Source: Oscillospiraceae bacterium (lineage in GTDB: Bacteria > Bacillota > Clostridia > Oscillospirales > Ruminococcaceae). From it: a DNA stretch of 64,000 bases. Where the stretch lies: contig WQXO01000001.1 of NCBI GenBank assembly GCA_009784825.1, positions 1,599-65,598 on the forward strand, read 5' to 3'. The position numbers were made by a program, and so were the translations under genes. Within the stretch, counting starts at the first letter, position 1. Each line of letters begins with the position of its first letter. The notes below the pieces were generated by a model, which worked only from the letters and a program-made list of their open reading frames with translations, did no database searches and had not been told where the DNA came from. Below, in pieces: positions 1-64,000 of this stretch.

Positions 1-29
1 AAATGAAATATAAAAAAGGAGCAAAACAT

Positions 30-1367
30 ATGCAAAAGAGAAAAATCATAATTATCGGAGCGGCAGGGCGTGACTTCCACAATTTCAACACCTTTTACAG
101 GGGTAATCCCACTTATGACGTAATAGCGTTCACGGCGGCACAAATCCCCGATATTGCGGGGAGAAAATATCCTGCCTCATTAGCGGGTGAGTTATACCCC
201 GACGGAATCCCTATTTATGCACAGGACGATTTGGAAAAGCTGATTAAGGATTTCGATATTGACGAATGTGTTTTCGCATACAGTGATGTGCCTTATAACA
301 CAGTAATGAACATCGGTGCAATGGTAAATGCGGCAGGGGCAGACTTCACCCTGCTCGGACACAAGAACACCATGATTAAAAGCACAAAACCTGTTATTGC
401 GGTGGGAGCCATTCGTACCGGTTGCGGAAAAAGCCAAACCTCACGCAGAATTACCGAGATTCTCATGGCACAGGGGTTAAAAGTAATCGCAATCCGCCAC
501 CCCATGCCTTATGGTGACTTGGAGGCACAGAGGGTTCAGCGGTTTGCGACAATTGATGACCTCGCCAAACACAAATGCACTATTGAGGAAATGGAGGAGT
601 ATGAACCCCATATCACACGAGGCAATGTTATATATGCGGGAGTGGATTATGAGGCTATTCTCAGGGCGGCAGAGAATGACCCTGACGGATGTGACGTAAT
701 TCTGTGGGACGGCGGAAACAACGATTTCCCGTTCTATAAGTCGGATTTAACCGTTACAGTGGTTGACCCGCACCGCCCCGGTCATGAGTTGAGCTATTAT
801 CCGGGTGAGGTAACTCTCAGAATAGCAGACGTGGTGGTTATTAATAAAATCGACAGCTCGGATTTTGAAAATATCCAGCAGGTTCGCAAGAACATCGAGT
901 TAGTTAATCCTAACGCAATTGTTGTGGACGCCGCTTCGACTATTGCGGTTGACAATCCCGATTTAATAAAAGGCAAGCGGGTTCTCGTAATCGAGGACGG
1001 TCCGACCTTAACCCACGGTGAAATGAAAATCGGAGCAGGGATAGTCGCCGCCCGCCGCTTTGGTGCTAAAGAGATTATTGACCCGAGGGATAAGGCTGTG
1101 GGAAAATTAGCAGAAACCTATCGCCTTTACCCAAACATCGGTAGTTTATTACCGGCGATGGGTTATGGTGAGGAGCAAATGCGTGACCTGACCGCTACGA
1201 TTGAGCGGGTTGACTGTGACTCGGTAATCATCGCCACACCGATTGATTTGGCACGGGTTATAAAAATCAACAAACCTAATACAAGGGTGGACTATAGCTT
1301 ACAGGAAATCGGTCAGCCGAATTTAGAGGATGTTTTGAAAGATTTTATGGCGAAAATCAAGAAATAA
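30..1367 (+). CDS. P-loop protein of the cyclic 2,3-diphosphoglycerate synthetase-like family (family name tentative)
   Basis: ORF 3..1367. AGGAG at 17-21 favours the ATG at 30. N-terminal IIIIGAAGRDFHNF nucleotide-binding motif and Walker-A-like GAIRTGCGKS. A hairpin terminator follows. Confidence 0.5.
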   Translation: MQKRKIIIIGAAGRDFHNFNTFYRGNPTYDVIAFTAAQIPDIAGRKYPASLAGELYPDGIPIYAQDDLEKLIKDFDIDECVFAYSDVPYNTVMNIGAMVNAAGADFTLLGHKNTMIKSTKPVIAVGAIRTGCGKSQTSRRITEILMAQGLKVIAIRHPMPYGDLEAQRVQRFATIDDLAKHKCTIEEMEEYEPHITRGNVIYAGVDYEAILRAAENDPDGCDVILWDGGNNDFPFYKSDLTVTVVDPHRPGHELSYYPGEVTLRIADVVVINKIDSSDFENIQQVRKNIELVNPNAIVVDAASTIAVDNPDLIKGKRVLVIEDGPTLTHGEMKIGAGIVAARRFGAKEIIDPRDKAVGKLAETYRLYPNIGSLLPAMGYGEEQMRDLTATIERVDCDSVIIATPIDLARVIKINKPNTRVDYSLQEIGQPNLEDVLKDFMAKIKK

Positions 1368-1373
1368 TGAGAA

Positions 1374-1412
1374 AAGCCTTACGGTTCAACTAAATCGTAA
1401 GGCTTGTATTAT
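1374..1412. terminator. hairpin terminator between convergent genes
   Basis: GCCTTACG (1376-1383) pairs with CGTAAGGC (1396-1403), followed by a T-rich tail. Confidence 0.6.
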
Positions 1413-1420
1413 TTGAAATC

Positions 1421-1462
1421 TAATTCATCACAATATCTTCTTCTATTTCGTAAATGTCATAT
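1421..1462 (-). repeat. relic copy of the last 13 codons of the lipoprotein gene at 2215..2802
   Basis: 38/42 nt identical to 2216-2257. On the minus strand it reads ..DIYEIEEDIVMN followed by a stop (TAG at 1420-1422), versus ..DIYEVEEDIVMN-stop in the intact gene. Confidence 0.8.
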
Positions 1463-1819
1463 TTCAAGAATGCCCTCAATAATTTTTCGCAGCTCCGGCA
1501 ATCCGTCTTTGAGCAAGCCCCAAAACATTACAGGGTCAAAGGCTTCGTATCTATGGACTACTATAGCTCGTGTTTTACTAATTGCGAACCAATAATCACT
1601 TTGGATTAAAGCAAAGGTTTCAGGGGTCAGCTTTAGCGACTGATGCTTGTCGGCTGTTCCTCTTGCCAACTCGAAAACCTGACCTATATCAAAAACTGCT
1701 GATTTTAATGTTTTTCTGTCTTTGACAAATTCATCAAATGACATATCGCCTACGTCTTCAATAACTTCTTCAATATGCTTTAACATTTTCTCAAGAAGTT
1801 GCTTATCAGTTGCGGTCAT
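1457..1819 (-). CDS. hepT: HEPN-domain (DUF86) toxin, HepT-like
   Basis: 120 aa. Rx4H HEPN motif in RAIVVH. Overlaps the upstream nucleotidyltransferase gene by 14 nt, the typical MNT-HEPN arrangement. Confidence 0.8.
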   Translation of the reverse strand: MTATDKQLLEKMLKHIEEVIEDVGDMSFDEFVKDRKTLKSAVFDIGQVFELARGTADKHQSLKLTPETFALIQSDYWFAISKTRAIVVHRYEAFDPVMFWGLLKDGLPELRKIIEGILEI

Positions 1820-2114
1820 ATATGGTTACTCCCTCTCTTTGAATGTTCTCGAAAACTGGTGATTCTTTACGTATTTCAACAAGTTCAACCATATCAATCC
1901 GCTTTTCAATGCTATCTTCGGCTTTTGCCCACATAGCAAAAAATTGAACGCCGGATATTTCACCGTGACTGTCGGTTACAATATCTAAATCGCTGAGCGT
2001 ATTGGCATCACCACGAGCATAAGAGCCAAACAGCGTAGCTTTATACACCGGATAAGCCGCAAATATAGGGTGTAATCTTTGTTTTATCTCATCAATACTA
2101 TAAACCTTTTCCAT
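1806..2114 (-). CDS. mntA: minimal nucleotidyltransferase antitoxin, MntA-like
   Basis: 102 aa. GSYARGD..SDLDI Pol-beta-type nucleotidyltransferase motif. SD GGGGGG lies upstream, preceded by TTGACT-N16-TATAAT. Confidence 0.8.
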   Translation of the reverse strand: MEKVYSIDEIKQRLHPIFAAYPVYKATLFGSYARGDANTLSDLDIVTDSHGEISGVQFFAMWAKAEDSIEKRIDMVELVEIRKESPVFENIQREGVTIYDRN

Positions 2115-2164
2115 AAGCCCCCCTTTTTTTCTATTTTATTATATCACAAAAATCTCAAAAGTCA

Positions 2165-2196
2165 ATAAAAACGGTGTAACTGCGAAGTTACACCCA
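2165..2196 (-). terminator. hairpin terminator downstream of the lipoprotein gene
   Basis: GGTGTAAC/GTTACACC stem (2173-2194), followed on the minus strand by GTTTTTATT. Confidence 0.55.
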
Positions 2197-2214
2197 TTTT
2201 ATATTCTATCTCTT

Positions 2215-2802
2215 TTAATTCATCACAATATCTTCTTCCACCTCATAAATGTCATATGCGTCACCGACGATTACAACCTCTATTATGTCTGAGGTAATCG
2301 TTTGAGAAAAAGCGGCTGTTAATGAAGCATCGGGCATTTTCAACTCAAGCGGCTGAAGCGTCTTTTTGTCGAGCGTCAGTGTGTAGGCGTATGTACCTGT
2401 GCTACCGGTAATCGTGATAATTTCACCTGCGGATACGATTTCTCTCCCCTCACCGCAAAACGCATTTTCTAACGCCGATATTACTATGGCATAAACGGCG
2501 TTTGGTTGAATTTTCTCGGAATTGGCAGTCACCCCGTCAAAATCGGCAGAAACAACACCTTTATTATATGTAAGTGAAATTCCCTCTAACGCGAACGGCT
2601 CAAGCAGGGTTATTTCCCATATATCTGCGTTTTTTCGTGCGAACCTTGCGACAGTGTTAAACTCACCCTTGCTCATGTTTACCGTGAACTCGTATGCCTT
2701 GTTTAGTTTTAGAGAATCGGGGTTAATCCGTGTAACTCCCGAACATGCCGAGATTAGAATAAGTGAAAAAACCAACAACAGTATAAAAGACCTTTTAAGC
2801 AT
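2215..2802 (-). CDS. putative lipoprotein, unknown function
   Basis: Signal peptide with lipobox LISAC (MLKRSFILLLVFSLILISAC). I recognise no catalytic motif. Confidence 0.6.
   Translation of the reverse strand: MLKRSFILLLVFSLILISACSGVTRINPDSLKLNKAYEFTVNMSKGEFNTVARFARKNADIWEITLLEPFALEGISLTYNKGVVSADFDGVTANSEKIQPNAVYAIVISALENAFCGEGREIVSAGEIITITGSTGTYAYTLTLDKKTLQPLELKMPDASLTAAFSQTITSDIIEVVIVGDAYDIYEVEEDIVMN
2216..2257 (-). repeat. functional copy of the 42-nt duplicated segment (3' end of the lipoprotein gene)
   Basis: Partner of 1421-1462, at an offset of 795 nt. Confidence 0.8.
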
Positions 2803-2830
2803 ATCTAATGCTCCTTAAATTAATAAATCT

Positions 2831-4342
2831 TCATATACTTCCTATAATTTCAACAATATCGCTTGCCGTCATTCCCGATAGTGAGCGGGTTTCCGCTAAC
2901 TTGTCGGCGGCTAAACCGTGGAGGAATACTCCCAAGCAGGCAGCTTCAAACAGCTTCATGCCTTGTGCGGCAAGGGACGCAATTATTCCGGTGAGGACAT
3001 CACCCGTTCCCGCTTTTGCCAATCCTGCATTACCTGTTTTATTAACTGCGGTTCGCCCGTCGGGGGAGGCAATAACGGTATGCACGCCCTTCAGCACGAT
3101 TATTGCACCCGATTCCTTTGCGAACAGTTTCGCACTGTCAATCCTGTTTGTTTGGATTTCGTTTACAGGAGTTCCGGTCATTCGTGAAAATTCTGCGGGG
3201 TGTGGTGTGCATACAAGCTGTGAGTTGTCCTTTAAAATATTTATATTGCCCGAAATGCAATTTATTCCGTCTGCATCAAGAATTACGGGACAACGTGCAT
3301 TTTTAATGACATATTCCGTGATTTTTCGTGTTTCTGCGGTGACACCTAATCCGCATCCGATTGAAACTGCAGTCGCCTTTTGAAGCTCGGACGGGATTGC
3401 TTTTAACGCCGAATCGTTGATAAACCCACTCTTGTCCACCTCTAACGGGAGGAATACGGCTTCGGGAACAGCAGAGGCAATTGAAAAAACCACTTGCCCG
3501 GGAGAAGCAAGGGTGACTAATCCCGCTCCCGCTCTTACTGCGGCTTTTGTGGAAAGCTGTGCCGCTCCTATATACCGCTCGCTCCCCGCTATGTTAAGCA
3601 GCTTTCCGTAGCTACCCTTGTGTGAATTTTTAAGACGTTTCGGGCGGCAGAACATAATCGAGGAATCAATCAGGCGTGCATTGTTCATGTTAAAATCACT
3701 TACCGTTAACCCTATGTCTAAAAGAACAAGCTCACCGCAAAAATCACCGGCAGGGTGCGAAAACATACTTTTTTTATATGCACCGAGAACGTATGTAACA
3801 TTCGGGATAAAAGCACATGCCGCTCTTGCTCCGCTGTCGGAATCTATTCCGCTGGGTAAGTCGATTGATATTTTCAAAGCCTTACAGTTCTCGTTGACAT
3901 ATCTGAACAGCTCTGCCGTTTTTAAGTCCAGCTCCCCCTTGAAGCCTGTCCCGAAAACACAGTCTAAAACTATATGGCTGTTGACAAGTGCGGTTTTTAC
4001 GCTTTCCTCCCGCTCGGCAAACAGAACCGTGGGTAGGTTGGGTGAACGTCGTGCGAAAATCCCCCTTGCCGGGTCGCTTGCAGGCAGTCCCGTTAAAAAG
4101 ACGCACAAAACCTCTGCACCTGCTTCCTTAAGCAGTTCGGCGATAAGAAGTCCATCACCGCCGTTGTTGCCTTTTCCGCATAGGATAGTGAAGGTTTTCT
4201 CACGCACAGAGCCGACAAGTGCGGATATATTCGCAAAACAGGCGTTTGCGGCATTTTCCGCTAAAGTGCGGAGCGGCACACCTCGGCGGACGGCGTTTTG
4301 CTCGGCGGTTTTCATTTGGTCGGAAGTTACAATAAAGTCCAT
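2831..4342 (-). CDS. nnr: bifunctional NAD(P)H-hydrate repair enzyme (epimerase / ADP-dependent dehydratase)
   Basis: 503 aa. The N-terminal YjeF_N part has GKGNNGGDG. The C-terminal carbohydrate-kinase-like part has GPGLG-type (GCGLG) and AGTGD motifs. Confidence 0.9.
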   Translation of the reverse strand: MDFIVTSDQMKTAEQNAVRRGVPLRTLAENAANACFANISALVGSVREKTFTILCGKGNNGGDGLLIAELLKEAGAEVLCVFLTGLPASDPARGIFARRSPNLPTVLFAEREESVKTALVNSHIVLDCVFGTGFKGELDLKTAELFRYVNENCKALKISIDLPSGIDSDSGARAACAFIPNVTYVLGAYKKSMFSHPAGDFCGELVLLDIGLTVSDFNMNNARLIDSSIMFCRPKRLKNSHKGSYGKLLNIAGSERYIGAAQLSTKAAVRAGAGLVTLASPGQVVFSIASAVPEAVFLPLEVDKSGFINDSALKAIPSELQKATAVSIGCGLGVTAETRKITEYVIKNARCPVILDADGINCISGNINILKDNSQLVCTPHPAEFSRMTGTPVNEIQTNRIDSAKLFAKESGAIIVLKGVHTVIASPDGRTAVNKTGNAGLAKAGTGDVLTGIIASLAAQGMKLFEAACLGVFLHGLAADKLAETRSLSGMTASDIVEIIGSI

Positions 4343-4415
4343 TTTATTTTCCTAAATTTCGGCGTTATTTTTTATTAATTATATCATAAATTTTACCATA
4401 AATCAAGGGGCGAAT

Positions 4416-4750
4416 TTTTCAACATCATATGTGTTTTCTCATGCTAAAGCGGGGTTGACTGTTAAGCGATTTATAACATTTTCCACGAGGTTTTCAACAT
4501 CAATGTTAAAACCGCAGAGAAATCGACACAAAACTCGGTCGGTTTTCAACACTTTCAACGGGAAAACATGTGTTTTTACAGTCTGTAATGCTGTATTTAT
4601 ACATTGGGTTTATTGCGGAGGATTTTATACATAATGTTTAACTTGGTGGTTGTCATGTTCTTTTAACTTTTTCAACAGGATTTTAAACAATAATTTTACG
4701 GATATTGTCGAAATTTGTGATAAACAGTATGCTTGTACATGTTTTCAACT
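4416..4750 (+). promoter_or_regulatory. array of direct TTTTCAAC(A) repeats (DnaA-box-like) in the nnr / small-ORF divergent intergenic region
   Basis: Exact TTTTCAAC at 4416, 4491, 4543, 4669 and 4742, all on the plus strand. Variants are TTTTCCACG at 4479 and CTTTCAACG at 4552. Confidence 0.6.
4706..4712 (+). promoter_or_regulatory. Spo0A-box-like heptamer TGTCGAA
   Basis: Exact 0A-box core within ATTGTCGAAATTT, upstream of the small ORF and sigG. Confidence 0.3.
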
Positions 4751-4845
4751 TTGCATGGGGAATAGTCGGGGATATTTTTCCAATAATACAATCAGTAAAA
4801 TATTCGGGGTTTTATAGAAAACCTTCGGAAAGGAGCATGTTCATT

Positions 4846-5106
4846 ATGCTTAAAGGAGTGAACAAACTGATAGTAGAGGTCAGCAACCCCGACAGCGAGT
4901 TTTTTGAGCGGGCGATTTTCTTCGTGAAACCGCAGATGAAGAACACTCCGACAAGCGAGCTGAACAGAAATGCGAACAAGCTTTTAAACCAAGCCGGAAC
5001 AGCAAAAAATCGCAAGTGGCGGTCTCGTGTTGTTGCTATTTTCAGATTTGCGGGTGCGGTGGCACTCGGAGCGGCGGCAGCAACACTGATTAAGTTTTTG
5101 GCATAA
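4846..5106 (+). CDS. small tail-anchored membrane protein, unknown function
   Basis: AAAGGAG at about 4828-4834 favours the ATG at 4846 (MLKGVNKLIVEV..) over the ORF-track start at 4705. The C-terminus is a hydrophobic helix, AGAVALGAAAATLIKFLA. Confidence 0.5.
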   Translation: MLKGVNKLIVEVSNPDSEFFERAIFFVKPQMKNTPTSELNRNANKLLNQAGTAKNRKWRSRVVAIFRFAGAVALGAAAATLIKFLA

Positions 5107-5132
5107 TTTAACTGTTATATATTTGAATAAAA

Positions 5133-5173
5133 AACACCCCCTCGACAATACTCTAAGAGTGACGGGGGGTGTT
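5133..5173 (+). promoter_or_regulatory. hairpin that terminates the small ORF and/or sequesters the sigG SD and start
   Basis: ACACCCCC (5134-5141) pairs with GGGGGTGT (5165-5172). The 3' arm contains the G-rich SD and the GTG at 5169, followed by TTTTCCATTT. Confidence 0.55.
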
Positions 5174-5948
5174 TTCCATTTATTATAATAAAGTTGAAAT
5201 CAGCGGTGTGAACACAGCAAACTTAAAAGTCTTGAAAGAGGCGGAAAAAACCCGGCTTCTAAAATTGGTAAAGGGCGGCGACATGTCAGCCCGTGAGGAA
5301 TTAATCAACGGGAATCTACGGCTTGTTCTAAGCGTTATCCAGCGATTTTCGGGACGTGGAGAAAACCCCGACGATTTGTTTCAGGTCGGGTGCATCGGGT
5401 TGATTAAAGCGATTGACAATTTCGATATTACGCTGAATGTGAAGTTCAGCACGTATGCAGTGCCGATGATTTTAGGCGAGGTTAAGCGTTATCTCCGTGA
5501 CAACAATCAAGTCCGTGTAAGTCGTTCCTTGCGTGACTTAGCCTACCGTGCCATGCAAGCGAAGGAGAAGCTCATAAACGAGAAATCCCGTGAGCCGAAT
5601 GTCGAGGAAATTGCCAAGGAAATAGGCTCGAGGCGTGAAGATGTGGTTCTCGCATTAGAGGCAATCAGCGAACCGTTGTCACTGTATGAGCCGGTGTTCT
5701 CGGAATCGGGTGATACTATTTATGTTATGGACCAAATCGGCGACAACAACGATGACAATAACTGGCTTGATGAAATAGCGTTGAAGGAAGCAATCGGGCA
5801 TTTAGGGCAGCGGGAAAAGAAGATTCTTAATCTGCGGTTTTTTCAAGGTAAGACACAGGTGGAGGTTGCCGAGGAAATAGGGATTTCACAGGCACAGGTT
5901 TCCCGGCTTGAAAAAGGTGCATTAAATAAAATCAAGCGAAAGATATAA
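5169..5948 (+). CDS. sigG: sporulation sigma factor SigG (forespore, late)
   Basis: Close match to my memory of B. subtilis SigG: NKVEISGV.., NGNLRLVLSVIQRF, DDLFQVGCIGL.K.IDNFD, VKFSTYAVPMI.GE..RYLRDNN..RVSRSLRD. The exact start is uncertain (GTG at 5169 or slightly downstream). Confidence 0.9.
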   Translation: MFSIYYNKVEISGVNTANLKVLKEAEKTRLLKLVKGGDMSAREELINGNLRLVLSVIQRFSGRGENPDDLFQVGCIGLIKAIDNFDITLNVKFSTYAVPMILGEVKRYLRDNNQVRVSRSLRDLAYRAMQAKEKLINEKSREPNVEEIAKEIGSRREDVVLALEAISEPLSLYEPVFSESGDTIYVMDQIGDNNDDNNWLDEIALKEAIGHLGQREKKILNLRFFQGKTQVEVAEEIGISQAQVSRLEKGALNKIKRKI

Positions 5949-5954
5949 CAAAAA

Positions 5955-5990
5955 CAGGCTTTGGGTTTTTCCGAAGCCTGCATTATTTTC
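5955..5990 (+). terminator. rho-independent terminator after sigG
   Basis: CAGGCTT (5955-5961) pairs with AAGCCTG (5974-5980), followed by a T-rich tract. Confidence 0.7.
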
Positions 5991-6004
5991 CGTTTTTTCC
6001 AAAT

Positions 6005-6053
6005 GTATGCAACTTGCATACTATTGACACGTTATTATGTCTTATGATATACT
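6005..6053 (+). promoter_or_regulatory. sigma-A-type promoter with an abutting 17-bp perfect palindrome (candidate operator)
   Basis: Palindrome GTATGCAA-C-TTGCATAC at 6005-6021. TTGACA at 6024-6029, 18-nt spacer, TGaTATACT at 6045-6053. Confidence 0.55.
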
Positions 6054-6094
6054 AAATTCACAATAAAGCGATATAAAAACAGAGGTTTTATACC

Positions 6095-6538
6095 ATGTCT
6101 AATAAAAAAATACCCACTGACGTGCTTTTGAAAAGATTATTCAAAACCACTTCCATTGACCGCTTTATACACAGCTATAGCGAGGATTTGAACAACCCTC
6201 CCGTTTTCTGCGATTATATAAACTCGCTGTGTTCTCAAAAGGACATCTCACATGAAAGTGTTATAAAAAAAGCCGATATTGCAAGAACATATGGGCATCA
6301 GCTGTTCAGCGGCACAAGAAAACCGACACGAGACAGGGTTATTCAGCTTGCTTTCGGTTTTGAAATGGATTATGAAGAAACACAAAAGTTTCTTGTTGTT
6401 GCAAGGAAAAGCCAGCTTTACCCGAAAATCAAGCGAGATGCCATTATTATCTTCGCTTTAAAAAACGGGTATGGTGTTGTTGATGTTCAATCTGCTTTAT
6501 ATGACCTGTCTATTCCGATATTAGGGGAGGAACGGTAA
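6095..6538 (+). CDS. small helix-turn-helix (XRE-like) regulator
   Basis: 147 aa. HTH-like IKKADIARTYGHQLFSGTRKPTRDRVIQLAFG. Its stop lies 1 nt before the kinase start, indicating an operon. Confidence 0.5.
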   Translation: MSNKKIPTDVLLKRLFKTTSIDRFIHSYSEDLNNPPVFCDYINSLCSQKDISHESVIKKADIARTYGHQLFSGTRKPTRDRVIQLAFGFEMDYEETQKFLVVARKSQLYPKIKRDAIIIFALKNGYGVVDVQSALYDLSIPILGEER

Positions 6539-6539
6539 A

Positions 6540-8927
6540 ATGAACACCCTTGTCGAAAACTTTCTGAATACATCATTTGAAGAGGTTGCACTTCCTCTGG
6601 AAATATCAACCCGCTTTAATATACTTGAATGCGTCGGAAAGAACGATTTCGGCGAAACTTTCATTTTGTCAGAAAAAAGCACGAAAAACTTATATGTGCT
6701 TAAGTCCCACCCTGATTCAGAAAACCTGACATACAACGAAGCAGAACTGCTTAACGGGCTTAAACACAGGGGGTTGCCGAGCTTCGACAAAACAATCGCA
6801 CACGACGGAACATTATATGTGCTTCGTAAATACATAGGCGGCGAACCGTTAAATGAATACATAACACAAACACACAGTTATGAAAAAGCCATTGATGTAA
6901 TAATAAGCCTGTGTGATATATTGACGTTTTTGCATACACAGCCCGAGCCGATAATTCACCGTGACATAAAACCGTCAAACATAATAATAGACCCCGAAAC
7001 CGATAAAGTTATGCTGATTGATTTCGGCATTTCACGAAAATATTCAGAAACTGCCGAAGCTGATACTTCATATTTTGGGACACACAAATTCGCACCTCCC
7101 GAACAGTATGGCTTTGCCCAGACCGACTGCCGCTCTGACATATATTCCTTGGGAATGGTAATGCGTTATTGGTTAACGGGTTCAGCTGACAGAAAATCAA
7201 TTATCCCGGACAAAAAATTAGAACACATCGCTGTGAAATGCACTGCATTAGCTCCGGAAGACCGTTTCCAAACCGCCTCAGCTTTGCAGAACGCTCTTGT
7301 GAAATATAAAAATCGGATAAACAGAAAAATCCCGAAAAAGCATATTTTTGCAATATCGGCTTGTCTGGGTATTATTGCATTACTGTCAGCGGTGAATATG
7401 CTCGGCAATCAAGAAGACGCTCCCGTTGAAAAGGTTTTACCGCCGCCTAATGAAACTATTGCTTTTTCTGCGGCAGATGATACCGCTGTAATCTACCCCA
7501 CCCCCGACGGCTATAATGACAACGATTATCAAAAGATAATCAAGTTTATGTTACAGGGTGATAATCTTGAAAAAATCAACGAATATAAATTGTTGTTCGG
7601 TTATGAAAAGGAGGCGGTTGACCTTTCTGACCCGCAGACATGGAAGTGGGAGATGAACCCCGAATTATCCCCCGAAATATATGAAGCGATTCCTGCATGG
7701 GACGTTCTGCGAGGCGTTTACTGGGACGACAGCACCCCCAAAAGAATTCGCAAGGTCAGCTTTGAATCGGTGGGTGTGAGCGGTGAGCTTGACTTATCGG
7801 GGTTTATTAATATGACCACGCTGAACATTAACGGCGGGCGAGAGGGGGGCAGCTTTCACCCCGAAGTAAGCAGGGTCAACAGCATACACAGTCTTGATTT
7901 AAGCGGGTGTGTGAACTTAGGTTGGATGGGGATTGCCAACAACAGGATTTCGACACTCGATTTATCGAGTATTACCAGATTAAGTACATTGCATTGTCAC
8001 GGAAACCTGCTTACCGAGCTTGATATATCGGGGCTTCCTTATCTTGAAACGCTGTATTATCATGATAACTTGTTAAACAGGCAATATTACATTACCCCCG
8101 ACGGCTATAACGTAAATGATTATCAGAAATTCGTGACATTTTTATTCCAAGGCGATAATTTAGCGGTGATGATGGAGGTTAATGAGCATTTCGACATTAT
8201 TGACCCGGAAACATGGCACTGGGAAACCGGAAACATGTGGGTCACCCATGATGGCGTGTCAGGCAGTAACTTTAACGGGGTTTTGTGGGGTGATTATGGT
8301 AGTCAACGAAGAATTCGCCGCATTGATTTCTGGTATGACGAGGAACTTAAAACCACCGACAAGCTTTCGGGGGAATTCGACGTTTCGGGATTTTCCGAGC
8401 TTAAAATGCTCTATTTTAATTTTAATCAGATTACGAGTTTTAACCTTACAGGGTGCTTGTCTTTGCATACCTTAAACGTGAATACAAACCTGATTACCGA
8501 AATTGACCTTTCGACAAATATCATGCTGCGTCAATTAGATGTCAGCAGTAACTACCTTACAAGCATTGATATTTCTCATTTAACTGAACTAAGGGAATTT
8601 ATATGCAATCGCAACGAGCTTACAAGTCTTGTTATATCACCGGAAAACAACAGCGGGCTTCTGTTTTTATCGGCGAGCAGGAACAACTTAACCGATATTT
8701 CAATCTTTGAAAACCTGCCTAATCTGTGTTATCTCAGTATATGGAACAATGACATTGACTTGGAAAACAGCGACGTTCAAAAAAGCATTGCCGCTTTACA
8801 GGTGTCGATTGACACTAATATGGCGAACCCACCCGAGAATTATGTTCTGCCCGAATGGTTGTCGGCGGAGTTTATATTCAGACATTCCCCGCAGAACACA
8901 TCGGACATGGAAAATATAACCGCATGA
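6540..8927 (+). CDS. transmembrane Hanks-type Ser/Thr protein kinase with a duplicated leucine-rich-repeat ectodomain
   Basis: HRDIKPSNIII catalytic loop, DFGISR, and APE-like FAPPE. TM helix IFAISACLGIIALLSAVNML. Two similar extracellular modules (TPDGYN.NDYQK..F..QGDNL .. DP.TW.WE .. SGE.D.SGF) are each followed by LRRs (L..LD.S.N.L..L). Confidence 0.85.
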   Translation: MNTLVENFLNTSFEEVALPLEISTRFNILECVGKNDFGETFILSEKSTKNLYVLKSHPDSENLTYNEAELLNGLKHRGLPSFDKTIAHDGTLYVLRKYIGGEPLNEYITQTHSYEKAIDVIISLCDILTFLHTQPEPIIHRDIKPSNIIIDPETDKVMLIDFGISRKYSETAEADTSYFGTHKFAPPEQYGFAQTDCRSDIYSLGMVMRYWLTGSADRKSIIPDKKLEHIAVKCTALAPEDRFQTASALQNALVKYKNRINRKIPKKHIFAISACLGIIALLSAVNMLGNQEDAPVEKVLPPPNETIAFSAADDTAVIYPTPDGYNDNDYQKIIKFMLQGDNLEKINEYKLLFGYEKEAVDLSDPQTWKWEMNPELSPEIYEAIPAWDVLRGVYWDDSTPKRIRKVSFESVGVSGELDLSGFINMTTLNINGGREGGSFHPEVSRVNSIHSLDLSGCVNLGWMGIANNRISTLDLSSITRLSTLHCHGNLLTELDISGLPYLETLYYHDNLLNRQYYITPDGYNVNDYQKFVTFLFQGDNLAVMMEVNEHFDIIDPETWHWETGNMWVTHDGVSGSNFNGVLWGDYGSQRRIRRIDFWYDEELKTTDKLSGEFDVSGFSELKMLYFNFNQITSFNLTGCLSLHTLNVNTNLITEIDLSTNIMLRQLDVSSNYLTSIDISHLTELREFICNRNELTSLVISPENNSGLLFLSASRNNLTDISIFENLPNLCYLSIWNNDIDLENSDVQKSIAALQVSIDTNMANPPENYVLPEWLSAEFIFRHSPQNTSDMENITA

Positions 8928-9036
8928 AATAATTTCATAGTGTCAGCAAGTTGCATACCTTTTTCTGTATTAAATAGTTTATAATGACTTTGTGTCCCTT
9001 GTAAGCTTTCTAATACAAAACGGAGGAAAACACTAA

Positions 9037-12000
9037 ATGAAATTACGAAAAAAGTTATTATCAATAATATTAACGGTTGCAATGGTGTTTTCATTCTTGC
9101 CGCCGACAACTGTCATTGCTGAAAACGGCAGTGATTTTTTCATACAAAGTATCGGTAAGCCTAATCTGACAATGGGAACGGATTGGCAGAACCCATTAGC
9201 ACCACCCTTTTATCCTGCACACTGGAATGTTAACCCGGATGGAGCGGCTACATATCTTGTAATCGAAACCAACGCAAGACCGGAAAATTTATGGGGGTTC
9301 GGCGGAACCCGACTTGTTCTTCAAGGGGACGCCGACAACTGGCAAAGCTTCACAGATGAACTCATTACCGGTCACTGGACAGGGGATACAGACATAACTA
9401 AAAAAACGTTTTTCATTATAGATTTAACAAAATTAGCCAATTACAGCAATTTTGCGGCAAGCGATACTATTAATATTATCTTCACAAATATGGCAGAGCA
9501 GATTTTTTATGGTGCGAACATAGAAAATGCTTGGCTGACTAATATAGCTTTTGATACAAGCAAATTCACACCGGCAAGCACCGACGCCGGCAGCGACCCT
9601 CCTGCCGTTGCGGGAGCGGTGTTCTTCTCACAGAATTTCGACTGGGTTGATTATACAAACCCCATTGTACCCCCCTCCGAAATTGGCGGTTTTACAACCG
9701 GTTGGGGTATGATGGAAAAGCTTGGCATGGGCATAAACATCGGTAATACTCTTGACGCACGTCCGTGGGGTTGCAACCCCGCTAACAATGACACAAATGC
9801 TTGCAATAACAAGCCCTGTTCTACCCCTTGCCCACCGAGCGTGTGGAATTGGTTATTGCAAGACCATATGGAATCAGAAATTACATGGAGTAATCCGAGA
9901 ATAGAGAAGTGGCACTTTGAAGCCTTTGCCGAAAAAGGCTTAGACCATGTGCGTATTCCCATAACGTGGGAGCTGCATATGGACGAAAACAGAAACATAA
10001 ATCAAGACTGGATGGACAGGGTTCAAGAGGTTGTAGACTGGGCTTTAGAAGCGGGCTTGATTGTAATTATTAACACCCACCACGAACGCAGTACCCCTCA
10101 GAGTTTATATGACATGTCCTCTCACAGCTTTGAGGATGCGAGAGATTGGCTCATTGATGTATGGGAACAAATCGCAGATGTGTTCAAGGATTATGACACT
10201 GAAACATTACTCTTTGAGCCGATGAACGAGCCTTATCCGAGGGCGACGCATGGTTGGTTTTGGGATTATAATGTTTTTGCGGCAGAAATCCCTGCTTATG
10301 CTGAACGTATAAATCAACTGAACGCAGTTGCACTTGAAACCATTCGTAACAGCGGCGGGAATAACGACAAACGCGTAGTTATCGGGACAGTTCCGCAGGC
10401 GAACGCACATATGCTGAATTTCTATGAGAAACCGGCAGACCCGTTCACGATGGTTGGTATTTTCTTCTATGAGGGAGACAGCTTGGGTAATATACCGCCC
10501 GCATTATATAAAGGTATACCTATTTATGTAAAAGAAATTGCCCCCCTTATAGATTTAAGCGGCACCTCGGGAGAAACCATGGGTATCGGTGACATGGTTT
10601 CGTGGACGGAGTTGTATTTCGGTTATTTCGCTAATCTCGGTATTCCTACTGCATGGTGGAATATTTCGGCAACAGACGAGGGTTGGCAGTTAGTCGATAT
10701 GAGGACAAACGTCTGGAACACACCGCTTGTCAACGCTTTCTTTGCGGCTTATAACAGAACACCGGGAACAGATTTTGTGCCGCACCGTTATAGAATGGAC
10801 TGGAATCACACTCAAGGTCTTGAAATCGGGCAGAACGCACATAACGGTGTATCACTTACTAAAGGTGTCTTTATAGACAGCAATACTAACAATGGTCATC
10901 ATTATAACCCTTTCGGAATTGATTTCACAAAAATAGATAAAATTAGGTTTACTGTCGATATTCCTAATGCACAGGCGATTGCAGATGCAGAGATTCAATT
11001 TATAATTAACTCGAATATAACAGGCTGGCAACAAGCAGAAGTAACCATTGCAGAGCTTATCGCAAACGATAATGTGTTTGTAATGACACCCAACGCCCCT
11101 TTCACCTTTGACGAAAGCTATATTGAGCTTCTTGCGACAACATATTGGGGGGTTGAGGGCTGGTTCTCGGTGGAACTGCTTGATATAAGCGGAAATGTTA
11201 TCCCGTTATCGCTGAAAGTCCCCCTGCCGCTTCCTATGACTGATAATGAAGCACCCGATTTTCGGGGCTGGAACGCATTCAGTGACGATTATCTGATTGA
11301 TGAATACTTCAAAAAAGCGAAATATCTTGTGCTTGAACTCGAAAACAGCTTCACAGTCCCGACAGAAAATGTCGGAATGTCGTTTATATGGCAGAGTGAA
11401 GACGACGGTTGGCTATGGAATGATAATCAATCCGACTTAGGTGATGTTTATAATTCCGGTGCGTACTGTGCTGTTACTCATACATTGCGTTTTGAACTGC
11501 CGGAGGTATTAGAACGCTATAACGTGTTCCAAAACATGAGCGGCGTTAAAATCATTATGGGGTATTGGGATGGCGGTAGTAATATAGCCGGTTTTGAAAG
11601 TAATATCAAGTCCGCTTATTTTGAAATGCACCCCGAGGGCGGCAGTGGCAAAACTCCCGAATTACCGAAAGTAAACAGCATCATAATTACACCACAGGAT
11701 TTAGAGGACTTCGCTACAGACCCGGTTACCTCTCGTTTCCTGCAACAATCGGGCAATCCGGCATTGTCATATTCGACAAACGGGCTGAGGGTTTCCTCAA
11801 GAGCCAATACATGGGACGCTGTTGACCTAAGAATAGGTGAACTCGCAAACGGGCGTTATACCATGATTGTGGAATTTGAGTATATTTACGGTATGGAAAA
11901 CGAACCTTTCCTCCTCAGTAACCCGGATTCTCCGCATACATTGTTACGTTCGTCTTGGAACACCACAATGTATTTTGACTTTGATATTATATCAGAAAAC

Positions 12001-14910
12001 GGCGAAACCTTAGCCGATGTGTGGGATGTACACGGAAATCAAAGCAGGCAGAACCGACTTCGCATATCCGCAGACGGTTTACAGGAGTATACTATTAAGA
12101 GTATACAGGTAATCCCGTTTAAGACTAATTTTGTTGATGTACAAAACTGGGAATTCCAGAATTTAGCAGCCTGGGGCGGCACTATACATTTGTCGCAATC
12201 GGGTGATGCAATATATACCGCAGTTAATGACGGAAACGGCGGTATACAAATTACCGATTCAGATGACCATTGGGCAGGGGTTAATTTCAAGGCAGAAGCA
12301 CTGTGGCCCGGTAATTATGTTATGGAGGTTGAGTTTGCCGCCGCACAAGACGAGGTATTCGTATTAGGACTTGCAAACGAACCTTGGTGGTGGCTCGCCG
12401 CTTCGGAAAACCCGACGAAATCCGAAACTTTGGAATGTAGATTTACTATTATTGACGATAACGGAACAAGCCGTATATTAGCGTCACAGTGGAACGACGA
12501 TACAAAGCAAATGGATACCTCTGTCCAAGACATGTTTAATATACATACAGGCGGCGGTGTAATTGGTTTATCGGGTTATACCATCGTAAGCATAAAGGTC
12601 TACCTTGATAAGACAAACCATATTGAAGTGAGTCAAGACGACTTCGAGGCTGTTGCAAATGGGGCGTGGGATTCCGGCAATATTGCGAGAACCGGCGGAG
12701 CGACGTATGTTTACGATGACGGAATAAAGGTTACGGGGAGAACAGGTAACTGGCAGGGCGTTGACCTGATAATGGATTATCTGACACCCGGATATTACAG
12801 CATTGAAATAGAATTTGAAGCTGAAGACGGTGTAGTTTTCGAGCTTGCGAATTCCACACAACCATATGGTGCGTTACAGTCTACCACGGACAATACGCTG
12901 CACTACGCTTTCCATGTAGATGAGGTGAACGGTTTCAGCTATGCATCGGTAAGTCTTTTACCGCCCGCTGACCACTGGAGCTATCAGGAAAGACTGCGTA
13001 TACAAACCGCATACCTTGGTGACGGTGTTAATGTATACCCTGACTTCACTATTAAGAGTATAAAGGTTTACCCGTTTAAGACTGCTCACATTAACAGCGA
13101 ATGGGTTCCGCATGAATTCATCGACTTAGCTAATGGTAGTGAAGACACGTTCTTCTTTAGAAAATCCGGTAATCCGACATATACTGCGGTTAATGGAGGA
13201 AACGGCGGTATAACCGTTTCCGAAAGAAAAGGCAACTATTACGGCGTTGACTTAAAGGTGGATTCACTGTGGCCCGGCGAATATATCTTAGAAGTGGAGT
13301 TTGCTTCCGCTGTTGACACCAAGTTCTTAATCAGCGAGATTGAAGAACCTTGGAGGGGACTTGCAATGTCACAAAACCCGACAAGGTCTGAAACACTCAC
13401 CTATAACTTGGTTATTGTAAATGACAATGGTGTCAGCAAGGCACTCATTCACGGAACACATCAAGACTCAATTCGCTTTCAAACCGAGTGGATAGATGGT
13501 CTTGTTAATTACAATGATTTCACAATAGTCAGCATAAAGGTTTACCCCGACGAATCCGACGATGAACCGATAATTCACAGCTTCGCCAACGGCAACCATG
13601 TTTGGAACGAGGGTCAAGTAAATGAGCAGGTAGTTCATGATGTATCACCGTGGCGTTACTGCACCGACCCGAGTTTGGTGTATGGCATAGAGGTGGAATT
13701 CGCAGTGACCGGCGGTACGAATTTCATAGGCGGTTTCTTCGACAAGAGCGGTATGTTATACGAGTTCAGCTTGGACGATACCGGCGGGAAACCCGTTTAC
13801 GGTGACGGAACTAAGGTAACATTTACGTTTGCTGCACCAATGGAGGAGGATAACTGGTATACATTAGTGCCTTACTGGATTCCCATAGATGGTACTGTTT
13901 CGATTGTAAGTGTCACGCTCTTAGACAACAGCGGTCAGACCGTCGCAAAAACACACCACGACTTCAGTGATTGGGGGAGTGACACTGCAACCTGTACCGC
14001 TCCCGGAACGCAGTCACGAGTTTGTTCAAAGTGTTCCGACGTTGATACGCAGACTACAAGTGCGTTGGGGCATAACTACGTTTCTAACTCAAACGGAACA
14101 CACAGTTGTTCACGCGGCGATGTAACCGGTGAAGCTTGCTCGCCTAACGGGTATAGTGATGTATGCGGCAAATGCGGTTATATGACGCCCGCAGACCCGA
14201 GTGTACCGCAGTTCACGATAACGAATACAAAGGCTACAACGGGCAAAGAGTTCACAGTTGAAATAGGGATTATAAATAATCCGGGTATTGTCGGGCTTAA
14301 TGCAATACTTGCTTTTGACACAGATAATCTTGAATTAATATCTGTAAATCACGATTTGGGTGGTTTTGGCATTCCCGGATTTCCTTTAGCCCCGCTTGCT
14401 TCCGGTATGAATATCGTTTGGAATGATTTCACTATTGATGAAAACATCACCTTTAACGGCACAATAGCAAGATTAACATTCATTGCTAAAAACGAAGGAA
14501 ATGCTTGGATTACGGTCACTTGTCATGAAAGCTTGGATGAAGATTTTATACCGGTTAGTTTTGCTTCTGCCACAAAAACTATTAGTATTTCCTCTGTATT
14601 AGTTGGTCATGTCGCCGGAAATGCCAATATAGGTTTAGCGGATTCAATGTTGCTCAGTAGATATATAGCGGGCTGGTATGAATTTGACGATATGAATAAT
14701 GTTTGGCGGCAAAAAAGCAACGGAAATATTGTAAATCTTAATTTGCCGAACGCATATATCGCCGGAAACACTACTATAGGTTTGGCGGATTCAATGCTGC
14801 TCAGTAGATATATAGCAGGTTGGTATGAATATGACTATATAGCAGGCACATGGAGGCAAAAGAGTAACGGTAATGCCGTAAATCTTCAAATCGCACCGCC
14901 GCCGCAATAA
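9037..14910 (+). CDS. giant secreted GH5-family glycoside hydrolase with four tandem CBM-like modules, a Cys-rich segment, a cohesin domain and a C-terminal degenerate dockerin-like duplication
   Basis: Signal peptide. GH5 hallmarks IRIPITWE, IINTHHE and FEPMNEP. Four ~150-aa repeats each end in ..(Y/F)TI(K/V)SI(Q/K)V(I/Y)P... Cohesin-like KEFTVEIGIINNPGIVGLNAILAFDTDNLELISV at about 14210-14600. Two near-identical segments (N/T)IGLADSMLLSRYIAGWYE lie at about 14630-14680 and 14775-14830. Confidence 0.85.
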   Translation: MKLRKKLLSIILTVAMVFSFLPPTTVIAENGSDFFIQSIGKPNLTMGTDWQNPLAPPFYPAHWNVNPDGAATYLVIETNARPENLWGFGGTRLVLQGDADNWQSFTDELITGHWTGDTDITKKTFFIIDLTKLANYSNFAASDTINIIFTNMAEQIFYGANIENAWLTNIAFDTSKFTPASTDAGSDPPAVAGAVFFSQNFDWVDYTNPIVPPSEIGGFTTGWGMMEKLGMGINIGNTLDARPWGCNPANNDTNACNNKPCSTPCPPSVWNWLLQDHMESEITWSNPRIEKWHFEAFAEKGLDHVRIPITWELHMDENRNINQDWMDRVQEVVDWALEAGLIVIINTHHERSTPQSLYDMSSHSFEDARDWLIDVWEQIADVFKDYDTETLLFEPMNEPYPRATHGWFWDYNVFAAEIPAYAERINQLNAVALETIRNSGGNNDKRVVIGTVPQANAHMLNFYEKPADPFTMVGIFFYEGDSLGNIPPALYKGIPIYVKEIAPLIDLSGTSGETMGIGDMVSWTELYFGYFANLGIPTAWWNISATDEGWQLVDMRTNVWNTPLVNAFFAAYNRTPGTDFVPHRYRMDWNHTQGLEIGQNAHNGVSLTKGVFIDSNTNNGHHYNPFGIDFTKIDKIRFTVDIPNAQAIADAEIQFIINSNITGWQQAEVTIAELIANDNVFVMTPNAPFTFDESYIELLATTYWGVEGWFSVELLDISGNVIPLSLKVPLPLPMTDNEAPDFRGWNAFSDDYLIDEYFKKAKYLVLELENSFTVPTENVGMSFIWQSEDDGWLWNDNQSDLGDVYNSGAYCAVTHTLRFELPEVLERYNVFQNMSGVKIIMGYWDGGSNIAGFESNIKSAYFEMHPEGGSGKTPELPKVNSIIITPQDLEDFATDPVTSRFLQQSGNPALSYSTNGLRVSSRANTWDAVDLRIGELANGRYTMIVEFEYIYGMENEPFLLSNPDSPHTLLRSSWNTTMYFDFDIISENGETLADVWDVHGNQSRQNRLRISADGLQEYTIKSIQVIPFKTNFVDVQNWEFQNLAAWGGTIHLSQSGDAIYTAVNDGNGGIQITDSDDHWAGVNFKAEALWPGNYVMEVEFAAAQDEVFVLGLANEPWWWLAASENPTKSETLECRFTIIDDNGTSRILASQWNDDTKQMDTSVQDMFNIHTGGGVIGLSGYTIVSIKVYLDKTNHIEVSQDDFEAVANGAWDSGNIARTGGATYVYDDGIKVTGRTGNWQGVDLIMDYLTPGYYSIEIEFEAEDGVVFELANSTQPYGALQSTTDNTLHYAFHVDEVNGFSYASVSLLPPADHWSYQERLRIQTAYLGDGVNVYPDFTIKSIKVYPFKTAHINSEWVPHEFIDLANGSEDTFFFRKSGNPTYTAVNGGNGGITVSERKGNYYGVDLKVDSLWPGEYILEVEFASAVDTKFLISEIEEPWRGLAMSQNPTRSETLTYNLVIVNDNGVSKALIHGTHQDSIRFQTEWIDGLVNYNDFTIVSIKVYPDESDDEPIIHSFANGNHVWNEGQVNEQVVHDVSPWRYCTDPSLVYGIEVEFAVTGGTNFIGGFFDKSGMLYEFSLDDTGGKPVYGDGTKVTFTFAAPMEEDNWYTLVPYWIPIDGTVSIVSVTLLDNSGQTVAKTHHDFSDWGSDTATCTAPGTQSRVCSKCSDVDTQTTSALGHNYVSNSNGTHSCSRGDVTGEACSPNGYSDVCGKCGYMTPADPSVPQFTITNTKATTGKEFTVEIGIINNPGIVGLNAILAFDTDNLELISVNHDLGGFGIPGFPLAPLASGMNIVWNDFTIDENITFNGTIARLTFIAKNEGNAWITVTCHESLDEDFIPVSFASATKTISISSVLVGHVAGNANIGLADSMLLSRYIAGWYEFDDMNNVWRQKSNGNIVNLNLPNAYIAGNTTIGLADSMLLSRYIAGWYEYDYIAGTWRQKSNGNAVNLQIAPPPQ

Positions 14911-14976
14911 AAACACTATGTAAAAGCGTAAGCTTTTTTATAGAAAATATTAAAAATTTTTACCGAGGTGATATTT

Positions 14977-17900
14977 ATGAAAAATAAGATTATATGTATG
15001 ATGCTTTCGATTTCGATATTAGTTGGAACTGCTTTAATCGGAACGACAGTATTTGCGAGCGATGGGGGGGCATTTGCTCTTACCACACCAACAGCTGTAA
15101 TGGGTTCAAGTTTCACAATTGATATTGAACTTGAAAGCAATCCCGGCATTACCACATTTAAGGTAATACTTGCTTATGATGCAGATAAGCTTACACTAAC
15201 AGCTTTAAATCATAATTTGGGTAATTTGGGTATCACCGGAACTCCTTTAGCCCCGCTTGCTTCCGGTATGCCTATCGTGTGGCAAGACTTCACGATTGAA
15301 GATAATATCACCTTTACCGGTGCGGTAGCAAGATTAACATTCACTCCAAAAGAAGCGGGAGACGCTTGGGTTACAGTTACTCTCGATGAAGCCTTGGATG
15401 AAGATTTTTCACAAGTTACTTTTACTACAGGGAGAGTAGATTTCACCGTCACTTGTGCAACTTGTGCATGGGACAACGACTGTACTGTCTGTGACACATG
15501 CGGTGGTGAAATGAACGACGGCGAACATGGCAACGCCAACCTTTCAACCAGAACAAACTGTACAACAACTGCAACATGCCCAAGAGAGGGATGTACACAA
15601 GTTGCGTTGAACGGTGCGGCACTTTCGCATACAACACCTCCCGCACAACGTGTAGACTGTACAGCAGCGTTGACTTGTGCAAACACGGGTTGTACAGCGG
15701 AAATTCAAGCTGCGACAACTCATGCTTCGACAGCCGGTGATTGCAACGTATGCAGTAACTGTGAAACTGCTCCAAACACAGGGCATGTCTTTACTGCTGA
15801 TATGCAACCTAAGGGGGGGACACAGCATGATTTCAAATGTACTCGTTGTAATACACGAGGTGGTGAAGTAAACTGTACATTTACAGCAGATGTAACTTCA
15901 ACAGGCAGTTCACAACACAATTTTAAATGTACTGTTTGTGCTAACAGAGGCGGTGACCAAGACCACGCATATGCACCGGAGAATTGTATGATTTGTACGG
16001 TGTGCGGTGATGATGAGCCCTCTGCTTGCGAACAAGGGACTCAAAAGCCTTATTGTGCAGCTTGTATAGCGGCATGTCTTGCTGACGGAGGTCACAATCA
16101 AACTAAAACCACCAATTGCACGGTATGCGAGAATTGCGGTGCAACGGGATTAGACAGATTAGCCGCATGTACGGGTAATGAAGCAGATGCTTGCCCGTTC
16201 CACAGATGCAACCACAACAACGCACAATGTTCCGGTGTTTCCGCTACTGACTGCACAGTGTTTACCTGCGGTGCAAGTACCGGGGCAACCCATGCAAACG
16301 CAACAGGTATGTCGGGGCGGACTAACTGTACAGCAGATGTAATCTGCTCAAACACTGCCGGATGTACCTATAAAGTATACGAAGGTGCTGCTTCTCACGG
16401 AACAGGAACGAGAGCGGGCAATCTTTGCTCAGCCGCATTGATTTGTGATAGCGAAACATGGTGTACACATCAAATAGACGGTGCTAACGCAAACCACTTA
16501 GCGAGTGCACGCACAAACTGTGTTACAGGTGGTGCTGTTACTTGTACACGTGCCGGATGTGTTCATACGATTGACGCACAGCAAGCCGCACACAGCAAAA
16601 CAGGACGTACTAATTGTACAGTAGCGTTCACTTGTGCGAACCAGTGGTGTACATTCAGCATTGCAGGGGAAGCTTCTCACGACGCAACAGGACGGACAGA
16701 CTGTACAGCGGCATTTACATGTGCAGATGATAATTGCACAACATCGATTTCCGGAAATGCTTCTCACAATGCAACCGGACGGACGAATTGTGCAACAGCA
16801 TATGCTTGTCAAAATGCTAACTGTGGTTATTCATTCGCTGCAGGAACACACACCCCCGGAACAGACCCCGACAACTGTGCTTTAGCAATTCCCTGTGCAG
16901 TAGCGGCTTGTACCGAAAACTACAGAGCGGCAGGCGGCTCACACAGCTTTGGAGGTGCGTGGACAGTTGTTACACCGGCTTCATGTGCAACAACCGGAAC
17001 ACGTACACAGAGGTGCTTGGATTGTTCTGCAGGTGTTAGCCCCGCAGATACTATTCCCGTATTGGGTCATGCATGGGTATCCAACGGCGACGGCACACAT
17101 GACTGTAAGACGGTAGGCGGTTGCGAAGAATTAGATGAAGCATGTAATGAGGACGGTGCAAACGATTCTTGCGACAAGTGCGGATATAAAGAACCCGACC
17201 CGGCTTGTTCGTGTGACAATACAACTACAACTGCAAGCCCCGCCGCAACTTGTACAGCGGCAGGTGCAAATGTTGAAACTTGTGATGATTGCGGAGGAAC
17301 GGTAAGCGTAACGACTATCCCCATGCTCAGCCATGACTGGGATAAGACGGCAACACCCGACCCTGAACCGACATGTGAAGACGATGGTTTCAGAGCAATA
17401 GCATGTACATTATGCTCAGCCACAGATGTAGAAACTGTTTCAGCACTCGGTCACAGCTTTGCCGGAGCATGGACAGTAAGAACACCTGCAACCACATCGG
17501 CGGCAGGCTTAGAGTTCAGAGTTTGTACAAGAGATAATTGCGACGAAGAGCAAACACAAGCCGTTCCGCAATTACCCGGCACAACCACACCTACCGACCC
17601 CGGAACAACCACTCCTACTACGCCGACCACTCCCACCACTCCCACAACTCCATCTGACCCGGGTAATGTGGTTATGGACGATGATGTGATTGAGGATAAG
17701 ATAATTCTTGAAATTCTCAAGAGCGATGAACCGGTTATCGACCTTTCAAAGGTTGACGGCTCGGTGATTTCCGAGGATATGTTACAGGCGATTAAAGAAA
17801 ATGGCGTGGACGTTGAGGTAGTTCTCGAAAACGGCTTCAGCTTTACGATTGTGGCTGATTCGATTACCGCTAATGCGGCTGCGTTTGACCTGAACATCGA

Positions 17901-18303
17901 GGTTTATGTCAATGACAAGGCGACAACAATTGACAAGGTTAAGCTTCCCGCAAACTCAATCGTAATAGCTCCCGACTTCTCCGGCAAATTCGGGTTTGAA
18001 ATTGAGTTTACTTTCACAGCGGCACAGCTTAAAGATGCGGGCATAAACGGCAACAACGTGAAGCTTTTCTACATCAACAAGGACGGGATAGTAACCGATT
18101 TAGGCAAGGCGAAATTAAACGCTGACGGTTCTGTGACATTCACAATCGACAGTGCGTCCTACTACGTTCTCTCCGAGGAAGCTCCGGTTGAAGAAAACCC
18201 CAACACAGGTGTTATTGTTGGTGTAACAGCGGTAATTCTTGCGGGTGCGACAATCGGTATCAGCAGAAAGAGAAAAGTGTATAATTCGATGATTAAGTTA
18301 TAA
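14977..18303 (+). CDS. cell-wall-anchored cohesin protein with a long Cys/His-rich repeat region, a Thr/Pro linker and an NPxTG-type sorting signal
   Basis: GAGGTG SD favours the ATG at 14977. Signal peptide. The cohesin is paralogous to the one in the upstream gene (about 80 percent nt identity, 15240-15410 vs 14385-14560). The C-terminus is ENPNTG + hydrophobic helix + SRKRK. Confidence 0.8.
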   Translation: MKNKIICMMLSISILVGTALIGTTVFASDGGAFALTTPTAVMGSSFTIDIELESNPGITTFKVILAYDADKLTLTALNHNLGNLGITGTPLAPLASGMPIVWQDFTIEDNITFTGAVARLTFTPKEAGDAWVTVTLDEALDEDFSQVTFTTGRVDFTVTCATCAWDNDCTVCDTCGGEMNDGEHGNANLSTRTNCTTTATCPREGCTQVALNGAALSHTTPPAQRVDCTAALTCANTGCTAEIQAATTHASTAGDCNVCSNCETAPNTGHVFTADMQPKGGTQHDFKCTRCNTRGGEVNCTFTADVTSTGSSQHNFKCTVCANRGGDQDHAYAPENCMICTVCGDDEPSACEQGTQKPYCAACIAACLADGGHNQTKTTNCTVCENCGATGLDRLAACTGNEADACPFHRCNHNNAQCSGVSATDCTVFTCGASTGATHANATGMSGRTNCTADVICSNTAGCTYKVYEGAASHGTGTRAGNLCSAALICDSETWCTHQIDGANANHLASARTNCVTGGAVTCTRAGCVHTIDAQQAAHSKTGRTNCTVAFTCANQWCTFSIAGEASHDATGRTDCTAAFTCADDNCTTSISGNASHNATGRTNCATAYACQNANCGYSFAAGTHTPGTDPDNCALAIPCAVAACTENYRAAGGSHSFGGAWTVVTPASCATTGTRTQRCLDCSAGVSPADTIPVLGHAWVSNGDGTHDCKTVGGCEELDEACNEDGANDSCDKCGYKEPDPACSCDNTTTTASPAATCTAAGANVETCDDCGGTVSVTTIPMLSHDWDKTATPDPEPTCEDDGFRAIACTLCSATDVETVSALGHSFAGAWTVRTPATTSAAGLEFRVCTRDNCDEEQTQAVPQLPGTTTPTDPGTTTPTTPTTPTTPTTPSDPGNVVMDDDVIEDKIILEILKSDEPVIDLSKVDGSVISEDMLQAIKENGVDVEVVLENGFSFTIVADSITANAAAFDLNIEVYVNDKATTIDKVKLPANSIVIAPDFSGKFGFEIEFTFTAAQLKDAGINGNNVKLFYINKDGIVTDLGKAKLNADGSVTFTIDSASYYVLSEEAPVEENPNTGVIVGVTAVILAGATIGISRKRKVYNSMIKL

Positions 18304-18340
18304 TCAGTCAATCAATCTAACATAATCTTCCAAACGGCAA

Positions 18341-18375
18341 ACAAACGCTTCCCGAAAGGGAAGCGTTTGTTTTTG
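18341..18375. terminator. bidirectional hairpin terminator
   Basis: ACAAACGCTTCCC GAAA GGGAAGCGTTTGT followed by TTTT. Confidence 0.75.
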
Positions 18376-18380
18376 TTATA

Positions 18381-18453
18381 TGGAGATAGTGGGACTCGAA
18401 CCCACGACCCTCTGACTGCCAGTCAGATACTCTCCCAGCTGAGCTATACCCCC
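18381..18453 (-). tRNA. tRNA-Ala (anticodon GGC), copy 1
   Basis: 73 nt with a hand-folded cloverleaf. Acceptor GGGGGUA/UAUCUCC with the G3:U70 Ala identity pair, anticodon loop CUGGCAG, perfect T arm GUGGG UUCGAGU CCCAC. No encoded CCA. Confidence 0.85.
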
Positions 18454-18564
18454 GAAACGCAGCCTGTGACTACTTTTTAAGTTTTCCTGTATTTTTAAGT
18501 ATAATACTTATATAGTAGTTTTTCAACTTGTTCCTTTCTTAATTCTCTTGTTCTTGATAAATGC

Positions 18565-19479
18565 TTACAATATATGTTTATCTAAAATTGTAACCAAATT
18601 CCCTATTTCCGGCTTTGATAACTGGGCGTTCGCCCCGAGCTCCCTCCCTTTAACCTGCATGGCATCGTCAATAAGGCTGGAAAACAGGATAACAGGCAGT
18701 TTTTTCAAAATCTTATCTTCTTTAATCAGCTTAGTTAAATGATGACCGTCCATCATCGGCATTTCAATATCAGAAATTACTGCGGCAACCTTTGTTTCAA
18801 TCGGAACATTATTATTTATTGCCTCGTCGCGCATACTCGCTAAATAATCCCAGATTTGCTGCCCATCGGAGAACGATTTTATATTAGTATAACCTGCTGT
18901 GTTCAACGCCTTGTAAATCATTTTTCTGAGAAGAACCGAGTCGTCGGCAGTAACAACAGGTTTTGAGTTACGTTCACGCGGACCTAACGCATCGATTTCC
19001 GAAAGCTGAATTCCCGTTTGCGGGCTTATATCAGAAACAATCTTCTCAAAATCTATAATAGTAATCAGCTTTTTATTTATCTTGGCTATCCCCGTAGAAA
19101 TGCTGTCATCTCCGCCATAAGTAATGCTGTCGGGTCTTTCTATATCGCTCCATTTAATTCGGTGAATCCCCTCCACCATATGAACATGGAACGCAACATG
19201 AAGGTTATTAAATCCTGTGATAATGAACATATCGCGGTTAAGGTTCTCACTCTCGGGGAATCCCATGTATTTTATCAGGTTAAACACCGTTATGATTGTA
19301 TCGCGGGGCTGAAACACACCCTCTATACAGGGGTGGGAATTGGGCATGGTTCTCATGCTTCTGTACTGCATAATCTCAGTAATTTTCGCCACGTTTATGC
19401 CGAATGAAACGCCCGCAATGGTAAACTCCATAATCTCAAGCTCGTTAGTGCCGCTTTCTAATAAAATATCGGTTTGCAT
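18565..19479 (-). CDS. cheV: chemotaxis coupling protein CheV (CheW domain + receiver domain)
   Basis: 304 aa. N-terminal CheW-like part (LEIMEFTIAGVSFGINVAKITEI). C-terminal REC domain with ISDIEMPMMDG and a conserved K (LSKP). AGGAGG SD. Confidence 0.85.
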   Translation of the reverse strand: MQTDILLESGTNELEIMEFTIAGVSFGINVAKITEIMQYRSMRTMPNSHPCIEGVFQPRDTIITVFNLIKYMGFPESENLNRDMFIITGFNNLHVAFHVHMVEGIHRIKWSDIERPDSITYGGDDSISTGIAKINKKLITIIDFEKIVSDISPQTGIQLSEIDALGPRERNSKPVVTADDSVLLRKMIYKALNTAGYTNIKSFSDGQQIWDYLASMRDEAINNNVPIETKVAAVISDIEMPMMDGHHLTKLIKEDKILKKLPVILFSSLIDDAMQVKGRELGANAQLSKPEIGNLVTILDKHIL

Positions 19480-19504
19480 AGTTTTCGCCTCCTATAATTT
19501 TATA

Positions 19505-19577
19505 TGGAGATAGTGGGACTCGAACCCGCGACCTTCTGTCTGCCAGACAGACACGCTCCCAACTGCGCCATACCCCC
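19505..19577 (-). tRNA. tRNA-Ala (anticodon GGC), copy 2, with an uncompensated T-stem mismatch
   Basis: 64/73 nt identical to copy 1. G3:U70 is present and the anticodon loop is CUGGCAG. The T stem GCGGG/CCCAC carries a C50-A64 mismatch. The 3' 23 nt are identical to copy 1. Confidence 0.7.
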
Positions 19578-19671
19578 GCGTTGCAGTCTACGACTGCATT
19601 TAACGCATTATTCATTCCTTGTGATTTCAATGATTTTCTCTATAATTTTTGGGGCAGTATCTTTGGCGTTG

Positions 19672-19698
19672 CCGGACTCCCGGCTGAGCTATACCCCC
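19672..19698 (-). pseudogene. 5' fragment of a tRNA-Ala gene (acceptor + D arm only)
   Basis: Minus strand reads GGGGGTATAGCTCAGCCGGGAG, matching the first 22 nt of copy 1 with 1 mismatch. No cloverleaf continuation. Confidence 0.6.
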
Positions 19699-19711
19699 GC
19701 TATTATGCTAA

Positions 19712-20629
19712 TTACTCTGTCGTTTTTTCCTGTTTGGGTACATATGCGTATATTTTCATATATTTTTCTTCAATAATATAATTAGGGTTAGCCTTGAGTA
19801 TCAAATCAACTAAAACCTCAGGGTCGTCTGGTAAATGATACTTGCATATCGATATTTTAGGAGAAAACTCTTTCAATACTCTTGTTGCACCTTTGAGCAA
19901 CAAGCGTTCTGCACCCTCTATATCCGCCTTGATAAAATCTACCCGACTAATATTATTTTGTTCAACAAATGAATCAATTGTTATACAATCCACTTTAAAT
20001 TTGTTGTTTTTCTCGTTGCTTTCAGATATTTTTCCGAAAACACTTGTAGCATCGTAATTATCAAACCAAGCATTTCCGTTTTGGTCGCTAACAGCATATG
20101 GTGCGATTTTTATATGCGGATTAATCTGCACAAGCTCTTTTAACCAAATTATATTACTTGGCATAGGTTCAAAAGCATAACACAGACAATCAAAATTTGC
20201 GGTCATTATAGAAAAAAGACCCATTCTTGCTCCAAAATCAAAAACAACGTCACCTTTTTCAATTTTCACATCACCAAGTTCATACGGCCCTTCTAAATAA
20301 GGCAACTTTTTGTAAACACCGTCAGGAATTAAAGGACATACTATATCAATAAATTCAGAGTTTAACCACCCCGATAGTCTTGGTTCGTAAAAAAGTTTCA
20401 TCGGTAAAACACTCTTGCCGAAAACCAACGCATCCTTTTCTTTATTATAGTATCTTTTTAACCCTATCGTGTTTAATACAAGTTTGCGATTATACGCTCT
20501 TTTCAGTTTTGGGAATTTCGCTGAAAGAAACTCCTTTGTTTGACCTGAAAACAATCTTCTTACAATATTTAATGAAACCATCTTTTTCCGTAACTCTCTT
20601 TTGCTTTTCAGGAGGTGTATTTCCCACAC
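19712..20629 (-). CDS. FkbM-family SAM-dependent methyltransferase
   Basis: 305 aa. Motif-I-like VVFDFGARMGLFS, AFEP, and a C-terminal FIKADIEGAE block typical of the FkbM family. The start is uncertain (M1 or M17). Confidence 0.65.
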   Translation of the reverse strand: MWEIHLLKSKRELRKKMVSLNIVRRLFSGQTKEFLSAKFPKLKRAYNRKLVLNTIGLKRYYNKEKDALVFGKSVLPMKLFYEPRLSGWLNSEFIDIVCPLIPDGVYKKLPYLEGPYELGDVKIEKGDVVFDFGARMGLFSIMTANFDCLCYAFEPMPSNIIWLKELVQINPHIKIAPYAVSDQNGNAWFDNYDATSVFGKISESNEKNNKFKVDCITIDSFVEQNNISRVDFIKADIEGAERLLLKGATRVLKEFSPKISICKYHLPDDPEVLVDLILKANPNYIIEEKYMKIYAYVPKQEKTTE

Positions 20630-20641
20630 CGAAACCTTTCC

Positions 20642-21865
20642 TTATACATTATACATTCTCTTACAGTAGAACTCCTCGTTCGTGGTAATCACCTTTCCGT
20701 CTACCTCCACAATCGGGTATAAGAGATTACGAGGATTAACCAAAATAACCGTTGCCACAGATTCATCTGACATTATAATCTGCTTACCTTTGAGTTCTTC
20801 AATCATACAGTCAATGAATATTTTCACAAAATTAATATCTAACTCGGAATACCCCTCTAACGAGAACTCGTTCAAAATCACGAAAGGCGAATGCGGCTCT
20901 TTATAAACCCTTTTGGTCACCATTGCGTCATATATATCGGAAATAGACGTAATTCGTGCAAAATCGGTAATTTTCGACGAGTTAAGCCCATACGGATACC
21001 CTGTGCCGTTGACTTTTTCGTGATGTTGAATAGTCCCCTCAAGAATGGTTCTGTTACGCACACCCGATTTTATCAGCATTTCCAATGAAAGCACGGGGTG
21101 CTTTTTTATCTCCTCGAACTCTTCCGGGGTAAGGCGAGCGGGTTTATTAAGAATTTCGGGGCTGATTTTCAACTTACCTATATCGTGCAACAACCCGATT
21201 TCCACAAGCTCATCCTGCTTCTTTTGCTCCAACTTTAACCATTTCCCCATTAACCCGTTTAAGAACGCCACGTTAAGGCTGTGGGTGTGGAGATATTCAT
21301 CCGCACTGCGAATTCGGTTAATCGTTTGAATGATTAGAGAAGCGTCGGTGGTGTCAATTTGGAATTGAATGTCCTTAGTAATCTTTGAGCCGTGTTCCCT
21401 GTCAACCTTACCTGTTTCAGAAACATTTTTAACTAATTCCTCTGCCTCTGATTTAGTTTCTTCATATTTTTTTACTACTTCTGCGAATTTTCTCGTCTGT
21501 TCGAGAATTTTCTGCTCTGCTGCTGTGAGTGCGGGCTGTGTCGGTTTTAAGGCAGCAGTATTAACCGAAACCCGTTTCTTTTCCCACGGTTTTTCATCGT
21601 TATTGATTAATCGTGCTTCTTCCTCGCTGAAACCGAGGAAAATCCCTTTTTTGAAAAACTCCATAATATAACTGCGTGATATGTATACGTTGTTTTCCGG
21701 GTGCATTACCCTTTGGAAGCGTGTAACCATTTCTTGGTCTAAAACAGGGTTTTCACACAACAAAACCATCTCCCCGTCTTCGTTGCGGGAATAAACCTTA
21801 CATTCAAGATGAACCCCTAAGGGCATATTAAACAATTTTACGGGAACATAATCAAAAGCAGACAT
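20642..21865 (-). CDS. HD-GYP domain protein (probable cyclic-di-GMP phosphodiesterase)
   Basis: LHDIGKL and HHEKVNGTGYPYG motifs. AAGGAG SD. Confidence 0.8.
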   Translation of the reverse strand: MSAFDYVPVKLFNMPLGVHLECKVYSRNEDGEMVLLCENPVLDQEMVTRFQRVMHPENNVYISRSYIMEFFKKGIFLGFSEEEARLINNDEKPWEKKRVSVNTAALKPTQPALTAAEQKILEQTRKFAEVVKKYEETKSEAEELVKNVSETGKVDREHGSKITKDIQFQIDTTDASLIIQTINRIRSADEYLHTHSLNVAFLNGLMGKWLKLEQKKQDELVEIGLLHDIGKLKISPEILNKPARLTPEEFEEIKKHPVLSLEMLIKSGVRNRTILEGTIQHHEKVNGTGYPYGLNSSKITDFARITSISDIYDAMVTKRVYKEPHSPFVILNEFSLEGYSELDINFVKIFIDCMIEELKGKQIIMSDESVATVILVNPRNLLYPIVEVDGKVITTNEEFYCKRMYNV

Positions 21866-21938
21866 TGATTTCTCCTTCGGTATGTGTTATACTACTATAT
21901 TATATTATAAATCTGATTTTGTCAAGGTATTTATAAAC

Positions 21939-22451
21939 ATGAAACAATATTTAGAAATAATCGAATTTACAAAACCGCAGGGGTTAAACGGGTTAATCCG
22001 TGCTAAGACTTTCTGCGACAGTCCGAGCGTCCTCGAGCAATTCAAGGAATTCTTTCTCGGAGAGGGTAAAACCCCGCTTAAAGCCGAGCTTGTTGAGGTT
22101 CGCAAAGGCTTCGTAATTCTTCGGGTAGATGGAGTATGCGACATAGAAGCCGCTCAAAAATTGTCCGGTGAGATTCTTTATATAAATCGTGACGATTATA
22201 AGCTGCCTGAGGACACATGGTTTATAAGTGACGTTATTGGGTGTCAGGTGGTTGACGCCGATACAGGAAAAGTATACGGGTTGGTAGACGATGTTTTGCA
22301 AAACGCACCTAAGGATGTCTATTCTGTGAGAACACCGTCAGGTGGGCAATTGCTCTTTCCTGCTATACCGGAAGTATTAATGAGCGTAGATATTACAGCG
22401 GGTAGAATAACTATTCGTCCATTGGAGGGTTTATTTGAAAATGAGGATTGA
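21939..22451 (+). CDS. rimM: 16S rRNA processing protein RimM
   Basis: MKQYLEIIEFTKPQGLNGLIR.. N-terminus and a PRC-barrel C-terminus. Classical rimM-trmD order with overlapping ends. Confidence 0.85.
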   Translation: MKQYLEIIEFTKPQGLNGLIRAKTFCDSPSVLEQFKEFFLGEGKTPLKAELVEVRKGFVILRVDGVCDIEAAQKLSGEILYINRDDYKLPEDTWFISDVIGCQVVDADTGKVYGLVDDVLQNAPKDVYSVRTPSGGQLLFPAIPEVLMSVDITAGRITIRPLEGLFENED

Positions 22452-23115
22452 CATAGCCACACTATTCCCCGAAATGTGCGAGAATTATCTTTCACAAAGC
22501 ATAATAGGGCGTGCACGGAGTACCGGTTCAATCGAAATAAACTGCCATAATATCAGAGATTATGCTGACAACAAGCACAACAGCGTTGACGACAAGCCCT
22601 ACGGCGGCGGAACAGGCATGGTCATTCAAGCCGAACCCGTCTATAAATGCATAACCGACATTATCGGCGACAACAAACCGAAATTAATCTACATGTCTCC
22701 TCAGGGGAAAACACTGACTCAGGAATTAGTCAAGGAGTTAGCACGTGAGGAATGGTTGGTTATTCTGTGCGGGCATTATGAAGGGGTGGACTGCCGTGTC
22801 ATAGAGGAATTAGACTTCATGGAAATATCCGTGGGGGATTATGTTGTCACCGGCGGTGAATTGCCCGCACTTATTCTCACAGACGCAGTTGCACGGTTAC
22901 AGGAGGGGGTTCTGCCTGATGAAAGTGCCTACACCGAGGACAGCCACTTCAACGGATTATTAGAGCATCCTTTGTATACCCGCCCTGAAATATGGCATGG
23001 GAAAAGCGTTCCCGAGATACTGTTATCGGGGCATCACGCAAACATCAAGAAATGGCGTGACGAGGAATCTGTAAACACAACATATAGAAAACGCCCCGAC
23101 TTATTGAACAAATGA
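22441..23115 (+). CDS. trmD: tRNA (guanine37-N1)-methyltransferase TrmD
   Basis: MRIDIATLFPEM.., DDKPYGGGTGMV, GHYEGVDCRV, SVGDYVVTGGELPA. GGAGGG lies 11 nt upstream of the ATG at 22441. Confidence 0.92.
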   Translation: MRIDIATLFPEMCENYLSQSIIGRARSTGSIEINCHNIRDYADNKHNSVDDKPYGGGTGMVIQAEPVYKCITDIIGDNKPKLIYMSPQGKTLTQELVKELAREEWLVILCGHYEGVDCRVIEELDFMEISVGDYVVTGGELPALILTDAVARLQEGVLPDESAYTEDSHFNGLLEHPLYTRPEIWHGKSVPEILLSGHHANIKKWRDEESVNTTYRKRPDLLNK

Positions 23116-23279
23116 CAGGCTTTGACATGTTTTTTTGTGAAAATTTTACAAATAAATTTATATTAATAGCATATATTTAGCGATTAATTATATTGACTTA
23201 ATGAAACAATAAAGATATAATAATAAATATAAGTAATTTGGAACTTTTTATCCGCTTATGTAATTTGGAGGTATTGAAT

Positions 23280-23543
23280 ATGTTCGTTAAAGAGGTAGAT
23301 GTAAAAAACCAAGTTGGACTTCACGCAAGACCCGCAACCTTTTTCATTCAGAAAGCCAACGAATACAAATCTTCCATTTGGGTTGAAAAGGAAGAACGCA
23401 GAGTAAACGCCAAAAGCCTTCTCGGTATTTTATCCCTTGGTATTGTCGGGGGTTCTACCATTAGAGTAATAGCGGACGGTGCGGACGAGCAGCTCGCTGT
23501 AGATGGGTTGATTAAACTTGTCGAAAGCGGATTTGTAGAATAA
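23280..23543 (+). CDS. ptsH: phosphocarrier protein HPr
   Basis: GLHARPA (His15) and NAKSLLGILSLG (Ser46). GGAGG SD. TTGACT-N17-TATAAT upstream. Confidence 0.9.
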   Translation: MFVKEVDVKNQVGLHARPATFFIQKANEYKSSIWVEKEERRVNAKSLLGILSLGIVGGSTIRVIADGADEQLAVDGLIKLVESGFVE

Positions 23544-23556
23544 AACATAGATTTTT

Positions 23557-23590
23557 ACCGTCCGCAGTTTTTGCGGGCGGTTTTTTATTT
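23557..23590 (+). terminator. rho-independent terminator after ptsH
   Basis: CCGTCCGCA .. TGCGGGCGG stem followed by TTTTTTATTT. Confidence 0.7.
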
Positions 23591-23607
23591 AAGAAAAGGA
23601 GTTTATT

Positions 23608-24627
23608 ATGAAAGCATTATTTATCGGGGGAACCGGCATTATCAGCATGGCTATTACTAAAAAGCTGCTTGCTGACAAACAATGGGAACTATTCCTACTT
23701 AACAAAGGCAGTCGCAACAGCCAATTACCTGCCGGATTTAAACACATAGACGTGAACATCTATGAGGAAGACAAGGTCGCTGAACTAATCAAGGACATGA
23801 GCTTTGACGTTGTCGCACAGTTTATCGCATTCACCCCGGAACACCTTGAACGGGATTATCGCCTTTTCAAAGGCAAAACCAAGCAGTATATCTTCATCAG
23901 CTCGGCTTCGGCTTATCAAAAACCCTTGTCTGATTACAGAATTAACGAGGGGACTCCTCTCGCTAATCCGTATTGGGAATATTCCCGAAACAAAATCGCC
24001 TGTGAGGAATATCTGTCTAAATTATACAGAGAGGATAACTTCCCGGTTACAATCGTCCGCCCCAGCCATACCTATGATGACAGGTATATCCCCCTCGGCG
24101 TTCACGGGAAAAACGGCTCGTGGCAGGTGGTTAAGCGAATGTTAGATAATAAGCCGGTTATTATTCACGGGGACGGAACGTCGTTATGGACGATGACGCA
24201 CAATTCCGACTTTGCTAATGCGTTCATTGGGTTGATGGGGAATGTTCATACAGTCGGGGAGGCTGTTCAAATCACCTCGGACGAATCTCTCACATGGAAC
24301 CAGATTTATTCGGCAATCGCTAATGTTTTGGGGGTTGAGTTCAAACCCTATTACGTACCGAGTGATTTCCTGGCGAAATGCTCCGATTATGACTTTACCG
24401 GGTCATTAATCGGTGACAAAGCCAATTCTGTGGTATTCGACAACAGTAAGCTCAAACGCCTTGTTCCGGGGTTTACTGCAACTGTGCGGTTTGACGAGGG
24501 AATTCGGGGGACAATCGAGAATGTTCTTTCCGACAAAACCCTGCAAACAGAAGACCCCGAATTCGATATTTGGTGCGACAAAGTGATTGGTGCGATGGAA
24601 AACGCATTAGATTTCATAAAAAAATAA
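23608..24627 (+). CDS. NAD-dependent epimerase/dehydratase-family (extended SDR) protein
   Basis: N-terminal FIGGTGIIS Rossmann motif and YxxxK (YSRNK). Confidence 0.7.
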   Translation: MKALFIGGTGIISMAITKKLLADKQWELFLLNKGSRNSQLPAGFKHIDVNIYEEDKVAELIKDMSFDVVAQFIAFTPEHLERDYRLFKGKTKQYIFISSASAYQKPLSDYRINEGTPLANPYWEYSRNKIACEEYLSKLYREDNFPVTIVRPSHTYDDRYIPLGVHGKNGSWQVVKRMLDNKPVIIHGDGTSLWTMTHNSDFANAFIGLMGNVHTVGEAVQITSDESLTWNQIYSAIANVLGVEFKPYYVPSDFLAKCSDYDFTGSLIGDKANSVVFDNSKLKRLVPGFTATVRFDEGIRGTIENVLSDKTLQTEDPEFDIWCDKVIGAMENALDFIKK

Positions 24628-24713
24628 TATTTTTTCAAAAATATATAGATTTTTTGTTTATAATATAGTATAATTATTATCGACTTATTAAATTTGGGAG
24701 GACTTTATATCTG

Positions 24714-26648
24714 ATGAAAGCATACAAATGTAAAAATATCCGCAACATCGCAATTACCGGTCACGGCTCAAGCGGCAAAACCACCTTAGCAGAAGCGTTA
24801 ATTTTCAAAAGCGGCGGTTCTGACAGAATGGGGAAGGTTGTCGAGGGAAACTCGATATGTGACCACGACCCGGAGGAAATCAAAAGAAAAATTTCGCTCA
24901 GCACCTCCCTCGCTTATGCAGAATGGAAGGACACTAAAATCAACATCGTAGACACTCCCGGGCAGTTCGACTTTATTGGTGGAATGTATGAGGGTGTTCG
25001 TGCGGCTGAAACAGTTGTTATTGCCCTTTCTGCGAAGGACGGCGTTCAAGTAGGAACTATTAAAGCATATAACGAAGTTAAAAAGCAGAAAAAGGCATGT
25101 ATTTTTGTTGTTACTAAAAATGACGAGGAAAACGCCGATTTTGCTAAAACTCTTGCGGGCTTAAAATCACAATTCGGCGGTTCTGTGTGCGAGTTTTCTG
25201 ACCGTTCAACGCTGTCGGATTTAATCGCAGAAACCGATGAAGAATTAATGGACAAGTATCTTGATACAGGGGAATTCACCGATGAGGAATTCGCTAAAGG
25301 CTTAGGAATAGGCTTAGCTAAGGGGGAAATCGCACCCGTAATGGCTGTTACTGCGTTCTCGGGTGACGGAATTGTTGAATTGCTTGATGCGATTGTGAGT
25401 TCGTTCCCTGCACCCTGCGACGTTGAGGGTGAACCCCTTTCCGACGGCAAAAAAATGAAGTATGACGATTCTGCACCTTTATCGGCGTTTGTGTTTAAAA
25501 CAATTGCTGACCCGTTTGTCGGAAAAATGAGCTTTGTAAAAATCGTCGCAGGTTCGATGAACCCCAAAACCGAGCCGGTCAATTCCAGAACCGGTGAGGT
25601 TGAGCGCTTTGGAAAGCTGTTAGCGTTAAAAGGAAAGAAGCAAGAGGATATTACAGAGGCTTATGCAGGTGATATAGTTACCATTACTAAGCTGAACGCC
25701 ACAACCGGTGACGCTCTTTGTGCTGCGGGAAAAACTGCCGAATTCGAGAAAATTGAGTTCCCTGTTGCAGTGTTCTTCCAAGCGGTTTCTGCAAAGGGGA
25801 AGGGTGATGAAGCGAAAATAAGCGACGCAATCCAAAAAATCCTCGAAGAAGACAAGGTTTTAAACTACGTCAATAATTCCGAAACCCGCCAACGTGTTAT
25901 CGGTGGTTTGGGCGACCAGCACTTAGGCGTTACTGTTACAAAGATGAAAGCCAAGTTCGGGGTTGATGTTGAATTAAGCCAGCCGATAATCGCATATCGT
26001 GAAACCATTCGTAAAAAGGTGTCGAACATTGAAGGCAAGCATAAGAAACAATCGGGCGGTGCAGGGCAATTCGGTGTTGTATTTATGGATTTTGAGCCTC
26101 ATTCCGATGATGAACTGATATTTGAAGAAAAAGTAGTCGGCGGTTCTGTACCTAAGCAGTTCTTCCCTGCGGTTGAAAAAGGTCTGCGGGAGAGTGTAGA
26201 GCATGGTGCATTAGCGGGGTATCCCGTGGTTCGGTTAAAAGCGACATTGGTAGACGGTAAGTATCACCCGGTTGACAGTAAGGAAATCGCATTCGTACAA
26301 GCGGCGAAATTAGCGGTTAAAGCGGGCATGAAAGAAGCTTCACCGTGTTTGTTAGAGCCTATCCTCTCTTTGAAGATTACTGTCGGTAACGACAACACAG
26401 GCGACGTTATGGGTATTGTGAATAAGCGGCGTGGTGCGGTTCTCGGCACTAACCCTGTGGGAGACGGCATGACCGAGGTTGAAGCGGAAATGCCACAATC
26501 GGAAACATCGGATTTTGCATTAGTTATTCTGCAAATGACAAAAGGGTTAGGCAGCTTCACACAGAAATTTGCACGGTATCAGGAGCTTCCGCAAATTCTC
26601 GAAGCAGAGGTTATTGCAAACGCACCCAAGCACAAAGACGAAGATTAA
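24714..26648 (+). CDS. elongation factor G paralog (short EF-G-like GTPase)
   Basis: G1 GHGSSGKTT, G3 DTPG, G4-like TKND. EF-G domains II-V are recognisable (e.g. AYRETI, GGAGQFG, YHPVDS). Confidence 0.8.
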   Translation: MKAYKCKNIRNIAITGHGSSGKTTLAEALIFKSGGSDRMGKVVEGNSICDHDPEEIKRKISLSTSLAYAEWKDTKINIVDTPGQFDFIGGMYEGVRAAETVVIALSAKDGVQVGTIKAYNEVKKQKKACIFVVTKNDEENADFAKTLAGLKSQFGGSVCEFSDRSTLSDLIAETDEELMDKYLDTGEFTDEEFAKGLGIGLAKGEIAPVMAVTAFSGDGIVELLDAIVSSFPAPCDVEGEPLSDGKKMKYDDSAPLSAFVFKTIADPFVGKMSFVKIVAGSMNPKTEPVNSRTGEVERFGKLLALKGKKQEDITEAYAGDIVTITKLNATTGDALCAAGKTAEFEKIEFPVAVFFQAVSAKGKGDEAKISDAIQKILEEDKVLNYVNNSETRQRVIGGLGDQHLGVTVTKMKAKFGVDVELSQPIIAYRETIRKKVSNIEGKHKKQSGGAGQFGVVFMDFEPHSDDELIFEEKVVGGSVPKQFFPAVEKGLRESVEHGALAGYPVVRLKATLVDGKYHPVDSKEIAFVQAAKLAVKAGMKEASPCLLEPILSLKITVGNDNTGDVMGIVNKRRGAVLGTNPVGDGMTEVEAEMPQSETSDFALVILQMTKGLGSFTQKFARYQELPQILEAEVIANAPKHKDED

Positions 26649-26707
26649 TTAATAAACAAGCAGGGACGCCATATATGGCGTCCGTGCTATATCGGTAAGG
26701 AGCTACC

Positions 26708-27544
26708 ATGAAAACGGCAACCAGTATTGTTTTCGGTGTGATTTTAGGAATCGCTGTTATAGTAATGCGGGCATTTTTCCCCGACCTGTTCCCTTGGTGG
26801 ACAGTGTTCTTAATCACTTTTGCTATAATAGTAATTATTTCGATTATTAATATACTGATACAAAATACCGCCATTAAAAAGATTGACGGTATATATGACC
26901 CTGACGAGAAATTAGCGGCTTTGAACAAGGCTATGAAGCGGTTCGTGGGGAACGAGAAAAGCCAGCCGCACAAATTATTAAAGTGCCAGCTTCTTATAAT
27001 TGCGGGGTGGACAGACTTATCAAAGGCTGACAACAATTCTGCTTTTACCGCTTTTGAGGAGGCTCGAATAATCCTCACTTCACAAAAACCCACAGCAATA
27101 ACAAGGCAAAGCATTAAACAGCATGAAATCAATATTTACGCCGGATTAGCCCAATGTCTTACCCATATGGGCAGGTTTGACGAGGCGGAGCAGGTTTTGT
27201 CTTATTTTAACGCCCCTATCGACAATCCGTTATCGTATTGCATTTTACAGTTGGTGAGTGCGGATTTATTGGTTCATAAGGGGGACACTCAAAGGGCTCG
27301 TGTGATTATTGAGGATATTGCTCCGAAAATGCAGACCATTTCTGAAAATATGAAACGTCCGGATGTTTTGTATGACGTTATTCTTGTTGAAGCGGCTATA
27401 TTAATGGCAGAAGGCGATTATGAACAGGCGAGGGCGAAATTTGAAAGCGTTTTAGATAATTCAGGGCATTACAGCCACCATAGGGAAGCAAGGGAAGCGA
27501 TTGCTCAAATAGAGAATTCGTTAACAGAAAAGGAGTTATTATGA
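26708..27544 (+). CDS. membrane protein with a TPR-like C-terminal region, unknown function
   Basis: AAGGAG SD. Two N-terminal TM helices. Translationally coupled to the next gene (ATGA overlap). Confidence 0.5.
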   Translation: MKTATSIVFGVILGIAVIVMRAFFPDLFPWWTVFLITFAIIVIISIINILIQNTAIKKIDGIYDPDEKLAALNKAMKRFVGNEKSQPHKLLKCQLLIIAGWTDLSKADNNSAFTAFEEARIILTSQKPTAITRQSIKQHEINIYAGLAQCLTHMGRFDEAEQVLSYFNAPIDNPLSYCILQLVSADLLVHKGDTQRARVIIEDIAPKMQTISENMKRPDVLYDVILVEAAILMAEGDYEQARAKFESVLDNSGHYSHHREAREAIAQIENSLTEKELL

Positions 27545-28746
27545 CAGGGAAATGTTTAATAATCGGGGCAGGCGGTGTGGCAGGGGTTGCCGTTCATAAG
27601 TGCTGCCAAAACAGTGAAGTGTTTAAGGAAATCATGATTGCCTCCCGCACTAAGTCAAAGTGCGACGCCCTTAAAAATCAGTTACAGGGGAAAACATCGA
27701 CAATTATTCACACTGCACAGGTTGACGCAGATAATGTCGATGAAGTAATCACATTAATAAACTCGTTCAAGCCTGATGTGGTTTTGAACCTTGCACTGCC
27801 TTATCAGGATTTGTCAATTATGGAGGCTTGCCTTGCTACAAAAACACACTATGTCGATACTGCGAATTATGAACCGCTTGACACTGCGAAGTTCGAGTAT
27901 AAGTGGCAGTGGGCATATCGGGAGCGGTTTAAGGAGGCAGGAATAACCGCATTACTCGGGAGCGGGTTTGACCCGGGTGTTACAGGGGTTTTCTGTGCTT
28001 ATGCAATGAAACACTATTTCGACGAGATTCACTATATTGATATTCTCGACTGTAACGGCGGCGACCACGGTTATCCGTTTGCGACGAATTTTAACCCGGA
28101 GATTAACATTCGTGAGGTTTCGGCAAAAGGTAAATATTGGGAGAACGGTAAATGGGTTGAAACTGAGCCTATGGAAATTAAGCGGGAGTATGACTTTGAG
28201 GGAGTGGGCATGAAAGACATATACCTGCTTTATCATGAGGAACTCGAGTCGTTGGCTCAAAATATTAAGGGAATTAAGAGAATAAGGTTTTTCATGACGT
28301 TTGGGCAGAGTTATCTGACACATTTGAAGTGCCTTGAAAATGTTGGTATGACTTCAATTGAACCCGTGATGTTCCAAGGGAATGAAATAGTCCCCATTCA
28401 GTTTTTGGCGGCGGTTCTACCCGACCCTGCTTCATTAGGCCCGAGAACCCACGGTAAAACTAACATCGGCTGTATAATACAGGGGGTTAAGGATAACAAA
28501 CCCGTCACCTATTATGTTTATAACATATGCGACCATCAGGAGTGTTACAAGGAAGTCGGCTCGCAGGCTATATCGTATACTACCGGCGTTCCGGCGATGA
28601 TTGGTGCTATGTTAATTATGCAAGGTGTTTGGGATAAAGCGGGGGTATTCAATATTGAGGAGTTTGACCCCGACCCGTTCATGGAAGCACTGAACAAGTG
28701 GGGATTACCGTGGCAGGAGTGTTTTGACCCGAAGTTAGTGGATTAA
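27541..28746 (+). CDS. saccharopine dehydrogenase-family protein, carboxynorspermidine synthase-like
   Basis: 401 aa. N-terminal IIGAGGVAGV NAD(P) motif. Length and overall pattern fit the family as I recall it. Confidence 0.7.
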   Translation: MTGKCLIIGAGGVAGVAVHKCCQNSEVFKEIMIASRTKSKCDALKNQLQGKTSTIIHTAQVDADNVDEVITLINSFKPDVVLNLALPYQDLSIMEACLATKTHYVDTANYEPLDTAKFEYKWQWAYRERFKEAGITALLGSGFDPGVTGVFCAYAMKHYFDEIHYIDILDCNGGDHGYPFATNFNPEINIREVSAKGKYWENGKWVETEPMEIKREYDFEGVGMKDIYLLYHEELESLAQNIKGIKRIRFFMTFGQSYLTHLKCLENVGMTSIEPVMFQGNEIVPIQFLAAVLPDPASLGPRTHGKTNIGCIIQGVKDNKPVTYYVYNICDHQECYKEVGSQAISYTTGVPAMIGAMLIMQGVWDKAGVFNIEEFDPDPFMEALNKWGLPWQECFDPKLVD

Positions 28747-28762
28747 TATACAGTTATACAAA

Positions 28763-28791
28763 ACAGCCTTTACTTTTTACGGTAAAGGCTG
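28763..28791. terminator. bidirectional hairpin terminator between convergent genes
   Basis: CAGCCTTTAC .. GTAAAGGCTG. Confidence 0.65.
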
Positions 28792-28801
28792 TAAATTATT
28801 T

Positions 28802-28840
28802 AATTGTCAATTGTCAACTGTACATTGTCAATTGTTCGTC
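28802..28840. repeat. five tandem AATTGTC-type heptamers + CGTC (copy A)
   Basis: aattgtc aattgtc aactgta cattgtc aattgtt cgtc. 34/39 identical (ungapped) to 57959-57997. Confidence 0.85.
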
Positions 28841-30104
28841 ACCCTACTATTCCCGACCTTTCAATACCCTCTACGAAATACTTCTGCAGGAAGATATACA
28901 TTAACAATATCGGGGCGATTGACATTAGACACCCTGCCTGCACCCACACAATATACTGGGTAGGCCCTCCTACCTGCCGCCCCTCATTCAGGAACGCTGA
29001 CATAGACCTCCACAGGTTCTCCACAGCTAATGCAATTGTGTTGGAATCGTTGAAGAACATTCCCGATACATAACTGTCGTTCCAGTACCACACCACCGAG
29101 AAAATGAATACCGTTAAGTAAGACACTAATGCGTTGGGTATCATAATCCTTACGAAAGTTGAAACGGGCCCGCAACCGTCAAGGTGAGCGGCATCTTCTA
29201 ATTCCTTAGGCAGTCCTCTGAAGAATTGCCTGAACAGCAGAATAAACAATCCCGCTCTTATTCCGTTGCAGAAGAACGCCTGCATAAACAACGCCACGGG
29301 CTTGTCAACCAAATTAAGCGGTTCACCGTTAATCAAGGTAAATATACCGAGAATGTCGAAAAATCTGAAGTTTACATACAGCGGGATAAGCAAAATCTGG
29401 ATAGGCACAATCATTTGAAGAATTACTATTCCGAACAGCAACCCCCTGCCTCTGAACTTAAACCTTGCAAAGCCGTATCCCGTTATTGAGCAGGTAATAA
29501 CCTGAATAATCGAGCAACCGACGTTAATAAACAAGGTTTGCGTAAAAACAGACGTAAAGTTCATCGCAACAAAGGTTTCTCTAAAGTTCTCGAACCTAAA
29601 GGTTTTGGGAATCCACATGATTGACGGGTCTGCCGTGTCCGCTTGCGGTTTAACCGAGGAGGTCAGCATGTACAGTATCGGATACAGGATAATGAACGAA
29701 AGCCCGATTAACAATACATAATGGAAGAAAGGCCATACCGCTTCGGCTATTCTTCTGCCGAAGATATAGCGGTAGTGCTTTTTCTCCTCTTCGGAATAAG
29801 AACGGAAATTCTTGAGGATTTGCACGTTTGAAACGTGATATTTCTTGCGAATTTCCTTGTTCTTTTTGTCAATCGCCTTTTGCTCTTTTCGGGTAAGCGC
29901 CTCTTTTGGCATACCCATGTCGAAGTCCGCCGCTTTGCGAACCTCTTTTGTTTCCTCGACGATTTCTACTACTGTTTCTTCGGCGGTTTCTGCTACTGCT
30001 TCTTCCTGCGGAACATCAACAACTTCTTCTTGCGGGACGTTGTGGGCAACGTCCCCTACGGTTGTTTCCGCAGCTTTAATCTCGACTTTTTTCTTTTTAG
30101 CCAT
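28839..30104 (-). CDS. MalG-type ABC permease with a ~110-aa charged N-terminal extension
   Basis: EAA-loop ELEDAAHLDGCGPVSTFVRIMIPNA. Six predicted TM helices. N-terminal E/V/K-rich segment. Confidence 0.8.
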   Translation of the reverse strand: MAKKKKVEIKAAETTVGDVAHNVPQEEVVDVPQEEAVAETAEETVVEIVEETKEVRKAADFDMGMPKEALTRKEQKAIDKKNKEIRKKYHVSNVQILKNFRSYSEEEKKHYRYIFGRRIAEAVWPFFHYVLLIGLSFIILYPILYMLTSSVKPQADTADPSIMWIPKTFRFENFRETFVAMNFTSVFTQTLFINVGCSIIQVITCSITGYGFARFKFRGRGLLFGIVILQMIVPIQILLIPLYVNFRFFDILGIFTLINGEPLNLVDKPVALFMQAFFCNGIRAGLFILLFRQFFRGLPKELEDAAHLDGCGPVSTFVRIMIPNALVSYLTVFIFSVVWYWNDSYVSGMFFNDSNTIALAVENLWRSMSAFLNEGRQVGGPTQYIVWVQAGCLMSIAPILLMYIFLQKYFVEGIERSGIVG

Positions 30105-30116
30105 TATATTACCTCA

Positions 30117-31502
30117 TCAATCTACTTGGTAGAATACAAATTTTGATACAATCGCCACAATTATCGCCAATGCCAATGCAATAATCACGAAATAAATCCA
30201 CGCTATTGCCGAACTGTACCCATACTTCAGCCCTCGAGCATTTACCATAACCAATTTCATAACAGGGTTCTGCGAATCACTGAAGTTATCGATAACAGTG
30301 TATATCAAATTGGCCAATATCATCGGACTTATCGTGGGGAAGGTGATTTTCCAGAAGAACTCCCACCCTGTTGCCCCCTCCATTGAAGCAGCTTCCTTAG
30401 CTGATACGGGGATTTGTTGTAATGCGGCGAGGAATATCAATATCTGTATTCCCGATTTCCATATAAGGTTAAATATATCACTGGTGGTTTCCGACACAAA
30501 TGTGGTGAACTCCTCGCTTATGTTATATAATCCTAAGAAACGCATAAACCCGTCAACTAAGTCGGTTTTGAACAATGTCGAAAACTGTGCCGCACCTCCG
30601 CTCGCCCCCTGCGACATAATGTCACCGTTGATTACTGCGATTACGGGACCTGTCGCAATCAACACGGGGAGGAAGAAAATCGCTCTCATGAATGCACGCC
30701 CCTTGAACTTCTGGTTCAACAGAATGGCTATAAACAAGCTCAGCACTAATATTAATGAAACATTCGGTAACATTCCCCACAGCGACGCCGCTAAATCTGT
30801 AATATAATCCGGGTCGGTCAAAAAAGCATATTTGTAATGCTCGAAGTCGTTCCATTCCAAATGGATACCGGGGGCTGTCATTCCGTATTCCTCAACACGG
30901 TTAGCGTCAACCAGAGTTGTGGTGTTAAAGGAATAGTTAAGCGATTGTGCTAACGGCATTAAGAACATATACAGAACGCCTACCGCCCATAATGCAATAA
31001 ACCCATACCCGTAAAGCCGCTTTTTCCGCTCATACGAAAGGCGGCTTCCCGACGAGCTTTCGATAACCCTCCGCCGGCTCGAAACCTCACGCTCAAGCTC
31101 GTCATTCTTCTTCTTTGCGTAATATTCAATATCAGCTTTCATCGATTCGTCGGACGTTTTCTTCAATTCCTTTTCGACATAAGCTTTTATTTTCCTACGC
31201 TCCTTGTCAGCACGTTTATCGAGTGCTTTGAGCTTTTTCTCGATATAGATTTTACGTTTTGCCGCAATTTTTTCTAACTTTATTCGTTCGAGTTCTTTTT
31301 CCTTGGCGATTTCCTCGGGAGTTTTTTCCTTGATTTTCTTAGGGTTCAACAGCCTCGGGTCATCACTTTCTGCGGCAACCTTCTTTGCATCTTCTTGGTC
31401 TGCTTTTAAAACAGGCTCTTCCTGTATTGTTTCAGGAACTTTTTCTTCAATCGGCGGTACTTCAGATACATTGTCCGCTGTCTTTTTTTTCTTATCCGGC
31501 AT
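30117..31502 (-). CDS. MalF-type ABC permease with a ~165-aa K/E-rich N-terminal extension
   Basis: EAA-loop AKEAASMEGATGWEFFWKITFPTISP. The N-terminus is low-complexity K/E coiled-coil-like. Overlaps the upstream gene by 11 nt. Confidence 0.8.
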   Translation of the reverse strand: MPDKKKKTADNVSEVPPIEEKVPETIQEEPVLKADQEDAKKVAAESDDPRLLNPKKIKEKTPEEIAKEKELERIKLEKIAAKRKIYIEKKLKALDKRADKERRKIKAYVEKELKKTSDESMKADIEYYAKKKNDELEREVSSRRRVIESSSGSRLSYERKKRLYGYGFIALWAVGVLYMFLMPLAQSLNYSFNTTTLVDANRVEEYGMTAPGIHLEWNDFEHYKYAFLTDPDYITDLAASLWGMLPNVSLILVLSLFIAILLNQKFKGRAFMRAIFFLPVLIATGPVIAVINGDIMSQGASGGAAQFSTLFKTDLVDGFMRFLGLYNISEEFTTFVSETTSDIFNLIWKSGIQILIFLAALQQIPVSAKEAASMEGATGWEFFWKITFPTISPMILANLIYTVIDNFSDSQNPVMKLVMVNARGLKYGYSSAIAWIYFVIIALALAIIVAIVSKFVFYQVD

Positions 31503-34185
31503 ATGAAGCCCTCCTGTTCAACCCGTATTCTCCGAAATCAATTGTTTGCCCGTTTACCCTCAGCTCGCCTGTGTCGATGTTTACATAGATTGTTTTCCCG
31601 CCCTCGAACGTGGTTTCGGTTTCGTAAACCGATATTCGCTTGTGGTCGATTATTCGCTTATCTGAAACATCTGCAATCACAAACTTAAACAACTCGTATT
31701 CTTTTACCGATTTTTCAACCCAGCCCGTGTAGTTAGCATAGAACTTTCTGTTATACTCACTTGCAGTGAACTCGCTCGGGTTGGTGTGCATAAAATCATA
31801 ATGTAATGGTGTTCCTGTTGACAGTGCAAGCAGCCTTAACGTGTCGGAGTCTGCACTGGCGTTGAACGCTTTGGTGGAATGCGGGATTAACCCGTGAATT
31901 ACAATTTGATAAAGCGGAATGTCATAATCGAATATATCGTAATTAGACGAGAACAGGGGCACTTGAATAATTTCATCGACATACGGCAGAGCGTAGGCGT
32001 TAGCAGACTGTGCTAAAATTGTAATCCCTGCATCGTTGAGTTTTTGATACCCCTCTGTCAAAATCTGAACCGTGTCTCTTCTATTGTAATACATTCCGCC
32101 GTATGGGTTTCTCCTTGAAAAATCGCTGTATAATAAGCTGGTTGCACGGTCAAGCGAGATGGAGGTTATTCCCTCAGCGTTAAACGATTTTATTAATCTT
32201 TCAAAAACATCGTTAAAATAGTGCGGTGATAAAATAGTCCATGAATCCTGCAGTTTATCCACTGTTCCGAAAGCATATTCATATTTCTCCTGTGAAGCGT
32301 ATGCTCTTGTCACCTGTTTTGAGGAATTAAGCAAATACGAGTATCCGTTACCGGACTTGAAGTATTCCATCATATTAACACTCGGATACAGGGAATACCC
32401 GTTTTCAACTATAAAATCGTTGAACTTTTTATAATCGCTCTTCCCTCCCAGTCGGCTTGAATACTGCACCGTCGGTGTTATTTCCCGCTTTATTCCCGCT
32501 GTGTTAAAATCAATATAGGTAATGATTAAGTCTTCTGCACCGATTTCTTTGAGCATTTGTGCAATTTCCAACGCTTCTGCATATGTTGTTGCCGTGGATT
32601 GTAAATCAACCGGGAAACCTAATATCGAGTGGGTTTTAACTGTTCCGCCGTTTAATGTGAGATAATATGGTGAGGAATTGGGTTTAGATTTATTTTGCAA
32701 TCCCTTATATTCTATAAGGTATTCCCGATAGGTGTTGCCTACATCTACATAAGACAGATTTTCACCGGACAACAGGTAATACCTAACTGCTATATCGCCT
32801 GTTTTAATTCCTCCCTGCTCAAATATAGTAAGCTCGGAATTTCGAGTTCCTATGTAGTAAGAGTCGGTTGTCCGTGTTCTAAACTCAAACCATGCCGCAT
32901 TATAGGTGGTTGCGTTTTGGCGGGAAACATTCGCTCTTATGAAAGCGTTTTCGTCACCTTTTTCTGCAATTGCCACAAGGACGTTATCGCCAAGCTCTGC
33001 GTTTTTACGAACTATACCGAACATGGGGAAGAACACCTGCTCAATGACCGGCGGGGCGAGTTTTTGTGAAACAGCCAAATCCCTCCCGTAAACCTGCCCG
33101 TTATACAAAGCGGCGTTGGTTTTTTGGTTGTCGAATTCGATTACCGCACCCGAACCGTCGGGGACTACTATATACCCGTCTTCTCCTTCGGGTGCTGCTC
33201 CGAAGCTGTTCAGCACAGACATTGAAAGCATTAAACTGCCCGATTCGGTAAGAATATCAGTTTCGTTAATTTTATCTACCGGTACTAATACGTATAGGCT
33301 GTTACCGTCAAGCGTAACCTCCATAACCGATTTTAAAACTGTTATATTTCTTCTTTTAAAGTTAAAGTGGAAACGGACACCGTTTTCAATTTTCTCAATT
33401 TTTTCACAAGCGGAAACATAAATGTCGTCATTCAAAAAACCTTTTTCCCGAGTGTTTGAGCGGACATTTGCGGTAGTATATGATACCGGGTTTCCCGACA
33501 CCCATGTAAACATGGAGGATAAGTTATCTACCTGTGCCCCTTTAGCTACCGAGTCGTGCGTTGCATTAATGGGGGATGACCACCATATAAATCCGTTGGC
33601 CTTGTTGCGTACGCCGAACATAATATCTTGTTTTGTTTTTTCACGCTGTAATCTGATTATAACTTGATAAAACTGCACTTCGCCGTCTTCGTATATGAGT
33701 CTGCCGCTTTGGTTAGCCTCGTAGACTAATGCTCCGCTTTCGTCAAACGGGATTGAAACAGGCACAAACTCGCCACGCTCAACTTCGATGTTTACTTCAT
33801 ATGATACCGGCTTACCGCTCCCGTCTAATATAAACTTACCGTCTCTCTTATTCGGGGCAAAGTTCAGCTCACCCTCTTCGTTAAAGGCGAAATTGTTATT
33901 TTCGTCAACGGGAATATTAACCTCATGTGCGTCTGTCGTAATATAATCATAGGTGTCGACAACCCAAAGCTCGAAAAACTCGTTCTCGGCGTAAAGCTCT
34001 GCCAAGTCAAGCATTTCGTCTTCTGTTCGGCGGGGAACGTCGGTGCGAATGTCTTCCTCCGGCTCTTCCTCAACCAAGATTTCGTCGTTTTCACCGTCCT
34101 CGGCAAAAAGCGACTGCTGTCCGAATGAAACTGCCAACACCCCTATCAGAAACGCAGTTATTAACTTGTTTTTTAATTTAAGCAT
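31492..34185 (-). CDS. large secreted protein of unknown function (resembles DUF5696-type proteins as I recall them; unverified)
   Basis: 897 aa. Signal peptide MLKLKNKLITAFLIGVLAVSFGQQSLFA. GGAGGG SD. Confidence 0.5.
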   Translation of the reverse strand: MLKLKNKLITAFLIGVLAVSFGQQSLFAEDGENDEILVEEEPEEDIRTDVPRRTEDEMLDLAELYAENEFFELWVVDTYDYITTDAHEVNIPVDENNNFAFNEEGELNFAPNKRDGKFILDGSGKPVSYEVNIEVERGEFVPVSIPFDESGALVYEANQSGRLIYEDGEVQFYQVIIRLQREKTKQDIMFGVRNKANGFIWWSSPINATHDSVAKGAQVDNLSSMFTWVSGNPVSYTTANVRSNTREKGFLNDDIYVSACEKIEKIENGVRFHFNFKRRNITVLKSVMEVTLDGNSLYVLVPVDKINETDILTESGSLMLSMSVLNSFGAAPEGEDGYIVVPDGSGAVIEFDNQKTNAALYNGQVYGRDLAVSQKLAPPVIEQVFFPMFGIVRKNAELGDNVLVAIAEKGDENAFIRANVSRQNATTYNAAWFEFRTRTTDSYYIGTRNSELTIFEQGGIKTGDIAVRYYLLSGENLSYVDVGNTYREYLIEYKGLQNKSKPNSSPYYLTLNGGTVKTHSILGFPVDLQSTATTYAEALEIAQMLKEIGAEDLIITYIDFNTAGIKREITPTVQYSSRLGGKSDYKKFNDFIVENGYSLYPSVNMMEYFKSGNGYSYLLNSSKQVTRAYASQEKYEYAFGTVDKLQDSWTILSPHYFNDVFERLIKSFNAEGITSISLDRATSLLYSDFSRRNPYGGMYYNRRDTVQILTEGYQKLNDAGITILAQSANAYALPYVDEIIQVPLFSSNYDIFDYDIPLYQIVIHGLIPHSTKAFNASADSDTLRLLALSTGTPLHYDFMHTNPSEFTASEYNRKFYANYTGWVEKSVKEYELFKFVIADVSDKRIIDHKRISVYETETTFEGGKTIYVNIDTGELRVNGQTIDFGEYGLNRRASYAG

Positions 34186-34224
34186 ATTCCCTCCATTAGC
34201 GGGCAGATATGGAATCCGCCCCTA

Positions 34225-34860
34225 CTAAGATATTCTATATAGAACTTCTGTGTAAATCGTGTATAAAAATACGAAAATCTGTTGAAACAACGCAACAAGC
34301 AAAATTACAATAAACAGCATAATTACCATTGCCACAACGGTGAACACCATAGCCAGCAGCGTCTTCGGTACAGAATACTGGTGAACCGCTTTCATTGCCG
34401 CCGTCATCAAAATGAACGACCACCCGATTCCGAGGTACATGATAAACCACACGAAACCTCTCTCCGTCCATAAAAGAACATTGGTTGCCGCTGTGTTAAT
34501 CGCCATAGAAGCGATATAGGGGATTAGGGCATACGCACTCACAACGCATATGTTTCGCATTGAACCTTCCCCGTTGAACAATGTACACAGTGACCAGTTG
34601 CCGACCACCCATACAAAGAACAGCAGAATTGTTGAGGAGAAATACGGAACCACATTAAAAACCCGAACATATGCGGTATTGTATATAAACCCCGTCATAA
34701 TGCTTTCACACACAGTCACGATGAAAAACAACAACACGATTATCAATGCGACTTTCATGTTATAGCCTTTTTTCCACCTTAAATCCTCAAATCCCTCTAA
34801 CGGATGCTTGAGAATATAGAACGGCCACTTCCACGCCGGTAGATTTAAATCATAAACCAT
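34225..34860 (-). CDS. Yip1-like polytopic membrane protein
   Basis: 211 aa with about 5 TM helices. The topology and size fit the family; the assignment is tentative. Confidence 0.5.
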   Translation of the reverse strand: MVYDLNLPAWKWPFYILKHPLEGFEDLRWKKGYNMKVALIIVLLFFIVTVCESIMTGFIYNTAYVRVFNVVPYFSSTILLFFVWVVGNWSLCTLFNGEGSMRNICVVSAYALIPYIASMAINTAATNVLLWTERGFVWFIMYLGIGWSFILMTAAMKAVHQYSVPKTLLAMVFTVVAMVIMLFIVILLVALFQQIFVFLYTIYTEVLYRIS

Positions 34861-34866
34861 TGTGAT

Positions 34867-36438
34867 TTATCCTTTCGATGATGTATCTGCTTTAGCCTTT
34901 TTCTTTTTGCGGTATTTCATAAATATATTTAATCCGACGGCAAGCACTGTTACCGTGATTGCTATTGCTGTAAATGCGTCAAAGTTCTTTCGGATATAGT
35001 CTATTCGGAAGTCCTTAAACGCCCTGTTGTATCCGCCTCTCGAGTGCATGTAGAAATATGAGAGAGATTCTTCAAACTCACCGAGACTTAACATGGCGTT
35101 GCCCATTCCGATATAAGCCATGTAATAGTTGGCGTCACGCCTTAAGATTTCTTCCCACGGTTCTTTTGCTTCCGCATATAAACCTCTGTTAAACAGCTCC
35201 ATCGCTTCGTTGACAAGCTCGCCGAATTCCGTGAGTTTATAAACAGTCAGCGAGTTTTTAACACTGTCTAATATATACACTTTTTCGTCGTGGGTTTCAA
35301 TGGCTGACGGAGTGTTAAACAAACCTTTTTGTTCGCCTTTTCCGCCGAATATGAACATCAGTGAACCCTCATAATCATACTGGAAGATTTTACCCGAACG
35401 GAAATCCATTAAGAAAATATTCCCTTTATCGTCCACAGAAACATCAATAATTGAGGAACGATAACTGATACCATTCACATATGGTGTGTGGAAAGCACCC
35501 CATATCATCTCGTCATAGCCCTGCTGTTCAAATACATTTCTGCCTGCCGGGTCAAGTTTTTTCAAAACGTCTAAGCGGGCACTCCTCGCTTCGGTTACTG
35601 TGTAAATAAATCCGTCATTGTCAATCGTGAAGTTCGAGAACTCTACAGGAACGGGACGCACACGCTGTTCCATCTGTTCGGGGGTGAGGATATATTTCAA
35701 GAAATAGTTCAGCATGGCATTGAAGTTACGCTCAACTCTGTTAGCACCATAGTATCCGCTGAACGAGCCGCCCTCTTCAAACATGACTGCTCCCCGTGTA
35801 ATTGATTTGATACATATATACACGTTTCCGGCATTGTCGGCGACAACCTTCTTGGGATGGAACGTGACTGCCTGGTCATACAGGTGTGATGCCGGGCGGG
35901 TATATTCCATCCAGATTTTCCATTCACTGTCTACATCATCTCTATAACAAGCGATAACTCTTCCGTTGTCGTGGTCGGCGATATAAAGCCGTGTTTCCCC
36001 CCGCATGTTCATAACGTGAATTCCCTGCGGGCGGTTAAGCGTTGTTTTTGTTCCGATTTTCTGCGGGTCAAGCCGATAATTCTCACCGTATTCAAACACA
36101 CTTTGAACCTTTGTATTTTCTTTGTTAAAGCTATAATCGGTGATGACTATTCTGTTGTTGCCCGAATCGACAATGAACACTTCTCCCGTGTTGGGATAAA
36201 TGAACACGTCTGCCGGGTTTCTCAAACCTCCGGCAAGCCCCAAGTCTGCTCCGGTCACAACTCTGTCAACTATATAACCGTTTTGGGCGGGAATTGTTTC
36301 CCACCACCAGTCATAGTCAAAGGCGATATACGGTTCATCTGCCACTGACGTCATCGTAAACCCGACGACAATTACGGCAATGAGAAAAACCGCCATAAAC
36401 CTCGCTATCTTCTTTTTATTAATTCGCAGATTTTGCAT
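34867..36438 (-). CDS. membrane-tethered NHL-type beta-propeller protein with a TPR segment
   Basis: N-terminal signal anchor. About six blades with the G..NRI/GRV pattern (FIVDSGNNRIVITD, YIADHDNGRVIAC, ..). TPR-like YMAYIGMGNAMLSLGEFEESL. C-terminal TM helix plus a K-rich tail. Confidence 0.6.
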   Translation of the reverse strand: MQNLRINKKKIARFMAVFLIAVIVVGFTMTSVADEPYIAFDYDWWWETIPAQNGYIVDRVVTGADLGLAGGLRNPADVFIYPNTGEVFIVDSGNNRIVITDYSFNKENTKVQSVFEYGENYRLDPQKIGTKTTLNRPQGIHVMNMRGETRLYIADHDNGRVIACYRDDVDSEWKIWMEYTRPASHLYDQAVTFHPKKVVADNAGNVYICIKSITRGAVMFEEGGSFSGYYGANRVERNFNAMLNYFLKYILTPEQMEQRVRPVPVEFSNFTIDNDGFIYTVTEARSARLDVLKKLDPAGRNVFEQQGYDEMIWGAFHTPYVNGISYRSSIIDVSVDDKGNIFLMDFRSGKIFQYDYEGSLMFIFGGKGEQKGLFNTPSAIETHDEKVYILDSVKNSLTVYKLTEFGELVNEAMELFNRGLYAEAKEPWEEILRRDANYYMAYIGMGNAMLSLGEFEESLSYFYMHSRGGYNRAFKDFRIDYIRKNFDAFTAIAITVTVLAVGLNIFMKYRKKKKAKADTSSKG

Positions 36439-36451
36439 AGTTTCCTCCCGC

Positions 36452-37315
36452 TTAATCTTTTAATCCCGATTGTGCCATGGTTTCTAATACGTTACTTTGA
36501 CAGAATATAAACAATATCATTGGCGGGGTCATAATAAACACTGTTGCCGCCGCCGCAACCCCCATCCTCGCTAACCCCGAGGCACCGATTTGCGACATAA
36601 CCGTCGGCAAGGTTTTGAGAGCTTCATTATATATATAGTTGCTTCCGGTTATCTGCCACGCTCCCGTGAATGCGAAAATCAGAAGCGTTATCCAAGCGGG
36701 TTTGACGTTCGGCATAACTATCTGCCAGCAAATTTTCACGTGACCCGCCCCGTCTAACTGGGCTGCTTCTATCATTGAGTCGTGGATTTGCCCCATAAAC
36801 TGCCTCATAAAGAATATTGACAGCGGTGTCGCAATAAACGGCAGAGTGATTGCGAAATAGGTGTTAATCATTCCGAGCCTTGCCAAAACCATATAAACCA
36901 TGATACCGGTTACGGTGGATTGGAAAAGCAGTGAAATTTCAATTATTTTATTAAGTGCCTTTATTCCGGGGACTTTAACTTTTGCCAATATGTATGCCGC
37001 AGAGGAGGCAAACAGCAATTGTGACACAGTAACAACAACGGTTACGAATATTGAGTTAAAGAAATATCTCGAAAACGGCACCCACATGTTACCTGCCGCT
37101 TGAAACAGTTCAATAAAATTCTGGTTTGTCGGACGCATGGCGTACATCTTCGGCGGGAAAATGAAGAACTCCTCCACCGGCTTAATCGACTGAATAACAG
37201 ACAGATATATGGGGAACATCATGAACACTCCCACTCCTGCCAGCAGAATAAATATCATTATATCGCCGCCCACCGAGCCGCTGTATTTCTTCCGTCTTCT
37301 TGGTATTAATTTCAT
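36452..37315 (-). CDS. MalG-type carbohydrate ABC permease
   Basis: EAA-loop IEAAQLDGAGHVKICWQIVMPNVKPA. Confidence 0.85.
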   Translation of the reverse strand: MKLIPRRRKKYSGSVGGDIMIFILLAGVGVFMMFPIYLSVIQSIKPVEEFFIFPPKMYAMRPTNQNFIELFQAAGNMWVPFSRYFFNSIFVTVVVTVSQLLFASSAAYILAKVKVPGIKALNKIIEISLLFQSTVTGIMVYMVLARLGMINTYFAITLPFIATPLSIFFMRQFMGQIHDSMIEAAQLDGAGHVKICWQIVMPNVKPAWITLLIFAFTGAWQITGSNYIYNEALKTLPTVMSQIGASGLARMGVAAAATVFIMTPPMILFIFCQSNVLETMAQSGLKD

Positions 37316-37327
37316 ACTTTATCTCCC

Positions 37328-38308
37328 CTACCCGTCTAAGTATTTTCCGAGAATTTTCTTTATCCCCCAGTTAGCAAGCAACATCGATAAAAACAGGATA
37401 AAGCAGATTGCCGAGGCATAGCCCATTTCAAAACGCACAGCTCCATAGTCGTGTGCATGGTTCATAATCGAGTGGGCTCGATAGTCGGTTGTGGGGAATG
37501 CTGTCAACCAAAGCGAAACATGTCCCGCCGCAAACGATGCTGTGATTTGCATAACTGCCGCGAACAGCAATTGCGGTCCCATCGCCGGAATAGTAATGTG
37601 CAAGAGTTCTTGAGCCCTGCTCTTTATTCCCTCAATCGCACCCGCTTCGTACCTTTCTGCGGGGATTCCCTGAAACCCTGCACGAATGGCAAGGAAGCCC
37701 GCTCCCAACGCCATCCAAATCTGAACGACTATAACAACACCCATAATCAGATTACCGTCTGTCAGCCACTGCTGGGCACCGTTAATTATTCCTAAGTTCA
37801 CCAACCACGCATTTAATATTCCGTAAGCGTCTCCCGAGAAAATCAACTGCCATGTGGTATAAATATTTCCTGAAAGTGTCGGAGCGTAGAACACAAAAGT
37901 AAATACAGTTTTGAAATGCCCGGGAAGCTGGTTAATAAACCACGCCAATAAGAAACATGACGCATAACTCAGCGGACCTGTAATAAACGCAAATACTAAT
38001 GTGTTTTGGATGGAAATCAAGAAGACCTCGTCCTCCAAAAGTAAGGTATAAAAGTTGTTAAAACCCACCCACTTTGGGAACGTAACCATATTAAAGTTCG
38101 TAAACCCCATAGGCAAAGCCATGGTTACGGGGATAAACGTCATTACCAAAAACAACAGGAAATACGGTGCAAGCATTAAATATGCACTTTTGTTTCTCCC
38201 CATTTCCCTTACGGTATATCGAAAACGGCTGTCCTCGATGTTTTTCATCGGTTTTAAGTTTTTACCCTTGTCGGGAATCATTTCTTTTTTATCGGCAACT
38301 TTTTCCAA
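37328..38308 (-). CDS. MalF-type carbohydrate ABC permease
   Basis: EAA-loop ERYEAGAIEGIKSRAQELLHITIPAMGP. TTG start preceded by GGGAGGAAA. Confidence 0.8.
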   Translation of the reverse strand: MEKVADKKEMIPDKGKNLKPMKNIEDSRFRYTVREMGRNKSAYLMLAPYFLLFLVMTFIPVTMALPMGFTNFNMVTFPKWVGFNNFYTLLLEDEVFLISIQNTLVFAFITGPLSYASCFLLAWFINQLPGHFKTVFTFVFYAPTLSGNIYTTWQLIFSGDAYGILNAWLVNLGIINGAQQWLTDGNLIMGVVIVVQIWMALGAGFLAIRAGFQGIPAERYEAGAIEGIKSRAQELLHITIPAMGPQLLFAAVMQITASFAAGHVSLWLTAFPTTDYRAHSIMNHAHDYGAVRFEMGYASAICFILFLSMLLANWGIKKILGKYLDG

Positions 38309-38359
38309 GGATATTTCCTCCCTTGATAAATTTTGTGGTTAATACTTCGTTATATCCGG

Positions 38360-41335
38360 CTAACCGTAATGTGATGCAAGCTCTTCGTTTTTACGTGTTA
38401 TTTCTGCATTTATATCTCGGTCATAGCTGTTTATAGCGTATCTCGGCAGCCAGTTATCGTTTACCACTGCCCTGAATGCGTTTTTAACGTGTCGTGTCGC
38501 CGCATAGTTTGCAGGTATCATCGGAATTTCAATCAAAGCATCTCTCTGTTGAGCCAATTTCCGATATTCCACCTCTGACCATGAAAGGTTTCCGAGGGCT
38601 TCGAGGTTCGCAGTGTCAAAACGCCCCAACGGTCCTAACATAGCCTCCATCATTTGACCGAACCTTACCTGTGTGTCGGTGCTGGTGAACCATTTAATAA
38701 ACTCCCACGCCAACTCTTTGTCCTTGGCTTTGTCGAATATAATCGCACCCCACGCCGCACTCGATGCCGCATAATTGATATATTCTTCGCCCTGTTCATT
38801 AATTCTCTTTGTACCCGGAACATGGGTGAAGTCCCATAATCCTTTCAGCTCGGGAGCGGCGGCACTTACTTGGTTGAAGAAGTTATACGGTTGAATGACT
38901 ATCGGCATTTCGCCTGTTCTGAAACGTGTAAACGGGTCATACCACTGTTCAAACTTATAAACGGTATAGAACTTCGTCCACATAGTAAACGCTGAAATGC
39001 TTGCTTCGGTGTCAAATGTGGTGCGTGACAGGTCTTCCGTGTAGAAGTTCTGCCCTGTTTGAAGCTGTAACAATGTAAAGGTTTCGCCCGGCTCAAATAT
39101 TGTGCTGGACAAGTTTGTAGCGGGAGGAACTAATCCGATTTCAAGATACGCTCTGTTAAGAACGCCGATTGCTATTATAAAATCATCCCATGTTTCCGGC
39201 GGCTCAAGATTTAAGTCTTCTAAAATATCCGTTCGGTAGAACATCATCGGGAACTGCTGTGAAACAGGCAAACCGTACACCCCGCCCCGATACGTAAAGA
39301 AAGTAGGCAGGTTGGGTGCAAATCGAGTCGCCACCTCCTCATAATCCGGGAATTGCGTTAAATCAACGGTTAACTGTCGTGCGGCAAGCTGAACCGGGAA
39401 GTCACCTCCTACAAACAACGCAACCTCGGGGCCCTTTCCTGCAAGCGTAGCCTCCAAAATCGAGCCTTGAACAAGGTTAATCGCAACAGGCGTATCCTCA
39501 TTTTTAATATTAAAGTCGTTATCCACCATTGTTTTAACTGCTAACGCCTGGTCACGACCTAAGCAGACCCACACGTTTAACCCGCCCTCGTCGGTAAGCC
39601 GGGTATAATCTTCAAAGAATGAACCAATAAACCCTCTCCACTGGAACGCCATTTCCTCCCAGAAATTGGGCTTGGCTTTTCCGACGGTTTCATGAACGGT
39701 TAAAATTTCGATATAATCCAATTCCAACGGCTGGTATGACTTTTCCCTCATCCATGCTGAAATGGCAATAATGTTATCTTTTATCGTTTTATGCATTTGC
39801 GGAATTCTGTCGGGTTTGTCAACACATCTTTGCAATATAACTGCCATTGTCTGAAGTGTTGACGCCTCCGAACCGCGAATGGAATATTTTTCGATGTTTT
39901 CTTTTTCTAAAAGAAGCTGCTCGATTAAATGCTCGAAAATCGGAATAAGCTCGGGAATTTGCTTTTCCACATAATACATGTTAAACTCATCGGGGTTTGG
40001 CCCTGTTATCATGAGAATACGACGATAGTAATAGTTCAGCAAAAACAGAACATTCTCCATTCTCTGCATGGTTTCGCCGATTTCCCCCGGAACAGCCTCC
40101 ACTGTAATTGTGTGTGTTCCCCTTGTAAGGAATATGTATATATCCTCCCCCTCTTCATCGTGGAAGGTCTGTTGATACCACCTTATTTGGTACGGAAATT
40201 TTTGACAGTTAAATTCCTCAACGGGGACTTCACCGTTAATGTAGATTCGGCGGTTGGAATAGAACCCCCTCAGCATATTTTGTTTCACTTTTGCTGAAAT
40301 GCGGTAATACCCGTCTGCGGGGACGCTGAATTCCCATGTGGCTGATTGCCCTGATTTTGCCCATGACTCATTGCCACCCATAGTGTTATACCGCATTTTT
40401 ACGGGGTGGCTCGGGCTGACTAAATATGTTCCCCTGTCGTATGTGGGGACTAATTCTGACGATGTTTTATAGAGCGGGGTCTGTCCTTGTAATATAATGG
40501 TTTTTGAACCGATTTCGTTCTGCCATTCCGAATCTGCGAAAAGAGGAGGGGTGGCATAAAGCTGTTCCTGTGTCGGTTTAATATCGGCATAGGGGACTAA
40601 ATCGGGATAATTCTTAAAAGTCATGGATTTAAACACTGTCCCCACTTTTATGCCCTCTAATGTTATAGTGTTGGTTCCTTTTTCAAGATAGAAGAAATAC
40701 GGCTCGTTGAACAGCCCCTCTTTATCCTTAACGGGGTAATGAATCCATTTTTCATGTTCTACTTGAAGCGGGAGAAGCTCGTTATCTCTTTTATCTTTTT
40801 CAATAGTGTTTGCGTTTTTCCATAAACGGTCAAGCTCTATGTTTTTAGCGGCGGAGAACGGATATTCCCCGTTAATCATTATACCAACGTCAACGGTGTT
40901 GTTTCTTTTAGGGAGCGGTCTGTAATAAAACTCTAAGTTATATATCCCGGCAACCTCAACCTCGAAGATATATTCCACCATACCAAGGTCGTTTTCCCAA
41001 TAAAGGCAGCTTCTTTCAGCGGCATAATCATCAACTCTCAACGAAGGAAGTTCTCCGAAAACCTTGTCTCCGGAAACCCCGTCATAATCTTTCATTTCTA
41101 TGTATATCACTTCATCGGGGCGGTTGTCCCTCCCCTCACTTTTAATGTTGGCGAGATAATACTGGTACAGGTCTTCTCGTGTGCTTCCCCCCATTATGCC
41201 GAGGTTTACACCCTCTCTATCGGTTGCGGTGTTTTCATCCTGCTGAGCGAACCCCGGGAATGTAAATCCCGTAGCCAACATAATTCCGGATAAAACTATA
41301 CCTGCCGCTTTTTTGTAAAACCGCTCAATTCTCAT
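38360..41335 (-). CDS. 991-aa extracellular solute-binding protein with a ~550-aa N-terminal extension (two CBM-like beta-sandwich modules)
   Basis: Signal peptide. The C-terminal ~420 aa have family-1 SBP character. The start overlaps the stop of the upstream ATPase gene (ATGA). Confidence 0.65.
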   Translation of the reverse strand: MRIERFYKKAAGIVLSGIMLATGFTFPGFAQQDENTATDREGVNLGIMGGSTREDLYQYYLANIKSEGRDNRPDEVIYIEMKDYDGVSGDKVFGELPSLRVDDYAAERSCLYWENDLGMVEYIFEVEVAGIYNLEFYYRPLPKRNNTVDVGIMINGEYPFSAAKNIELDRLWKNANTIEKDKRDNELLPLQVEHEKWIHYPVKDKEGLFNEPYFFYLEKGTNTITLEGIKVGTVFKSMTFKNYPDLVPYADIKPTQEQLYATPPLFADSEWQNEIGSKTIILQGQTPLYKTSSELVPTYDRGTYLVSPSHPVKMRYNTMGGNESWAKSGQSATWEFSVPADGYYRISAKVKQNMLRGFYSNRRIYINGEVPVEEFNCQKFPYQIRWYQQTFHDEEGEDIYIFLTRGTHTITVEAVPGEIGETMQRMENVLFLLNYYYRRILMITGPNPDEFNMYYVEKQIPELIPIFEHLIEQLLLEKENIEKYSIRGSEASTLQTMAVILQRCVDKPDRIPQMHKTIKDNIIAISAWMREKSYQPLELDYIEILTVHETVGKAKPNFWEEMAFQWRGFIGSFFEDYTRLTDEGGLNVWVCLGRDQALAVKTMVDNDFNIKNEDTPVAINLVQGSILEATLAGKGPEVALFVGGDFPVQLAARQLTVDLTQFPDYEEVATRFAPNLPTFFTYRGGVYGLPVSQQFPMMFYRTDILEDLNLEPPETWDDFIIAIGVLNRAYLEIGLVPPATNLSSTIFEPGETFTLLQLQTGQNFYTEDLSRTTFDTEASISAFTMWTKFYTVYKFEQWYDPFTRFRTGEMPIVIQPYNFFNQVSAAAPELKGLWDFTHVPGTKRINEQGEEYINYAASSAAWGAIIFDKAKDKELAWEFIKWFTSTDTQVRFGQMMEAMLGPLGRFDTANLEALGNLSWSEVEYRKLAQQRDALIEIPMIPANYAATRHVKNAFRAVVNDNWLPRYAINSYDRDINAEITRKNEELASHYG

Positions 41336-42279
41336 AATTTATTCTCCTGTTTTGGTAATATAACAATTTTCTCGTTTTCTAATTCAACTTTTACCTTGTC
41401 GCCGCCTTTAATGCCTAACGCTGTAAGATATTCTTTCGGGATTTGCAACCGCCCCGCTCGGTCAAGAACCACTAATTCCTCGTGATGCGTTTCTGTCTGT
41501 TGGGGGGAGGTCAACCCGCCCGTTTTTCCTGCTAATTCTTCAAGCGAAACAACGTCTATGTTCTTACGAATGAATTCCGACGATGTTTTCCCGTCACGAA
41601 TGGCGACCACACGGTCAATTTCTTTTGAAAGGTTTATGTCGTGGGTTACTATAATAATAGTAACGCCTGTTTTTTTGTTTAGTGTTCTGAACGCTTCGAG
41701 GACGTTTTTGGCGGTTTTCGAGTCCACCGAGCCTGTCGGCTCATCTGCAAGGAGCAGCTTCGGATTTCCCGATAACGCAATCGCTATTGCTACTCTTTGT
41801 TGTTCCCCGCCCGAAAGCTGTCCGGGATATGCGTCCTTTCGGTGAGTCAGCTCTACTAATTCTAAAAGCTCCTCCGCTCGCCGCCGTCTGTTTTTAAATC
41901 CGGAAAGCAGTAACGGCATTTCTACGTTTTGAAGTGCAGTTAAATAAGGGATTAGGTTTCTTGCCGAGTTTTGCCACACAAACCCCACCGTTGAACGCTT
42001 ATATTCGGTTAATTCCGCTTCGCCGAATTTCAGCATGTCATGTCCGTCAATAAATAAAGCACCCGCTGACGGTTTGTCTAATCCGCCGAGTAAATTCAAA
42101 AGCGTTGATTTTCCCGAACCGGACGAGCCGATTATGCCCATAACCTCACCACGGTTCACGGTTAAGTCTAACCCTTGTAACGCCATGACCTCGACGCCTT
42201 TTTTCTTATATATCTTAACTAAGTTATCGCACCTGACCATAATGTGTTCCGGAGGTGCAAGCAACACTTGTTTCGGCAT
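41332..42279 (-). CDS. LolD/MacB-type ABC ATPase fused to a C-terminal SpoVT/AbrB-like domain
   Basis: Walker A GSSGSGKST, signature LSGGEQQRVAIA, Walker B LLLADEPT. C-terminal RLQIPKEYLTALGIKGGDKVKVELENEKIVILP. GGAG lies 6 nt upstream of the ATG at 42279. Confidence 0.8.
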   Translation of the reverse strand: MPKQVLLAPPEHIMVRCDNLVKIYKKKGVEVMALQGLDLTVNRGEVMGIIGSSGSGKSTLLNLLGGLDKPSAGALFIDGHDMLKFGEAELTEYKRSTVGFVWQNSARNLIPYLTALQNVEMPLLLSGFKNRRRRAEELLELVELTHRKDAYPGQLSGGEQQRVAIAIALSGNPKLLLADEPTGSVDSKTAKNVLEAFRTLNKKTGVTIIIVTHDINLSKEIDRVVAIRDGKTSSEFIRKNIDVVSLEELAGKTGGLTSPQQTETHHEELVVLDRAGRLQIPKEYLTALGIKGGDKVKVELENEKIVILPKQENKL

Positions 42280-42393
42280 TATGAACTCCAATTAATAATT
42301 AATAGTTAATAATTAATAATTTTTGTGTCGCCTGCGGCGACGAGTTTAAATAAAATCTTTGCGTATGCAAATGCCATAATTATTCATTATTAA

Positions 42394-43068
42394 TTATTCT
42401 TTGTTAATTATTATTCCGTCTTCAAGAGTATATGTAACATTCGCAGATTCCATCATTGCTTCGTCGTGGGTGGTCATTATAATTGTATGCTTGTGTTCGC
42501 TGTCTTTTACTAAATCCCGAAAAAGTTTCATCACTGCTAACCCGGTAACGGTATCAAGCTCTGCTGTAGGCTCGTCTGCGAAAATCAACTTAGGCTCATG
42601 GCAGATTGCTCTTGCTATTGCTACTCTTTGCTGTTCACCGCCCGACAACTCTGCGGGGACGTGCTTCATTCGTTTTTCCAGCCCCACTCTTGCGAGGCAC
42701 TCTTTAGCTCGTTTTGACCTATTCTTTGCGGGAACATTCGCCAGTCTTAGGGCAAGCTCCACGTTTTCTAACGCTGTCATGCTCCCGATTAAAGCAACCG
42801 ACTGGAACACAAACGCCATTTCGCTTCTTCTGAGCTTGTCTTTTTTTATTTGAGAATAAGCGGTAATATCCTCACCGCCGAATGTGACAATACCCTCTGT
42901 AGGGGAATCCAACGCTCCGAGAATATTAATTAGCGTTGTTTTTCCCGAGCCGCTCCTCCCTCTCAAACAAACCAACTCACCCTCGTTAACATCAAGGTTT
43001 ATTCCCGAAAGAGCTTTAACGCTCCCGAATTCTTTTGTTATATTCCGTGCGGTTAACAAAACAGCCAT
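42394..43068 (-). CDS. LolD/MacB-type ABC ATPase
   Basis: Walker A GRSGSGKTT, LSGGEQQRVAIA, LIFADEPT. Own TTGACA-N17-TATACT promoter at about 43100-43135. Confidence 0.85.
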   Translation of the reverse strand: MAVLLTARNITKEFGSVKALSGINLDVNEGELVCLRGRSGSGKTTLINILGALDSPTEGIVTFGGEDITAYSQIKKDKLRRSEMAFVFQSVALIGSMTALENVELALRLANVPAKNRSKRAKECLARVGLEKRMKHVPAELSGGEQQRVAIARAICHEPKLIFADEPTAELDTVTGLAVMKLFRDLVKDSEHKHTIIMTTHDEAMMESANVTYTLEDGIIINKE

Positions 43069-43176
43069 TGATTCTCCTGCCGAATTTTTACATAATGTTT
43101 ACATAAGTATAACAATTATGTCATGCTTTGTCAATATGTATGAAAACGATTTCAAAATATTGTAAAAAAATACCAA

Positions 43177-44658
43177 CTATATCTTAATCTTCGCATACCC
43201 TGTAATTTCAAGACCCAACCAAATCCGCGATTCTCTGAACCGTGCCGGAATGGTCAAATCGTCTTTATCGCCGACGCAGGTGACAATGTTCTTGACAAAA
43301 ACCCCCTCAAACGCCGCAAAATCATCGGGGAAACCCTCGATTTCCCAAATCTCACGAATAACCTGGTCGGGGAAGCCACCCAAAACATTTCCGTTGTGGT
43401 AAAAAGAATATCCGCCTGTGACGGCGTTTTTCTCAATAATAAGCTCATGCCCTTCTTTAACCTTTTCGGCTATATAAAGCTGTAGTCTAACTGCATCTCC
43501 CGTTTCCTCGGCAAGAAAGCTCTTCCCGTCAACATCTCCCCATAAGCCAAGTTCCACATTCATACAACGAACCTGTTCCCCTTTATAGTTATCGGGACTG
43601 ACACGGCAAGCACGGTTGTTAAACCCGTCCAAGAAAACCCATGTCAACGGGTTCTCTTTTTTTATAATGGCATCAACCCCGTGTATTTCAGGTGTTTCTT
43701 TTTCGCTTTCCAAAAGAAGCACCTGGTCATATTCACCGTCAAGTATATCGGGAATTGTCACAGTTACGGCGGAATCCGGGTTGTCCATGTTCAGCATATG
43801 CTCGCTTACCGCCCCTGAACCGCTTAATGCATCTGCGAGGGCGTTAATTTTTAACGTGTTTGTGTCGCTTTCGCCGAACATCTCGTATAAAGCGTTATAG
43901 AACTCCAACGCCTCCTCGTCTGAGCCGCCGACTCTTACAAAATAACGGTCAAGAAAAGCGTCTTTCTCGATTTCTTCCCCGCAATAATCCCAGAACACAT
44001 CTGCAATTCTGCGGTTTAAGGTATACCCCTCCGAACACAGCAGGCGGTGTTTTATACCTCTTTGATACAAAACTGTGGAGAAATACCCTGCCTCCTTTGT
44101 ATCTGCACAAATAACAAGCGTTTTAATATCTGTGTTGAACTCGATTTTTTCTGCGGTATACGGGTATACGGAATATTCAAGGTCCTTGTTTGTTTCTGCA
44201 ATTGACACAATCTGCTCGTCGAATTGGTCTGCGGGTTCAAAGCTGATTCTGTCATGGTCGAAGCCGTATTCATCCTCAAGGAGAGTGACTTCCTCCTCCT
44301 CGACATTTGCACCCCTGTTAATACGCATAGCGTTCGGTAACGCCATACACCGCTCATAAGCGTGGCAGTTGACTTGCTCACAACGGCACGACCACACGGT
44401 TTTCCCGTCAACCAACGCCTTACCGTAGGCGTGTTCTTTTATTTTTGAAGCACGGCATATGACGTTCTGCTTCATTTCCTCAACCTGGGCACGGGAAAGA
44501 CGAGTCGCATAACTCTTAGGGAAACGCGACTTTAAAATGTTCAACGCCTTATGCCCATATACGCTCTTGATAAACGCTTCATCGGTTTGAAGAGTTTGTG
44601 CGGTGCGAACGTAAATGTTCGGGGCTATTGTAATGTTCGATTTTGTGGAAACCGGCAT
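43177..44658 (-). CDS. hypothetical protein with an N-terminal Cys/His cluster and a possible UvrD-C-like fold
   Basis: 493 aa. CRCEQVNCHAYERC cluster. Weak resemblance to a helicase C-terminal domain (KTLVICADTKEAGYFSTVLYQRGIKH.., VTVTIPDILDGEYDQVLLL). No Walker A seen. 16-nt gap to the Hsp70-like gene. Confidence 0.4.
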   Translation of the reverse strand: MPVSTKSNITIAPNIYVRTAQTLQTDEAFIKSVYGHKALNILKSRFPKSYATRLSRAQVEEMKQNVICRASKIKEHAYGKALVDGKTVWSCRCEQVNCHAYERCMALPNAMRINRGANVEEEEVTLLEDEYGFDHDRISFEPADQFDEQIVSIAETNKDLEYSVYPYTAEKIEFNTDIKTLVICADTKEAGYFSTVLYQRGIKHRLLCSEGYTLNRRIADVFWDYCGEEIEKDAFLDRYFVRVGGSDEEALEFYNALYEMFGESDTNTLKINALADALSGSGAVSEHMLNMDNPDSAVTVTIPDILDGEYDQVLLLESEKETPEIHGVDAIIKKENPLTWVFLDGFNNRACRVSPDNYKGEQVRCMNVELGLWGDVDGKSFLAEETGDAVRLQLYIAEKVKEGHELIIEKNAVTGGYSFYHNGNVLGGFPDQVIREIWEIEGFPDDFAAFEGVFVKNIVTCVGDKDDLTIPARFRESRIWLGLEITGYAKIKI

Positions 44659-44674
44659 AACTCAGCCTCTCTTT

Positions 44675-46168
44675 TTATTCAAATGTTTCTGTATCTGCAT
44701 TTTCGTTCGGCAGTCCTGCCAAATCATAATAAAACTTCAGTTTATTAATCTCGATTTTCCTGTTATAGTCCTCACCCATATATCTGTTCCTCACGAACAC
44801 TGCGGCGGTCTGGTCTTCGTCGATTTTTGCGGCAAGCTGCAAATTCTCCTGTAAGAAACCCTTAGCGTTAATGTTTAACTTACCGTATACAATAGTGTTG
44901 TTTTTGTTCGTGAAAATAAAATGTGCGTTTTGCGTATCCTCTGATAGCGAGAAGTTAATAGGCCCCGCCTTGCTCCCTACGTGGTCGGTGTTTTTCTTAA
45001 ATATGGGATAAACCGTTCCGTCGGTTAACAAAACCCCCACATCATCGTTTAAAACGAATTCGCCGCCGGTTGAAGCTAACAAGGTTGCACCCACAGCAAC
45101 AGACCATTGTGCGTTATCGGGGAGAATAATTTTTTCTCTCCCGAATATGTTGGCGACAGCGTGTGCGAACGGTTTTAAACCCACACTGCCTCCCACCATA
45201 ATAACTGCATCAACTCCCGAAGCACTGACCTCTGCTTGTTTCATGGCGTTACTGATTGCTTTTAAGGCACGTGACTTTATAATCGGGATAACTATGTCTT
45301 TAAACGTAGCATAGGATAAGGTGGTTTGTGCATCTCCGAAAGGCCCGTATCGCTTAAGCGAAATAACCTCATCTTCTTCGCTGAACGAAAAGTTGATTTT
45401 CGCTTTTTCGCACATAGAAATCAGCTTGTCCTTGTTCCCTGCGTCCATTTCGTCGAAGCTTAAATCAATCCCATACTTCGCCGCAAGGCGTGCGTGCATA
45501 CGATATGCGATTTCCCTGTCTATATCATCGCCGCCTGTTTTTTCGCCGTAGACCGAGCTTTCATAAACACGAGTGCCTTTTAAATCAAGAATACTTATGT
45601 CGAGTGTTCCGCCGCCCCAGTCCACCACCATTATGCGGCGATAAGCCCGATAAACCTCTTCATTGTTACGGTTGGCGATATATGCGGCGGTCGATTCCCC
45701 TGTGAACCCGATTAATTTAATTCCCGCTTTTTCGGCAGCACGTTTAAGCGAACGTCGAGCTTTTGCGGAAAAATCCACAGGAAAAGCCAACGCCGCTTCT
45801 TTAATATCGATTTTATATTGCTTGTGAATATATTTTTTAATATACTTGAAAAATGCACAGGTTACGTCTTCTCCGGAATAGCGGTTCTTCCCCGAAATAA
45901 CCTCCCTGTCTGAGCCGACATAGGTTTTCAGCGATGAAATGATATAGTGGGTTTCAGCTAATTCTAAGCGACGTTCACGGACTTCCCTGCCGAAAACCAA
46001 CTTGCCGCCCTCCTTAGGTATAGCGATGATTGAAGCAAACGGTGAATTCCCGTTTTCACCAAGACATTCGGTATACCCGCCGTTTTCGTCAGAGGTAATC
46101 CTGACCACGGCTGTATTGGTTGTCCCGAAATCAATTCCTATAAATGCTCCGTTTTTTCCGGCTTTCAT
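44675..46168 (-). CDS. non-canonical Hsp70-family ATPase (nucleotide-binding domain + short beta domain, no helical lid)
   Basis: GIDFGTTNTAV (phosphate 1), VVDWGGGTLDISIL (phosphate 2), VIMVGGSVGLKPF (adenosine). 497 aa versus about 610 for DnaK. Confidence 0.8.
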   Translation of the reverse strand: MKAGKNGAFIGIDFGTTNTAVVRITSDENGGYTECLGENGNSPFASIIAIPKEGGKLVFGREVRERRLELAETHYIISSLKTYVGSDREVISGKNRYSGEDVTCAFFKYIKKYIHKQYKIDIKEAALAFPVDFSAKARRSLKRAAEKAGIKLIGFTGESTAAYIANRNNEEVYRAYRRIMVVDWGGGTLDISILDLKGTRVYESSVYGEKTGGDDIDREIAYRMHARLAAKYGIDLSFDEMDAGNKDKLISMCEKAKINFSFSEEDEVISLKRYGPFGDAQTTLSYATFKDIVIPIIKSRALKAISNAMKQAEVSASGVDAVIMVGGSVGLKPFAHAVANIFGREKIILPDNAQWSVAVGATLLASTGGEFVLNDDVGVLLTDGTVYPIFKKNTDHVGSKAGPINFSLSEDTQNAHFIFTNKNNTIVYGKLNINAKGFLQENLQLAAKIDEDQTAAVFVRNRYMGEDYNRKIEINKLKFYYDLAGLPNENADTETFE

Positions 46169-46256
46169 AAAATTATACCTCTAATAGTTTTTAACTCCCC
46201 CGGCGAAGCCGGGCGTGCGTCCGCAGTAGTTTGCAACAAACTACGTTGCTCTGCGG

Positions 46257-47726
46257 CTAATCACTAAATTCGATTTCTAATTCGTTACGGGCATAACCGC
46301 AGATTTCGAGCAATTTCTTACAAAGCATAACAGTATCATCGGCAGAACGGTGTGCTTCCAACCATAATCCGTTAGACAGTTTTCTGCTCACATATTTTAT
46401 ATCGGCTTGGTTATAGCTGAAATAGATTTGGTTAAGCGGGTTAAGGTCTTGATATTTATCGAACTGGGCAACAACGTATGGGCTTTTTAATATAAGAATT
46501 TCACAGATTTTTACTAACATATCCTGCCAATCATGAACCGCTACTTTTCTGGTGAACATGGTAAAGCTGACAGGGGTTCTGTTGGAATATATACCGACAT
46601 CGGGTACAGGTAATTCGGGAACGGGTTCGGGTTCGGGAACAGATACCGGTTCAGCTTCCGACGGCAAATCCGGCAGTGTCGGTTCAGACTCAATTGCGAA
46701 CTCTGACGGAATTTCTATATCAGTAGACTGCATTTCTTGCGGCTCCGGTTCGGGTTCCTCCTGCACCGGTTCAGCCTCTATTGCGAACTCTGACGGAATT
46801 TCTATATCAACAAACGGTTCTTCTTCATAAATTTCCGCTTCGGGTTCGGGTTGAGTTTCATAAACGGGTTCGGGTTCTTCTTCCGCCTCCGGTAATGCCG
46901 GCTCCGGTTCTATGGCAAACTCCTCAGGCACTTCTATATCGACAGACGGCTCTTCCTCGTATGCTTCGGGTTCGGGTTCTGTTTCCGGTTCTACCTGTGG
47001 AGGAAACTCCTCTTGTGCCGGTTCGATTTCATTCCCGTATGCAATATCTTCGTCGTTATCAAACAAGTTTTCTTCAAAGATAGAGGGTACTCCCGATTGC
47101 CCGTCAACACCTATTTCGTTCCCATAAAACGGACTGTCATATGAAAACTCGATAGCGTCTAACACCACTTCCTCTTCTTCTTCAAATTCATCTTCCTCGG
47201 CTACCTCGTTTGTGCTGTTAAAATCAACCGAATATACATCGTCTTCATCTTCATAATCGTCTTGAGCGGGTTCGTCGTTTATTTCTCCGACAAATTTCCC
47301 CAAATCGTCGATAATTTCATCAACCTCGGCAACTTGGTCTATACTGTCTTCCTCATCGTCTATGTATTCTTCATCTTCTTCATATTCGTCGAAATCGTCA
47401 CTGTCAAAATCGACGTTGTCGAAATCTATCGAATCATCTGTGGCAACCTCAGAAAGCGGGGGAGGCGGAGGTTGCGCCGGTGAAGCGGGAGCAGCTTGTG
47501 AAAATTCCAAACCGCTGGTTTTCAGCTGGGACTGGAATGTATCCACCGCACTTTTTAAGCCTTTCATTTTTCGCAGAGCTTGAAACGCTTCCGCTTGCGT
47601 TTTATGCGAAAGCTCATCGTCCTCTATATCAATCGCCGAATGATACAGGTCACGATTTTTCTTTTCGGCGGCATTAATTTCGTTGACGATTTCAGCCATA
47701 AGTTGATTGATTCTATCCATCTGCAT
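46257..47726 (-). CDS. acidic repeat protein (coiled-coil N-terminus, D/E/P-rich repeats, globular C-terminal domain)
   Basis: 489 aa. Tandem DIE(V/I)P(E/S)EFAIE.EP repeats. GGGAGG SD. Confidence 0.6.
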   Translation of the reverse strand: MQMDRINQLMAEIVNEINAAEKKNRDLYHSAIDIEDDELSHKTQAEAFQALRKMKGLKSAVDTFQSQLKTSGLEFSQAAPASPAQPPPPPLSEVATDDSIDFDNVDFDSDDFDEYEEDEEYIDDEEDSIDQVAEVDEIIDDLGKFVGEINDEPAQDDYEDEDDVYSVDFNSTNEVAEEDEFEEEEEVVLDAIEFSYDSPFYGNEIGVDGQSGVPSIFEENLFDNDEDIAYGNEIEPAQEEFPPQVEPETEPEPEAYEEEPSVDIEVPEEFAIEPEPALPEAEEEPEPVYETQPEPEAEIYEEEPFVDIEIPSEFAIEAEPVQEEPEPEPQEMQSTDIEIPSEFAIESEPTLPDLPSEAEPVSVPEPEPVPELPVPDVGIYSNRTPVSFTMFTRKVAVHDWQDMLVKICEILILKSPYVVAQFDKYQDLNPLNQIYFSYNQADIKYVSRKLSNGLWLEAHRSADDTVMLCKKLLEICGYARNELEIEFSD

Positions 47727-47830
47727 AAAAATTTCCTCCCGTATTACCTTAATTTTAGGTTAATTAAATATATAATAACATAATAACTAAGAAAAGTAAA
47801 CAAAAATTTTAAAATTTATATAAAAATTTT

Positions 47831-47858
47831 AGGGATTGTCATAAAATTGACAATCCCT
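47831..47858. terminator. perfect hairpin terminator
   Basis: AGGGATTGTCA TAAAAT TGACAATCCCT. Confidence 0.7.
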
Positions 47859-47879
47859 GTTTTCTTTCCGAGCGATTTC

Positions 47880-48557
47880 TTAATAAAATTTCATGGTTTG
47901 AAAAGCCCCGTAAGTATAAGCCGCAGGCAGGGCAACCGACAAAACAGCCATTAATATGTCGATGGGCGTACCGCTCAAGGAGGTTAAAAGGCTAAACCCG
48001 CCTAATGCTAACATTATTATTCCGAGAACAAGGCATTTTTTCGCACCGTCACCGTCCTCATGATATTTTATTCCCATAAATCCCGCAACAACTCTAAATG
48101 CCACATTTGCAATGCCGATAAATGCAATAATCATTGCAAACCCTCTCATACCTGCACCCATAGCACCGTCAAACTCGCTGAACAAAGCGAAAATAACGAT
48201 TAAAGCCGGAATTAACACTATCAAATCAATAACAGCGAAAACCAGCATAACGCCGCCTGCGATTTTAAGAATGCTTTTTTCACTTTTGCCTTTTTTCGCA
48301 AAATAATCTTCAAGTGCCTGACTGCCTGTTGTGTTGGGTTGGTCAAACGAGGTTGGTTGGTTAAACGAATTAGATTGTGCGGGATAATTGGGTTGCCCGG
48401 GTTGAGCGAACCCCATTCCGTCCGACATGGGTGTCTGTGTCGGATATTCGTATTGTTGCTGAGGTTGAGCGGGCGGGGGTGCTTGCTGGAGAACCCCGCA
48501 TATAGGGCAATACCCGTTTTCGTTTAGTTTTGACCCGCAGGTCGCACAATATTTCAT
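47880..48557 (-). CDS. zinc-ribbon membrane protein with a P/Q-rich linker
   Basis: N-terminal CATCG..N9..CPICG zinc ribbon, a Q/P-rich spacer, and about four TM helices. Confidence 0.6.
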   Translation of the reverse strand: MKYCATCGSKLNENGYCPICGVLQQAPPPAQPQQQYEYPTQTPMSDGMGFAQPGQPNYPAQSNSFNQPTSFDQPNTTGSQALEDYFAKKGKSEKSILKIAGGVMLVFAVIDLIVLIPALIVIFALFSEFDGAMGAGMRGFAMIIAFIGIANVAFRVVAGFMGIKYHEDGDGAKKCLVLGIIMLALGGFSLLTSLSGTPIDILMAVLSVALPAAYTYGAFQTMKFY

Positions 48558-48585
48558 GGTTTTATCCCTCTTCTTTAGTTCTTTG

Positions 48586-50004
48586 TTAGTTTTTAAATAA
48601 ATCTGCCGCTATTTTTTTATCTTCCTCGGTTAAAGCGTGTGGGCAGTTTTCTTCGCCTAAAAACTTCGGTAAATCCATTCCCGCCTGTTTAAACACCTCA
48701 TTCAACGGGGGAACAGCTTTCATCATACCTGACAGAAAGTTCGCTGTAGAACTCTTTCCGTCTGCTCCGTTACCCGAATCCCATACCGTGACCTTATCAA
48801 TCTTGATGTTTTTAATCGCTTCAACCTGCACACGCATGAGTGCTTCAAGCTTGTCAGCGACAATCAGCTTAACAGCGTCTTCTGCTGTACCTGCCGCACC
48901 GACTAATTCACGCATACCGTCTGCCTGTTTTGTAAGGATTTCCTTTGCACCGTTCGCTTGTGCTTCCATTCGGGCGAATATAGCGTCTGCGTCACCCTTT
49001 GCTTTTTGGCGAACCACCTCTGCCTGTGCTTGTGCCGCAATAACCGCTTGTTGCTTTTCGATTTCCGCTTTAATAATAACGTCAGCTTGTTGAGTTGCAC
49101 GTTCCAAATCCGCACGAACCTGCTCGGCGTGCTTTTCAGCTTCATAAGCTTCTTCCTTAGCTCTTGCCGCTTGAACCGCTTCTGCTGCAGTAGCGACTTT
49201 TAACGCTTCCGCTTCTTTTTCACGGCGAACCGCCTCTGACTGTGCTACTTGAACCTTTGCCGAGTTTTCACCCTCGATAGCCGTAGCGTTGGCACTTGCA
49301 ACTTGAACACGCTGGTCACGCTGAGCGTTGGCTTGACCGATAGCACCGTCACGGTCCTTTTCCGCAACAGACTTTTTCGCATCGTTAATCGCTTTAGCCG
49401 CCGCCTCTTTACCTAATGCTTCTATGTAGCCTGCCGCATCATTAATATCGGTGATGTTTACGTTAATCAGACGCAGACCGATTTTCTTCATCTCGCCCTC
49501 TACGTTGTTGGAAACCGCCGCAAGGAACTTATCACGGTCAGAGTTAATTTCCTCAATGTCCATCGTAGCAATTACCAAACGTAACTGACCTAATATAATA
49601 TCCTTTGCCAAATCTTGAATCTCGCTCATTCTCATTCCGAGGAGGCGTTCTGCCGCATTTTGCATAACACCCGGTTCTGTGGAGATACCGACTGTAAACC
49701 TTGAGGGTACATCAACACGGATATTCTGCTTAGAAAGTGCGTTTTTCAAATCCACGTTAATGGAAATGGGGGTTAAGTCCATATACTGGAACGATTGAAT
49801 TACAGGCCAGATGAACGATGCACCACCGTGGATACACTTAGCACTTCTCGCCTGTCCGTCCTTGTCTGAACCCACCTTACCATATTTAACAAGGATTTTG
49901 TCTGACGGACACTTCCTGTAACGGGAGAGTATCCAAATAAAAAATACGAAGAATACGATAGCAAGACCTATGCCCAAATAAAGTAAAATTTGCATTAAAT
50001 CCAT
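48586..50004 (-). CDS. floT: flotillin (SPFH/band-7 family, FloT/YuaG-like)
   Basis: N-terminal TM helix, SPFH domain, and a long A/E/Q-rich flotillin repeat region. AGGAGG SD. Confidence 0.85.
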   Translation of the reverse strand: MDLMQILLYLGIGLAIVFFVFFIWILSRYRKCPSDKILVKYGKVGSDKDGQARSAKCIHGGASFIWPVIQSFQYMDLTPISINVDLKNALSKQNIRVDVPSRFTVGISTEPGVMQNAAERLLGMRMSEIQDLAKDIILGQLRLVIATMDIEEINSDRDKFLAAVSNNVEGEMKKIGLRLINVNITDINDAAGYIEALGKEAAAKAINDAKKSVAEKDRDGAIGQANAQRDQRVQVASANATAIEGENSAKVQVAQSEAVRREKEAEALKVATAAEAVQAARAKEEAYEAEKHAEQVRADLERATQQADVIIKAEIEKQQAVIAAQAQAEVVRQKAKGDADAIFARMEAQANGAKEILTKQADGMRELVGAAGTAEDAVKLIVADKLEALMRVQVEAIKNIKIDKVTVWDSGNGADGKSSTANFLSGMMKAVPPLNEVFKQAGMDLPKFLGEENCPHALTEEDKKIAADLFKN

Positions 50005-50041
50005 TGATAGTTCCTCCTAAATAAAGTGATTTGTTTTATAT

Positions 50042-50659
50042 TTATATTTTTTCTACCACTAATACATTCTCGCCCAGAATATCGATTACCCGAACCTTGG
50101 TATTGTTTGGAATGTCGCTTTCCTCATCTGTAACAGCTTCAAATTCCACAAGGCGTTCACTGGTTTGCACCATAACCTTACCCACACCCTCGCCTTTCGG
50201 CGGAATTGTAAGGTAGACCGTTCCCATGCTGCCTAAGAGGTTTTTGACATTCAGTGTACCCGTCTGTGCTAACTTAGTCAGATAGAACATCAATTTCGCT
50301 AAAGTGTACATTATAGCAAAACCGGACACAAACGCAATCGGAAGTGCAATCAGCAGAATAATCCCGCTACCGTATAACGCTAACGAAACCCAACCGAACA
50401 CACACAGAAATGACATAATCCCTTGTAGGGTAAACATGCTCGCTATCCCGAAGTCGCCCGCTCCTGCGTCTGCGTCTGCACCTGTGTCTCCTGTGTCTAT
50501 ATCGCCGTCAATCCCGCCTGTATCGGTTTCTCCCCCGCCTGCACCGATTAGAATAAGAATTGTTTGCAAAATCAACACAATAGATGACGGCACTGCGATA
50601 CAGCACAACAACTTTTGAATTGTATCCATGTTTTCCCAAATACTGCTGAACCATTCCAT
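50042..50659 (-). CDS. NfeD-like membrane protein (YuaF-like partner of flotillin)
   Basis: AAAGGTGGTGA SD favours the start at 50659 (MEWFSS..). TM helices and a C-terminal OB-fold-like GKVMVQTSERLVEFEAVT...VRVIDILGENVLVVEK. Confidence 0.75.
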   Translation of the reverse strand: MEWFSSIWENMDTIQKLLCCIAVPSSIVLILQTILILIGAGGGETDTGGIDGDIDTGDTGADADAGAGDFGIASMFTLQGIMSFLCVFGWVSLALYGSGIILLIALPIAFVSGFAIMYTLAKLMFYLTKLAQTGTLNVKNLLGSMGTVYLTIPPKGEGVGKVMVQTSERLVEFEAVTDEESDIPNNTKVRVIDILGENVLVVEKI

Positions 50660-50893
50660 TGAGCTCACCACCTTTCGTTCTTGTGTAAAATTTGTGTAAA
50701 TTTTATTTACCACCGTTTAAATTATAACAATGTTTTCATATAAAGTCAATATGTTTCTTGAAATTTAGCAATGTTCACATAAGACAAGCGTTCTATTTGT
50801 AAAATATATATAAATTTTGAAAAAGCTATTGCTTTTTATCGAATTAGATGATACACTTTATGTAAATTGAATTTACTGAACAGAGGTGAATAT

Positions 50894-51355
50894 ATGGACG
50901 GCACACAACTCGGAAAAAAACTAAAAGAAGCACGCCTTTCAAAAAAGATGACACAGTCGGACGTTGTCGGGACTTTTATAACTCGTAACATGCTCAGTCA
51001 AATCGAAAGCGGGGCGGCGTTCCCGTCTTTGCGGACATTGGAATATTTGGCGAACACGTTAGAAATACCCATGCATTGTTTAATTCCCGATAACGCAGAT
51101 ATTCCTGCCGATGACCCTTTCCCTCCCGAAAATGACAGCAATGACATTGAGCTTGTTTTAAAACCAACCGTTGATATAATCACTTCATGCAAGAACGCAT
51201 TTCTGCGAGAGGATTACGCTTATGTAATCGCCAACGAAGACCGCTTAACCGATAAAAGTAAACACTATTACAATGAGGGGGTTGCGTTGCTTGCGAAAGC
51301 GTGTTTGAGAATGACAGTGAAAACATTATTGGTACTTGATGAATTGTCAGATTAA
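50894..51355 (+). CDS. XRE-family HTH transcriptional regulator
   Basis: LGKKLKEARLSKKMTQSDVVG..ISQIESG. AGAGGTG SD upstream of the ATG at 50894. Divergent from the NfeD-flotillin operon. Confidence 0.75.
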   Translation: MDGTQLGKKLKEARLSKKMTQSDVVGTFITRNMLSQIESGAAFPSLRTLEYLANTLEIPMHCLIPDNADIPADDPFPPENDSNDIELVLKPTVDIITSCKNAFLREDYAYVIANEDRLTDKSKHYYNEGVALLAKACLRMTVKTLLVLDELSD

Positions 51356-51372
51356 ACAGAAATATATAAAAA

Positions 51373-51410
51373 AGGGGACGGATTTGAAATTCCGTCCCGT
51401 TTATTTTAAT
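51373..51410. terminator. hairpin terminator between convergent genes
   Basis: GGGGACGGA .. TCCGTCCC followed by GTTTATTTT. Confidence 0.7.
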
Positions 51411-51417
51411 GTAATTA

Positions 51418-52131
51418 TTATTCCCGCTCGGGTGCTGTTTGTTCTGATAAATCCGGCTCGGTTACAGGTTCAGTCGGCTCGGGAGCTTCATTGGGTTCAA
51501 CTGCCGGTTCCGGAGGTTCAACAGGCTCTGCCTCATCGGTTTTTAGGTTTTCGAGAATAGCTTTAGGTTCCATTGATTTTCTTAACATATCAACGATATT
51601 TATGAATTTCTTATCGTCTTTATTGTCGCTTAACGCTCTGTCAATCGACGAATTAAGATTTCTGCCGAGAATATCAAGATTACCGGTAAGATTTGCCAAC
51701 GCCTCTTGTTTTGCAGAAACATCATACCCCTTAGCACGGTCTAATCCGATTTCGGCAGAAAGCGTCCTCGCACGGTTTTCTATACCCAATCTTGCACTGT
51801 TCATCGCTTGTAATGACGACAATGCCCCTTTTCCGCCGAAGAAAGTTTCTGCATCAAAAGTTCCCGCACCCCATATGCTGTTTGAACCCGAGTTAGGATT
51901 GTTCATGTAAGAAAACAGGGTGGCTATTCCGCTTGCCGCACTTGTGTTCATGGTGACGGCAGACATTTTCGCTTCTTGAAGCTGTTCGGTCAACCCCGAC
52001 ATTTTCTCGCCGTATTCCTTTGAGTTCATCTCGCCGGATTTAGATTTTAACTCAGCAATTTCGTTCTTGACCGCACGAACATTCATATTATTATTTATGT
52101 TGCCGGACATAAGAGAATTAATAGTAGCCAT
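51418..52131 (-). CDS. hypothetical protein with a P/E-rich C-terminal tail
   Basis: 237 aa. GAAGGAG SD. No signal peptide. C-terminal EPVEPPEPAVEPNEAPEPTEPVTEP. Confidence 0.5.
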   Translation of the reverse strand: MATINSLMSGNINNNMNVRAVKNEIAELKSKSGEMNSKEYGEKMSGLTEQLQEAKMSAVTMNTSAASGIATLFSYMNNPNSGSNSIWGAGTFDAETFFGGKGALSSLQAMNSARLGIENRARTLSAEIGLDRAKGYDVSAKQEALANLTGNLDILGRNLNSSIDRALSDNKDDKKFINIVDMLRKSMEPKAILENLKTDEAEPVEPPEPAVEPNEAPEPTEPVTEPDLSEQTAPERE

Positions 52132-52226
52132 GATATACTCCTTCCTGTATAAATAAAGACAACTAAGCTGTTTCTTTTTATATCGGCGTAAACTTAGAAA
52201 ACTTTAGCGAATTTTGAAAAATATTT

Positions 52227-55200
52227 TTAATATCTCCTTAACCCTTGCAAGACTAACATAATAACTAACCACACTAAATTGTAAACAATAATAGATGAAG
52301 CCGTCAACATTCCGGGTAACACAAACAGAACAAATATCAACCCCAGCCCACCTGCCAAGAACAATCCCGTAAGCATGGAGGCGGACGTAACCGTCATATC
52401 CCGCATCATTGTTTTCGCACAGACCAACGCTTTTGCTAAAGACGTAAACGTGCCGTTACAGGCGATTTCCGAGCTTCCGCGAGAGGTATAACGTGAATAA
52501 TCGTCGAATTTTTTATGCAAGTCAAACGGGAGAATCTTAATTTTCTCGGGGTTAATCTCAAATATATCGGCAATTTTGTTCACAGAAACTAAGGAATCCT
52601 TCGTCTTCACCGCCAATGCTATTCCGTTGAACTCTAATTCCTTTAACCCGAGCTTTACAGCGGGATTTGCCAAAACCTCGATAAAGAACATTGCAATGGT
52701 TTCTCCGCCCACAGCGAGATAAACAACCTCCCCGTTATCGGGGCAGTGCTTGCGTTCTTTCTTTAATTCCGGAACATCAATGCTGTGGTGTTTCATTTGC
52801 TCACGATTGCCGAGCATAACTCTTTTTGTACCCATCCAACCGGTTATTCCCATGTTGACTTCATAAATGCAGTTCTCGATTTTATATAAAATCTCGTCGT
52901 CACCGGAAATCATGTCATAAAACATATGTGTCATAATCGAGTTTGTTTTTATCGCAAGGCTTGCCGCAATTACTATAGACTCATCTATTGAAACCGAATT
53001 AAGCGTTCCGGGTTTTTGACAGCGTTTCACGTTAAGGAACTTGACGCTTCCCGGTGGGAAAAGCAACCCTGCGTCAAGAACCACTGCGTTCGCCTTGGAA
53101 AATCTCTGTGCCGCTTTATACCCCATAACCACCGAGTCGGACTTTGACAGTGATTTCGATGCCCGTAAAAGCGGATTATTCACCAAAAACATGATTGAAA
53201 ACGGCGATGCTAAAACAATAAACGCTCCCCCCGCTGTTGCTGCCCAAACGAAATTCCTTTGCATTTCAACTAAAGCGGGGTCGGTAACCGGTACAAAATA
53301 CGCTATAACTGCTGTTAAGACCGCAACAATCGCACTAATCGGAGCTAATTTACGACAAATTAAATCTGCTAAGTCTGTGCAATAACTATTTTTTAGATAA
53401 TCGGTCAAAAACTCGGTTTTTCTAAGGAACACAGGGGCGTGCATTTCTGTAAGAATTCCTTTTGTTAAAGCTCCTGCCGCTTCGTCTGAGTCTGCCATGT
53501 GAGCGAAATATTTCACGGAATCTCCCGATATAAAGCGGAAATTTCGTTTCGCCCTTGCTATCATCATCAGCTTACCCAAGGTGTTTAAGGTCAACGCCAT
53601 AAGTGCCACACTTACGTATATATGTGCGTGACCCTGCTGGAAAAGGTTGGTATTGTTTAAATGAACTGCTGCGGCTGCTACAGTTAAAACACACGGAATC
53701 GCTACAATGCTGTCACAGTCGGCTTTCCGAGTGAACACCCCTTGTATCCCTCTCAGGATTACTCCCGAGCATAGCGACATTCCTATCACGCCCGCAATTA
53801 AATTAATAAGAATCAGCGTAGTTGTATAATTGTTAAAATCGCTCCCGAACAATTCGTTGATTATATATTTGCGAAGCGGGTTATCAACGCTCGAATCGTG
53901 CAGGAAGGTTACAAAGGTCAAGCATGCCGTCAGCAAAAACAACAGAACAAACCGCCATTTTAAACCCTTGTGCGATTCGTTTAAGTCTTCCCAGATTTGT
54001 GTTCCGGCGTCAAAATCGTCAAACTCGTCGGATTCGCCGTCTTTGTTATCGTCATCTTCCTCTTCATAATCGTCTTCATCTAAATCTTCAAGAATAAAAT
54101 CACGGATTTTCCGTTTTTTCTTTTTGCCTAATTCTCTTTCCTCAAGCTGGCGGAACATTAAATCGGAGGACGGCAAAACCGCCGAATCCTCGATAATCTG
54201 CTTTTTATAGTCGATGTTCAGCTTGCTCGGAAGTGTTCTGCCTTTATAGTCGCCACCGCTCGCAACCGAGGAAAGTGTTTCCACGGTAAGCGTTCTGCGT
54301 GCGTTAATATCAGATTCTCTCTTTTTCGCTAAAGCGGAATTGAGCGATTCCAATAACGCTGTATTACTTCGATTAACCTTAGGGTCTACTGAGTTTTTCG
54401 CCAAAGGCTTTGAGAAAGAGGGGGTATATTCCTTAACCTGCTCAAGCGAATCCGAAGCATCGTCCTCGTCATAATCATCTTCATCATCGCCTAAGTCCCG
54501 TGTGATTTTAACCCCGATTACATCTGCATCTTCAACAGGCGTTTCTAATTCCTTTACGTCATACGGGTTAATCCCGTCAATTATATCGTCGGGGTCTTCA
54601 AGGGATAAATCCTTTTGTAAAAGCTCTTCTTCCCGCAGTTTTTGTAAGCGTTCTTTTTCCTCGGGCAGGAGATAGTTCGGTTTGGGAACAGGGGCTTTTT
54701 CAATTGGTGCGGGCGGCTCTAACAAAGCCACTCCCGTTTTAGTCAAAACGGATATTTCGTGGGTTGCGTGCCGCTTTATTCTTCTGACCGGTTCTGCCTC
54801 GAGCGGTTTCTCTAATTCAACTGTCGGTTTATCAACAATCTTTTTTGATTGATTTTCGGGCGGTTTTTCAGAAACAGCCTGCGGTGTGGGTGTTGTTTCC
54901 TTTTTAGGAGCGGGTTTTACCGTTTTTTCGGGCGGCTGGAAGCGTTGAATTTTCACCGGTTTAACCGGCTTAAACTCTTTTTCTGAACCGGTATCAGAAT
55001 CAAGACTATCCGCTTTTTTAGGAATTGTATTAATTATCTGCGTAACGCTTATTTCGGGTTTCTTGGGCGGTTGAACGGGTTTTGCCCCGAAACGCCTCTT
55101 TTCTATTTCGGCTAATTCTGCTGTAAGCGATTCCGCATCTTCCTTAGAAAGTGTCGGCGGAGCCGGAACGGGCTTCGGCAAAGGCTGTGGTTTTTCATCA

Positions 55201-55289
55201 GTCTCGGCAGAAGCCGCCGAAACATACGGTGTCTTCTTTTTACCGTCTAATTCTTTTAATATATCATCAACGGAAAACTTGTCACTCAC
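52227..55289 (-). CDS. 1020-aa membrane protein: disordered K/P/E-rich N-terminal half + catalytically degenerate P1B-type ATPase-like core
   Basis: The TM and cytoplasmic-domain order resembles a heavy-metal P-type ATPase, but the key motifs are replaced. CPC becomes SPF. DKTGT becomes DAGLL (53061-53075). TGDN becomes TKDS. GTG start with GGGAGGTGG SD, abutting the rlmB stop. Confidence 0.6.
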   Translation of the reverse strand: MSDKFSVDDILKELDGKKKTPYVSAASAETDEKPQPLPKPVPAPPTLSKEDAESLTAELAEIEKRRFGAKPVQPPKKPEISVTQIINTIPKKADSLDSDTGSEKEFKPVKPVKIQRFQPPEKTVKPAPKKETTPTPQAVSEKPPENQSKKIVDKPTVELEKPLEAEPVRRIKRHATHEISVLTKTGVALLEPPAPIEKAPVPKPNYLLPEEKERLQKLREEELLQKDLSLEDPDDIIDGINPYDVKELETPVEDADVIGVKITRDLGDDEDDYDEDDASDSLEQVKEYTPSFSKPLAKNSVDPKVNRSNTALLESLNSALAKKRESDINARRTLTVETLSSVASGGDYKGRTLPSKLNIDYKKQIIEDSAVLPSSDLMFRQLEERELGKKKKRKIRDFILEDLDEDDYEEEDDDNKDGESDEFDDFDAGTQIWEDLNESHKGLKWRFVLLFLLTACLTFVTFLHDSSVDNPLRKYIINELFGSDFNNYTTTLILINLIAGVIGMSLCSGVILRGIQGVFTRKADCDSIVAIPCVLTVAAAAVHLNNTNLFQQGHAHIYVSVALMALTLNTLGKLMMIARAKRNFRFISGDSVKYFAHMADSDEAAGALTKGILTEMHAPVFLRKTEFLTDYLKNSYCTDLADLICRKLAPISAIVAVLTAVIAYFVPVTDPALVEMQRNFVWAATAGGAFIVLASPFSIMFLVNNPLLRASKSLSKSDSVVMGYKAAQRFSKANAVVLDAGLLFPPGSVKFLNVKRCQKPGTLNSVSIDESIVIAASLAIKTNSIMTHMFYDMISGDDEILYKIENCIYEVNMGITGWMGTKRVMLGNREQMKHHSIDVPELKKERKHCPDNGEVVYLAVGGETIAMFFIEVLANPAVKLGLKELEFNGIALAVKTKDSLVSVNKIADIFEINPEKIKILPFDLHKKFDDYSRYTSRGSSEIACNGTFTSLAKALVCAKTMMRDMTVTSASMLTGLFLAGGLGLIFVLFVLPGMLTASSIIVYNLVWLVIMLVLQGLRRY

Positions 55290-56033
55290 TTAAAAACCAC
55301 CTCCCTTTCTGCGAATTTTCATAGCAATGTCATACATCAATATCCCGCCGGACACCGAAGCGTTCAGCGAATTCATGCTGCCGTACATGGGAATGCTTAC
55401 GATATGGTCACAGTTTTCACGGACTAATCTGCTCAAACCCTGCCCCTCTGACCCGATGACAAGGCAGACACCGCCTCCGGAAAAATCAACACCGGTGTAA
55501 GGCTCGCCGTCGGCTTCAGCACCATATACCCATATATTATGCTTTTTCAGCGTTTTTATTGTATCGGTTAAATTGGTAACCCGTGCAATTTTTAAATAAG
55601 CACACGCCCCTGCCGAAGCGGCATAAACCGCTCCCGTAAGCTGAACGCTTCTTCTTTTTGGGATAATAAACCCGTCTGCTCCTGCCGCCTCCGCTGTTCT
55701 GATTAACGCCCCTAAGTTATGCGGGTCTTCGATTTCATCAGCAATTATAATGAAAGGTTTGTCACGAACCGCAAGAATTTCCTCAACCGAAGAATATTCT
55801 GCCGATGCTAATTCTGCGGCAATTCCGCCGTGACGGTTTCCCTCCGACATGGAATTAAGCTTGTCGGGATTAGCTTCTTTTATGACTATGCCTGCTTTTT
55901 TTGCAATTGCGATGTGTTCTGATAACCCCTTACCGTCTTTAATAACATATAACGCATTAATCGGGCGGGCGGCTTTTAACGCTTCAATAACAGCGTTTTT
56001 GCCATATATAATTAGTTTTTCAAAATTGTCCAT
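55290..56033 (-). CDS. rlmB: 23S rRNA (guanosine-2'-O)-methyltransferase RlmB (SpoU/TrmH family)
   Basis: IYGKNAVIEAL N-terminal domain, DPHNLGALIRTAEAAG, LVIGSEGQGLS, IPMYGSMNSLNASVS. Confidence 0.85.
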   Translation of the reverse strand: MDNFEKLIIYGKNAVIEALKAARPINALYVIKDGKGLSEHIAIAKKAGIVIKEANPDKLNSMSEGNRHGGIAAELASAEYSSVEEILAVRDKPFIIIADEIEDPHNLGALIRTAEAAGADGFIIPKRRSVQLTGAVYAASAGACAYLKIARVTNLTDTIKTLKKHNIWVYGAEADGEPYTGVDFSGGGVCLVIGSEGQGLSRLVRENCDHIVSIPMYGSMNSLNASVSGGILMYDIAMKIRRKGGGF

Positions 56034-56042
56034 ACATTATTA

Positions 56043-56105
56043 AGTATAGCGTAAAATAAAAAAAATGTCAACCCGTTGACATTTGTGTATGTTTTATGGT
56101 AAATT
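56043..56105. promoter_or_regulatory. face-to-face divergent promoters whose -35 boxes form a palindrome
   Basis: TGTCAA-CCCG-TTGACA at 56066-56081. Plus strand: TTGACA-N18-TGgTAAATT (56100-56105). Minus strand: TTGACA-N17-TATACT (56048-56043), only 9 nt before the rlmB ATG. Confidence 0.55.
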
Positions 56106-56127
56106 ATCCGATATGGGGGTATTAAAA

Positions 56128-56382
56128 ATGCTTAATGAAATCAGAAACGAAATCGACATAATTGACGACCAAATCGCCGATTTGTTTAACCGGCGAATGG
56201 CACTTGTCACAAAGGCGGCAGAGTATAAACAGAAAAACAACATTCCCACGCTGGACAAAACGAGGGAATGTGATATTATTAAACGGGTGACGGCGGCAAA
56301 TCCGGACGAATTCACCGAATATACCGAAAAGCTGTTTAACACAATTTTTGAATTATCGAGGGGTTATCAGAATAACAGATAA
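56128..56382 (+). CDS. chorismate mutase (AroQ class)
   Basis: LNEIRNEIDIIDDQIADLFNRRMALVTKAAEYK. 84 aa. Start at the ATG at 56128. Confidence 0.8.
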   Translation: MLNEIRNEIDIIDDQIADLFNRRMALVTKAAEYKQKNNIPTLDKTRECDIIKRVTAANPDEFTEYTEKLFNTIFELSRGYQNNR

Positions 56383-57204
56383 TTATTTCAACGGAATTCT
56401 AACTAAATATTCCACGAATTCCTCGGTCTTTTTCTGTTGTGCCACGCAGGCGATTCCCGCCTTTTTCATGGAATCGATTGCATGATTAAACGTATTAATA
56501 TATAGACTTGCATGGTTCACCGTGAAGGATTTTTTTCTTCTCGGTGAGCCTGTTGTTTTTAACATATCCTCAATCAGCTTGTCCGCACCTGCCGTATTAA
56601 GTTGTAATGCACTGATTTTCTCAATTGCGGGAACTCGCTTTTCATGAGGAAGCTTCAACAATGCCCGTGCCTGCCGTTCGTTTAAGCGATAACGCAACGC
56701 CAATGCCTTTTCTTCATCGGTTAAGCGTAGAAGCCTTAGCTTATTCGCTACTGTTGACTGTGCTATCCCTAATTTAACCGCCGCATCCTCTTGTGTAATT
56801 CCGAAATAATCGATTAACCCTTTAATCGCATAGGCTTCCTCTATATAGTTCAAGTCCGACCTTTGTATATTCTCCATAATTGCTAAAATAGCCGAATTCT
56901 GCTCGCTTGTGTCCATGACTATACAGGGAACATGGTTCATTCCCACCAATTTCGCCGCACGAAGCCTGCGTTCCCCCGATATAAGCTCATATTCGTCATG
57001 GGCGGCAGGTGCAGATTTCTTGCGAACCGTAATTGGCTGGAGAATACCGTTCTGCTGTATACTGACCGCCAGCTGCGACAATTCATAATCGTCGAAAATC
57101 ACTCTCGGTTGTGCGGGGTTCGGTGAGATTTTCGATGCGTTTATTTGAACAACTTTATTAATCACGTTTTCCGCTTCAGGGATTAGTCTTTGAAAAATAG
57201 GCAT
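56383..57204 (-). CDS. ParB-family protein (Noc/Spo0J-like)
   Basis: ISPNPAQPR, ILQPITVR and LISGERRLRAAK ParB box motifs, plus an HTH. No adjacent parA/soj. Confidence 0.8.
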   Translation of the reverse strand: MPIFQRLIPEAENVINKVVQINASKISPNPAQPRVIFDDYELSQLAVSIQQNGILQPITVRKKSAPAAHDEYELISGERRLRAAKLVGMNHVPCIVMDTSEQNSAILAIMENIQRSDLNYIEEAYAIKGLIDYFGITQEDAAVKLGIAQSTVANKLRLLRLTDEEKALALRYRLNERQARALLKLPHEKRVPAIEKISALQLNTAGADKLIEDMLKTTGSPRRKKSFTVNHASLYINTFNHAIDSMKKAGIACVAQQKKTEEFVEYLVRIPLK

Positions 57205-57313
57205 ATATACGTCCTCCTTACTAATAAGACTACCATATATATGCTTACATAGCTACTATTATTTCCCGACGCATACCTGTATGCTTTTACCTTTTCTGAC
57301 ACAATTGCTCAAA

Positions 57314-57988
57314 CTATAATGGATTTTTTGTAATATTCACTCGCTTCCTCGGATAATTCATCGGGGTTTGCGATATTTTTTTAATTATAACAAGGCTTCT
57401 TTTATCCCCGCTCGGAAGTGTGTATTCTTTTATTTGAGCGATTTCTCCGCCGAGTAACCGCAGGGCATTGCTTGCCGAGGCTGATTCATCATCACTGCCT
57501 TTCATCGCCATTAACACACCACCGACTTCCACAAAAGGAAGACAATATTCACACAATGCTGCAAGGTTCGCAACCGCACGAGCGGTTACAAGCCCGAACT
57601 TCTCCCGATAATCAGAATTAAACGACAGCTCCTCACTTCTTCCTGTGATTACTGTACAATCCACATCAATTTCCTGTAACAGTGCTTTCAGATAATCTGT
57701 TCGCTTTTTTGCAGAATCGAGCAGGGTTATATCTAAATCGGGGCGAAACAATTTCATTGGAACACCCGGAAAACCCGCACCACTACCCACATCAAGTGTA
57801 ATTGTTCCACGTGGAACATCATATAATGCAAGCGGCATGATTGAATCAATGTAATGCTTTTCGATGATTTCCCGTGGTTCGGTTATACGAGTTAAGTTGG
57901 TGTGCTTATTATATTCAAGCATGAAGTCGGTCATTTTTTGAAACTTTTCGTTTTTTTGAATTGTCAACTGTAAATTGTCAATTGTCAA
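57314..57988 (-). CDS. rsmG: 16S rRNA (guanine527-N7)-methyltransferase RsmG (GidB)
   Basis: [15 protein letters not shown] motif and the gidA-gidB order. The proposed TTG start at 57988 sits 7 nt after AGGGAGGA and overlaps the mnmG stop as TTGA. The alternatives 58012 and 57934 are less supported. Confidence 0.85.
57803..57818. promoter_or_regulatory. parS: parS site (perfect palindrome TGTTCCACGTGGAACA) inside rsmG
   Basis: One position off the TGTTNCACGTGAAACA consensus (its A12 is G here, which completes the palindrome). Encodes ..VPRGT.. of RsmG. Confidence 0.8.
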
Positions 57989-57997
57989 TTGTTCGTC
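57959..57997. repeat. five tandem AATTGTC-type heptamers + CGTC (copy B) at the mnmG/rsmG junction
   Basis: aattgtc aactgta aattgtc aattgtc aattgtt cgtc. Translated as the RsmG N-terminus ([10 protein letters not shown]). Confidence 0.85.
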
Positions 57998-59826
57998 CTC
58001 CCTGCAAGCCAAATCAACAACACAGACACGTCTGCCGGATTAACCCCCGGAATCCTGCTTGCTTGTCCGACGTTCAAGGGTTTATACTTGTTTAGTTTTT
58101 CCCGTGCCTCCAGCCGAAGTCCCTGTATTAATGAATAATCCATATCCGCAGAAAGCGGTTTTGCTTCCAACTCCCTGACCGAACGAATTTTCTCGTTCTG
58201 CACCTTTATATACCCCTCATACTTTATCGCAATATCGATTTTCCGAACAATGTCATCGGGGATATGTTCCGGGGCGTATTCCTTATAGCTGATTTCGGGG
58301 CGTTTAATCAGATTATAAACCTTTTCTGTTTTTAAACGTGCAATTTCGTTTTCCATAATCACCTGTCGTTCTTTGAACTTGTCATATCGTTCTTTAGAGA
58401 GCAACCCCAATTCATATCCGGTTTCGCATAACCTTTCGGTAGCGTTATCTTGTCTTATACTCATGCGGTATTCCGAACGGGAGGTCATCATTCGATAAGG
58501 CTCATCGCACCCTTTTGTAACAAGGTCGTCAATCATCACGCCAATATAAGAGGTGGTTCTGTCGGGAATGTATTGTAGGGGCGAACTGTGTTCGCCCGTT
58601 GAATAAGATGCCATTTCTCCTTTAGACGGGCGAACGCAGTTCGCCCCTACAACCATTGTTGCATTTACACCTGCGATTAATCCTTGTGCTGCCGCTTCCT
58701 CATAACCCGACGTTCCGTTAAACTGCCCCGCTCCGTATAATCCCTTAATGCTCTTGAACTCTAATGTCGGGAACAATTCCAAAGGATTACAGCAATCGTA
58801 TTCAATGGCATATGCGGGGCGAATTACCTCTGCATTTTCTAACCCATTAATAGTCCTAATCAGCTTCAACTGCACTTCCTCAGGGAGCGAGCTTGACAGT
58901 CCCTGAATATAGTATTCCTCGGTGCCAAGTCCCATCGGTTCAATAAAAAGCTGGTGCCTGTCTTTATCGGCAAATCGCACTATTTTATCTTCAATGCTCG
59001 GACAATACCTTGCACCGGTTGCCTCAATCCGACCGGAATACATTGGTGAACGGTGCAGGTTCTCCCGAATTATATTGTGCGTTTCTTCATTTGTGTAGGT
59101 TATGTGGCAAAGGACTTTATTCTCTAATCTAAGCTCATTGTCAAAGCTGAACGGGGTAAGTGAATCCTCACCCGGCTGTTCTCCCATTTTTGCAAAATCA
59201 ATCGAACGCTTATGAACCCGTGCGGGTGTTCCTGTTTTGAACCGCCTTATTTCTATCCCCAGATTTTTCAAATTCTCGGTAAGCTGCATTGCCGGTGCAA
59301 GACCATCTGCCGCACTGTTATAGCTTGCCTCACCTACATGAATTTTCCCGCCGAGATAAGTTCCCGTGGTTATGATTACAGCTATAGCGGAATATTTTGT
59401 ACCGAGTCTGGTTTTAACACCTACAACCTTTTTATTTTCAACAAGTATTTCTACAATCTCACCCTGCTTAATCTCTAAATTCCCTTGCTTTTCCAAAACT
59501 CGCTTCATATATAAATGGTACTGCACTCGGTCAACCTGAGCCCGCAGTGAATGTACTGCCGCACCTTTCCCCGTGTTTAGCATACGGGATTGGAGCGTTG
59601 AAGCGTCTGCCGCCCTGCCCATCTCCCCACCTAATGCGTCAATTTCGGCAACCAACTGACCCTTAGCAGAACCGCCGATACTCGGGTTGCAGGGGAGATT
59701 TGCAATAGTATCCGCAGAAAGACAGAACACGGCAGTCCGCATACCGAGGCGTGAACAAGCCAATGCCGCTTCACACCCGGCATGACCTGCCCCTACGATT
59801 ATAATGTCGTAATTCTCAAGAAACAT
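57985..59826 (-). CDS. mnmG: tRNA uridine 5-carboxymethylaminomethyl modification enzyme MnmG (GidA)
   Basis: [19 protein letters not shown] motif, [12 protein letters not shown]-like [25 protein letters not shown]. Contains an extra ~20-25 aa segment encoded by a palindromic element. Confidence 0.92.
58575..58650. repeat. 76-bp nested palindromic element translated in frame within mnmG
   Basis: The 25-nt arms GTAGGGGCGAACTGTGTTCGCCCGT (58575-58599) and ACGGGCGAACGCAGTTCGCCCCTAC (58626-58650) are inverted repeats with 1 mismatch. Each arm is itself a hairpin (GGGCGAAC..GTTCGCCC). Confidence 0.8.
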
Positions 59827-59836
59827 CTTCTTTTCC

Positions 59837-60343
59837 TTAAATAATTAATAATTGCTCACGCAAATAACCAATATACCTTCTTTTACTAACATGAACAACA
59901 AGTATTTCGTCACCCTTATTTGCACGGTGATAATGACGTTCATCAAGACAATTAACCGGTTTTTTAAAATCTGCAATATAAAAGCAATAGTTATTATTAA
60001 TTCTATCGGCACGAACAAGAGGCGTGACAAAACAGTTTAGTTTACCGCTCTTTAACAAATCCAATGCGTTTTTGAAAACAGAAAACTCAAATTTTAATAA
60101 TAAAAGCGGCATTAAACAAATCATCAGAAAAAACGGAATAAAAATCATCACATGGGAAGTCATTCTCGGATTTGGTTCTGCTTGTAAAAAGGTAATTGCG
60201 ATTAGTGTAATACACGCTAAAAATGCCGGTATTGCCATTACAACACACATTAAACGAAACTGCTTTTTCCCTTTTTGCACCATTTCGTATAAAATATCTT
60301 GTAAAGCCTCGTTTTCCTCCCTTGTTAATGTATATTCTTTCAT
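59837..60343 (-). CDS. membrane protein, unknown function
   Basis: AAGGAGAAG SD favours the ATG at 60343 ([10 protein letters not shown]..). Two TM helices. Confidence 0.5.
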
Positions 60344-60368
60344 GCAACTTCTCCTTGTCAACATACAT

Positions 60369-60384
60369 TGTTCCACGTGGAACA
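60369..60384. promoter_or_regulatory. parS: parS site (perfect palindrome TGTTCCACGTGGAACA), intergenic
   Basis: The 19-mer ATTGTTCCACGTGGAACAT is identical to the one at 57801-57819. Confidence 0.8.
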
Positions 60385-60429
60385 TTCACGCTAAATGTAG
60401 GGGACGCCTTGTGTGGCGTCCCTTTAAAC

Positions 60430-61377
60430 CTAATCTCTCGTCATTTCCAAGAACCTTACCCACCCGTCAGATAATTCTATAATTTCGTTTTTGTACCCGT
60501 CCACGAAGAATTTCTCGACATGAGCCTTATCCCTTGGAAAGACACCCCACTGGTCATCACTCATAGCTACGGGCCAACCGGTAGCACACATCATTCTTTC
60601 CGCTAAGAAGAAATCAACAAAGTCAATGCATATTTTTTTAACATAGTCATGACTGCTTAAATGAGCCAAAATTTCCTTTAACACCGTATCCGTGAAGTAA
60701 TTCCCCAACAATCCCACGCTGATTACGAATACATTTCCCGCATCTTCGACAGGCGGTAAATCATGTGTAGGGCTGACCTTCATTCGCTCAAAGGTGATAT
60801 ACTCCGTCACCTCAAGCGTTTCCGCGAACATTTTTGCCCTTTTCAATCCCTTTTTATCGAAGTCAACAAGAATAACCTTGGGGCAGGGTAAGCCTGCTTG
60901 TTTCCTATGCCACAGTCCAACTATTTCGGATAATGCACTGCCGCTTCCGAGTGAAATAATGGTATCGATGTTATCGGGACAATCCCTCACCGCTTTAACG
61001 GCATAAGAGAACCTGTCACCTCCTGCTACACCAAATTCGGTGTAACGCACAAAGTCCACCACATCATCGCTGATTTTTTTAAACTTGCGGGTTATTTGAA
61101 TGGGTAACAATGCCTTAGACTTGTCTGCCACGCGATAAACCGGTTCAAGTGCCCGAGATGTTCCATACATCTTGAACATCAACAACCACGCCATGCCGCC
61201 ATTAATTTTCCCACCCAAATACATCCATTTGGGCAGTTTTGTTTTTCGTCCGTTTTCGACTGCCGCCTGCATTAACGCACGATTATAGCGGGCTGTTTCT
61301 CTTGCTCTTTCTGTGGTGCTTGTTAAAGCTACCGAACCCACCGGCTTAGGCAGTGTTTCTTTTTGGTTAGATGTCAA
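60430..61377 (-). CDS. hypothetical protein, possible Rossmann-fold SAM-dependent methyltransferase
   Basis: 315 aa. Motif-I-like IISLGSGSA and an acidic VILVDFD. Weak assignment. Confidence 0.35.
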   Translation of the reverse strand: MTSNQKETLPKPVGSVALTSTTERARETARYNRALMQAAVENGRKTKLPKWMYLGGKINGGMAWLLMFKMYGTSRALEPVYRVADKSKALLPIQITRKFKKISDDVVDFVRYTEFGVAGGDRFSYAVKAVRDCPDNIDTIISLGSGSALSEIVGLWHRKQAGLPCPKVILVDFDKKGLKRAKMFAETLEVTEYITFERMKVSPTHDLPPVEDAGNVFVISVGLLGNYFTDTVLKEILAHLSSHDYVKKICIDFVDFFLAERMMCATGWPVAMSDDQWGVFPRDKAHVEKFFVDGYKNEIIELSDGWVRFLEMTRD

Positions 61378-61408
61378 AATAATTTTTCCTTATTAAATAT
61401 TGTAATGA

Positions 61409-62617
61409 TTAATCTAATGACAGGTTTCCGCTGCTGAAAGCCTCGGTTTCCACAACCGGCGGACGTCCCGCATCTCTAATATCGAGCAGCTTTGTTTTTA
61501 ACTCACCCTCGATTTTAATAAGCTCTGCCTCTGCTTCACGGCGTTTCGCCTTACCGTCCTGCTGAATTCTCAACACCTCATCAAGTGTGGTAATAAGTGA
61601 CTGATTGGTATATTTCAGCGTTTCAATATCAATAATACTGCGTTCGGATTCCTTAGCCGCCTCAACGGTATTCTGCTTAAGCATATCGGCGTTCTTTTTA
61701 AGAAGCTGGTTAGTAACATCGGTCACTTCCCTTTGTGCCTTGATTGCCGCCTGTGAATGAGACATTCCCATTGCTAAAACCATTTGGTTTTTCCAAAGCG
61801 GAATGGTATTCACTAAAGATGATTGAATTTTCTCAATCATAATGTTGTTCGTGGATTGAACCAAGCGGATTTGCGGACTCATCTGAACCGAAACAATTCG
61901 AGTTAGTTCTAAGTCATGCAGTTTTTTATCGAAGCGGTTACACATATCAGCGAGGTAGTTGGCTTCCTGTGCATCCTCTGCCAATCCCGATTTAATCGCC
62001 TTTTCCTGCAGCTTCGGAAGCTCGGTTTCGATGATTTCCTGTAGCTTCTGCCGCCCCGCAATAATATACATGGAAAGCTCCTTGTAATACTCAAGGTTCT
62101 TTTCATACATTTGGTCTAACATAGCGACATCTTTAAGCATAACCATTTTATGTGCTTCAAGGGCACCGCAAATTTTATCGATGTTCTTTTCCACAGTGTC
62201 ATACTTCGCTTTAGTTAATGCCATTTTGTCACGTTGTTTTTTGAATAAACCGGGCTTCTTTCCGGAATCCTCGATTTCAAAATTCCGCAACTGCACTACT
62301 AAATCTGTAACCATTGTTCCGACTTCGTCCATTTCCTTAGTGCGGACATTTGCTAACGCCTGCTCGGAAAACGCCGATATTTTCTTTTGTGCTTGTCCGC
62401 CATATTGAAGAATTTGTGTAGAATTCTTCACATCGATTTTCTGTGCGAAATCGGCGACAACTCTTCTCTCCTCCTCTGTGAGCTTAGAGGTGTCGGGCGT
62501 TACTGTCTTAGCTACTGCGGTAAATGCATTTGTCGCATCTGCATCGGGAACAAAGATAGGAGCGTCGGGGGCTTCGGGAGGCATGTCAAGGGATAGTTCG
62601 ATTTTGTTTTCTTCCAT
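61409..62617 (-). CDS. TelA/YaaN-family toxic anion resistance-like protein
   Basis: 402 aa, all-helical, with the family pattern (..QILQYGGQAQKKISAFSEQALANVRTKEMDEVG..). Confidence 0.75.
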   Translation of the reverse strand: MEENKIELSLDMPPEAPDAPIFVPDADATNAFTAVAKTVTPDTSKLTEEERRVVADFAQKIDVKNSTQILQYGGQAQKKISAFSEQALANVRTKEMDEVGTMVTDLVVQLRNFEIEDSGKKPGLFKKQRDKMALTKAKYDTVEKNIDKICGALEAHKMVMLKDVAMLDQMYEKNLEYYKELSMYIIAGRQKLQEIIETELPKLQEKAIKSGLAEDAQEANYLADMCNRFDKKLHDLELTRIVSVQMSPQIRLVQSTNNIMIEKIQSSLVNTIPLWKNQMVLAMGMSHSQAAIKAQREVTDVTNQLLKKNADMLKQNTVEAAKESERSIIDIETLKYTNQSLITTLDEVLRIQQDGKAKRREAEAELIKIEGELKTKLLDIRDAGRPPVVETEAFSSGNLSLD

Positions 62618-62638
62618 GATTAATTTTCCTTTCTGAAC

Positions 62639-63715
62639 TTATATAATGTTATTGTTTTCTTTTATAATTGCCTGCATAACTGCCGCTTCCGCAGAAATAT
62701 CCATTGCTTTATCGCTGAACAGGTCATCATATTCCCGTTTATACACATCAGTTAATTTCCCTGTGGTTTCCTCGATTTTATGGAGTGTGGTTAATATATT
62801 CTCACCCTTGTTCGGCTTCTCCTGAAGCTCCTCATAGGTCTTCAGAAAGTTCACCGTTGTCGGCAGGTAATACCCTACAAACTGTCTTAAGCTTCTGACT
62901 TTTGCGGGATTTTCAATAACGTAAGAAACAATTTCATCGACTGTTTTCATTATTTCGCCGAGCGGCTCACGAATTTTCGGTGTTTTTATAACAGCGGAAA
63001 GCCTTAACATCTCTTTCTTGCTTTCATAAACCGACGCTAACAGATTATCAAGCTCCTCATTACCTGTGGAGGAGGGTTTTTTCATTTTAGGTGTCTTTCG
63101 CCTTTCCTCGGTAAAATAGACCTGCGACGGGAAAAAGTGCAGACTTAAGAAAAACACTCCCACTCCGATAACCAACGCCGGAACAAGCAACATTAACTCA
63201 AACAGAGAAAACGAAGCCGCTGTCAACAACGATAGAATAATTGCGGTCACAGGCGGGGACTTGTTTTCCTTATAAACTATATCTGCTTCTTCGTTTAATT
63301 GCAACAGCGGAGGTGACTTTGACGAAAACACAACCTCTTTATTCTCTGTGTCAAAGCTCATTCCCTCGAAATAACCGCGTTTCCTCAACATTTTTAAATC
63401 GGCGGAAACACTTTTCAGCGATTTCCCGGAAACTTGAGCTACATCTGATATTTTGAAACGGGGATGTGCCCCGATAATTTTTGAATAACGGGCACTTTTC
63501 TCCACCCTCAGCATTGCCTTAACCCCTGCGAAAATCCATGTTCCCGCAAGAAGCAATCCTAATGCCGCCGCATTTACACCTAAAGCAACGCTTTGACCGA
63601 GCGATGCCCAAATCACTCCGAACAAAGTAAGCATAGGAGCCGCAATTAATGACAGCAGAATAGAAAGTATTCCGAAAGCTATATCGCTTGTTTTTGCTTT
63701 TTTGTTCTTATGCAT
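62639..63715 (-). CDS. XpaC-like (5-bromo-4-chloroindolyl phosphate hydrolysis family) membrane protein
   Basis: N-terminal TM helices, a central wHTH-like segment and a C-terminal helical domain. This family is classically paired with telA/yaaN. Confidence 0.55.
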   Translation of the reverse strand: MHKNKKAKTSDIAFGILSILLSLIAAPMLTLFGVIWASLGQSVALGVNAAALGLLLAGTWIFAGVKAMLRVEKSARYSKIIGAHPRFKISDVAQVSGKSLKSVSADLKMLRKRGYFEGMSFDTENKEVVFSSKSPPLLQLNEEADIVYKENKSPPVTAIILSLLTAASFSLFELMLLVPALVIGVGVFFLSLHFFPSQVYFTEERRKTPKMKKPSSTGNEELDNLLASVYESKKEMLRLSAVIKTPKIREPLGEIMKTVDEIVSYVIENPAKVRSLRQFVGYYLPTTVNFLKTYEELQEKPNKGENILTTLHKIEETTGKLTDVYKREYDDLFSDKAMDISAEAAVMQAIIKENNNII

Positions 63716-63751
63716 ATACGCTCTCCTTATATATTCTTACATTATATAACA

Positions 63752-64000
63752 TTAACTGTCGCCTGTCAACTGTTTCAATAATCCTGTTGCCGCGTCTAAC
63801 ACTCCCTCACCGCTTATGAGTTTTAACGACAAGCCTGTTTTCTCTGTTAAATTAAGTGTCAGCCGCTTTTCATAAACCGCAGAAGCCCTTGCAATTCTCT
63901 CCATATCGGGACTGTTCCAGTTTAATATCAATATATCCTTATTATGCACAATTTCAGAAATTCCAAGCACCGCTCCCGAATTCCGCAAACGTGCCACCTC
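63752..64000 (-). CDS. 3' end of a gene running off the window, unknown function
   Basis: The frame stays open to the window edge. Only about 82 C-terminal residues are visible. Confidence 0.4.
   Translation of the reverse strand, partial: EVARLRNSGAVLGISEIVHNKDILILNWNSPDMERIARASAVYEKRLTLNLTEKTGLSLKLISGEGVLDAATGLLKQLTGDS

Follow-up and report, generated by a model that had tools for sequence, protein, structure and literature searches.

The locus described here raises the question which machine is encoded by a gene cluster that places MalFG-type permeases next to ATPases of the LolD/MacB lineage, and whether these ATPases drive those permeases. In the 64-kb window, by which we mean the whole stretch of DNA analysed, the minus strand carries ten genes between positions 43068 and 28839, and all features given below refer to this strand. 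The ORF layout agrees with the tightly packed arrangement described in the first-pass annotation, with intergenic gaps of 6–51 nt and two overlaps, a 4-nt ATGA shared by the genes of the ATPase ATP1 and the binding protein, and 11 nt shared by the DUF5696 gene and the following permease gene (B1). A sigma-70-type promoter-like site (43106..43134; TTGACA, 17 nt, TG-extended TATACT) lies 38 nt upstream of the ATP2 gene and scores best within 28000–47900, with 11 of 12 positions matching. The ATG start codon of ATP2 at 43068 is preceded by an AGGAG ribosome-binding site. At the opposite end, a bidirectional terminator-like hairpin with an 11–12-bp stem followed by a T-run (28763..28792) is located 47 nt past the permease B2 gene; like the promoter-like site, it is a consensus match only. 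The ATP2 and ATP1 genes are separated by 114 nt of AT-rich sequence (42280..42393), which contains a short GC hairpin (GTCGCC-GCA-GGCGAC) and has no match in Rfam. In relatives, the two ATPase genes abut or overlap.

Eight of the ten genes, encoding the binding protein, the permeases A1 and A2, the NHL-TPR protein, the Yip1 protein, the DUF5696 protein and the permeases B1 and B2, form a core module. Their order is constant in all 66 complete genome loci, is also kept in the loci L001–L005, L086 and L087, and recurs in every related locus of sufficient length. A DUF5696 relative is encoded in no fewer than 532 species genomes, the majority of them MAGs of gut Oscillospiraceae and Ruminococcus, and a single sequence cluster of this family (P0330) is recorded in 912 blocks of the assembly collection. 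The genes flanking the module are not conserved and mostly of housekeeping type. In L086, the module neighbours include the wall-related LytR_cpsA_psr and GH25; such neighbours occur occasionally. As the promoter and terminator calls are no more than consensus matches, one might suspect that unrelated genes merely share a strand. We consider this extremely improbable, and it is contradicted by the synteny data, as over 100 loci share the same gene order and orientation at DUF5696 identities down to 31–35% and amid unrelated flanks. Of the 66 genome loci, 47 have the ATPase pair immediately upstream of the module, as do 47 of the best 80 loci from metagenomes. In the remaining 19 genome loci the upstream ATPases are missing, about 11 of these having enough sequence to be sure; the module stands without adjacent ATPases in the entire Ruminococcus clade and in the close relatives L001 and L009. 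The neighbourhood check therefore confirms the earlier expectation of a unit conserved in other gut Clostridia as far as the eight genes are concerned, but not for a unit that includes the ATPases.

Domains were assigned on the basis of Pfam and NCBIfam (ABC_tran, MazE_antitoxin, SBP_bac_1/8, BPD_transp_1, NHL, Yip1 and DUF5696). The MalF/UgpA-like permease A1 (37328..38308; 326 aa, exact start codon uncertain) contains six TM segments and the EAA loop EAGAIEGIKSRAQELLHITIP; it has no Pfam match, and its assignment is based on weak UgpA/MalF matches in NCBIfam, hydropathy and EAA conservation. The MalG/UgpE-like permease A2 (36452..37315; BPD_transp_1) carries the EAA loop EAAQLDGAGHVKICWQIVMP and was identified by Pfam, NCBIfam, hydropathy and EAA conservation. 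In the second pair, assigned by Pfam, NCBIfam and hydropathy, permease B1 (30117..31502) has a MalF-like core with the EAA loop EAASMEGATGWEFFWKITFP and a charged cytoplasmic N-terminal extension of ca. 165 residues, and permease B2 (28839..30104) is MalG/GlcU-like with the EAA loop DAAHLDGCGPVSTFVRIMIP and a charged N-terminal extension of ca. 130 residues. Pfam PF00528 is matched by three of the four permeases (all but A1), and the EAA coupling loops are canonical, intact and invariant in all four. Two BPD_transp_1 subunits with EAA loops, as expected for a CUT1 system, are present, and the permeases across loci are 55–83% identical to those of the window.

The giant extracellular binding protein (38360..41335; 991 aa) was recognized by SBP_bac_1 and SBP_bac_8 matches and an AF2 model (pLDDT 74). 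It starts with a hydrophobic helix without a lipobox cysteine, followed by two β-sandwiches (ca. 77–241 and 280–414), a helical bundle (418–532) and a MalE-like family-1 oligosaccharide-binding domain (ca. 537–990), which qualifies it as a family-1 extracellular solute-binding protein of the CUT1 kind. A profile search of the PDB matched Lin1841 at 4e-19, and Foldseek yielded TM-scores of 0.73–0.81 against oligosaccharide-binding proteins, the nearest to the C-terminal domain being sophoro-, cycloisomalto- and cello-oligosaccharide binders. The two CBM-like modules claimed earlier are visible in the AF2 model as β-sandwiches; their kinship to CBMs is weakly supported by CBM_35 matches in 13 of 28 homologues (E down to 2.7e-6). 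Weak Golvesin_C matches also occur among the homologues.

The DUF5696 protein (31492..34185; 897 aa) carries an N-terminal signal/anchor and matches Pfam PF18952 at 1e-145. Its AF2 model (pLDDT 77.7, pTM 0.80) predicts an N-terminal β-sandwich, a (β/α)8 barrel and a C-terminal β-sandwich and, in this three-domain fold, best resembles GH129 and GH101 enzymes (NagBb, ZgGH129, EngBF, SpGH101), whose catalytic domains resemble each other (PMC8106489). The best Foldseek matches are 5opq (E 1.5e-28), 8rzk and 5wzn (TM 0.71), followed by GH101, GH36 and GH31 structures; E-values for GH129/GH101 range from 1e-28 to 1e-17 with TM-scores of up to 0.72 on the target. In contrast, the sequence identity to these enzymes is only 9–14%, and the DUF5696 gene lies within a transporter operon. 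At E-values up to 10, none of 22 DUF5696 members matched the GH129 or GH101 family HMMs and PF18952 alone was recovered. The barrel was without any Pfam or profile match, and a weak PDB profile match spans only about 40 N-terminal residues. Within the barrel region, the acidic residues D688, D750, D753 and D755 are invariant or nearly so, D688 and D755 being among the invariant ones. No mention of DUF5696 was found in the literature searched. Based on the modelled fold, we regard it as a candidate for a new, GH129/GH101-like glycosidase family.

Two further membrane proteins are encoded between the permease pairs. The NHL-TPR protein (34867..36438), assigned by Pfam, a profile search of the PDB and hydropathy, combines a six-blade NHL β-propeller and TPR repeats with a signal or anchor at the N-terminus and, at the C-terminal end, a TM anchor followed by a basic tail; its bulk is predicted by hydropathy to be extracellular. 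The profile search returned designed six-blade Pizza6 propellers (with 4–6 stretches matched), the sensor domain of PknD and TRIM NHL domains, together with consensus TPR at profile positions 403–453, and thereby upheld the earlier reading as an NHL propeller followed by TPR repeats. The Yip1-family polytopic membrane protein (34225..34860; 211 aa, ca. five TM segments; Pfam and hydropathy) is 41–72% identical among loci. In ABC systems that use MacB-type ATPases, such as YknWXYZ, Yip1 proteins are a known accessory component (PMC4887032).

Both ATPases were classified by Pfam, NCBIfam and PDB profile matches. ATP2 (42394..43068; 224 aa), a short ABC ATPase, belongs to the LolD/MacB/FtsE lineage and retains every catalytic motif in intact form. 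It shares 44% identity with ATP1, which invariably accompanies it in related loci. ATP1 (41332..42279) is a LolD/MacB-lineage ABC ATPase of 315 aa with a C-terminal SpoVT/AbrB (MazE-like) swapped-hairpin domain, whose AbrB-like motif VVLDRAGRLQIPKEYLxALGIKGGDKVxVEL is kept in orthologues; its ATG start at 42279 has GGAG 6 nt upstream, and the 315-aa product agrees with the NCBI record. The top NCBIfam models of both proteins are LolD, bacteriocin exporter, DevA, FtsE and MacB, all below the equivalog cut-offs. MalK/UgpC models are absent from the best 25 NCBIfam matches of either protein, and no MalK chain occurs among the best 60 PDB matches. Neither ATPase is of the MalK/MsmK/UgpC type with a C-terminal TOBE-type domain, the C-terminus of ATP1 being AbrB-like. 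The homology check accordingly bears out a LolD/MacB rather than a MalK/MsmK assignment. The related notion of an “atypical” ATPase-permease mixture is correct in the lineage but overstated, since, among solved structures, ATP1 matches M. tuberculosis OppD best, with MetN also close, and OppD is the motor of OppABCD, a transporter whose permeases share the present permease fold. In the literature searched, no ABC ATPase with an AbrB/SpoVT-type C-terminal domain was found. Relatives include single-chain proteins with two ATPase domains, which suits an ATP1/ATP2 heterodimer.

The module shares with CUT1 importers (MalEFGK2, UgpBAEC, MsmEFGK; TC 3.A.1.1) the heterodimeric BPD_transp_1 permeases with canonical EAA loops and the family-1 MalE-like binding domain with oligosaccharide binders as nearest structures. 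It differs from them in the adjacent non-MalK/MsmK ATPases devoid of a TOBE domain, in two permease pairs per binding protein, in ca. 535 extra N-terminal residues and the missing lipobox of the latter, and in the NHL-TPR, Yip1 and DUF5696 genes interleaved with the permease genes. MacB/LolCDE/FtsEX-type (type VII) systems are related through the ATPases, as indicated by the best-scoring models (LolD, MacB, FtsE, bacteriocin exporter) and by a sister clade of the pair in adaptor/double-FtsX operons, and through the Yip1-family accessory, which is also found in Bacillus YknXYZ (PMC4887032). However, the membrane subunits beside the ATPases have the type I importer fold, and neither an FtsX partner nor a HlyD-type adaptor was found in the window or the module loci; of a YknWXYZ-like four-component set, Yip1 and MacB-type ATPases are present, and FtsX permease and adaptor are absent according to tblastn. 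Opp/Dpp systems also combine a heterodimeric BPD_transp_1-fold permease with two ATPase subunits that differ from each other, and MetN of MetNI contains a C-terminal regulatory domain comparable to the AbrB-like domain of ATP1, but the permeases here are CUT1-like and not of the PepT or MetI type.

That ATP1 and ATP2 power the MalFG-type permeases of the module appears plausible, although we rate the chance slightly below even. One indication is their adjacency, which spans two deep ATP1 clades, the DUF5696 proteins of clade II being just 31–33% identical to that of the window, and which persists with all other flanks shuffled. The ATPase-module junctions are tight or overlapping, as exemplified by the ATGA overlap in the window, and ATP2 is the first gene following a divergent or unrelated neighbour. 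Alternatively, the ATPases might serve a double-FtsX/HlyD MacB-type system elsewhere in the genome and a MsmK-type ATPase might energise the permeases in trans, the adjacency then reflecting co-regulation or inherited synteny. Firmicutes CUT1 operons usually lack an ATPase gene and share MsmK, and about 11 well-covered module loci lack the pair next to the module. In fifteen loci, the same ATPase family adjoins an 800–970-aa double-FtsX permease, usually together with a HlyD adaptor, and in L141 adaptor and FtsX genes are 9 kb apart from the ATPase pair. Pairs of the sister clade (56–66% identity to ATP1) sit in HlyD-adaptor/double-FtsX/ATP2/ATP1 operons or alone amid housekeeping genes, and such orphan pairs indicate that the ATPases can be unlinked from their membrane partner. 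Moreover, both ATPases face the membrane partner with a Q-loop and helical-subdomain region that does not differ between the module and FtsX contexts and in which adaptation to a new kind of partner is not apparent; likewise, the EAA loops are canonical MalF/MalG-like regardless of whether the pair is adjacent.

Against such a division of labour, no FtsX or HlyD-type adaptor gene was found in the window, in the adjoining 10 kb at its high end or within ca. 10 kb in about 100 module loci, in line with the earlier claim that FtsX/MacB-type permeases are absent. A tblastn search with three double-FtsX proteins gave no match in the window or any DUF5696 locus. Among the best 80 metagenome loci, those from human-gut assemblies are either linked to the module or not long enough to decide, and in no case FtsX-linked. 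It would also be odd if, of an unrelated system, the ATPases alone were co-transcribed with the module. No further ATPase gene lies within ca. 10 kb of the module loci. Altogether, we judge a service of the pair to a remote FtsX system, the foremost alternative, less likely than not. An intrinsic drive by ATP1/ATP2, in turn, may represent a rare swap of an ABC motor between transporter types. A bolder version, which we regard as rather improbable, would have one heterodimeric ATPase family drive double-FtsX/adaptor (type VII) systems in environmental Firmicutes-like genomes and MalFG-type (type I) importers in gut Oscillospiraceae, in the latter as a ten-protein supercomplex in which the AbrB domains, Yip1 and NHL-TPR connect two importers supplied by the CBM-bearing binding protein and the GH129-like enzyme.

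For the module itself, we propose that it is likely an uncharacterised cell-surface system for sugar capture and ABC uptake in hundreds of gut Clostridia species, the parts being best compatible with a machine that captures, cleaves and imports a glycan; substrate class and transport direction are deduced from the components. The apparatus would be assembled on the one membrane that gut Oscillospiraceae and Ruminococcaceae possess. The two CBM35-like β-sandwich modules of the binding protein might hold the glycan, which the secreted or anchored DUF5696 enzyme would cut. The released oligosaccharide would be caught by the MalE-like domain and taken up via one or both of the CUT1-type heterodimeric permeases (A1A2, B1B2). 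We infer scaffold roles for NHL-TPR and Yip1, which might hold the extracellular components in place beside the permeases. In the lineage of the window, ATP2 and ATP1 would be co-transcribed with the module from one promoter, and their heterodimer, recruited from the MacB/LolD lineage, might energise the permeases. As a whole, the picture of an eight-gene glycan machine with a recruited motor remains tentative, its odds falling a little short of a coin toss. The composite envelope machine for a glycan or polymer suggested in the first-pass annotation agrees with the GH129/GH101-like fold, the MalE-like domain and the CBM35-like modules, whereas a drive of the permeases by the two ATPases is at most plausible.

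Cytoplasmic sugar-catabolic genes and sugar regulators are not enriched beside the module, and this counts against glycan uptake, as does the lack of a sequence-level GH family match of DUF5696. The module might instead be non-nutritional and remodel, recycle or assemble a surface glycopolymer of the cell itself (wall polysaccharide, capsule or S-layer glycan). In that case, DUF5696 would have a trimming function, by hydrolysis or transglycosylation, and the permeases would recover fragments or, unconventionally, export precursors. Related glycosidase families, e.g. GH31 and GH13, include transglycosylases. Such a role would account for the lack of enrichment of sugar genes amid mostly housekeeping flanks, the very high permease conservation, as for a core function, and the occasional wall-related genes nearby, as in L086, and the helical bundle of the lipobox-less binding protein could dock on other envelope parts. 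Yet the wall-related neighbours are not conserved, the binding domain is akin to nutrient oligosaccharide binders, and the hosts are gut lineages degrading fibre or glycan. Binding-protein-dependent BPD_transp_1 systems are known solely as importers. We therefore consider a surface-glycopolymer function improbable compared to glycan uptake.

The module occurs in 532 or more species-level genomes from gut Oscillospiraceae/Ruminococcaceae, and its signature family is unnamed in the literature searched, which points to a large blind spot in our view of glycan handling by abundant gut Firmicutes. New elements are DUF5696 as a candidate glycosidase family, a binding protein that carries CBM-like modules and a fixed accessory set (NHL-TPR, Yip1) that is not known from any described ABC importer. 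If the pairing of ATP1/ATP2 with the permeases is true, ABC motor domains would be exchangeable between FtsX/MacB and MalFG architectures, which would bear on the evolution of motor-membrane coupling.

The ten-gene layout described in the first-pass annotation was borne out by our analysis: the open reading frames match and run on the minus strand from 43068 down to 28839, with intergenic gaps of 6–51 nt. Two neighbouring gene pairs overlap: the long ATPase gene and that of the binding protein share a 4-nt ATGA, and the 897-aa gene shares 11 nt with the permease gene that follows it. The ATG at 42279 is the most likely start codon of the long ATPase; it is preceded by a GGAG 6 nt upstream and agrees with the NCBI record of a 315-aa product (MCL2632911.1). 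A promoter-like site (43134–43106, minus strand) composed of TTGACA, 17 nt and a TG-extended TATACT precedes the first ATPase gene by 38 nt and is the best scoring one in 28000–47900, and a terminator-like hairpin with an 11–12-bp stem and a T-run (28792–28763, minus strand) follows the last permease gene. An Rfam scan of 28000–48000 revealed no riboswitch or leader and no family match. In the window, the two ATPase genes are set apart by 114 nt of AT-rich DNA (42280–42393) that include a small GC hairpin, unlike in relatives, where they abut or overlap (by 16 nt in locus L003 and 8 nt in L116).

Three minus-strand genes (43177–47726) are located upstream of the cluster. One encodes a repeat-containing 489-aa protein of extreme acidity and another a 497-aa HSP70/actin-like ATPase; the product of the third, 493 aa long, contains a Cys-rich stretch and matches no family. 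The three genes may constitute a transcript of their own; promoter-like sites and a hairpin are found near 47830–47860. No defence-system match was obtained for them in a PADLOC scan. Synteny with the eight-gene module extends to the 493-aa gene in L001, L006, L007 and L009, the closest relatives, and in L001 to the HSP70-like gene as well. Still further upstream, minus-strand genes (47880–50713) for a 225-aa zinc-ribbon/TM protein, a 472-aa flotillin-like protein and a 223-aa NfeD-like membrane protein, the latter two recognized by eye, look like a membrane-microdomain set separate from the module finding.

The module itself comprises, in this order, the genes of the binding protein, the first permease pair (A1, A2), the NHL-TPR, Yip1-family and DUF5696 proteins and the second permease pair (B1, B2). 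This order was kept in all 66 complete loci detected by tblastn and likewise in further loci from exact protein look-up, while the flanks differ from lineage to lineage. The constant order and the unrelated flanks characterize the module as a self-contained unit, and the earlier guess that similar sets occur unannotated in other gut Clostridia was correct. An alignment-based scan in which each GTDB species was represented by one genome identified DUF5696 relatives in at least 532 genomes; a genome scan with a single DUF5696 protein as query returned none. The best 80 of these at least 532 relatives all belong to MAGs that bear the label Oscillospiraceae, ‘Ruminiclostridium sp.’ or Ruminococcus and come from the guts of termites, ruminants, rabbits, mice and humans. 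No mention of DUF5696 (PF18952) was found in the literature searched; the conserved eight-gene unit is widespread and new to that literature. A Pfam census of 148 flanking proteins indicated no enrichment of sugar regulators or CAZymes and thus provides no clue to the substrate. The Ruminococcus-clade DUF5696 cluster P0330 (locus L086) is listed for 912 assembly-collection blocks, with contigs of up to 609 kb, so that at least one module carrier is a very common gut organism; downstream genes at L086 encode LytR_cpsA_psr, GH25 and GH5 proteins. The full module was also detected on MAG contigs labelled ‘Bacteroides sp.’ and ‘Sodaliphilus sp.’ (L031, L041), whose proteins are 43–73% identical to those of the window, like those of Ruminiclostridium-labelled MAGs, and faulty binning, not transfer, is the most likely cause of these labels.

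The four permeases are 6-TM proteins of the MalF/UgpA-like and MalG/UgpE-like types with canonical EAA loops, and the identity between the two pairs amounts to merely 23–26%. The modelled binding protein consists of two β-sandwich modules, a helical bundle and a MalE-like domain, the latter resembling oligosaccharide binders with TM scores of 0.73–0.81. The MalE-like domain swamped the Foldseek search with the full model, which thus did not resolve the N-terminal modules separately; weak matches to CBM_35 and Golvesin_C were found in 13 and 23, respectively, of 28 homologues. A lipobox cysteine is absent from the N-terminus of the window's binding protein (41242–41335) and from the consensus of the 28-sequence alignment. 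The host lineage is monoderm; an uncleaved N-terminal helix or docking via the helical bundle are candidate means of surface retention.

For the 897-aa DUF5696 protein (PF18952, 1e-145), the AlphaFold2 model calculated from a 22-sequence alignment (pTM 0.80) gave the best Foldseek matches with GH129 enzymes (ZgGH129, E 1.5e-28; NagBb, TM 0.71), followed by GH101, GH36 and GH31; at the profile/family level no sequence match to a GH family was obtained. Of the acidic residues in the barrel region, D688 and D755 are invariant and D750 and D753 nearly so. The model suggests a GH129/GH101-like fold for DUF5696, which is thus a candidate glycosidase. The 523-aa NHL-TPR protein carries an N-terminal signal/anchor, a six-blade NHL propeller, TPR repeats and a C-terminal TM anchor, and the 211-aa membrane protein was assigned to the Yip1 family by Pfam. 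Nothing relevant on Yip1 proteins together with ABC transporters in Ruminococcus was found in the literature searched; an assembly role of a Yip1 protein is known in YknWXYZ (PMC4887032).

The short (224 aa, 42394–43068, minus strand) and the long ATPase (315 aa, 41332–42279, minus strand) are, according to Pfam and NCBIfam, both of the ABC type with all catalytic motifs present. Their best NCBIfam models, LolD (long ATPase: 231 bits), bacteriocin exporter, DevA, FtsE and MacB, all score below the curated cut-offs, and no MalK/UgpC-type model is found among the best 25 matches. Among solved structures, the long ATPase matches best OppD of the M. tuberculosis OppABCD complex, followed by MJ0796, LolD, DppD, MacB and MetN. 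The earlier assignment to the LolD/MacB type is therefore supported by the model matches, but its qualification as atypical has to be tempered because the same sequence neighbourhood also holds motors of BPD_transp_1-fold importers. The C-terminus of the long ATPase forms a MazE/AbrB-type swapped-hairpin domain, highly conserved among orthologues, and nothing relevant on AbrB-tailed ABC ATPases was found in the literature searched. When the 150 top representatives at the 50% identity level are considered, about 45 align through this tail, and several are single chains with two ATPase domains. In such single-chain relatives of the long ATPase (P0363, P0365 and P0366; ca. 550–610 aa), the tail-aligned region falls within the first half, and the second half shares 38% identity with the short ATPase of the window.

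The ATPase pair directly precedes the module in 47 of the 66 complete genome loci; in ca. 11 of the 19 others at least 2 kb of upstream sequence is available, so that its absence is real there. The Ruminococcus clade as a whole belongs here, as do the close relatives L001 and L009; these two retain the upstream 493-aa gene, directly followed by that of the binding protein. A scan of metagenome contigs based on aligned long ATPases yielded 80 loci, 47 with the pair followed by the module and 16 devoid of the module despite sufficient downstream DNA. In several of the latter, a double-FtsX permease of 800–970 aa adjoins the pair, usually preceded by an HlyD-type adaptor of ca. 350 aa; in L158 and L159 both genes sit between the two ATPase genes. 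When shorter loci are also counted, 15 are FtsX-linked and 7 contain orphan pairs amid housekeeping genes. Adaptor, single-chain double-FtsX permease, short ATPase and AbrB-tailed ATPase occur as a four-gene system in environmental metagenomes (L114, L117, L118, L125, L139, L149, L158, L159 and others; e.g. L118:5228–10930). None of the module loci gave an FtsX or adaptor hit, and neither did the window or the 10 kb past its high end. In a quick neighbour-joining tree of 108 distinct long ATPases (midpoint root, no bootstrap), two module-linked clades and one FtsX-linked/orphan clade are unmixed, and the tail is carried by module-linked and FtsX-linked members alike. In loci of clade II, one of the two module-linked clades, DUF5696 is only 31–33% identical to that of the window and the short ATPase gene is the first past a divergent neighbour.

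We tentatively propose, at slightly less than even confidence, that the pair powers the MalFG-type permeases of the module. Its adjacency with tight junctions persists in two deep clades while the other surroundings shuffle, the module has no other ATPase, two distinct ATPases suit heterodimeric membrane subunits, and OppD and MetN are examples, from this sequence neighbourhood, of motors for the BPD_transp_1 permease fold. However, the Q-loop/helical-subdomain motifs of the long (VGFVWQNNARNLIPYLTAxxNVExP) and short ATPases (FVFQSxALIxxMTAYENVEF) are the same in module-linked and FtsX-linked members; the class-specific residues are few and mostly conservative (e.g. V/I, T/S), and this comparison therefore lends no support to a partner switch. 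Nor do the EAA loops of any of the four permeases differ between loci with and without adjoining ATPases, a comparison that is thus uninformative on the pairing. Moreover, CUT1 operons of Firmicutes normally depend on a shared MsmK encoded elsewhere. The pair might accordingly be the motor of an FtsX system located elsewhere and the module be energized by MsmK in trans, a scenario we consider somewhat less likely. The listed facts are compatible with both explanations, and the original claim of an atypical motor is best recast as this alternative. The charged cytoplasmic N-terminal extensions of B1 and B2 (genes at 28839–31502) are long beside the pair and short otherwise, with L001 and L085 as exceptions; for B1 the median before the first TM helix is 92 aa with and 23 aa without the adjacent pair, a comparison confounded by phylogeny and excluding the too short clade II loci. 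Docking of the unusual ATPases is one possible role of the extensions, but their length pattern may also reflect nothing more than phylogeny.

As a mechanistic scenario, the binding protein, held at the membrane via its N-terminal helix or helical bundle, would grip a polymer with its CBM35-like modules, the GH129/GH101-like DUF5696 enzyme would cleave it, and the MalE-like domain would hand the cleavage products to one permease or both. The assembly might be kept together by the NHL-TPR and Yip1 proteins. The C-terminal domains of MalK and MetN dimerise; the AbrB-like tail may do the same or be regulatory. Alternatively, the module could remodel or recycle an envelope glycopolymer of the cell itself, which would fit with the finding that catabolic genes and regulators were not found nearby, but we regard this function as improbable. 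We conclude that the system is probably a CUT1-type importer with unprecedented accessories, possibly operating with a borrowed motor.

What the first reader, a model, noticed from the sequence alone, without database searches (positions are those of the whole stretch)
58575..58650. 76-bp nested palindromic element translated in frame inside the conserved mnmG gene
**Seen in the sequence.** Two 25-nt arms are inverted repeats with a single mismatch, and each arm is itself a GGGCGAAC..GTTCGCCC hairpin. They flank a 26-nt spacer that contains AAAGGAGAAATG. On the coding strand the element reads through as [25 protein letters not shown] without a stop.

**Established comparison (from my memory of E. 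coli and B. subtilis MnmG).** The segment between ..AG(I/L)NA.. and ..YIGV(M/L)IDDL.. is about 16-17 residues. Here it is 36, so about 20-25 residues are extra and coincide with the palindrome. Small palindromic repeats that insert in frame into protein genes are known for Rickettsia palindromic elements, but I am not aware of them as a described phenomenon in Clostridia.

**Inference.** A miniature mobile or REP-like element has been tolerated as a surface loop in MnmG. Alternatively, it forms an RNA structure with a regulatory role.
Basis: partly seen in the sequence, partly recalled or inferred. Interest (0 to 1): 0.65.

Follow-up and report, generated by a model that had tools for sequence, protein, structure and literature searches.

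The report
REP hairpin pair inside mnmG
Two copies of a 24-base selfish DNA hairpin (a REP element, the kind handled by RAYT transposases) sit head-to-head and in frame inside the tRNA-modification gene mnmG of an uncultured termite-gut Clostridia bacterium, lengthening a floppy surface loop; the event is real, but it is of a kind already described in other bacteria.

Summary
The palindrome is real. It has 27-nt arms (58573-58599 / 58626-58652, 26/27 complementary). Each arm is a GTAG-footed 8-bp hairpin, and both are read through in frame in an otherwise intact mnmG (613 aa).

It is not a one-off. The 24-nt unit GTAG-GGGCGAAC-NNN-GTTCGCCC-G occurs in at least 119 genome stretches (the scan was truncated), mostly gut Clostridia MAGs, and in 48 viral stretches. 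Variant units keep the stem through compensatory changes.

Three things identify it as a REP element of the RAYT subclass-2.4 kind:
- its anatomy: GTAG foot, three G-C pairs at the stem base, inverted pairs, 'double-foot' forms;
- its presence inside RayT/TnpA_REP-like genes, whose profile hits E. coli TnpA_REP (4ER8);
- published reports of in-frame intragenic REP copies for this kind.

In mnmG the two units most likely bracket native loop codons (KGEM), so AAAGGAGAAATG is probably not an RBS. Removing both units keeps the frame. The insert is a low-confidence coil between two helices, and the rest of the fold matches MnmG structures (TM 0.86).

Verdict: selfish REP DNA tolerated in a variable linker. 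It is a new member of a known kind, and I found no earlier report from Clostridia or termite gut.

Unresolved: whether it arrived as one REPIN or two units, and whether the source genome has a RAYT and further copies.

The parts
57985..59826 (-). mnmG (gidA) ORF, 613 aa. Intact, host of the element.
   Evidence: ORF. Pfam GIDA 4.4e-158, plus GIDA_C_1st and SAM_GIDA_C. PDB MnmG 2ZXH E = 2.9e-176. AF2 model pTM 0.82, TM 0.86 to 2ZXH and 9HIP.
58573..58652 (.). Whole nested palindrome: two inverted REP units plus spacer. The GTAG feet are at the outer ends.
   Evidence: 27-nt arms, 96% complementary. (fold z = -9.2 and -8.6).
58627..58650 (-). REP unit 1 in gene order: GTAGGGGCGAACTGCGTTCGCCCG (24 nt), translated VGANCVRP (residues 393-400).
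   Evidence: Identical to the second most common unit variant of the family (loop TGC).
58599..58626 (-). 28-nt spacer between the two 24-nt units (mRNA sense TCTAAAGGAGAAATGGCATCTTATTCAA). Single-copy and AT-rich (32% GC).
   Evidence: The Logan unitig 58574-58650 has depth 25.1, equal to the flank depth, while the arms reach 556-2127.
58612..58623 (-). Codons AAA GGA GAA ATG = K402-G-E-M405. Probably the native mnmG loop (orthologs have [KR]G[ER]x here).
   Evidence: MAFFT alignment A1 places KGEM under KGRE/KGEP/RGEE of the orthologs. The removal test keeps the frame.
58575..58598 (+). REP unit 2 (plus-strand orientation): GTAGGGGCGAACTGTGTTCGCCCG (24 nt). Read in reverse by the gene as ..T-GEHSSPL (residues about 410-417).
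   Evidence: Identical to the most common unit variant (loop TGT).

Best explanation
The element is a head-to-head pair of REP (repetitive extragenic palindrome) units. Each unit is 24 nt: a GTAG foot, an 8-bp G+C-rich stem with three G-C pairs at its base, a 3-nt loop and a closing G.

Such units are the DNA hairpins recognised as single strands by REP-associated tyrosine (Y1/HUH) transposases (RAYT/TnpA_REP). Here the relevant RAYTs resemble subclass 2.4 (Bertels group 4). I put the family assignment at about 0.85-0.9.

In this termite-gut Oscillospiraceae-like genome, two consensus-perfect units have landed in the variable linker. This linker joins the last helix of the FAD domain of MnmG to the C-terminal helical domain.

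The units are tolerated for three reasons:
- A unit is exactly 24 nt, so it never shifts the frame.
- Only one of its six reading frames contains a stop (the TAG of GTAG).
- The site is a disordered surface loop whose length already varies among relatives.

Most likely (about 0.6) the two units sit on either side of native loop codons (..V|unit|S-KGEM-ASYS.|unit|..YIP). The gene then gained 2 x 8 codons, and AAAGGAGAAATG is simply K-G-E-M.

Shown: the anatomy, the family, hairpin covariation, the link to RAYT genes in other genomes, in-frame read-through, and loop location in a model.

Inferred: that a RAYT put the units there, that MnmG remains active, and that the insert has no function of its own (selfish passenger, neutral or mildly costly because of the -57 kcal/mol mRNA hairpin).
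For: Family:
- These loci hold 253 units matching GTAGGGG-N13-CCC. Of the 52 distinct units that do not match the seed pattern, 43 have all five free stem positions Watson-Crick paired, with about 20 different stems.
- 98.2% of cells are paired, and 102 cells show a double change against 18.4 in shuffles (0 of 500 shuffles reach this).
- 118 of the 253 units lie in inverted pairs with GTAG outside. The modal gap is 21-29 nt, and the mnmG pair has 28.

RAYT link:
- L112, L011 and L114 encode proteins of about 180 aa with the motifs NH[LI]H, WQ and YIxxNP. Pfam Y1_Tnp gives 1e-5.
- JGI names family members 'REP element-mobilizing transposase RayT'.
- The family profile hits E. coli TnpA_REP 4ER8 at 5.7e-11.
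- Two units lie inside these genes and are kept by compensatory codon pairs (GRPQVAPT 80, GRTQFAPT 18, no mixed forms).
- Published descriptions of subclass 2.4 match: 3 G-C pairs at the stem base, double-foot REPs, REPs in frame inside tnpA_REP (PMC6006769). REPs inside ORFs are reported in PMC3733652.

Source sample:
- In the source metagenome the arm depth is 556-2127 against 17-25 for the flanks. The unitig that includes the spacer (58574-58650) has flank depth.
- RAYT-like HUH-coding pieces are present in the same runs.

Gene context:
- 16 of 19 orthologs have 9 residues between NA and YIP. The query has 29.
- Deleting the two 24-nt units keeps the frame, whereas deleting the 76-nt GTAG..CTAC block does not.
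- Residues 397-416 have pLDDT below 50 and form a coil between helices 375-397 and 427-438.
- The rest of the model superposes on MnmG structures at TM 0.86.
Against: - Only these two units exist in 64 kb (plus about 6 kb in L001) of the source genome, and no RAYT homolog is in the window. High copy number and a cognate RAYT in this genome are therefore not shown.
- The high arm depth may come from other organisms in the metagenome.
- No close relative (nearest MnmG 74% identical) gives an empty site, so the insertion boundaries are inferred from distant orthologs.
- The 28-nt gap falls in the family's modal spacing, which also fits arrival as a single REPIN.
- 12 nt (ASYS) next to unit 2 are not explained by a 24-nt unit. 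They may instead reflect the longer loops seen at the same spot in the three closest relatives.
- There are no RNA or protein data.
- The RAYT subclass assignment rests on motifs and published descriptions, not on the authors' HMMs.
Confidence: 0.6

Rival explanations
1. Same REP family, but the pair arrived in one step as a REPIN: a 76-80-nt doublet carrying its own spacer. It replaced or displaced part of the native loop, and an accompanying small indel made the net change a multiple of three.
For: - Inverted GTAG-outside pairs are the commonest arrangement in the family, and the 28-nt gap lies in the modal class.
- In some genomes doublets with similar spacers recur at different sites: L018 and L093, the L009 pairs, and the 48-nt form across many MAGs. 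So doublets can replicate as units.
- Arm complementarity extends 2+1 nt beyond the 24-nt units.
Against: - 76 and 80 are not multiples of 3, and removing the 76-nt block breaks the frame.
- A 78-nt version would leave only 3 residues where 16 of 19 orthologs have 9.
- The spacer carries K-G-E exactly where orthologs have [KR]G[ER]. My rough estimate of this arising by chance is below 1-2%.
- The spacer is single-copy in the source metagenome and unrelated to the spacers of other doublets.
Confidence: 0.28
2. The hairpin is a functional RNA or DNA signal within mnmG. Candidates are an internal ribosome-binding site plus ATG giving a C-terminal MnmG fragment, an attenuator or terminator, or an RNase target regulating mnmG-rsmG expression.
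For: - The RNA fold is very stable (-56.6 kcal/mol, z = -9.2).
- AAAGGAGAAATG resembles a Shine-Dalgarno sequence plus a start codon.
Against: - No terminator-like site: neither hairpin is followed by a T run.
- No Rfam family reaches threshold; only generic long-hairpin miRNA models appear, far below their gathering scores.
- The GGAG-to-ATG spacing is only 2 nt (read from the sequence).
- The motif aligns with the native loop codons of orthologs.
- None of the other 119 best MnmG homologs carries REP-coded peptides.
- The same units occur mostly between genes, in many unrelated contexts.
Confidence: 0.05
3. The extra loop is an adaptive protein feature of this lineage's MnmG (for example a contact for MnmE or tRNA), and the palindromy is secondary.
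For: - The three closest relatives also have 6-13 extra residues at the same loop.
- The loop lies at the junction to the C-terminal domain, which contacts MnmE. This rests on general knowledge of the MnmE-MnmG complex and was not tested here.
Against: - The extra residues of the relatives are unrelated in sequence and do not come from GTAG units.
- Both units are identical to the family's DNA consensus. That points to constraint or recency at the DNA level, not the protein level.
- The segment is predicted to be disordered.
Confidence: 0.05
4. Assembly artefact or chance symmetry.
For: The arms are repeats that break de Bruijn graphs. Logan contigs end at 58600 and start at 58622.
Against: - The same junctions and a 77-nt unitig spanning arm-spacer-arm at flank depth are present in two runs (2017 and 2019).
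- They are also present in the ENA assembly of 257 kb.
- The reading frame is intact through the element.
- Chance expectation is about 0.02 matches.
Confidence: 0.02

Closest known systems
REP / BIME sequences with their RAYT (TnpA_REP) transposases, specifically Quentin et al. 2018 subclass 2.4 = Bertels et al. 2017 RAYT group 4 (PMC6006769, PMC5581495)
   Same: - 5' GTAG foot directly at a G+C-rich hairpin.
- Three G-C pairs at the stem base.
- 'Double-foot' GTAG...CTAC forms, and inverted dimers.
- REP copies inserted in frame inside the tnpA_REP gene itself.
- Scattered distribution across phyla.
- RAYT motifs NHxH / WQ / YIxxNP and a length of about 180 aa.
   Different: - Described mainly from Cyanobacteria and Bacteroidetes. 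Here the bulk is gut Clostridia (Oscillospiraceae, Acutalibacteraceae, Ruminococcus), plus phage contigs.
- The stem is short (8 bp).
- In these RAYT genes the two units sit at fixed positions flanking the HUH-coding segment, not in a variable region only after HUH.
- No RAYT was seen next to the mnmG copy.
Intragenic GTAG/CGTC REPs (Di Nocera, De Gregorio & Rocco 2013, PMC3733652)
   Same: GTAG-tagged palindromes lie wholly inside ORFs of known proteins and are read in frame. The authors propose they are neutral when located in linkers or loops.
   Different: That paper's main text does not mention Firmicutes or Clostridia. Its examples lie mostly in replication and repair genes. Here the host is mnmG, with two inverted units bracketing a few native codons.
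REPINs (Bertels & Rainey 2011, PMC3116915)
   Same: Two REPs in inverted orientation separated by a short spacer, able to fold into one long hairpin.
   Different: A REPIN is defined as the replicating unit, with the same doublet at many sites. Here only the 24-nt arms are repeated. The spacer is single-copy and looks like host coding sequence.
Rickettsia palindromic elements (RPE; Ogata et al. 2000, cited from my own knowledge; RPE-1 is mentioned in PMC3733652)
   Same: Palindromic selfish repeats found in frame inside conserved protein genes, adding surface peptide segments.
   Different: RPEs are roughly 100-150 bp, restricted to Rickettsia, lack the GTAG-hairpin unit and have no known RAYT link. 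The resemblance is of outcome, not of family.
MITEs such as Correia/NEMIS or cyanobacterial Nezha (own knowledge)
   Same: Small non-autonomous repeats with inverted ends that can fold into hairpins and are occasionally co-translated.
   Different: MITEs have terminal inverted repeats recognised as double-stranded DNA by DDE transposases, and they make target-site duplications. Here each arm is itself a hairpin with a GTAG foot, and no direct duplication flanks it.

Membership tests
REP (GTAG-type repetitive extragenic palindrome) | Conserved 5' GTAG (or GTGG) tetranucleotide 0-2 nt from the foot of a hairpin | tested here: met
   Both units read GTAG followed immediately by GGGCGAAC-NNN-GTTCGCCC. 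GTAG is invariant in the 85 distinct units, but that is partly by construction of the search pattern.
REP (GTAG-type repetitive extragenic palindrome) | Short G+C-rich stem-loop whose pairing, not its sequence, is conserved | tested here: met
   98.2% of cells paired; 5 of 8 pairs have changes on both sides; 102 double-change cells against 18.4 in shuffles (0 of 500); slid controls give 29-49% paired. 43 of 52 non-seed units have 5/5 inner pairs.
REP (GTAG-type repetitive extragenic palindrome) | Many copies per genome | tested here: inconclusive
   Only 2 units in the 64-kb window and none in the extra 6 kb of L001. Arm depth is 20-100 times the flank depth in the source metagenome, but other organisms may contribute. 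Related MAGs show several units per 8-kb block, for example 7 in L009 and 9 in L118.
REP (GTAG-type repetitive extragenic palindrome) | Predominantly extragenic location | tested here: met
   This holds for the family. Among about 250 units in 119 loci, the only convincing in-frame cases are ValS (L103) and the RAYT genes. The other ORFs spanning units look spurious. The mnmG copy is therefore an exception within its family.
REP (GTAG-type repetitive extragenic palindrome) | Association with a RAYT/TnpA_REP gene in the same genome | not testable with these tools
   Met in other genomes: L011, L112 and L114, with Pfam Y1_Tnp 1e-5 and 4ER8 5.7e-11. No homolog in the window. The rest of the 257-kb contig or MAG could not be read. 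RAYT-like pieces exist in the same metagenome runs.
REP (GTAG-type repetitive extragenic palindrome) | Binding and cleavage of the single-stranded hairpin by its RAYT | not testable with these tools
   Needs a biochemical assay.
REPIN | Two inverted REPs with a short spacer forming one long hairpin | tested here: met
REPIN | The doublet including its spacer is the replicated unit (same doublet at several sites in the genome) | tested here: not met
   The spacer-containing unitig 58574-58650 has depth 25.1, equal to the flanks, while the arms reach 556-2127. The spacer is unrelated to those of other doublets. Caveat: the whole source genome was not seen.
RAYT subclass 2.4 / group 4 (for the associated transposase family) | Motifs NH[IFV]H, WQ, YIxNNP; about 194 aa; REPs long or double-foot and inserted within the gene (Table 1 of PMC6006769) | tested here: inconclusive
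   Observed: NHLH or NHIH, WQKS, YIYENP or YIRRNP, 172-183 aa, two REP units in frame in the gene, and double-foot REPs in L017, L043 and L087. The motifs are close but not identical (L at the u position, E/R instead of N). The authors' HMMs are not available.
MITE (DDE-transposase-derived) | Terminal inverted repeats flanked by a direct target-site duplication | tested here: not met
   The flanks are ..ATGGTT | ... | AATACA..; the shared TT/AA is inverted, not direct. Each arm is a self-contained hairpin.
Rickettsia palindromic element (RPE) | Rickettsia-specific repeat of roughly 100-150 bp (own knowledge) | tested here: not met
   The repeated unit is 24 nt, it has a GTAG foot, and its hosts are Clostridia and other phyla. 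Sequence similarity to RPE consensus sequences was not tested.
Intrinsic terminator / known RNA family | Hairpin followed by a U run, or a match to an Rfam model at its gathering score | tested here: not met
   0 terminator-like sites. The best Rfam hits are generic miRNA hairpins at 35 bits against gathering scores of 70-111.

The most novel reading that the evidence does not exclude
The 24-nt unit may be more than junk. It could belong to a horizontally spreading RAYT-REP system of gut Clostridia, also seen in phage contigs and in other phyla with the identical hairpin.

Its unit length of exactly 8 codons, with 5 of 6 frames free of stops, would let it colonise coding sequence as an in-frame 'peptide cassette'.

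Its own transposase gene carries two recognition hairpins at fixed positions around the HUH-coding segment. These are kept by compensatory codon changes. That would allow the enzyme to act on its own gene (self-regulation or an on/off DNA rearrangement).

Pairs of units may also be created in situ around about 21-29 nt of target DNA, a mode of REP spread not yet described.
Probability: 0.12. Interest if true: 0.7.

Novelty: new member of a known kind. Interest (0 to 1): 0.4.

Why it matters
- It extends the REP/RAYT system, best studied in Proteobacteria and Cyanobacteria, to uncultured gut and termite-gut Clostridia. There the same 24-nt hairpin is very abundant: its depth is up to about 100 times that of the host genome in the sample, and it breaks assemblies.
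- It gives a clean example of how such DNA can sit inside a conserved housekeeping enzyme. The unit is 8 codons long, almost stop-free, and lands in a disordered linker.
- For annotators, peptides such as [22 protein letters not shown] and GRTQFAPT in Clostridia proteins flag REP-derived segments or spurious ORFs.
- For REP biology, a pair that brackets native codons, and the fixed hairpins inside the RAYT gene, are testable hints about how units insert and how the transposase is controlled.

Tried and rejected
- **Other copies in the window.** None found, even with 3 mismatches or a relaxed GTAGGGG-N13-CCC pattern.
- **RAYT in the window.** phmmer of the L112 RAYT against all window ORFs of at least 60 aa gave no hit.
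- **RAYT gene between inverted units 600-750 nt apart** (L070, L057). There are only unrelated or spurious ORFs.
- **CRISPR-like reading of the regular arrays in L118 and L045.** Rejected: the whole 64-nt unit is repeated and there are no variable spacers.
- **Decayed GTAG units in the extra loop residues of the closest MnmG relatives** (P0002, P0003, P0006). None, and no units on their contigs; only small unrelated hairpins.
- **Empty-site alleles in reads.** Runs X1 and X2 are kept only as Logan contigs. The 'skip' joints come from low-depth, roughly 90%-alike relatives with unknown letters in between, so they are not informative.
- **RNA evidence.** No RNA run is listed.
- **Other ORFs that contain units** (L020, L026, L036, L062 and others). 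Judged spurious from their low-complexity translations. L006 and L104 carry the unit upstream of the real start codon.
- **Terminator, promoter and Rfam scans** gave nothing.
Full report
**1. Observation**

The sequence is as described. The repeat finder reports arms 58573-58599 and 58626-58652, 27 nt each, 26/27 complementary and 26 nt apart. Each arm contains a perfect GGGCGAAC-NNN-GTTCGCCC hairpin. It is the strongest short-range inverted repeat in the 64-kb window. The arm pattern occurs twice against 0.02 expected.

The region folds at -56.6 kcal/mol as RNA (z = -9.2) and at -33.5 kcal/mol as DNA (z = -8.6).

It lies inside a 613-aa ORF on the minus strand (57985..59826). That ORF is a full-length MnmG/GidA: Pfam GIDA 4e-158 plus both C-terminal domains, and PDB 2ZXH at 3e-176. 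The element is read through as [25 protein letters not shown], residues 393-417.

**2. It is an insertion relative to orthologs**

The source is an ENA assembly of a termite-gut metagenome. The nearest MnmG in 5.8 billion proteins is only 74% identical; named neighbours are Oscillospiraceae MAGs. No close relative is therefore available.

In an alignment with the 19 best orthologs, 16 have exactly nine residues between the conserved NA and YIP motifs, for example NA-AMKIKGREQ-YIP. The query has 29. PDB MnmG chains show the same gap. Among the 120 best MnmG homologs, only the query contains the peptides encoded by the arms.

**3. The arm is a member of a large repeat family**

I scanned one genome per GTDB species for GTAGGGGCGAACNNNGTTCGCCC (20 specified bases, about one chance match expected).

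Most are gut Clostridia MAGs: Oscillospiraceae, Acutalibacteraceae, Ruminococcus, Faecousia, Christensenella. Isolates are included (R. flavefaciens MA2007, Ruminococcus sp. YRD2003, Acetivibrio sp. MSJd-27). The same unit also appears in Zoogloeaceae, Helicobacteraceae, Coriobacteriales and cyanobacterial genomes. A scan of IMG/VR gave 48 further stretches.

Many hits sit at contig ends, as expected for repeats that break assemblies.

In the source metagenome the Logan-contig depth of the arms is 556-2127, against 17-25 for the mnmG flanks. A 77-nt unitig spanning arm-spacer-arm has exactly the flank depth. So the arms are highly repeated in that community, the spacer is not, and the element is really present in the genome in two runs.

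**4. Anatomy of the family**

The repeated unit is 24 nt: GTAG, an 8-bp stem starting with three G-C pairs, a 3-nt loop (mostly TGT or TGC) and a closing G.

I used a pattern that fixes only GTAGGGG...CCC. Of the 52 distinct units that do not match the seed pattern, 43 have all five free stem positions paired, using about 20 different stems.

On 85 distinct units, 98.2% of cells pair. Five of the eight pairs change on both sides. There are 102 double-change cells against 18.4 in shuffles (0 of 500), and slid controls pair at 29-49%. The hairpin, not the sequence, is what is kept.

Of 253 units:
- 118 are in inverted pairs with GTAG outside, the arrangement seen in mnmG;
- 85 are solitary;
- 33 are direct neighbours;
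- 17 are inverted with GTAG inside.

Gaps in GTAG-outside pairs cluster at 0 (a 48-nt form shared by many MAGs) and at 21-29 nt; mnmG has 28. Four single 'double-foot' hairpins (GTAG...CTAC) also occur. Spacer sequences are unrelated between genomes.

**5. Link to a transposase**

Three loci (L112, L011, L114) encode proteins of about 180 aa with the motifs MPNH[LI]H, WQKSF and YIxxNP. These proteins contain two units in frame, translated VGANCVRP and GRPQVAPT or GRTQFAPT.

- L011 passes Pfam Y1_Tnp (1e-5, above the cut-off).
- The family has 2795 members at E <= 1e-5, some named 'REP element-mobilizing transposase RayT' by JGI.
- Its profile hits E. coli TnpA_REP (4ER8) at 5.7e-11, from the HUH motif to the Y motif.
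- In 120 members, GRPQVAPT (80) and GRTQFAPT (18) occur with no mixed forms. VGANCVRP (101) alternates with VGATCGRP and VGASCARP. These are codon pairs that keep the stem.

The literature describes this combination for TnpA_REP subclass 2.4 (RAYT group 4): REPs with three G-C pairs at the stem base, double-foot REPs, REP insertions in frame within the tnpA_REP gene, and a scattered distribution across phyla (PMC6006769; PMC5581495).

REPs lying wholly inside ORFs of known proteins are reported in PMC3733652. That paper's main text does not mention Firmicutes or Clostridia.

My own set contains a second housekeeping example. ValS in L103 has three tandem REP-derived 30-nt repeats in frame, about 18 residues more than T. 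thermophilus ValRS at that point.

**6. How the mnmG copy is built**

The unit has a stop in only one of six frames, the TAG of GTAG. Its length is exactly eight codons.

- Removing the 76-nt GTAG..CTAC block from mnmG breaks the frame.
- Removing the two 24-nt units keeps the frame and leaves [18 protein letters not shown].
- Removing 24 + 36 nt leaves NATMVVKGEMQYIP, which has the nine-residue ortholog length.

MAFFT on its own placed KGEM under the KGRE, KGEP and RGEE of the orthologs. I therefore read AAAGGAGAAATG as native loop codons bracketed by two units. The RAYT gene shows the same layout, with its two units bracketing the native HUH-coding segment.

The alternative is a single REPIN insertion with a compensating indel. 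It stays possible because the 28-nt gap is the modal gap of the family and because doublets with related spacers do recur in some genomes. No empty-site relative exists to settle this.

The three closest relatives have 6-13 unrelated extra residues at the same spot, without GTAG units. So the linker tolerates length change.

**7. Consequence for the protein and the RNA**

An AlphaFold2 model (pTM 0.82) gives pLDDT below 50 and coil for residues 397-416, between helices 375-397 and 427-438. The model superposes on Aquifex and E. coli MnmG, including the MnmE-MnmG complex, at TM about 0.86. Together with the lack of any counterpart in solved MnmG chains, this fits a disordered surface linker, although solvent exposure was not measured.

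No terminator-like site and no Rfam family matches. GGAG lies 2 nt from the ATG, which is too close for a good start site (my own judgement). No RNA runs are available.

**8. Verdict**

This is selfish REP DNA of a RAYT-associated family, tolerated in frame in a variable linker of MnmG. It is real and the family is clearly identified, but the phenomenon is already described. What is new is the host group (uncultured gut and termite-gut Clostridia), the gene, and the likely two-unit architecture around native codons.

Three things were not shown: a RAYT and further copies in this genome (only 2 units in about 70 kb), activity of the enzyme, and retention of the insert in the protein.

Noticed in passing
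L112 5561-6172 (units 5801-5823 +, 5972-5994 -); L011 308-898; L114 1-363: RayT/TnpA_REP-like genes carry two inverted REP units at fixed positions inside the ORF, flanking the HUH-coding segment. Across 120 family proteins the encoded peptides vary only by compensatory codon pairs (GRPQVAPT 80, GRTQFAPT 18, none mixed; [24 protein letters not shown]). Selection therefore acts on the nucleic-acid hairpin inside the transposase gene.
   Followed up: partly
L103 5975-6070 (ValS ORF 4174-6912): Valyl-tRNA synthetase of a termite-gut Eubacteriales MAG has three tandem 30-nt REP-derived repeats in frame ([29 protein letters not shown]). That is about 18 residues more than T. thermophilus ValRS at that loop, and it is a second housekeeping gene carrying this family.
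   Followed up: partly
L025 166-213, L036 5796-5843, L055 2421-2468, L059 4025-4072, L068 867-914, L071 970-1017 and 6479-6526, L078 988-1035, L084 2112-2159, L090 522-569: A 48-nt form made of two directly abutting inverted units with different stems (GGGCGTTC or GGGAGACC, then GGGCGAAC) recurs in many different MAGs. It looks like a conserved doublet (REPIN-like) variant.
   Followed up: no
L118 2800-3150 and 208-296: Tandem arrays of a 64-65-nt repeat, each copy holding one REP unit plus the same flanking sequence. They resemble BIME-like clusters, not CRISPR, because there are no variable spacers.
   Followed up: partly
L124-L171 (IMG/VR); for example L140 1267-2710 and L171 1997-3440: The identical unit occurs in 48 viral or proviral stretches (153 units in 430 kb). 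L140, L150, L156 and L171 each show two units about 610 nt apart. L140 and L171, the two I read, carry the same region, with REP arrays on both sides of a small gene next to a large, possibly structural gene. Phages may be a vehicle for spread between hosts.
   Followed up: partly
L009 (Zoogloeaceae, 7 exact units in 8 kb), L005/L010 (Helicobacteraceae), L045/L116 (Coriobacteriales), L023/L075 (cyanobacteria): Exactly the same 20 specified bases occur in genomes labelled as other phyla. Several come from the same termite-gut MAG study. This is either horizontal spread of the RAYT-REP system or mis-binned contigs in some cases.
   Followed up: no
L122 (P0003) loop codons; L121 (P0002); L123 (P0006); P0013 alignment columns about 342-368 of A1: The three closest MnmG relatives have unrelated 6-13-residue additions at the same loop. 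Some are encoded by small hairpins (P0003: CCCCCTTTCGCAAAAGGGGG). P0013 has a 27-residue insertion at another site, and P0003 a 10-residue one near column 144.
   Followed up: partly
window 58599-58626 compared with the family-wide gaps: The gap between GTAG-outside inverted units is modal at 21-29 nt, although the spacer sequences are unrelated. The mnmG pair (28 nt) fits this mode even though its spacer looks like host codons. This is unexplained.
   Followed up: partly
window 26659-26688; window about 28000: There is a 30-nt near-perfect palindrome (AGCAGGGACGCCATATATGGCGTCCGTGCT). The GC skew changes from positive to negative near 28 kb, probably following gene orientation.
   Followed up: no
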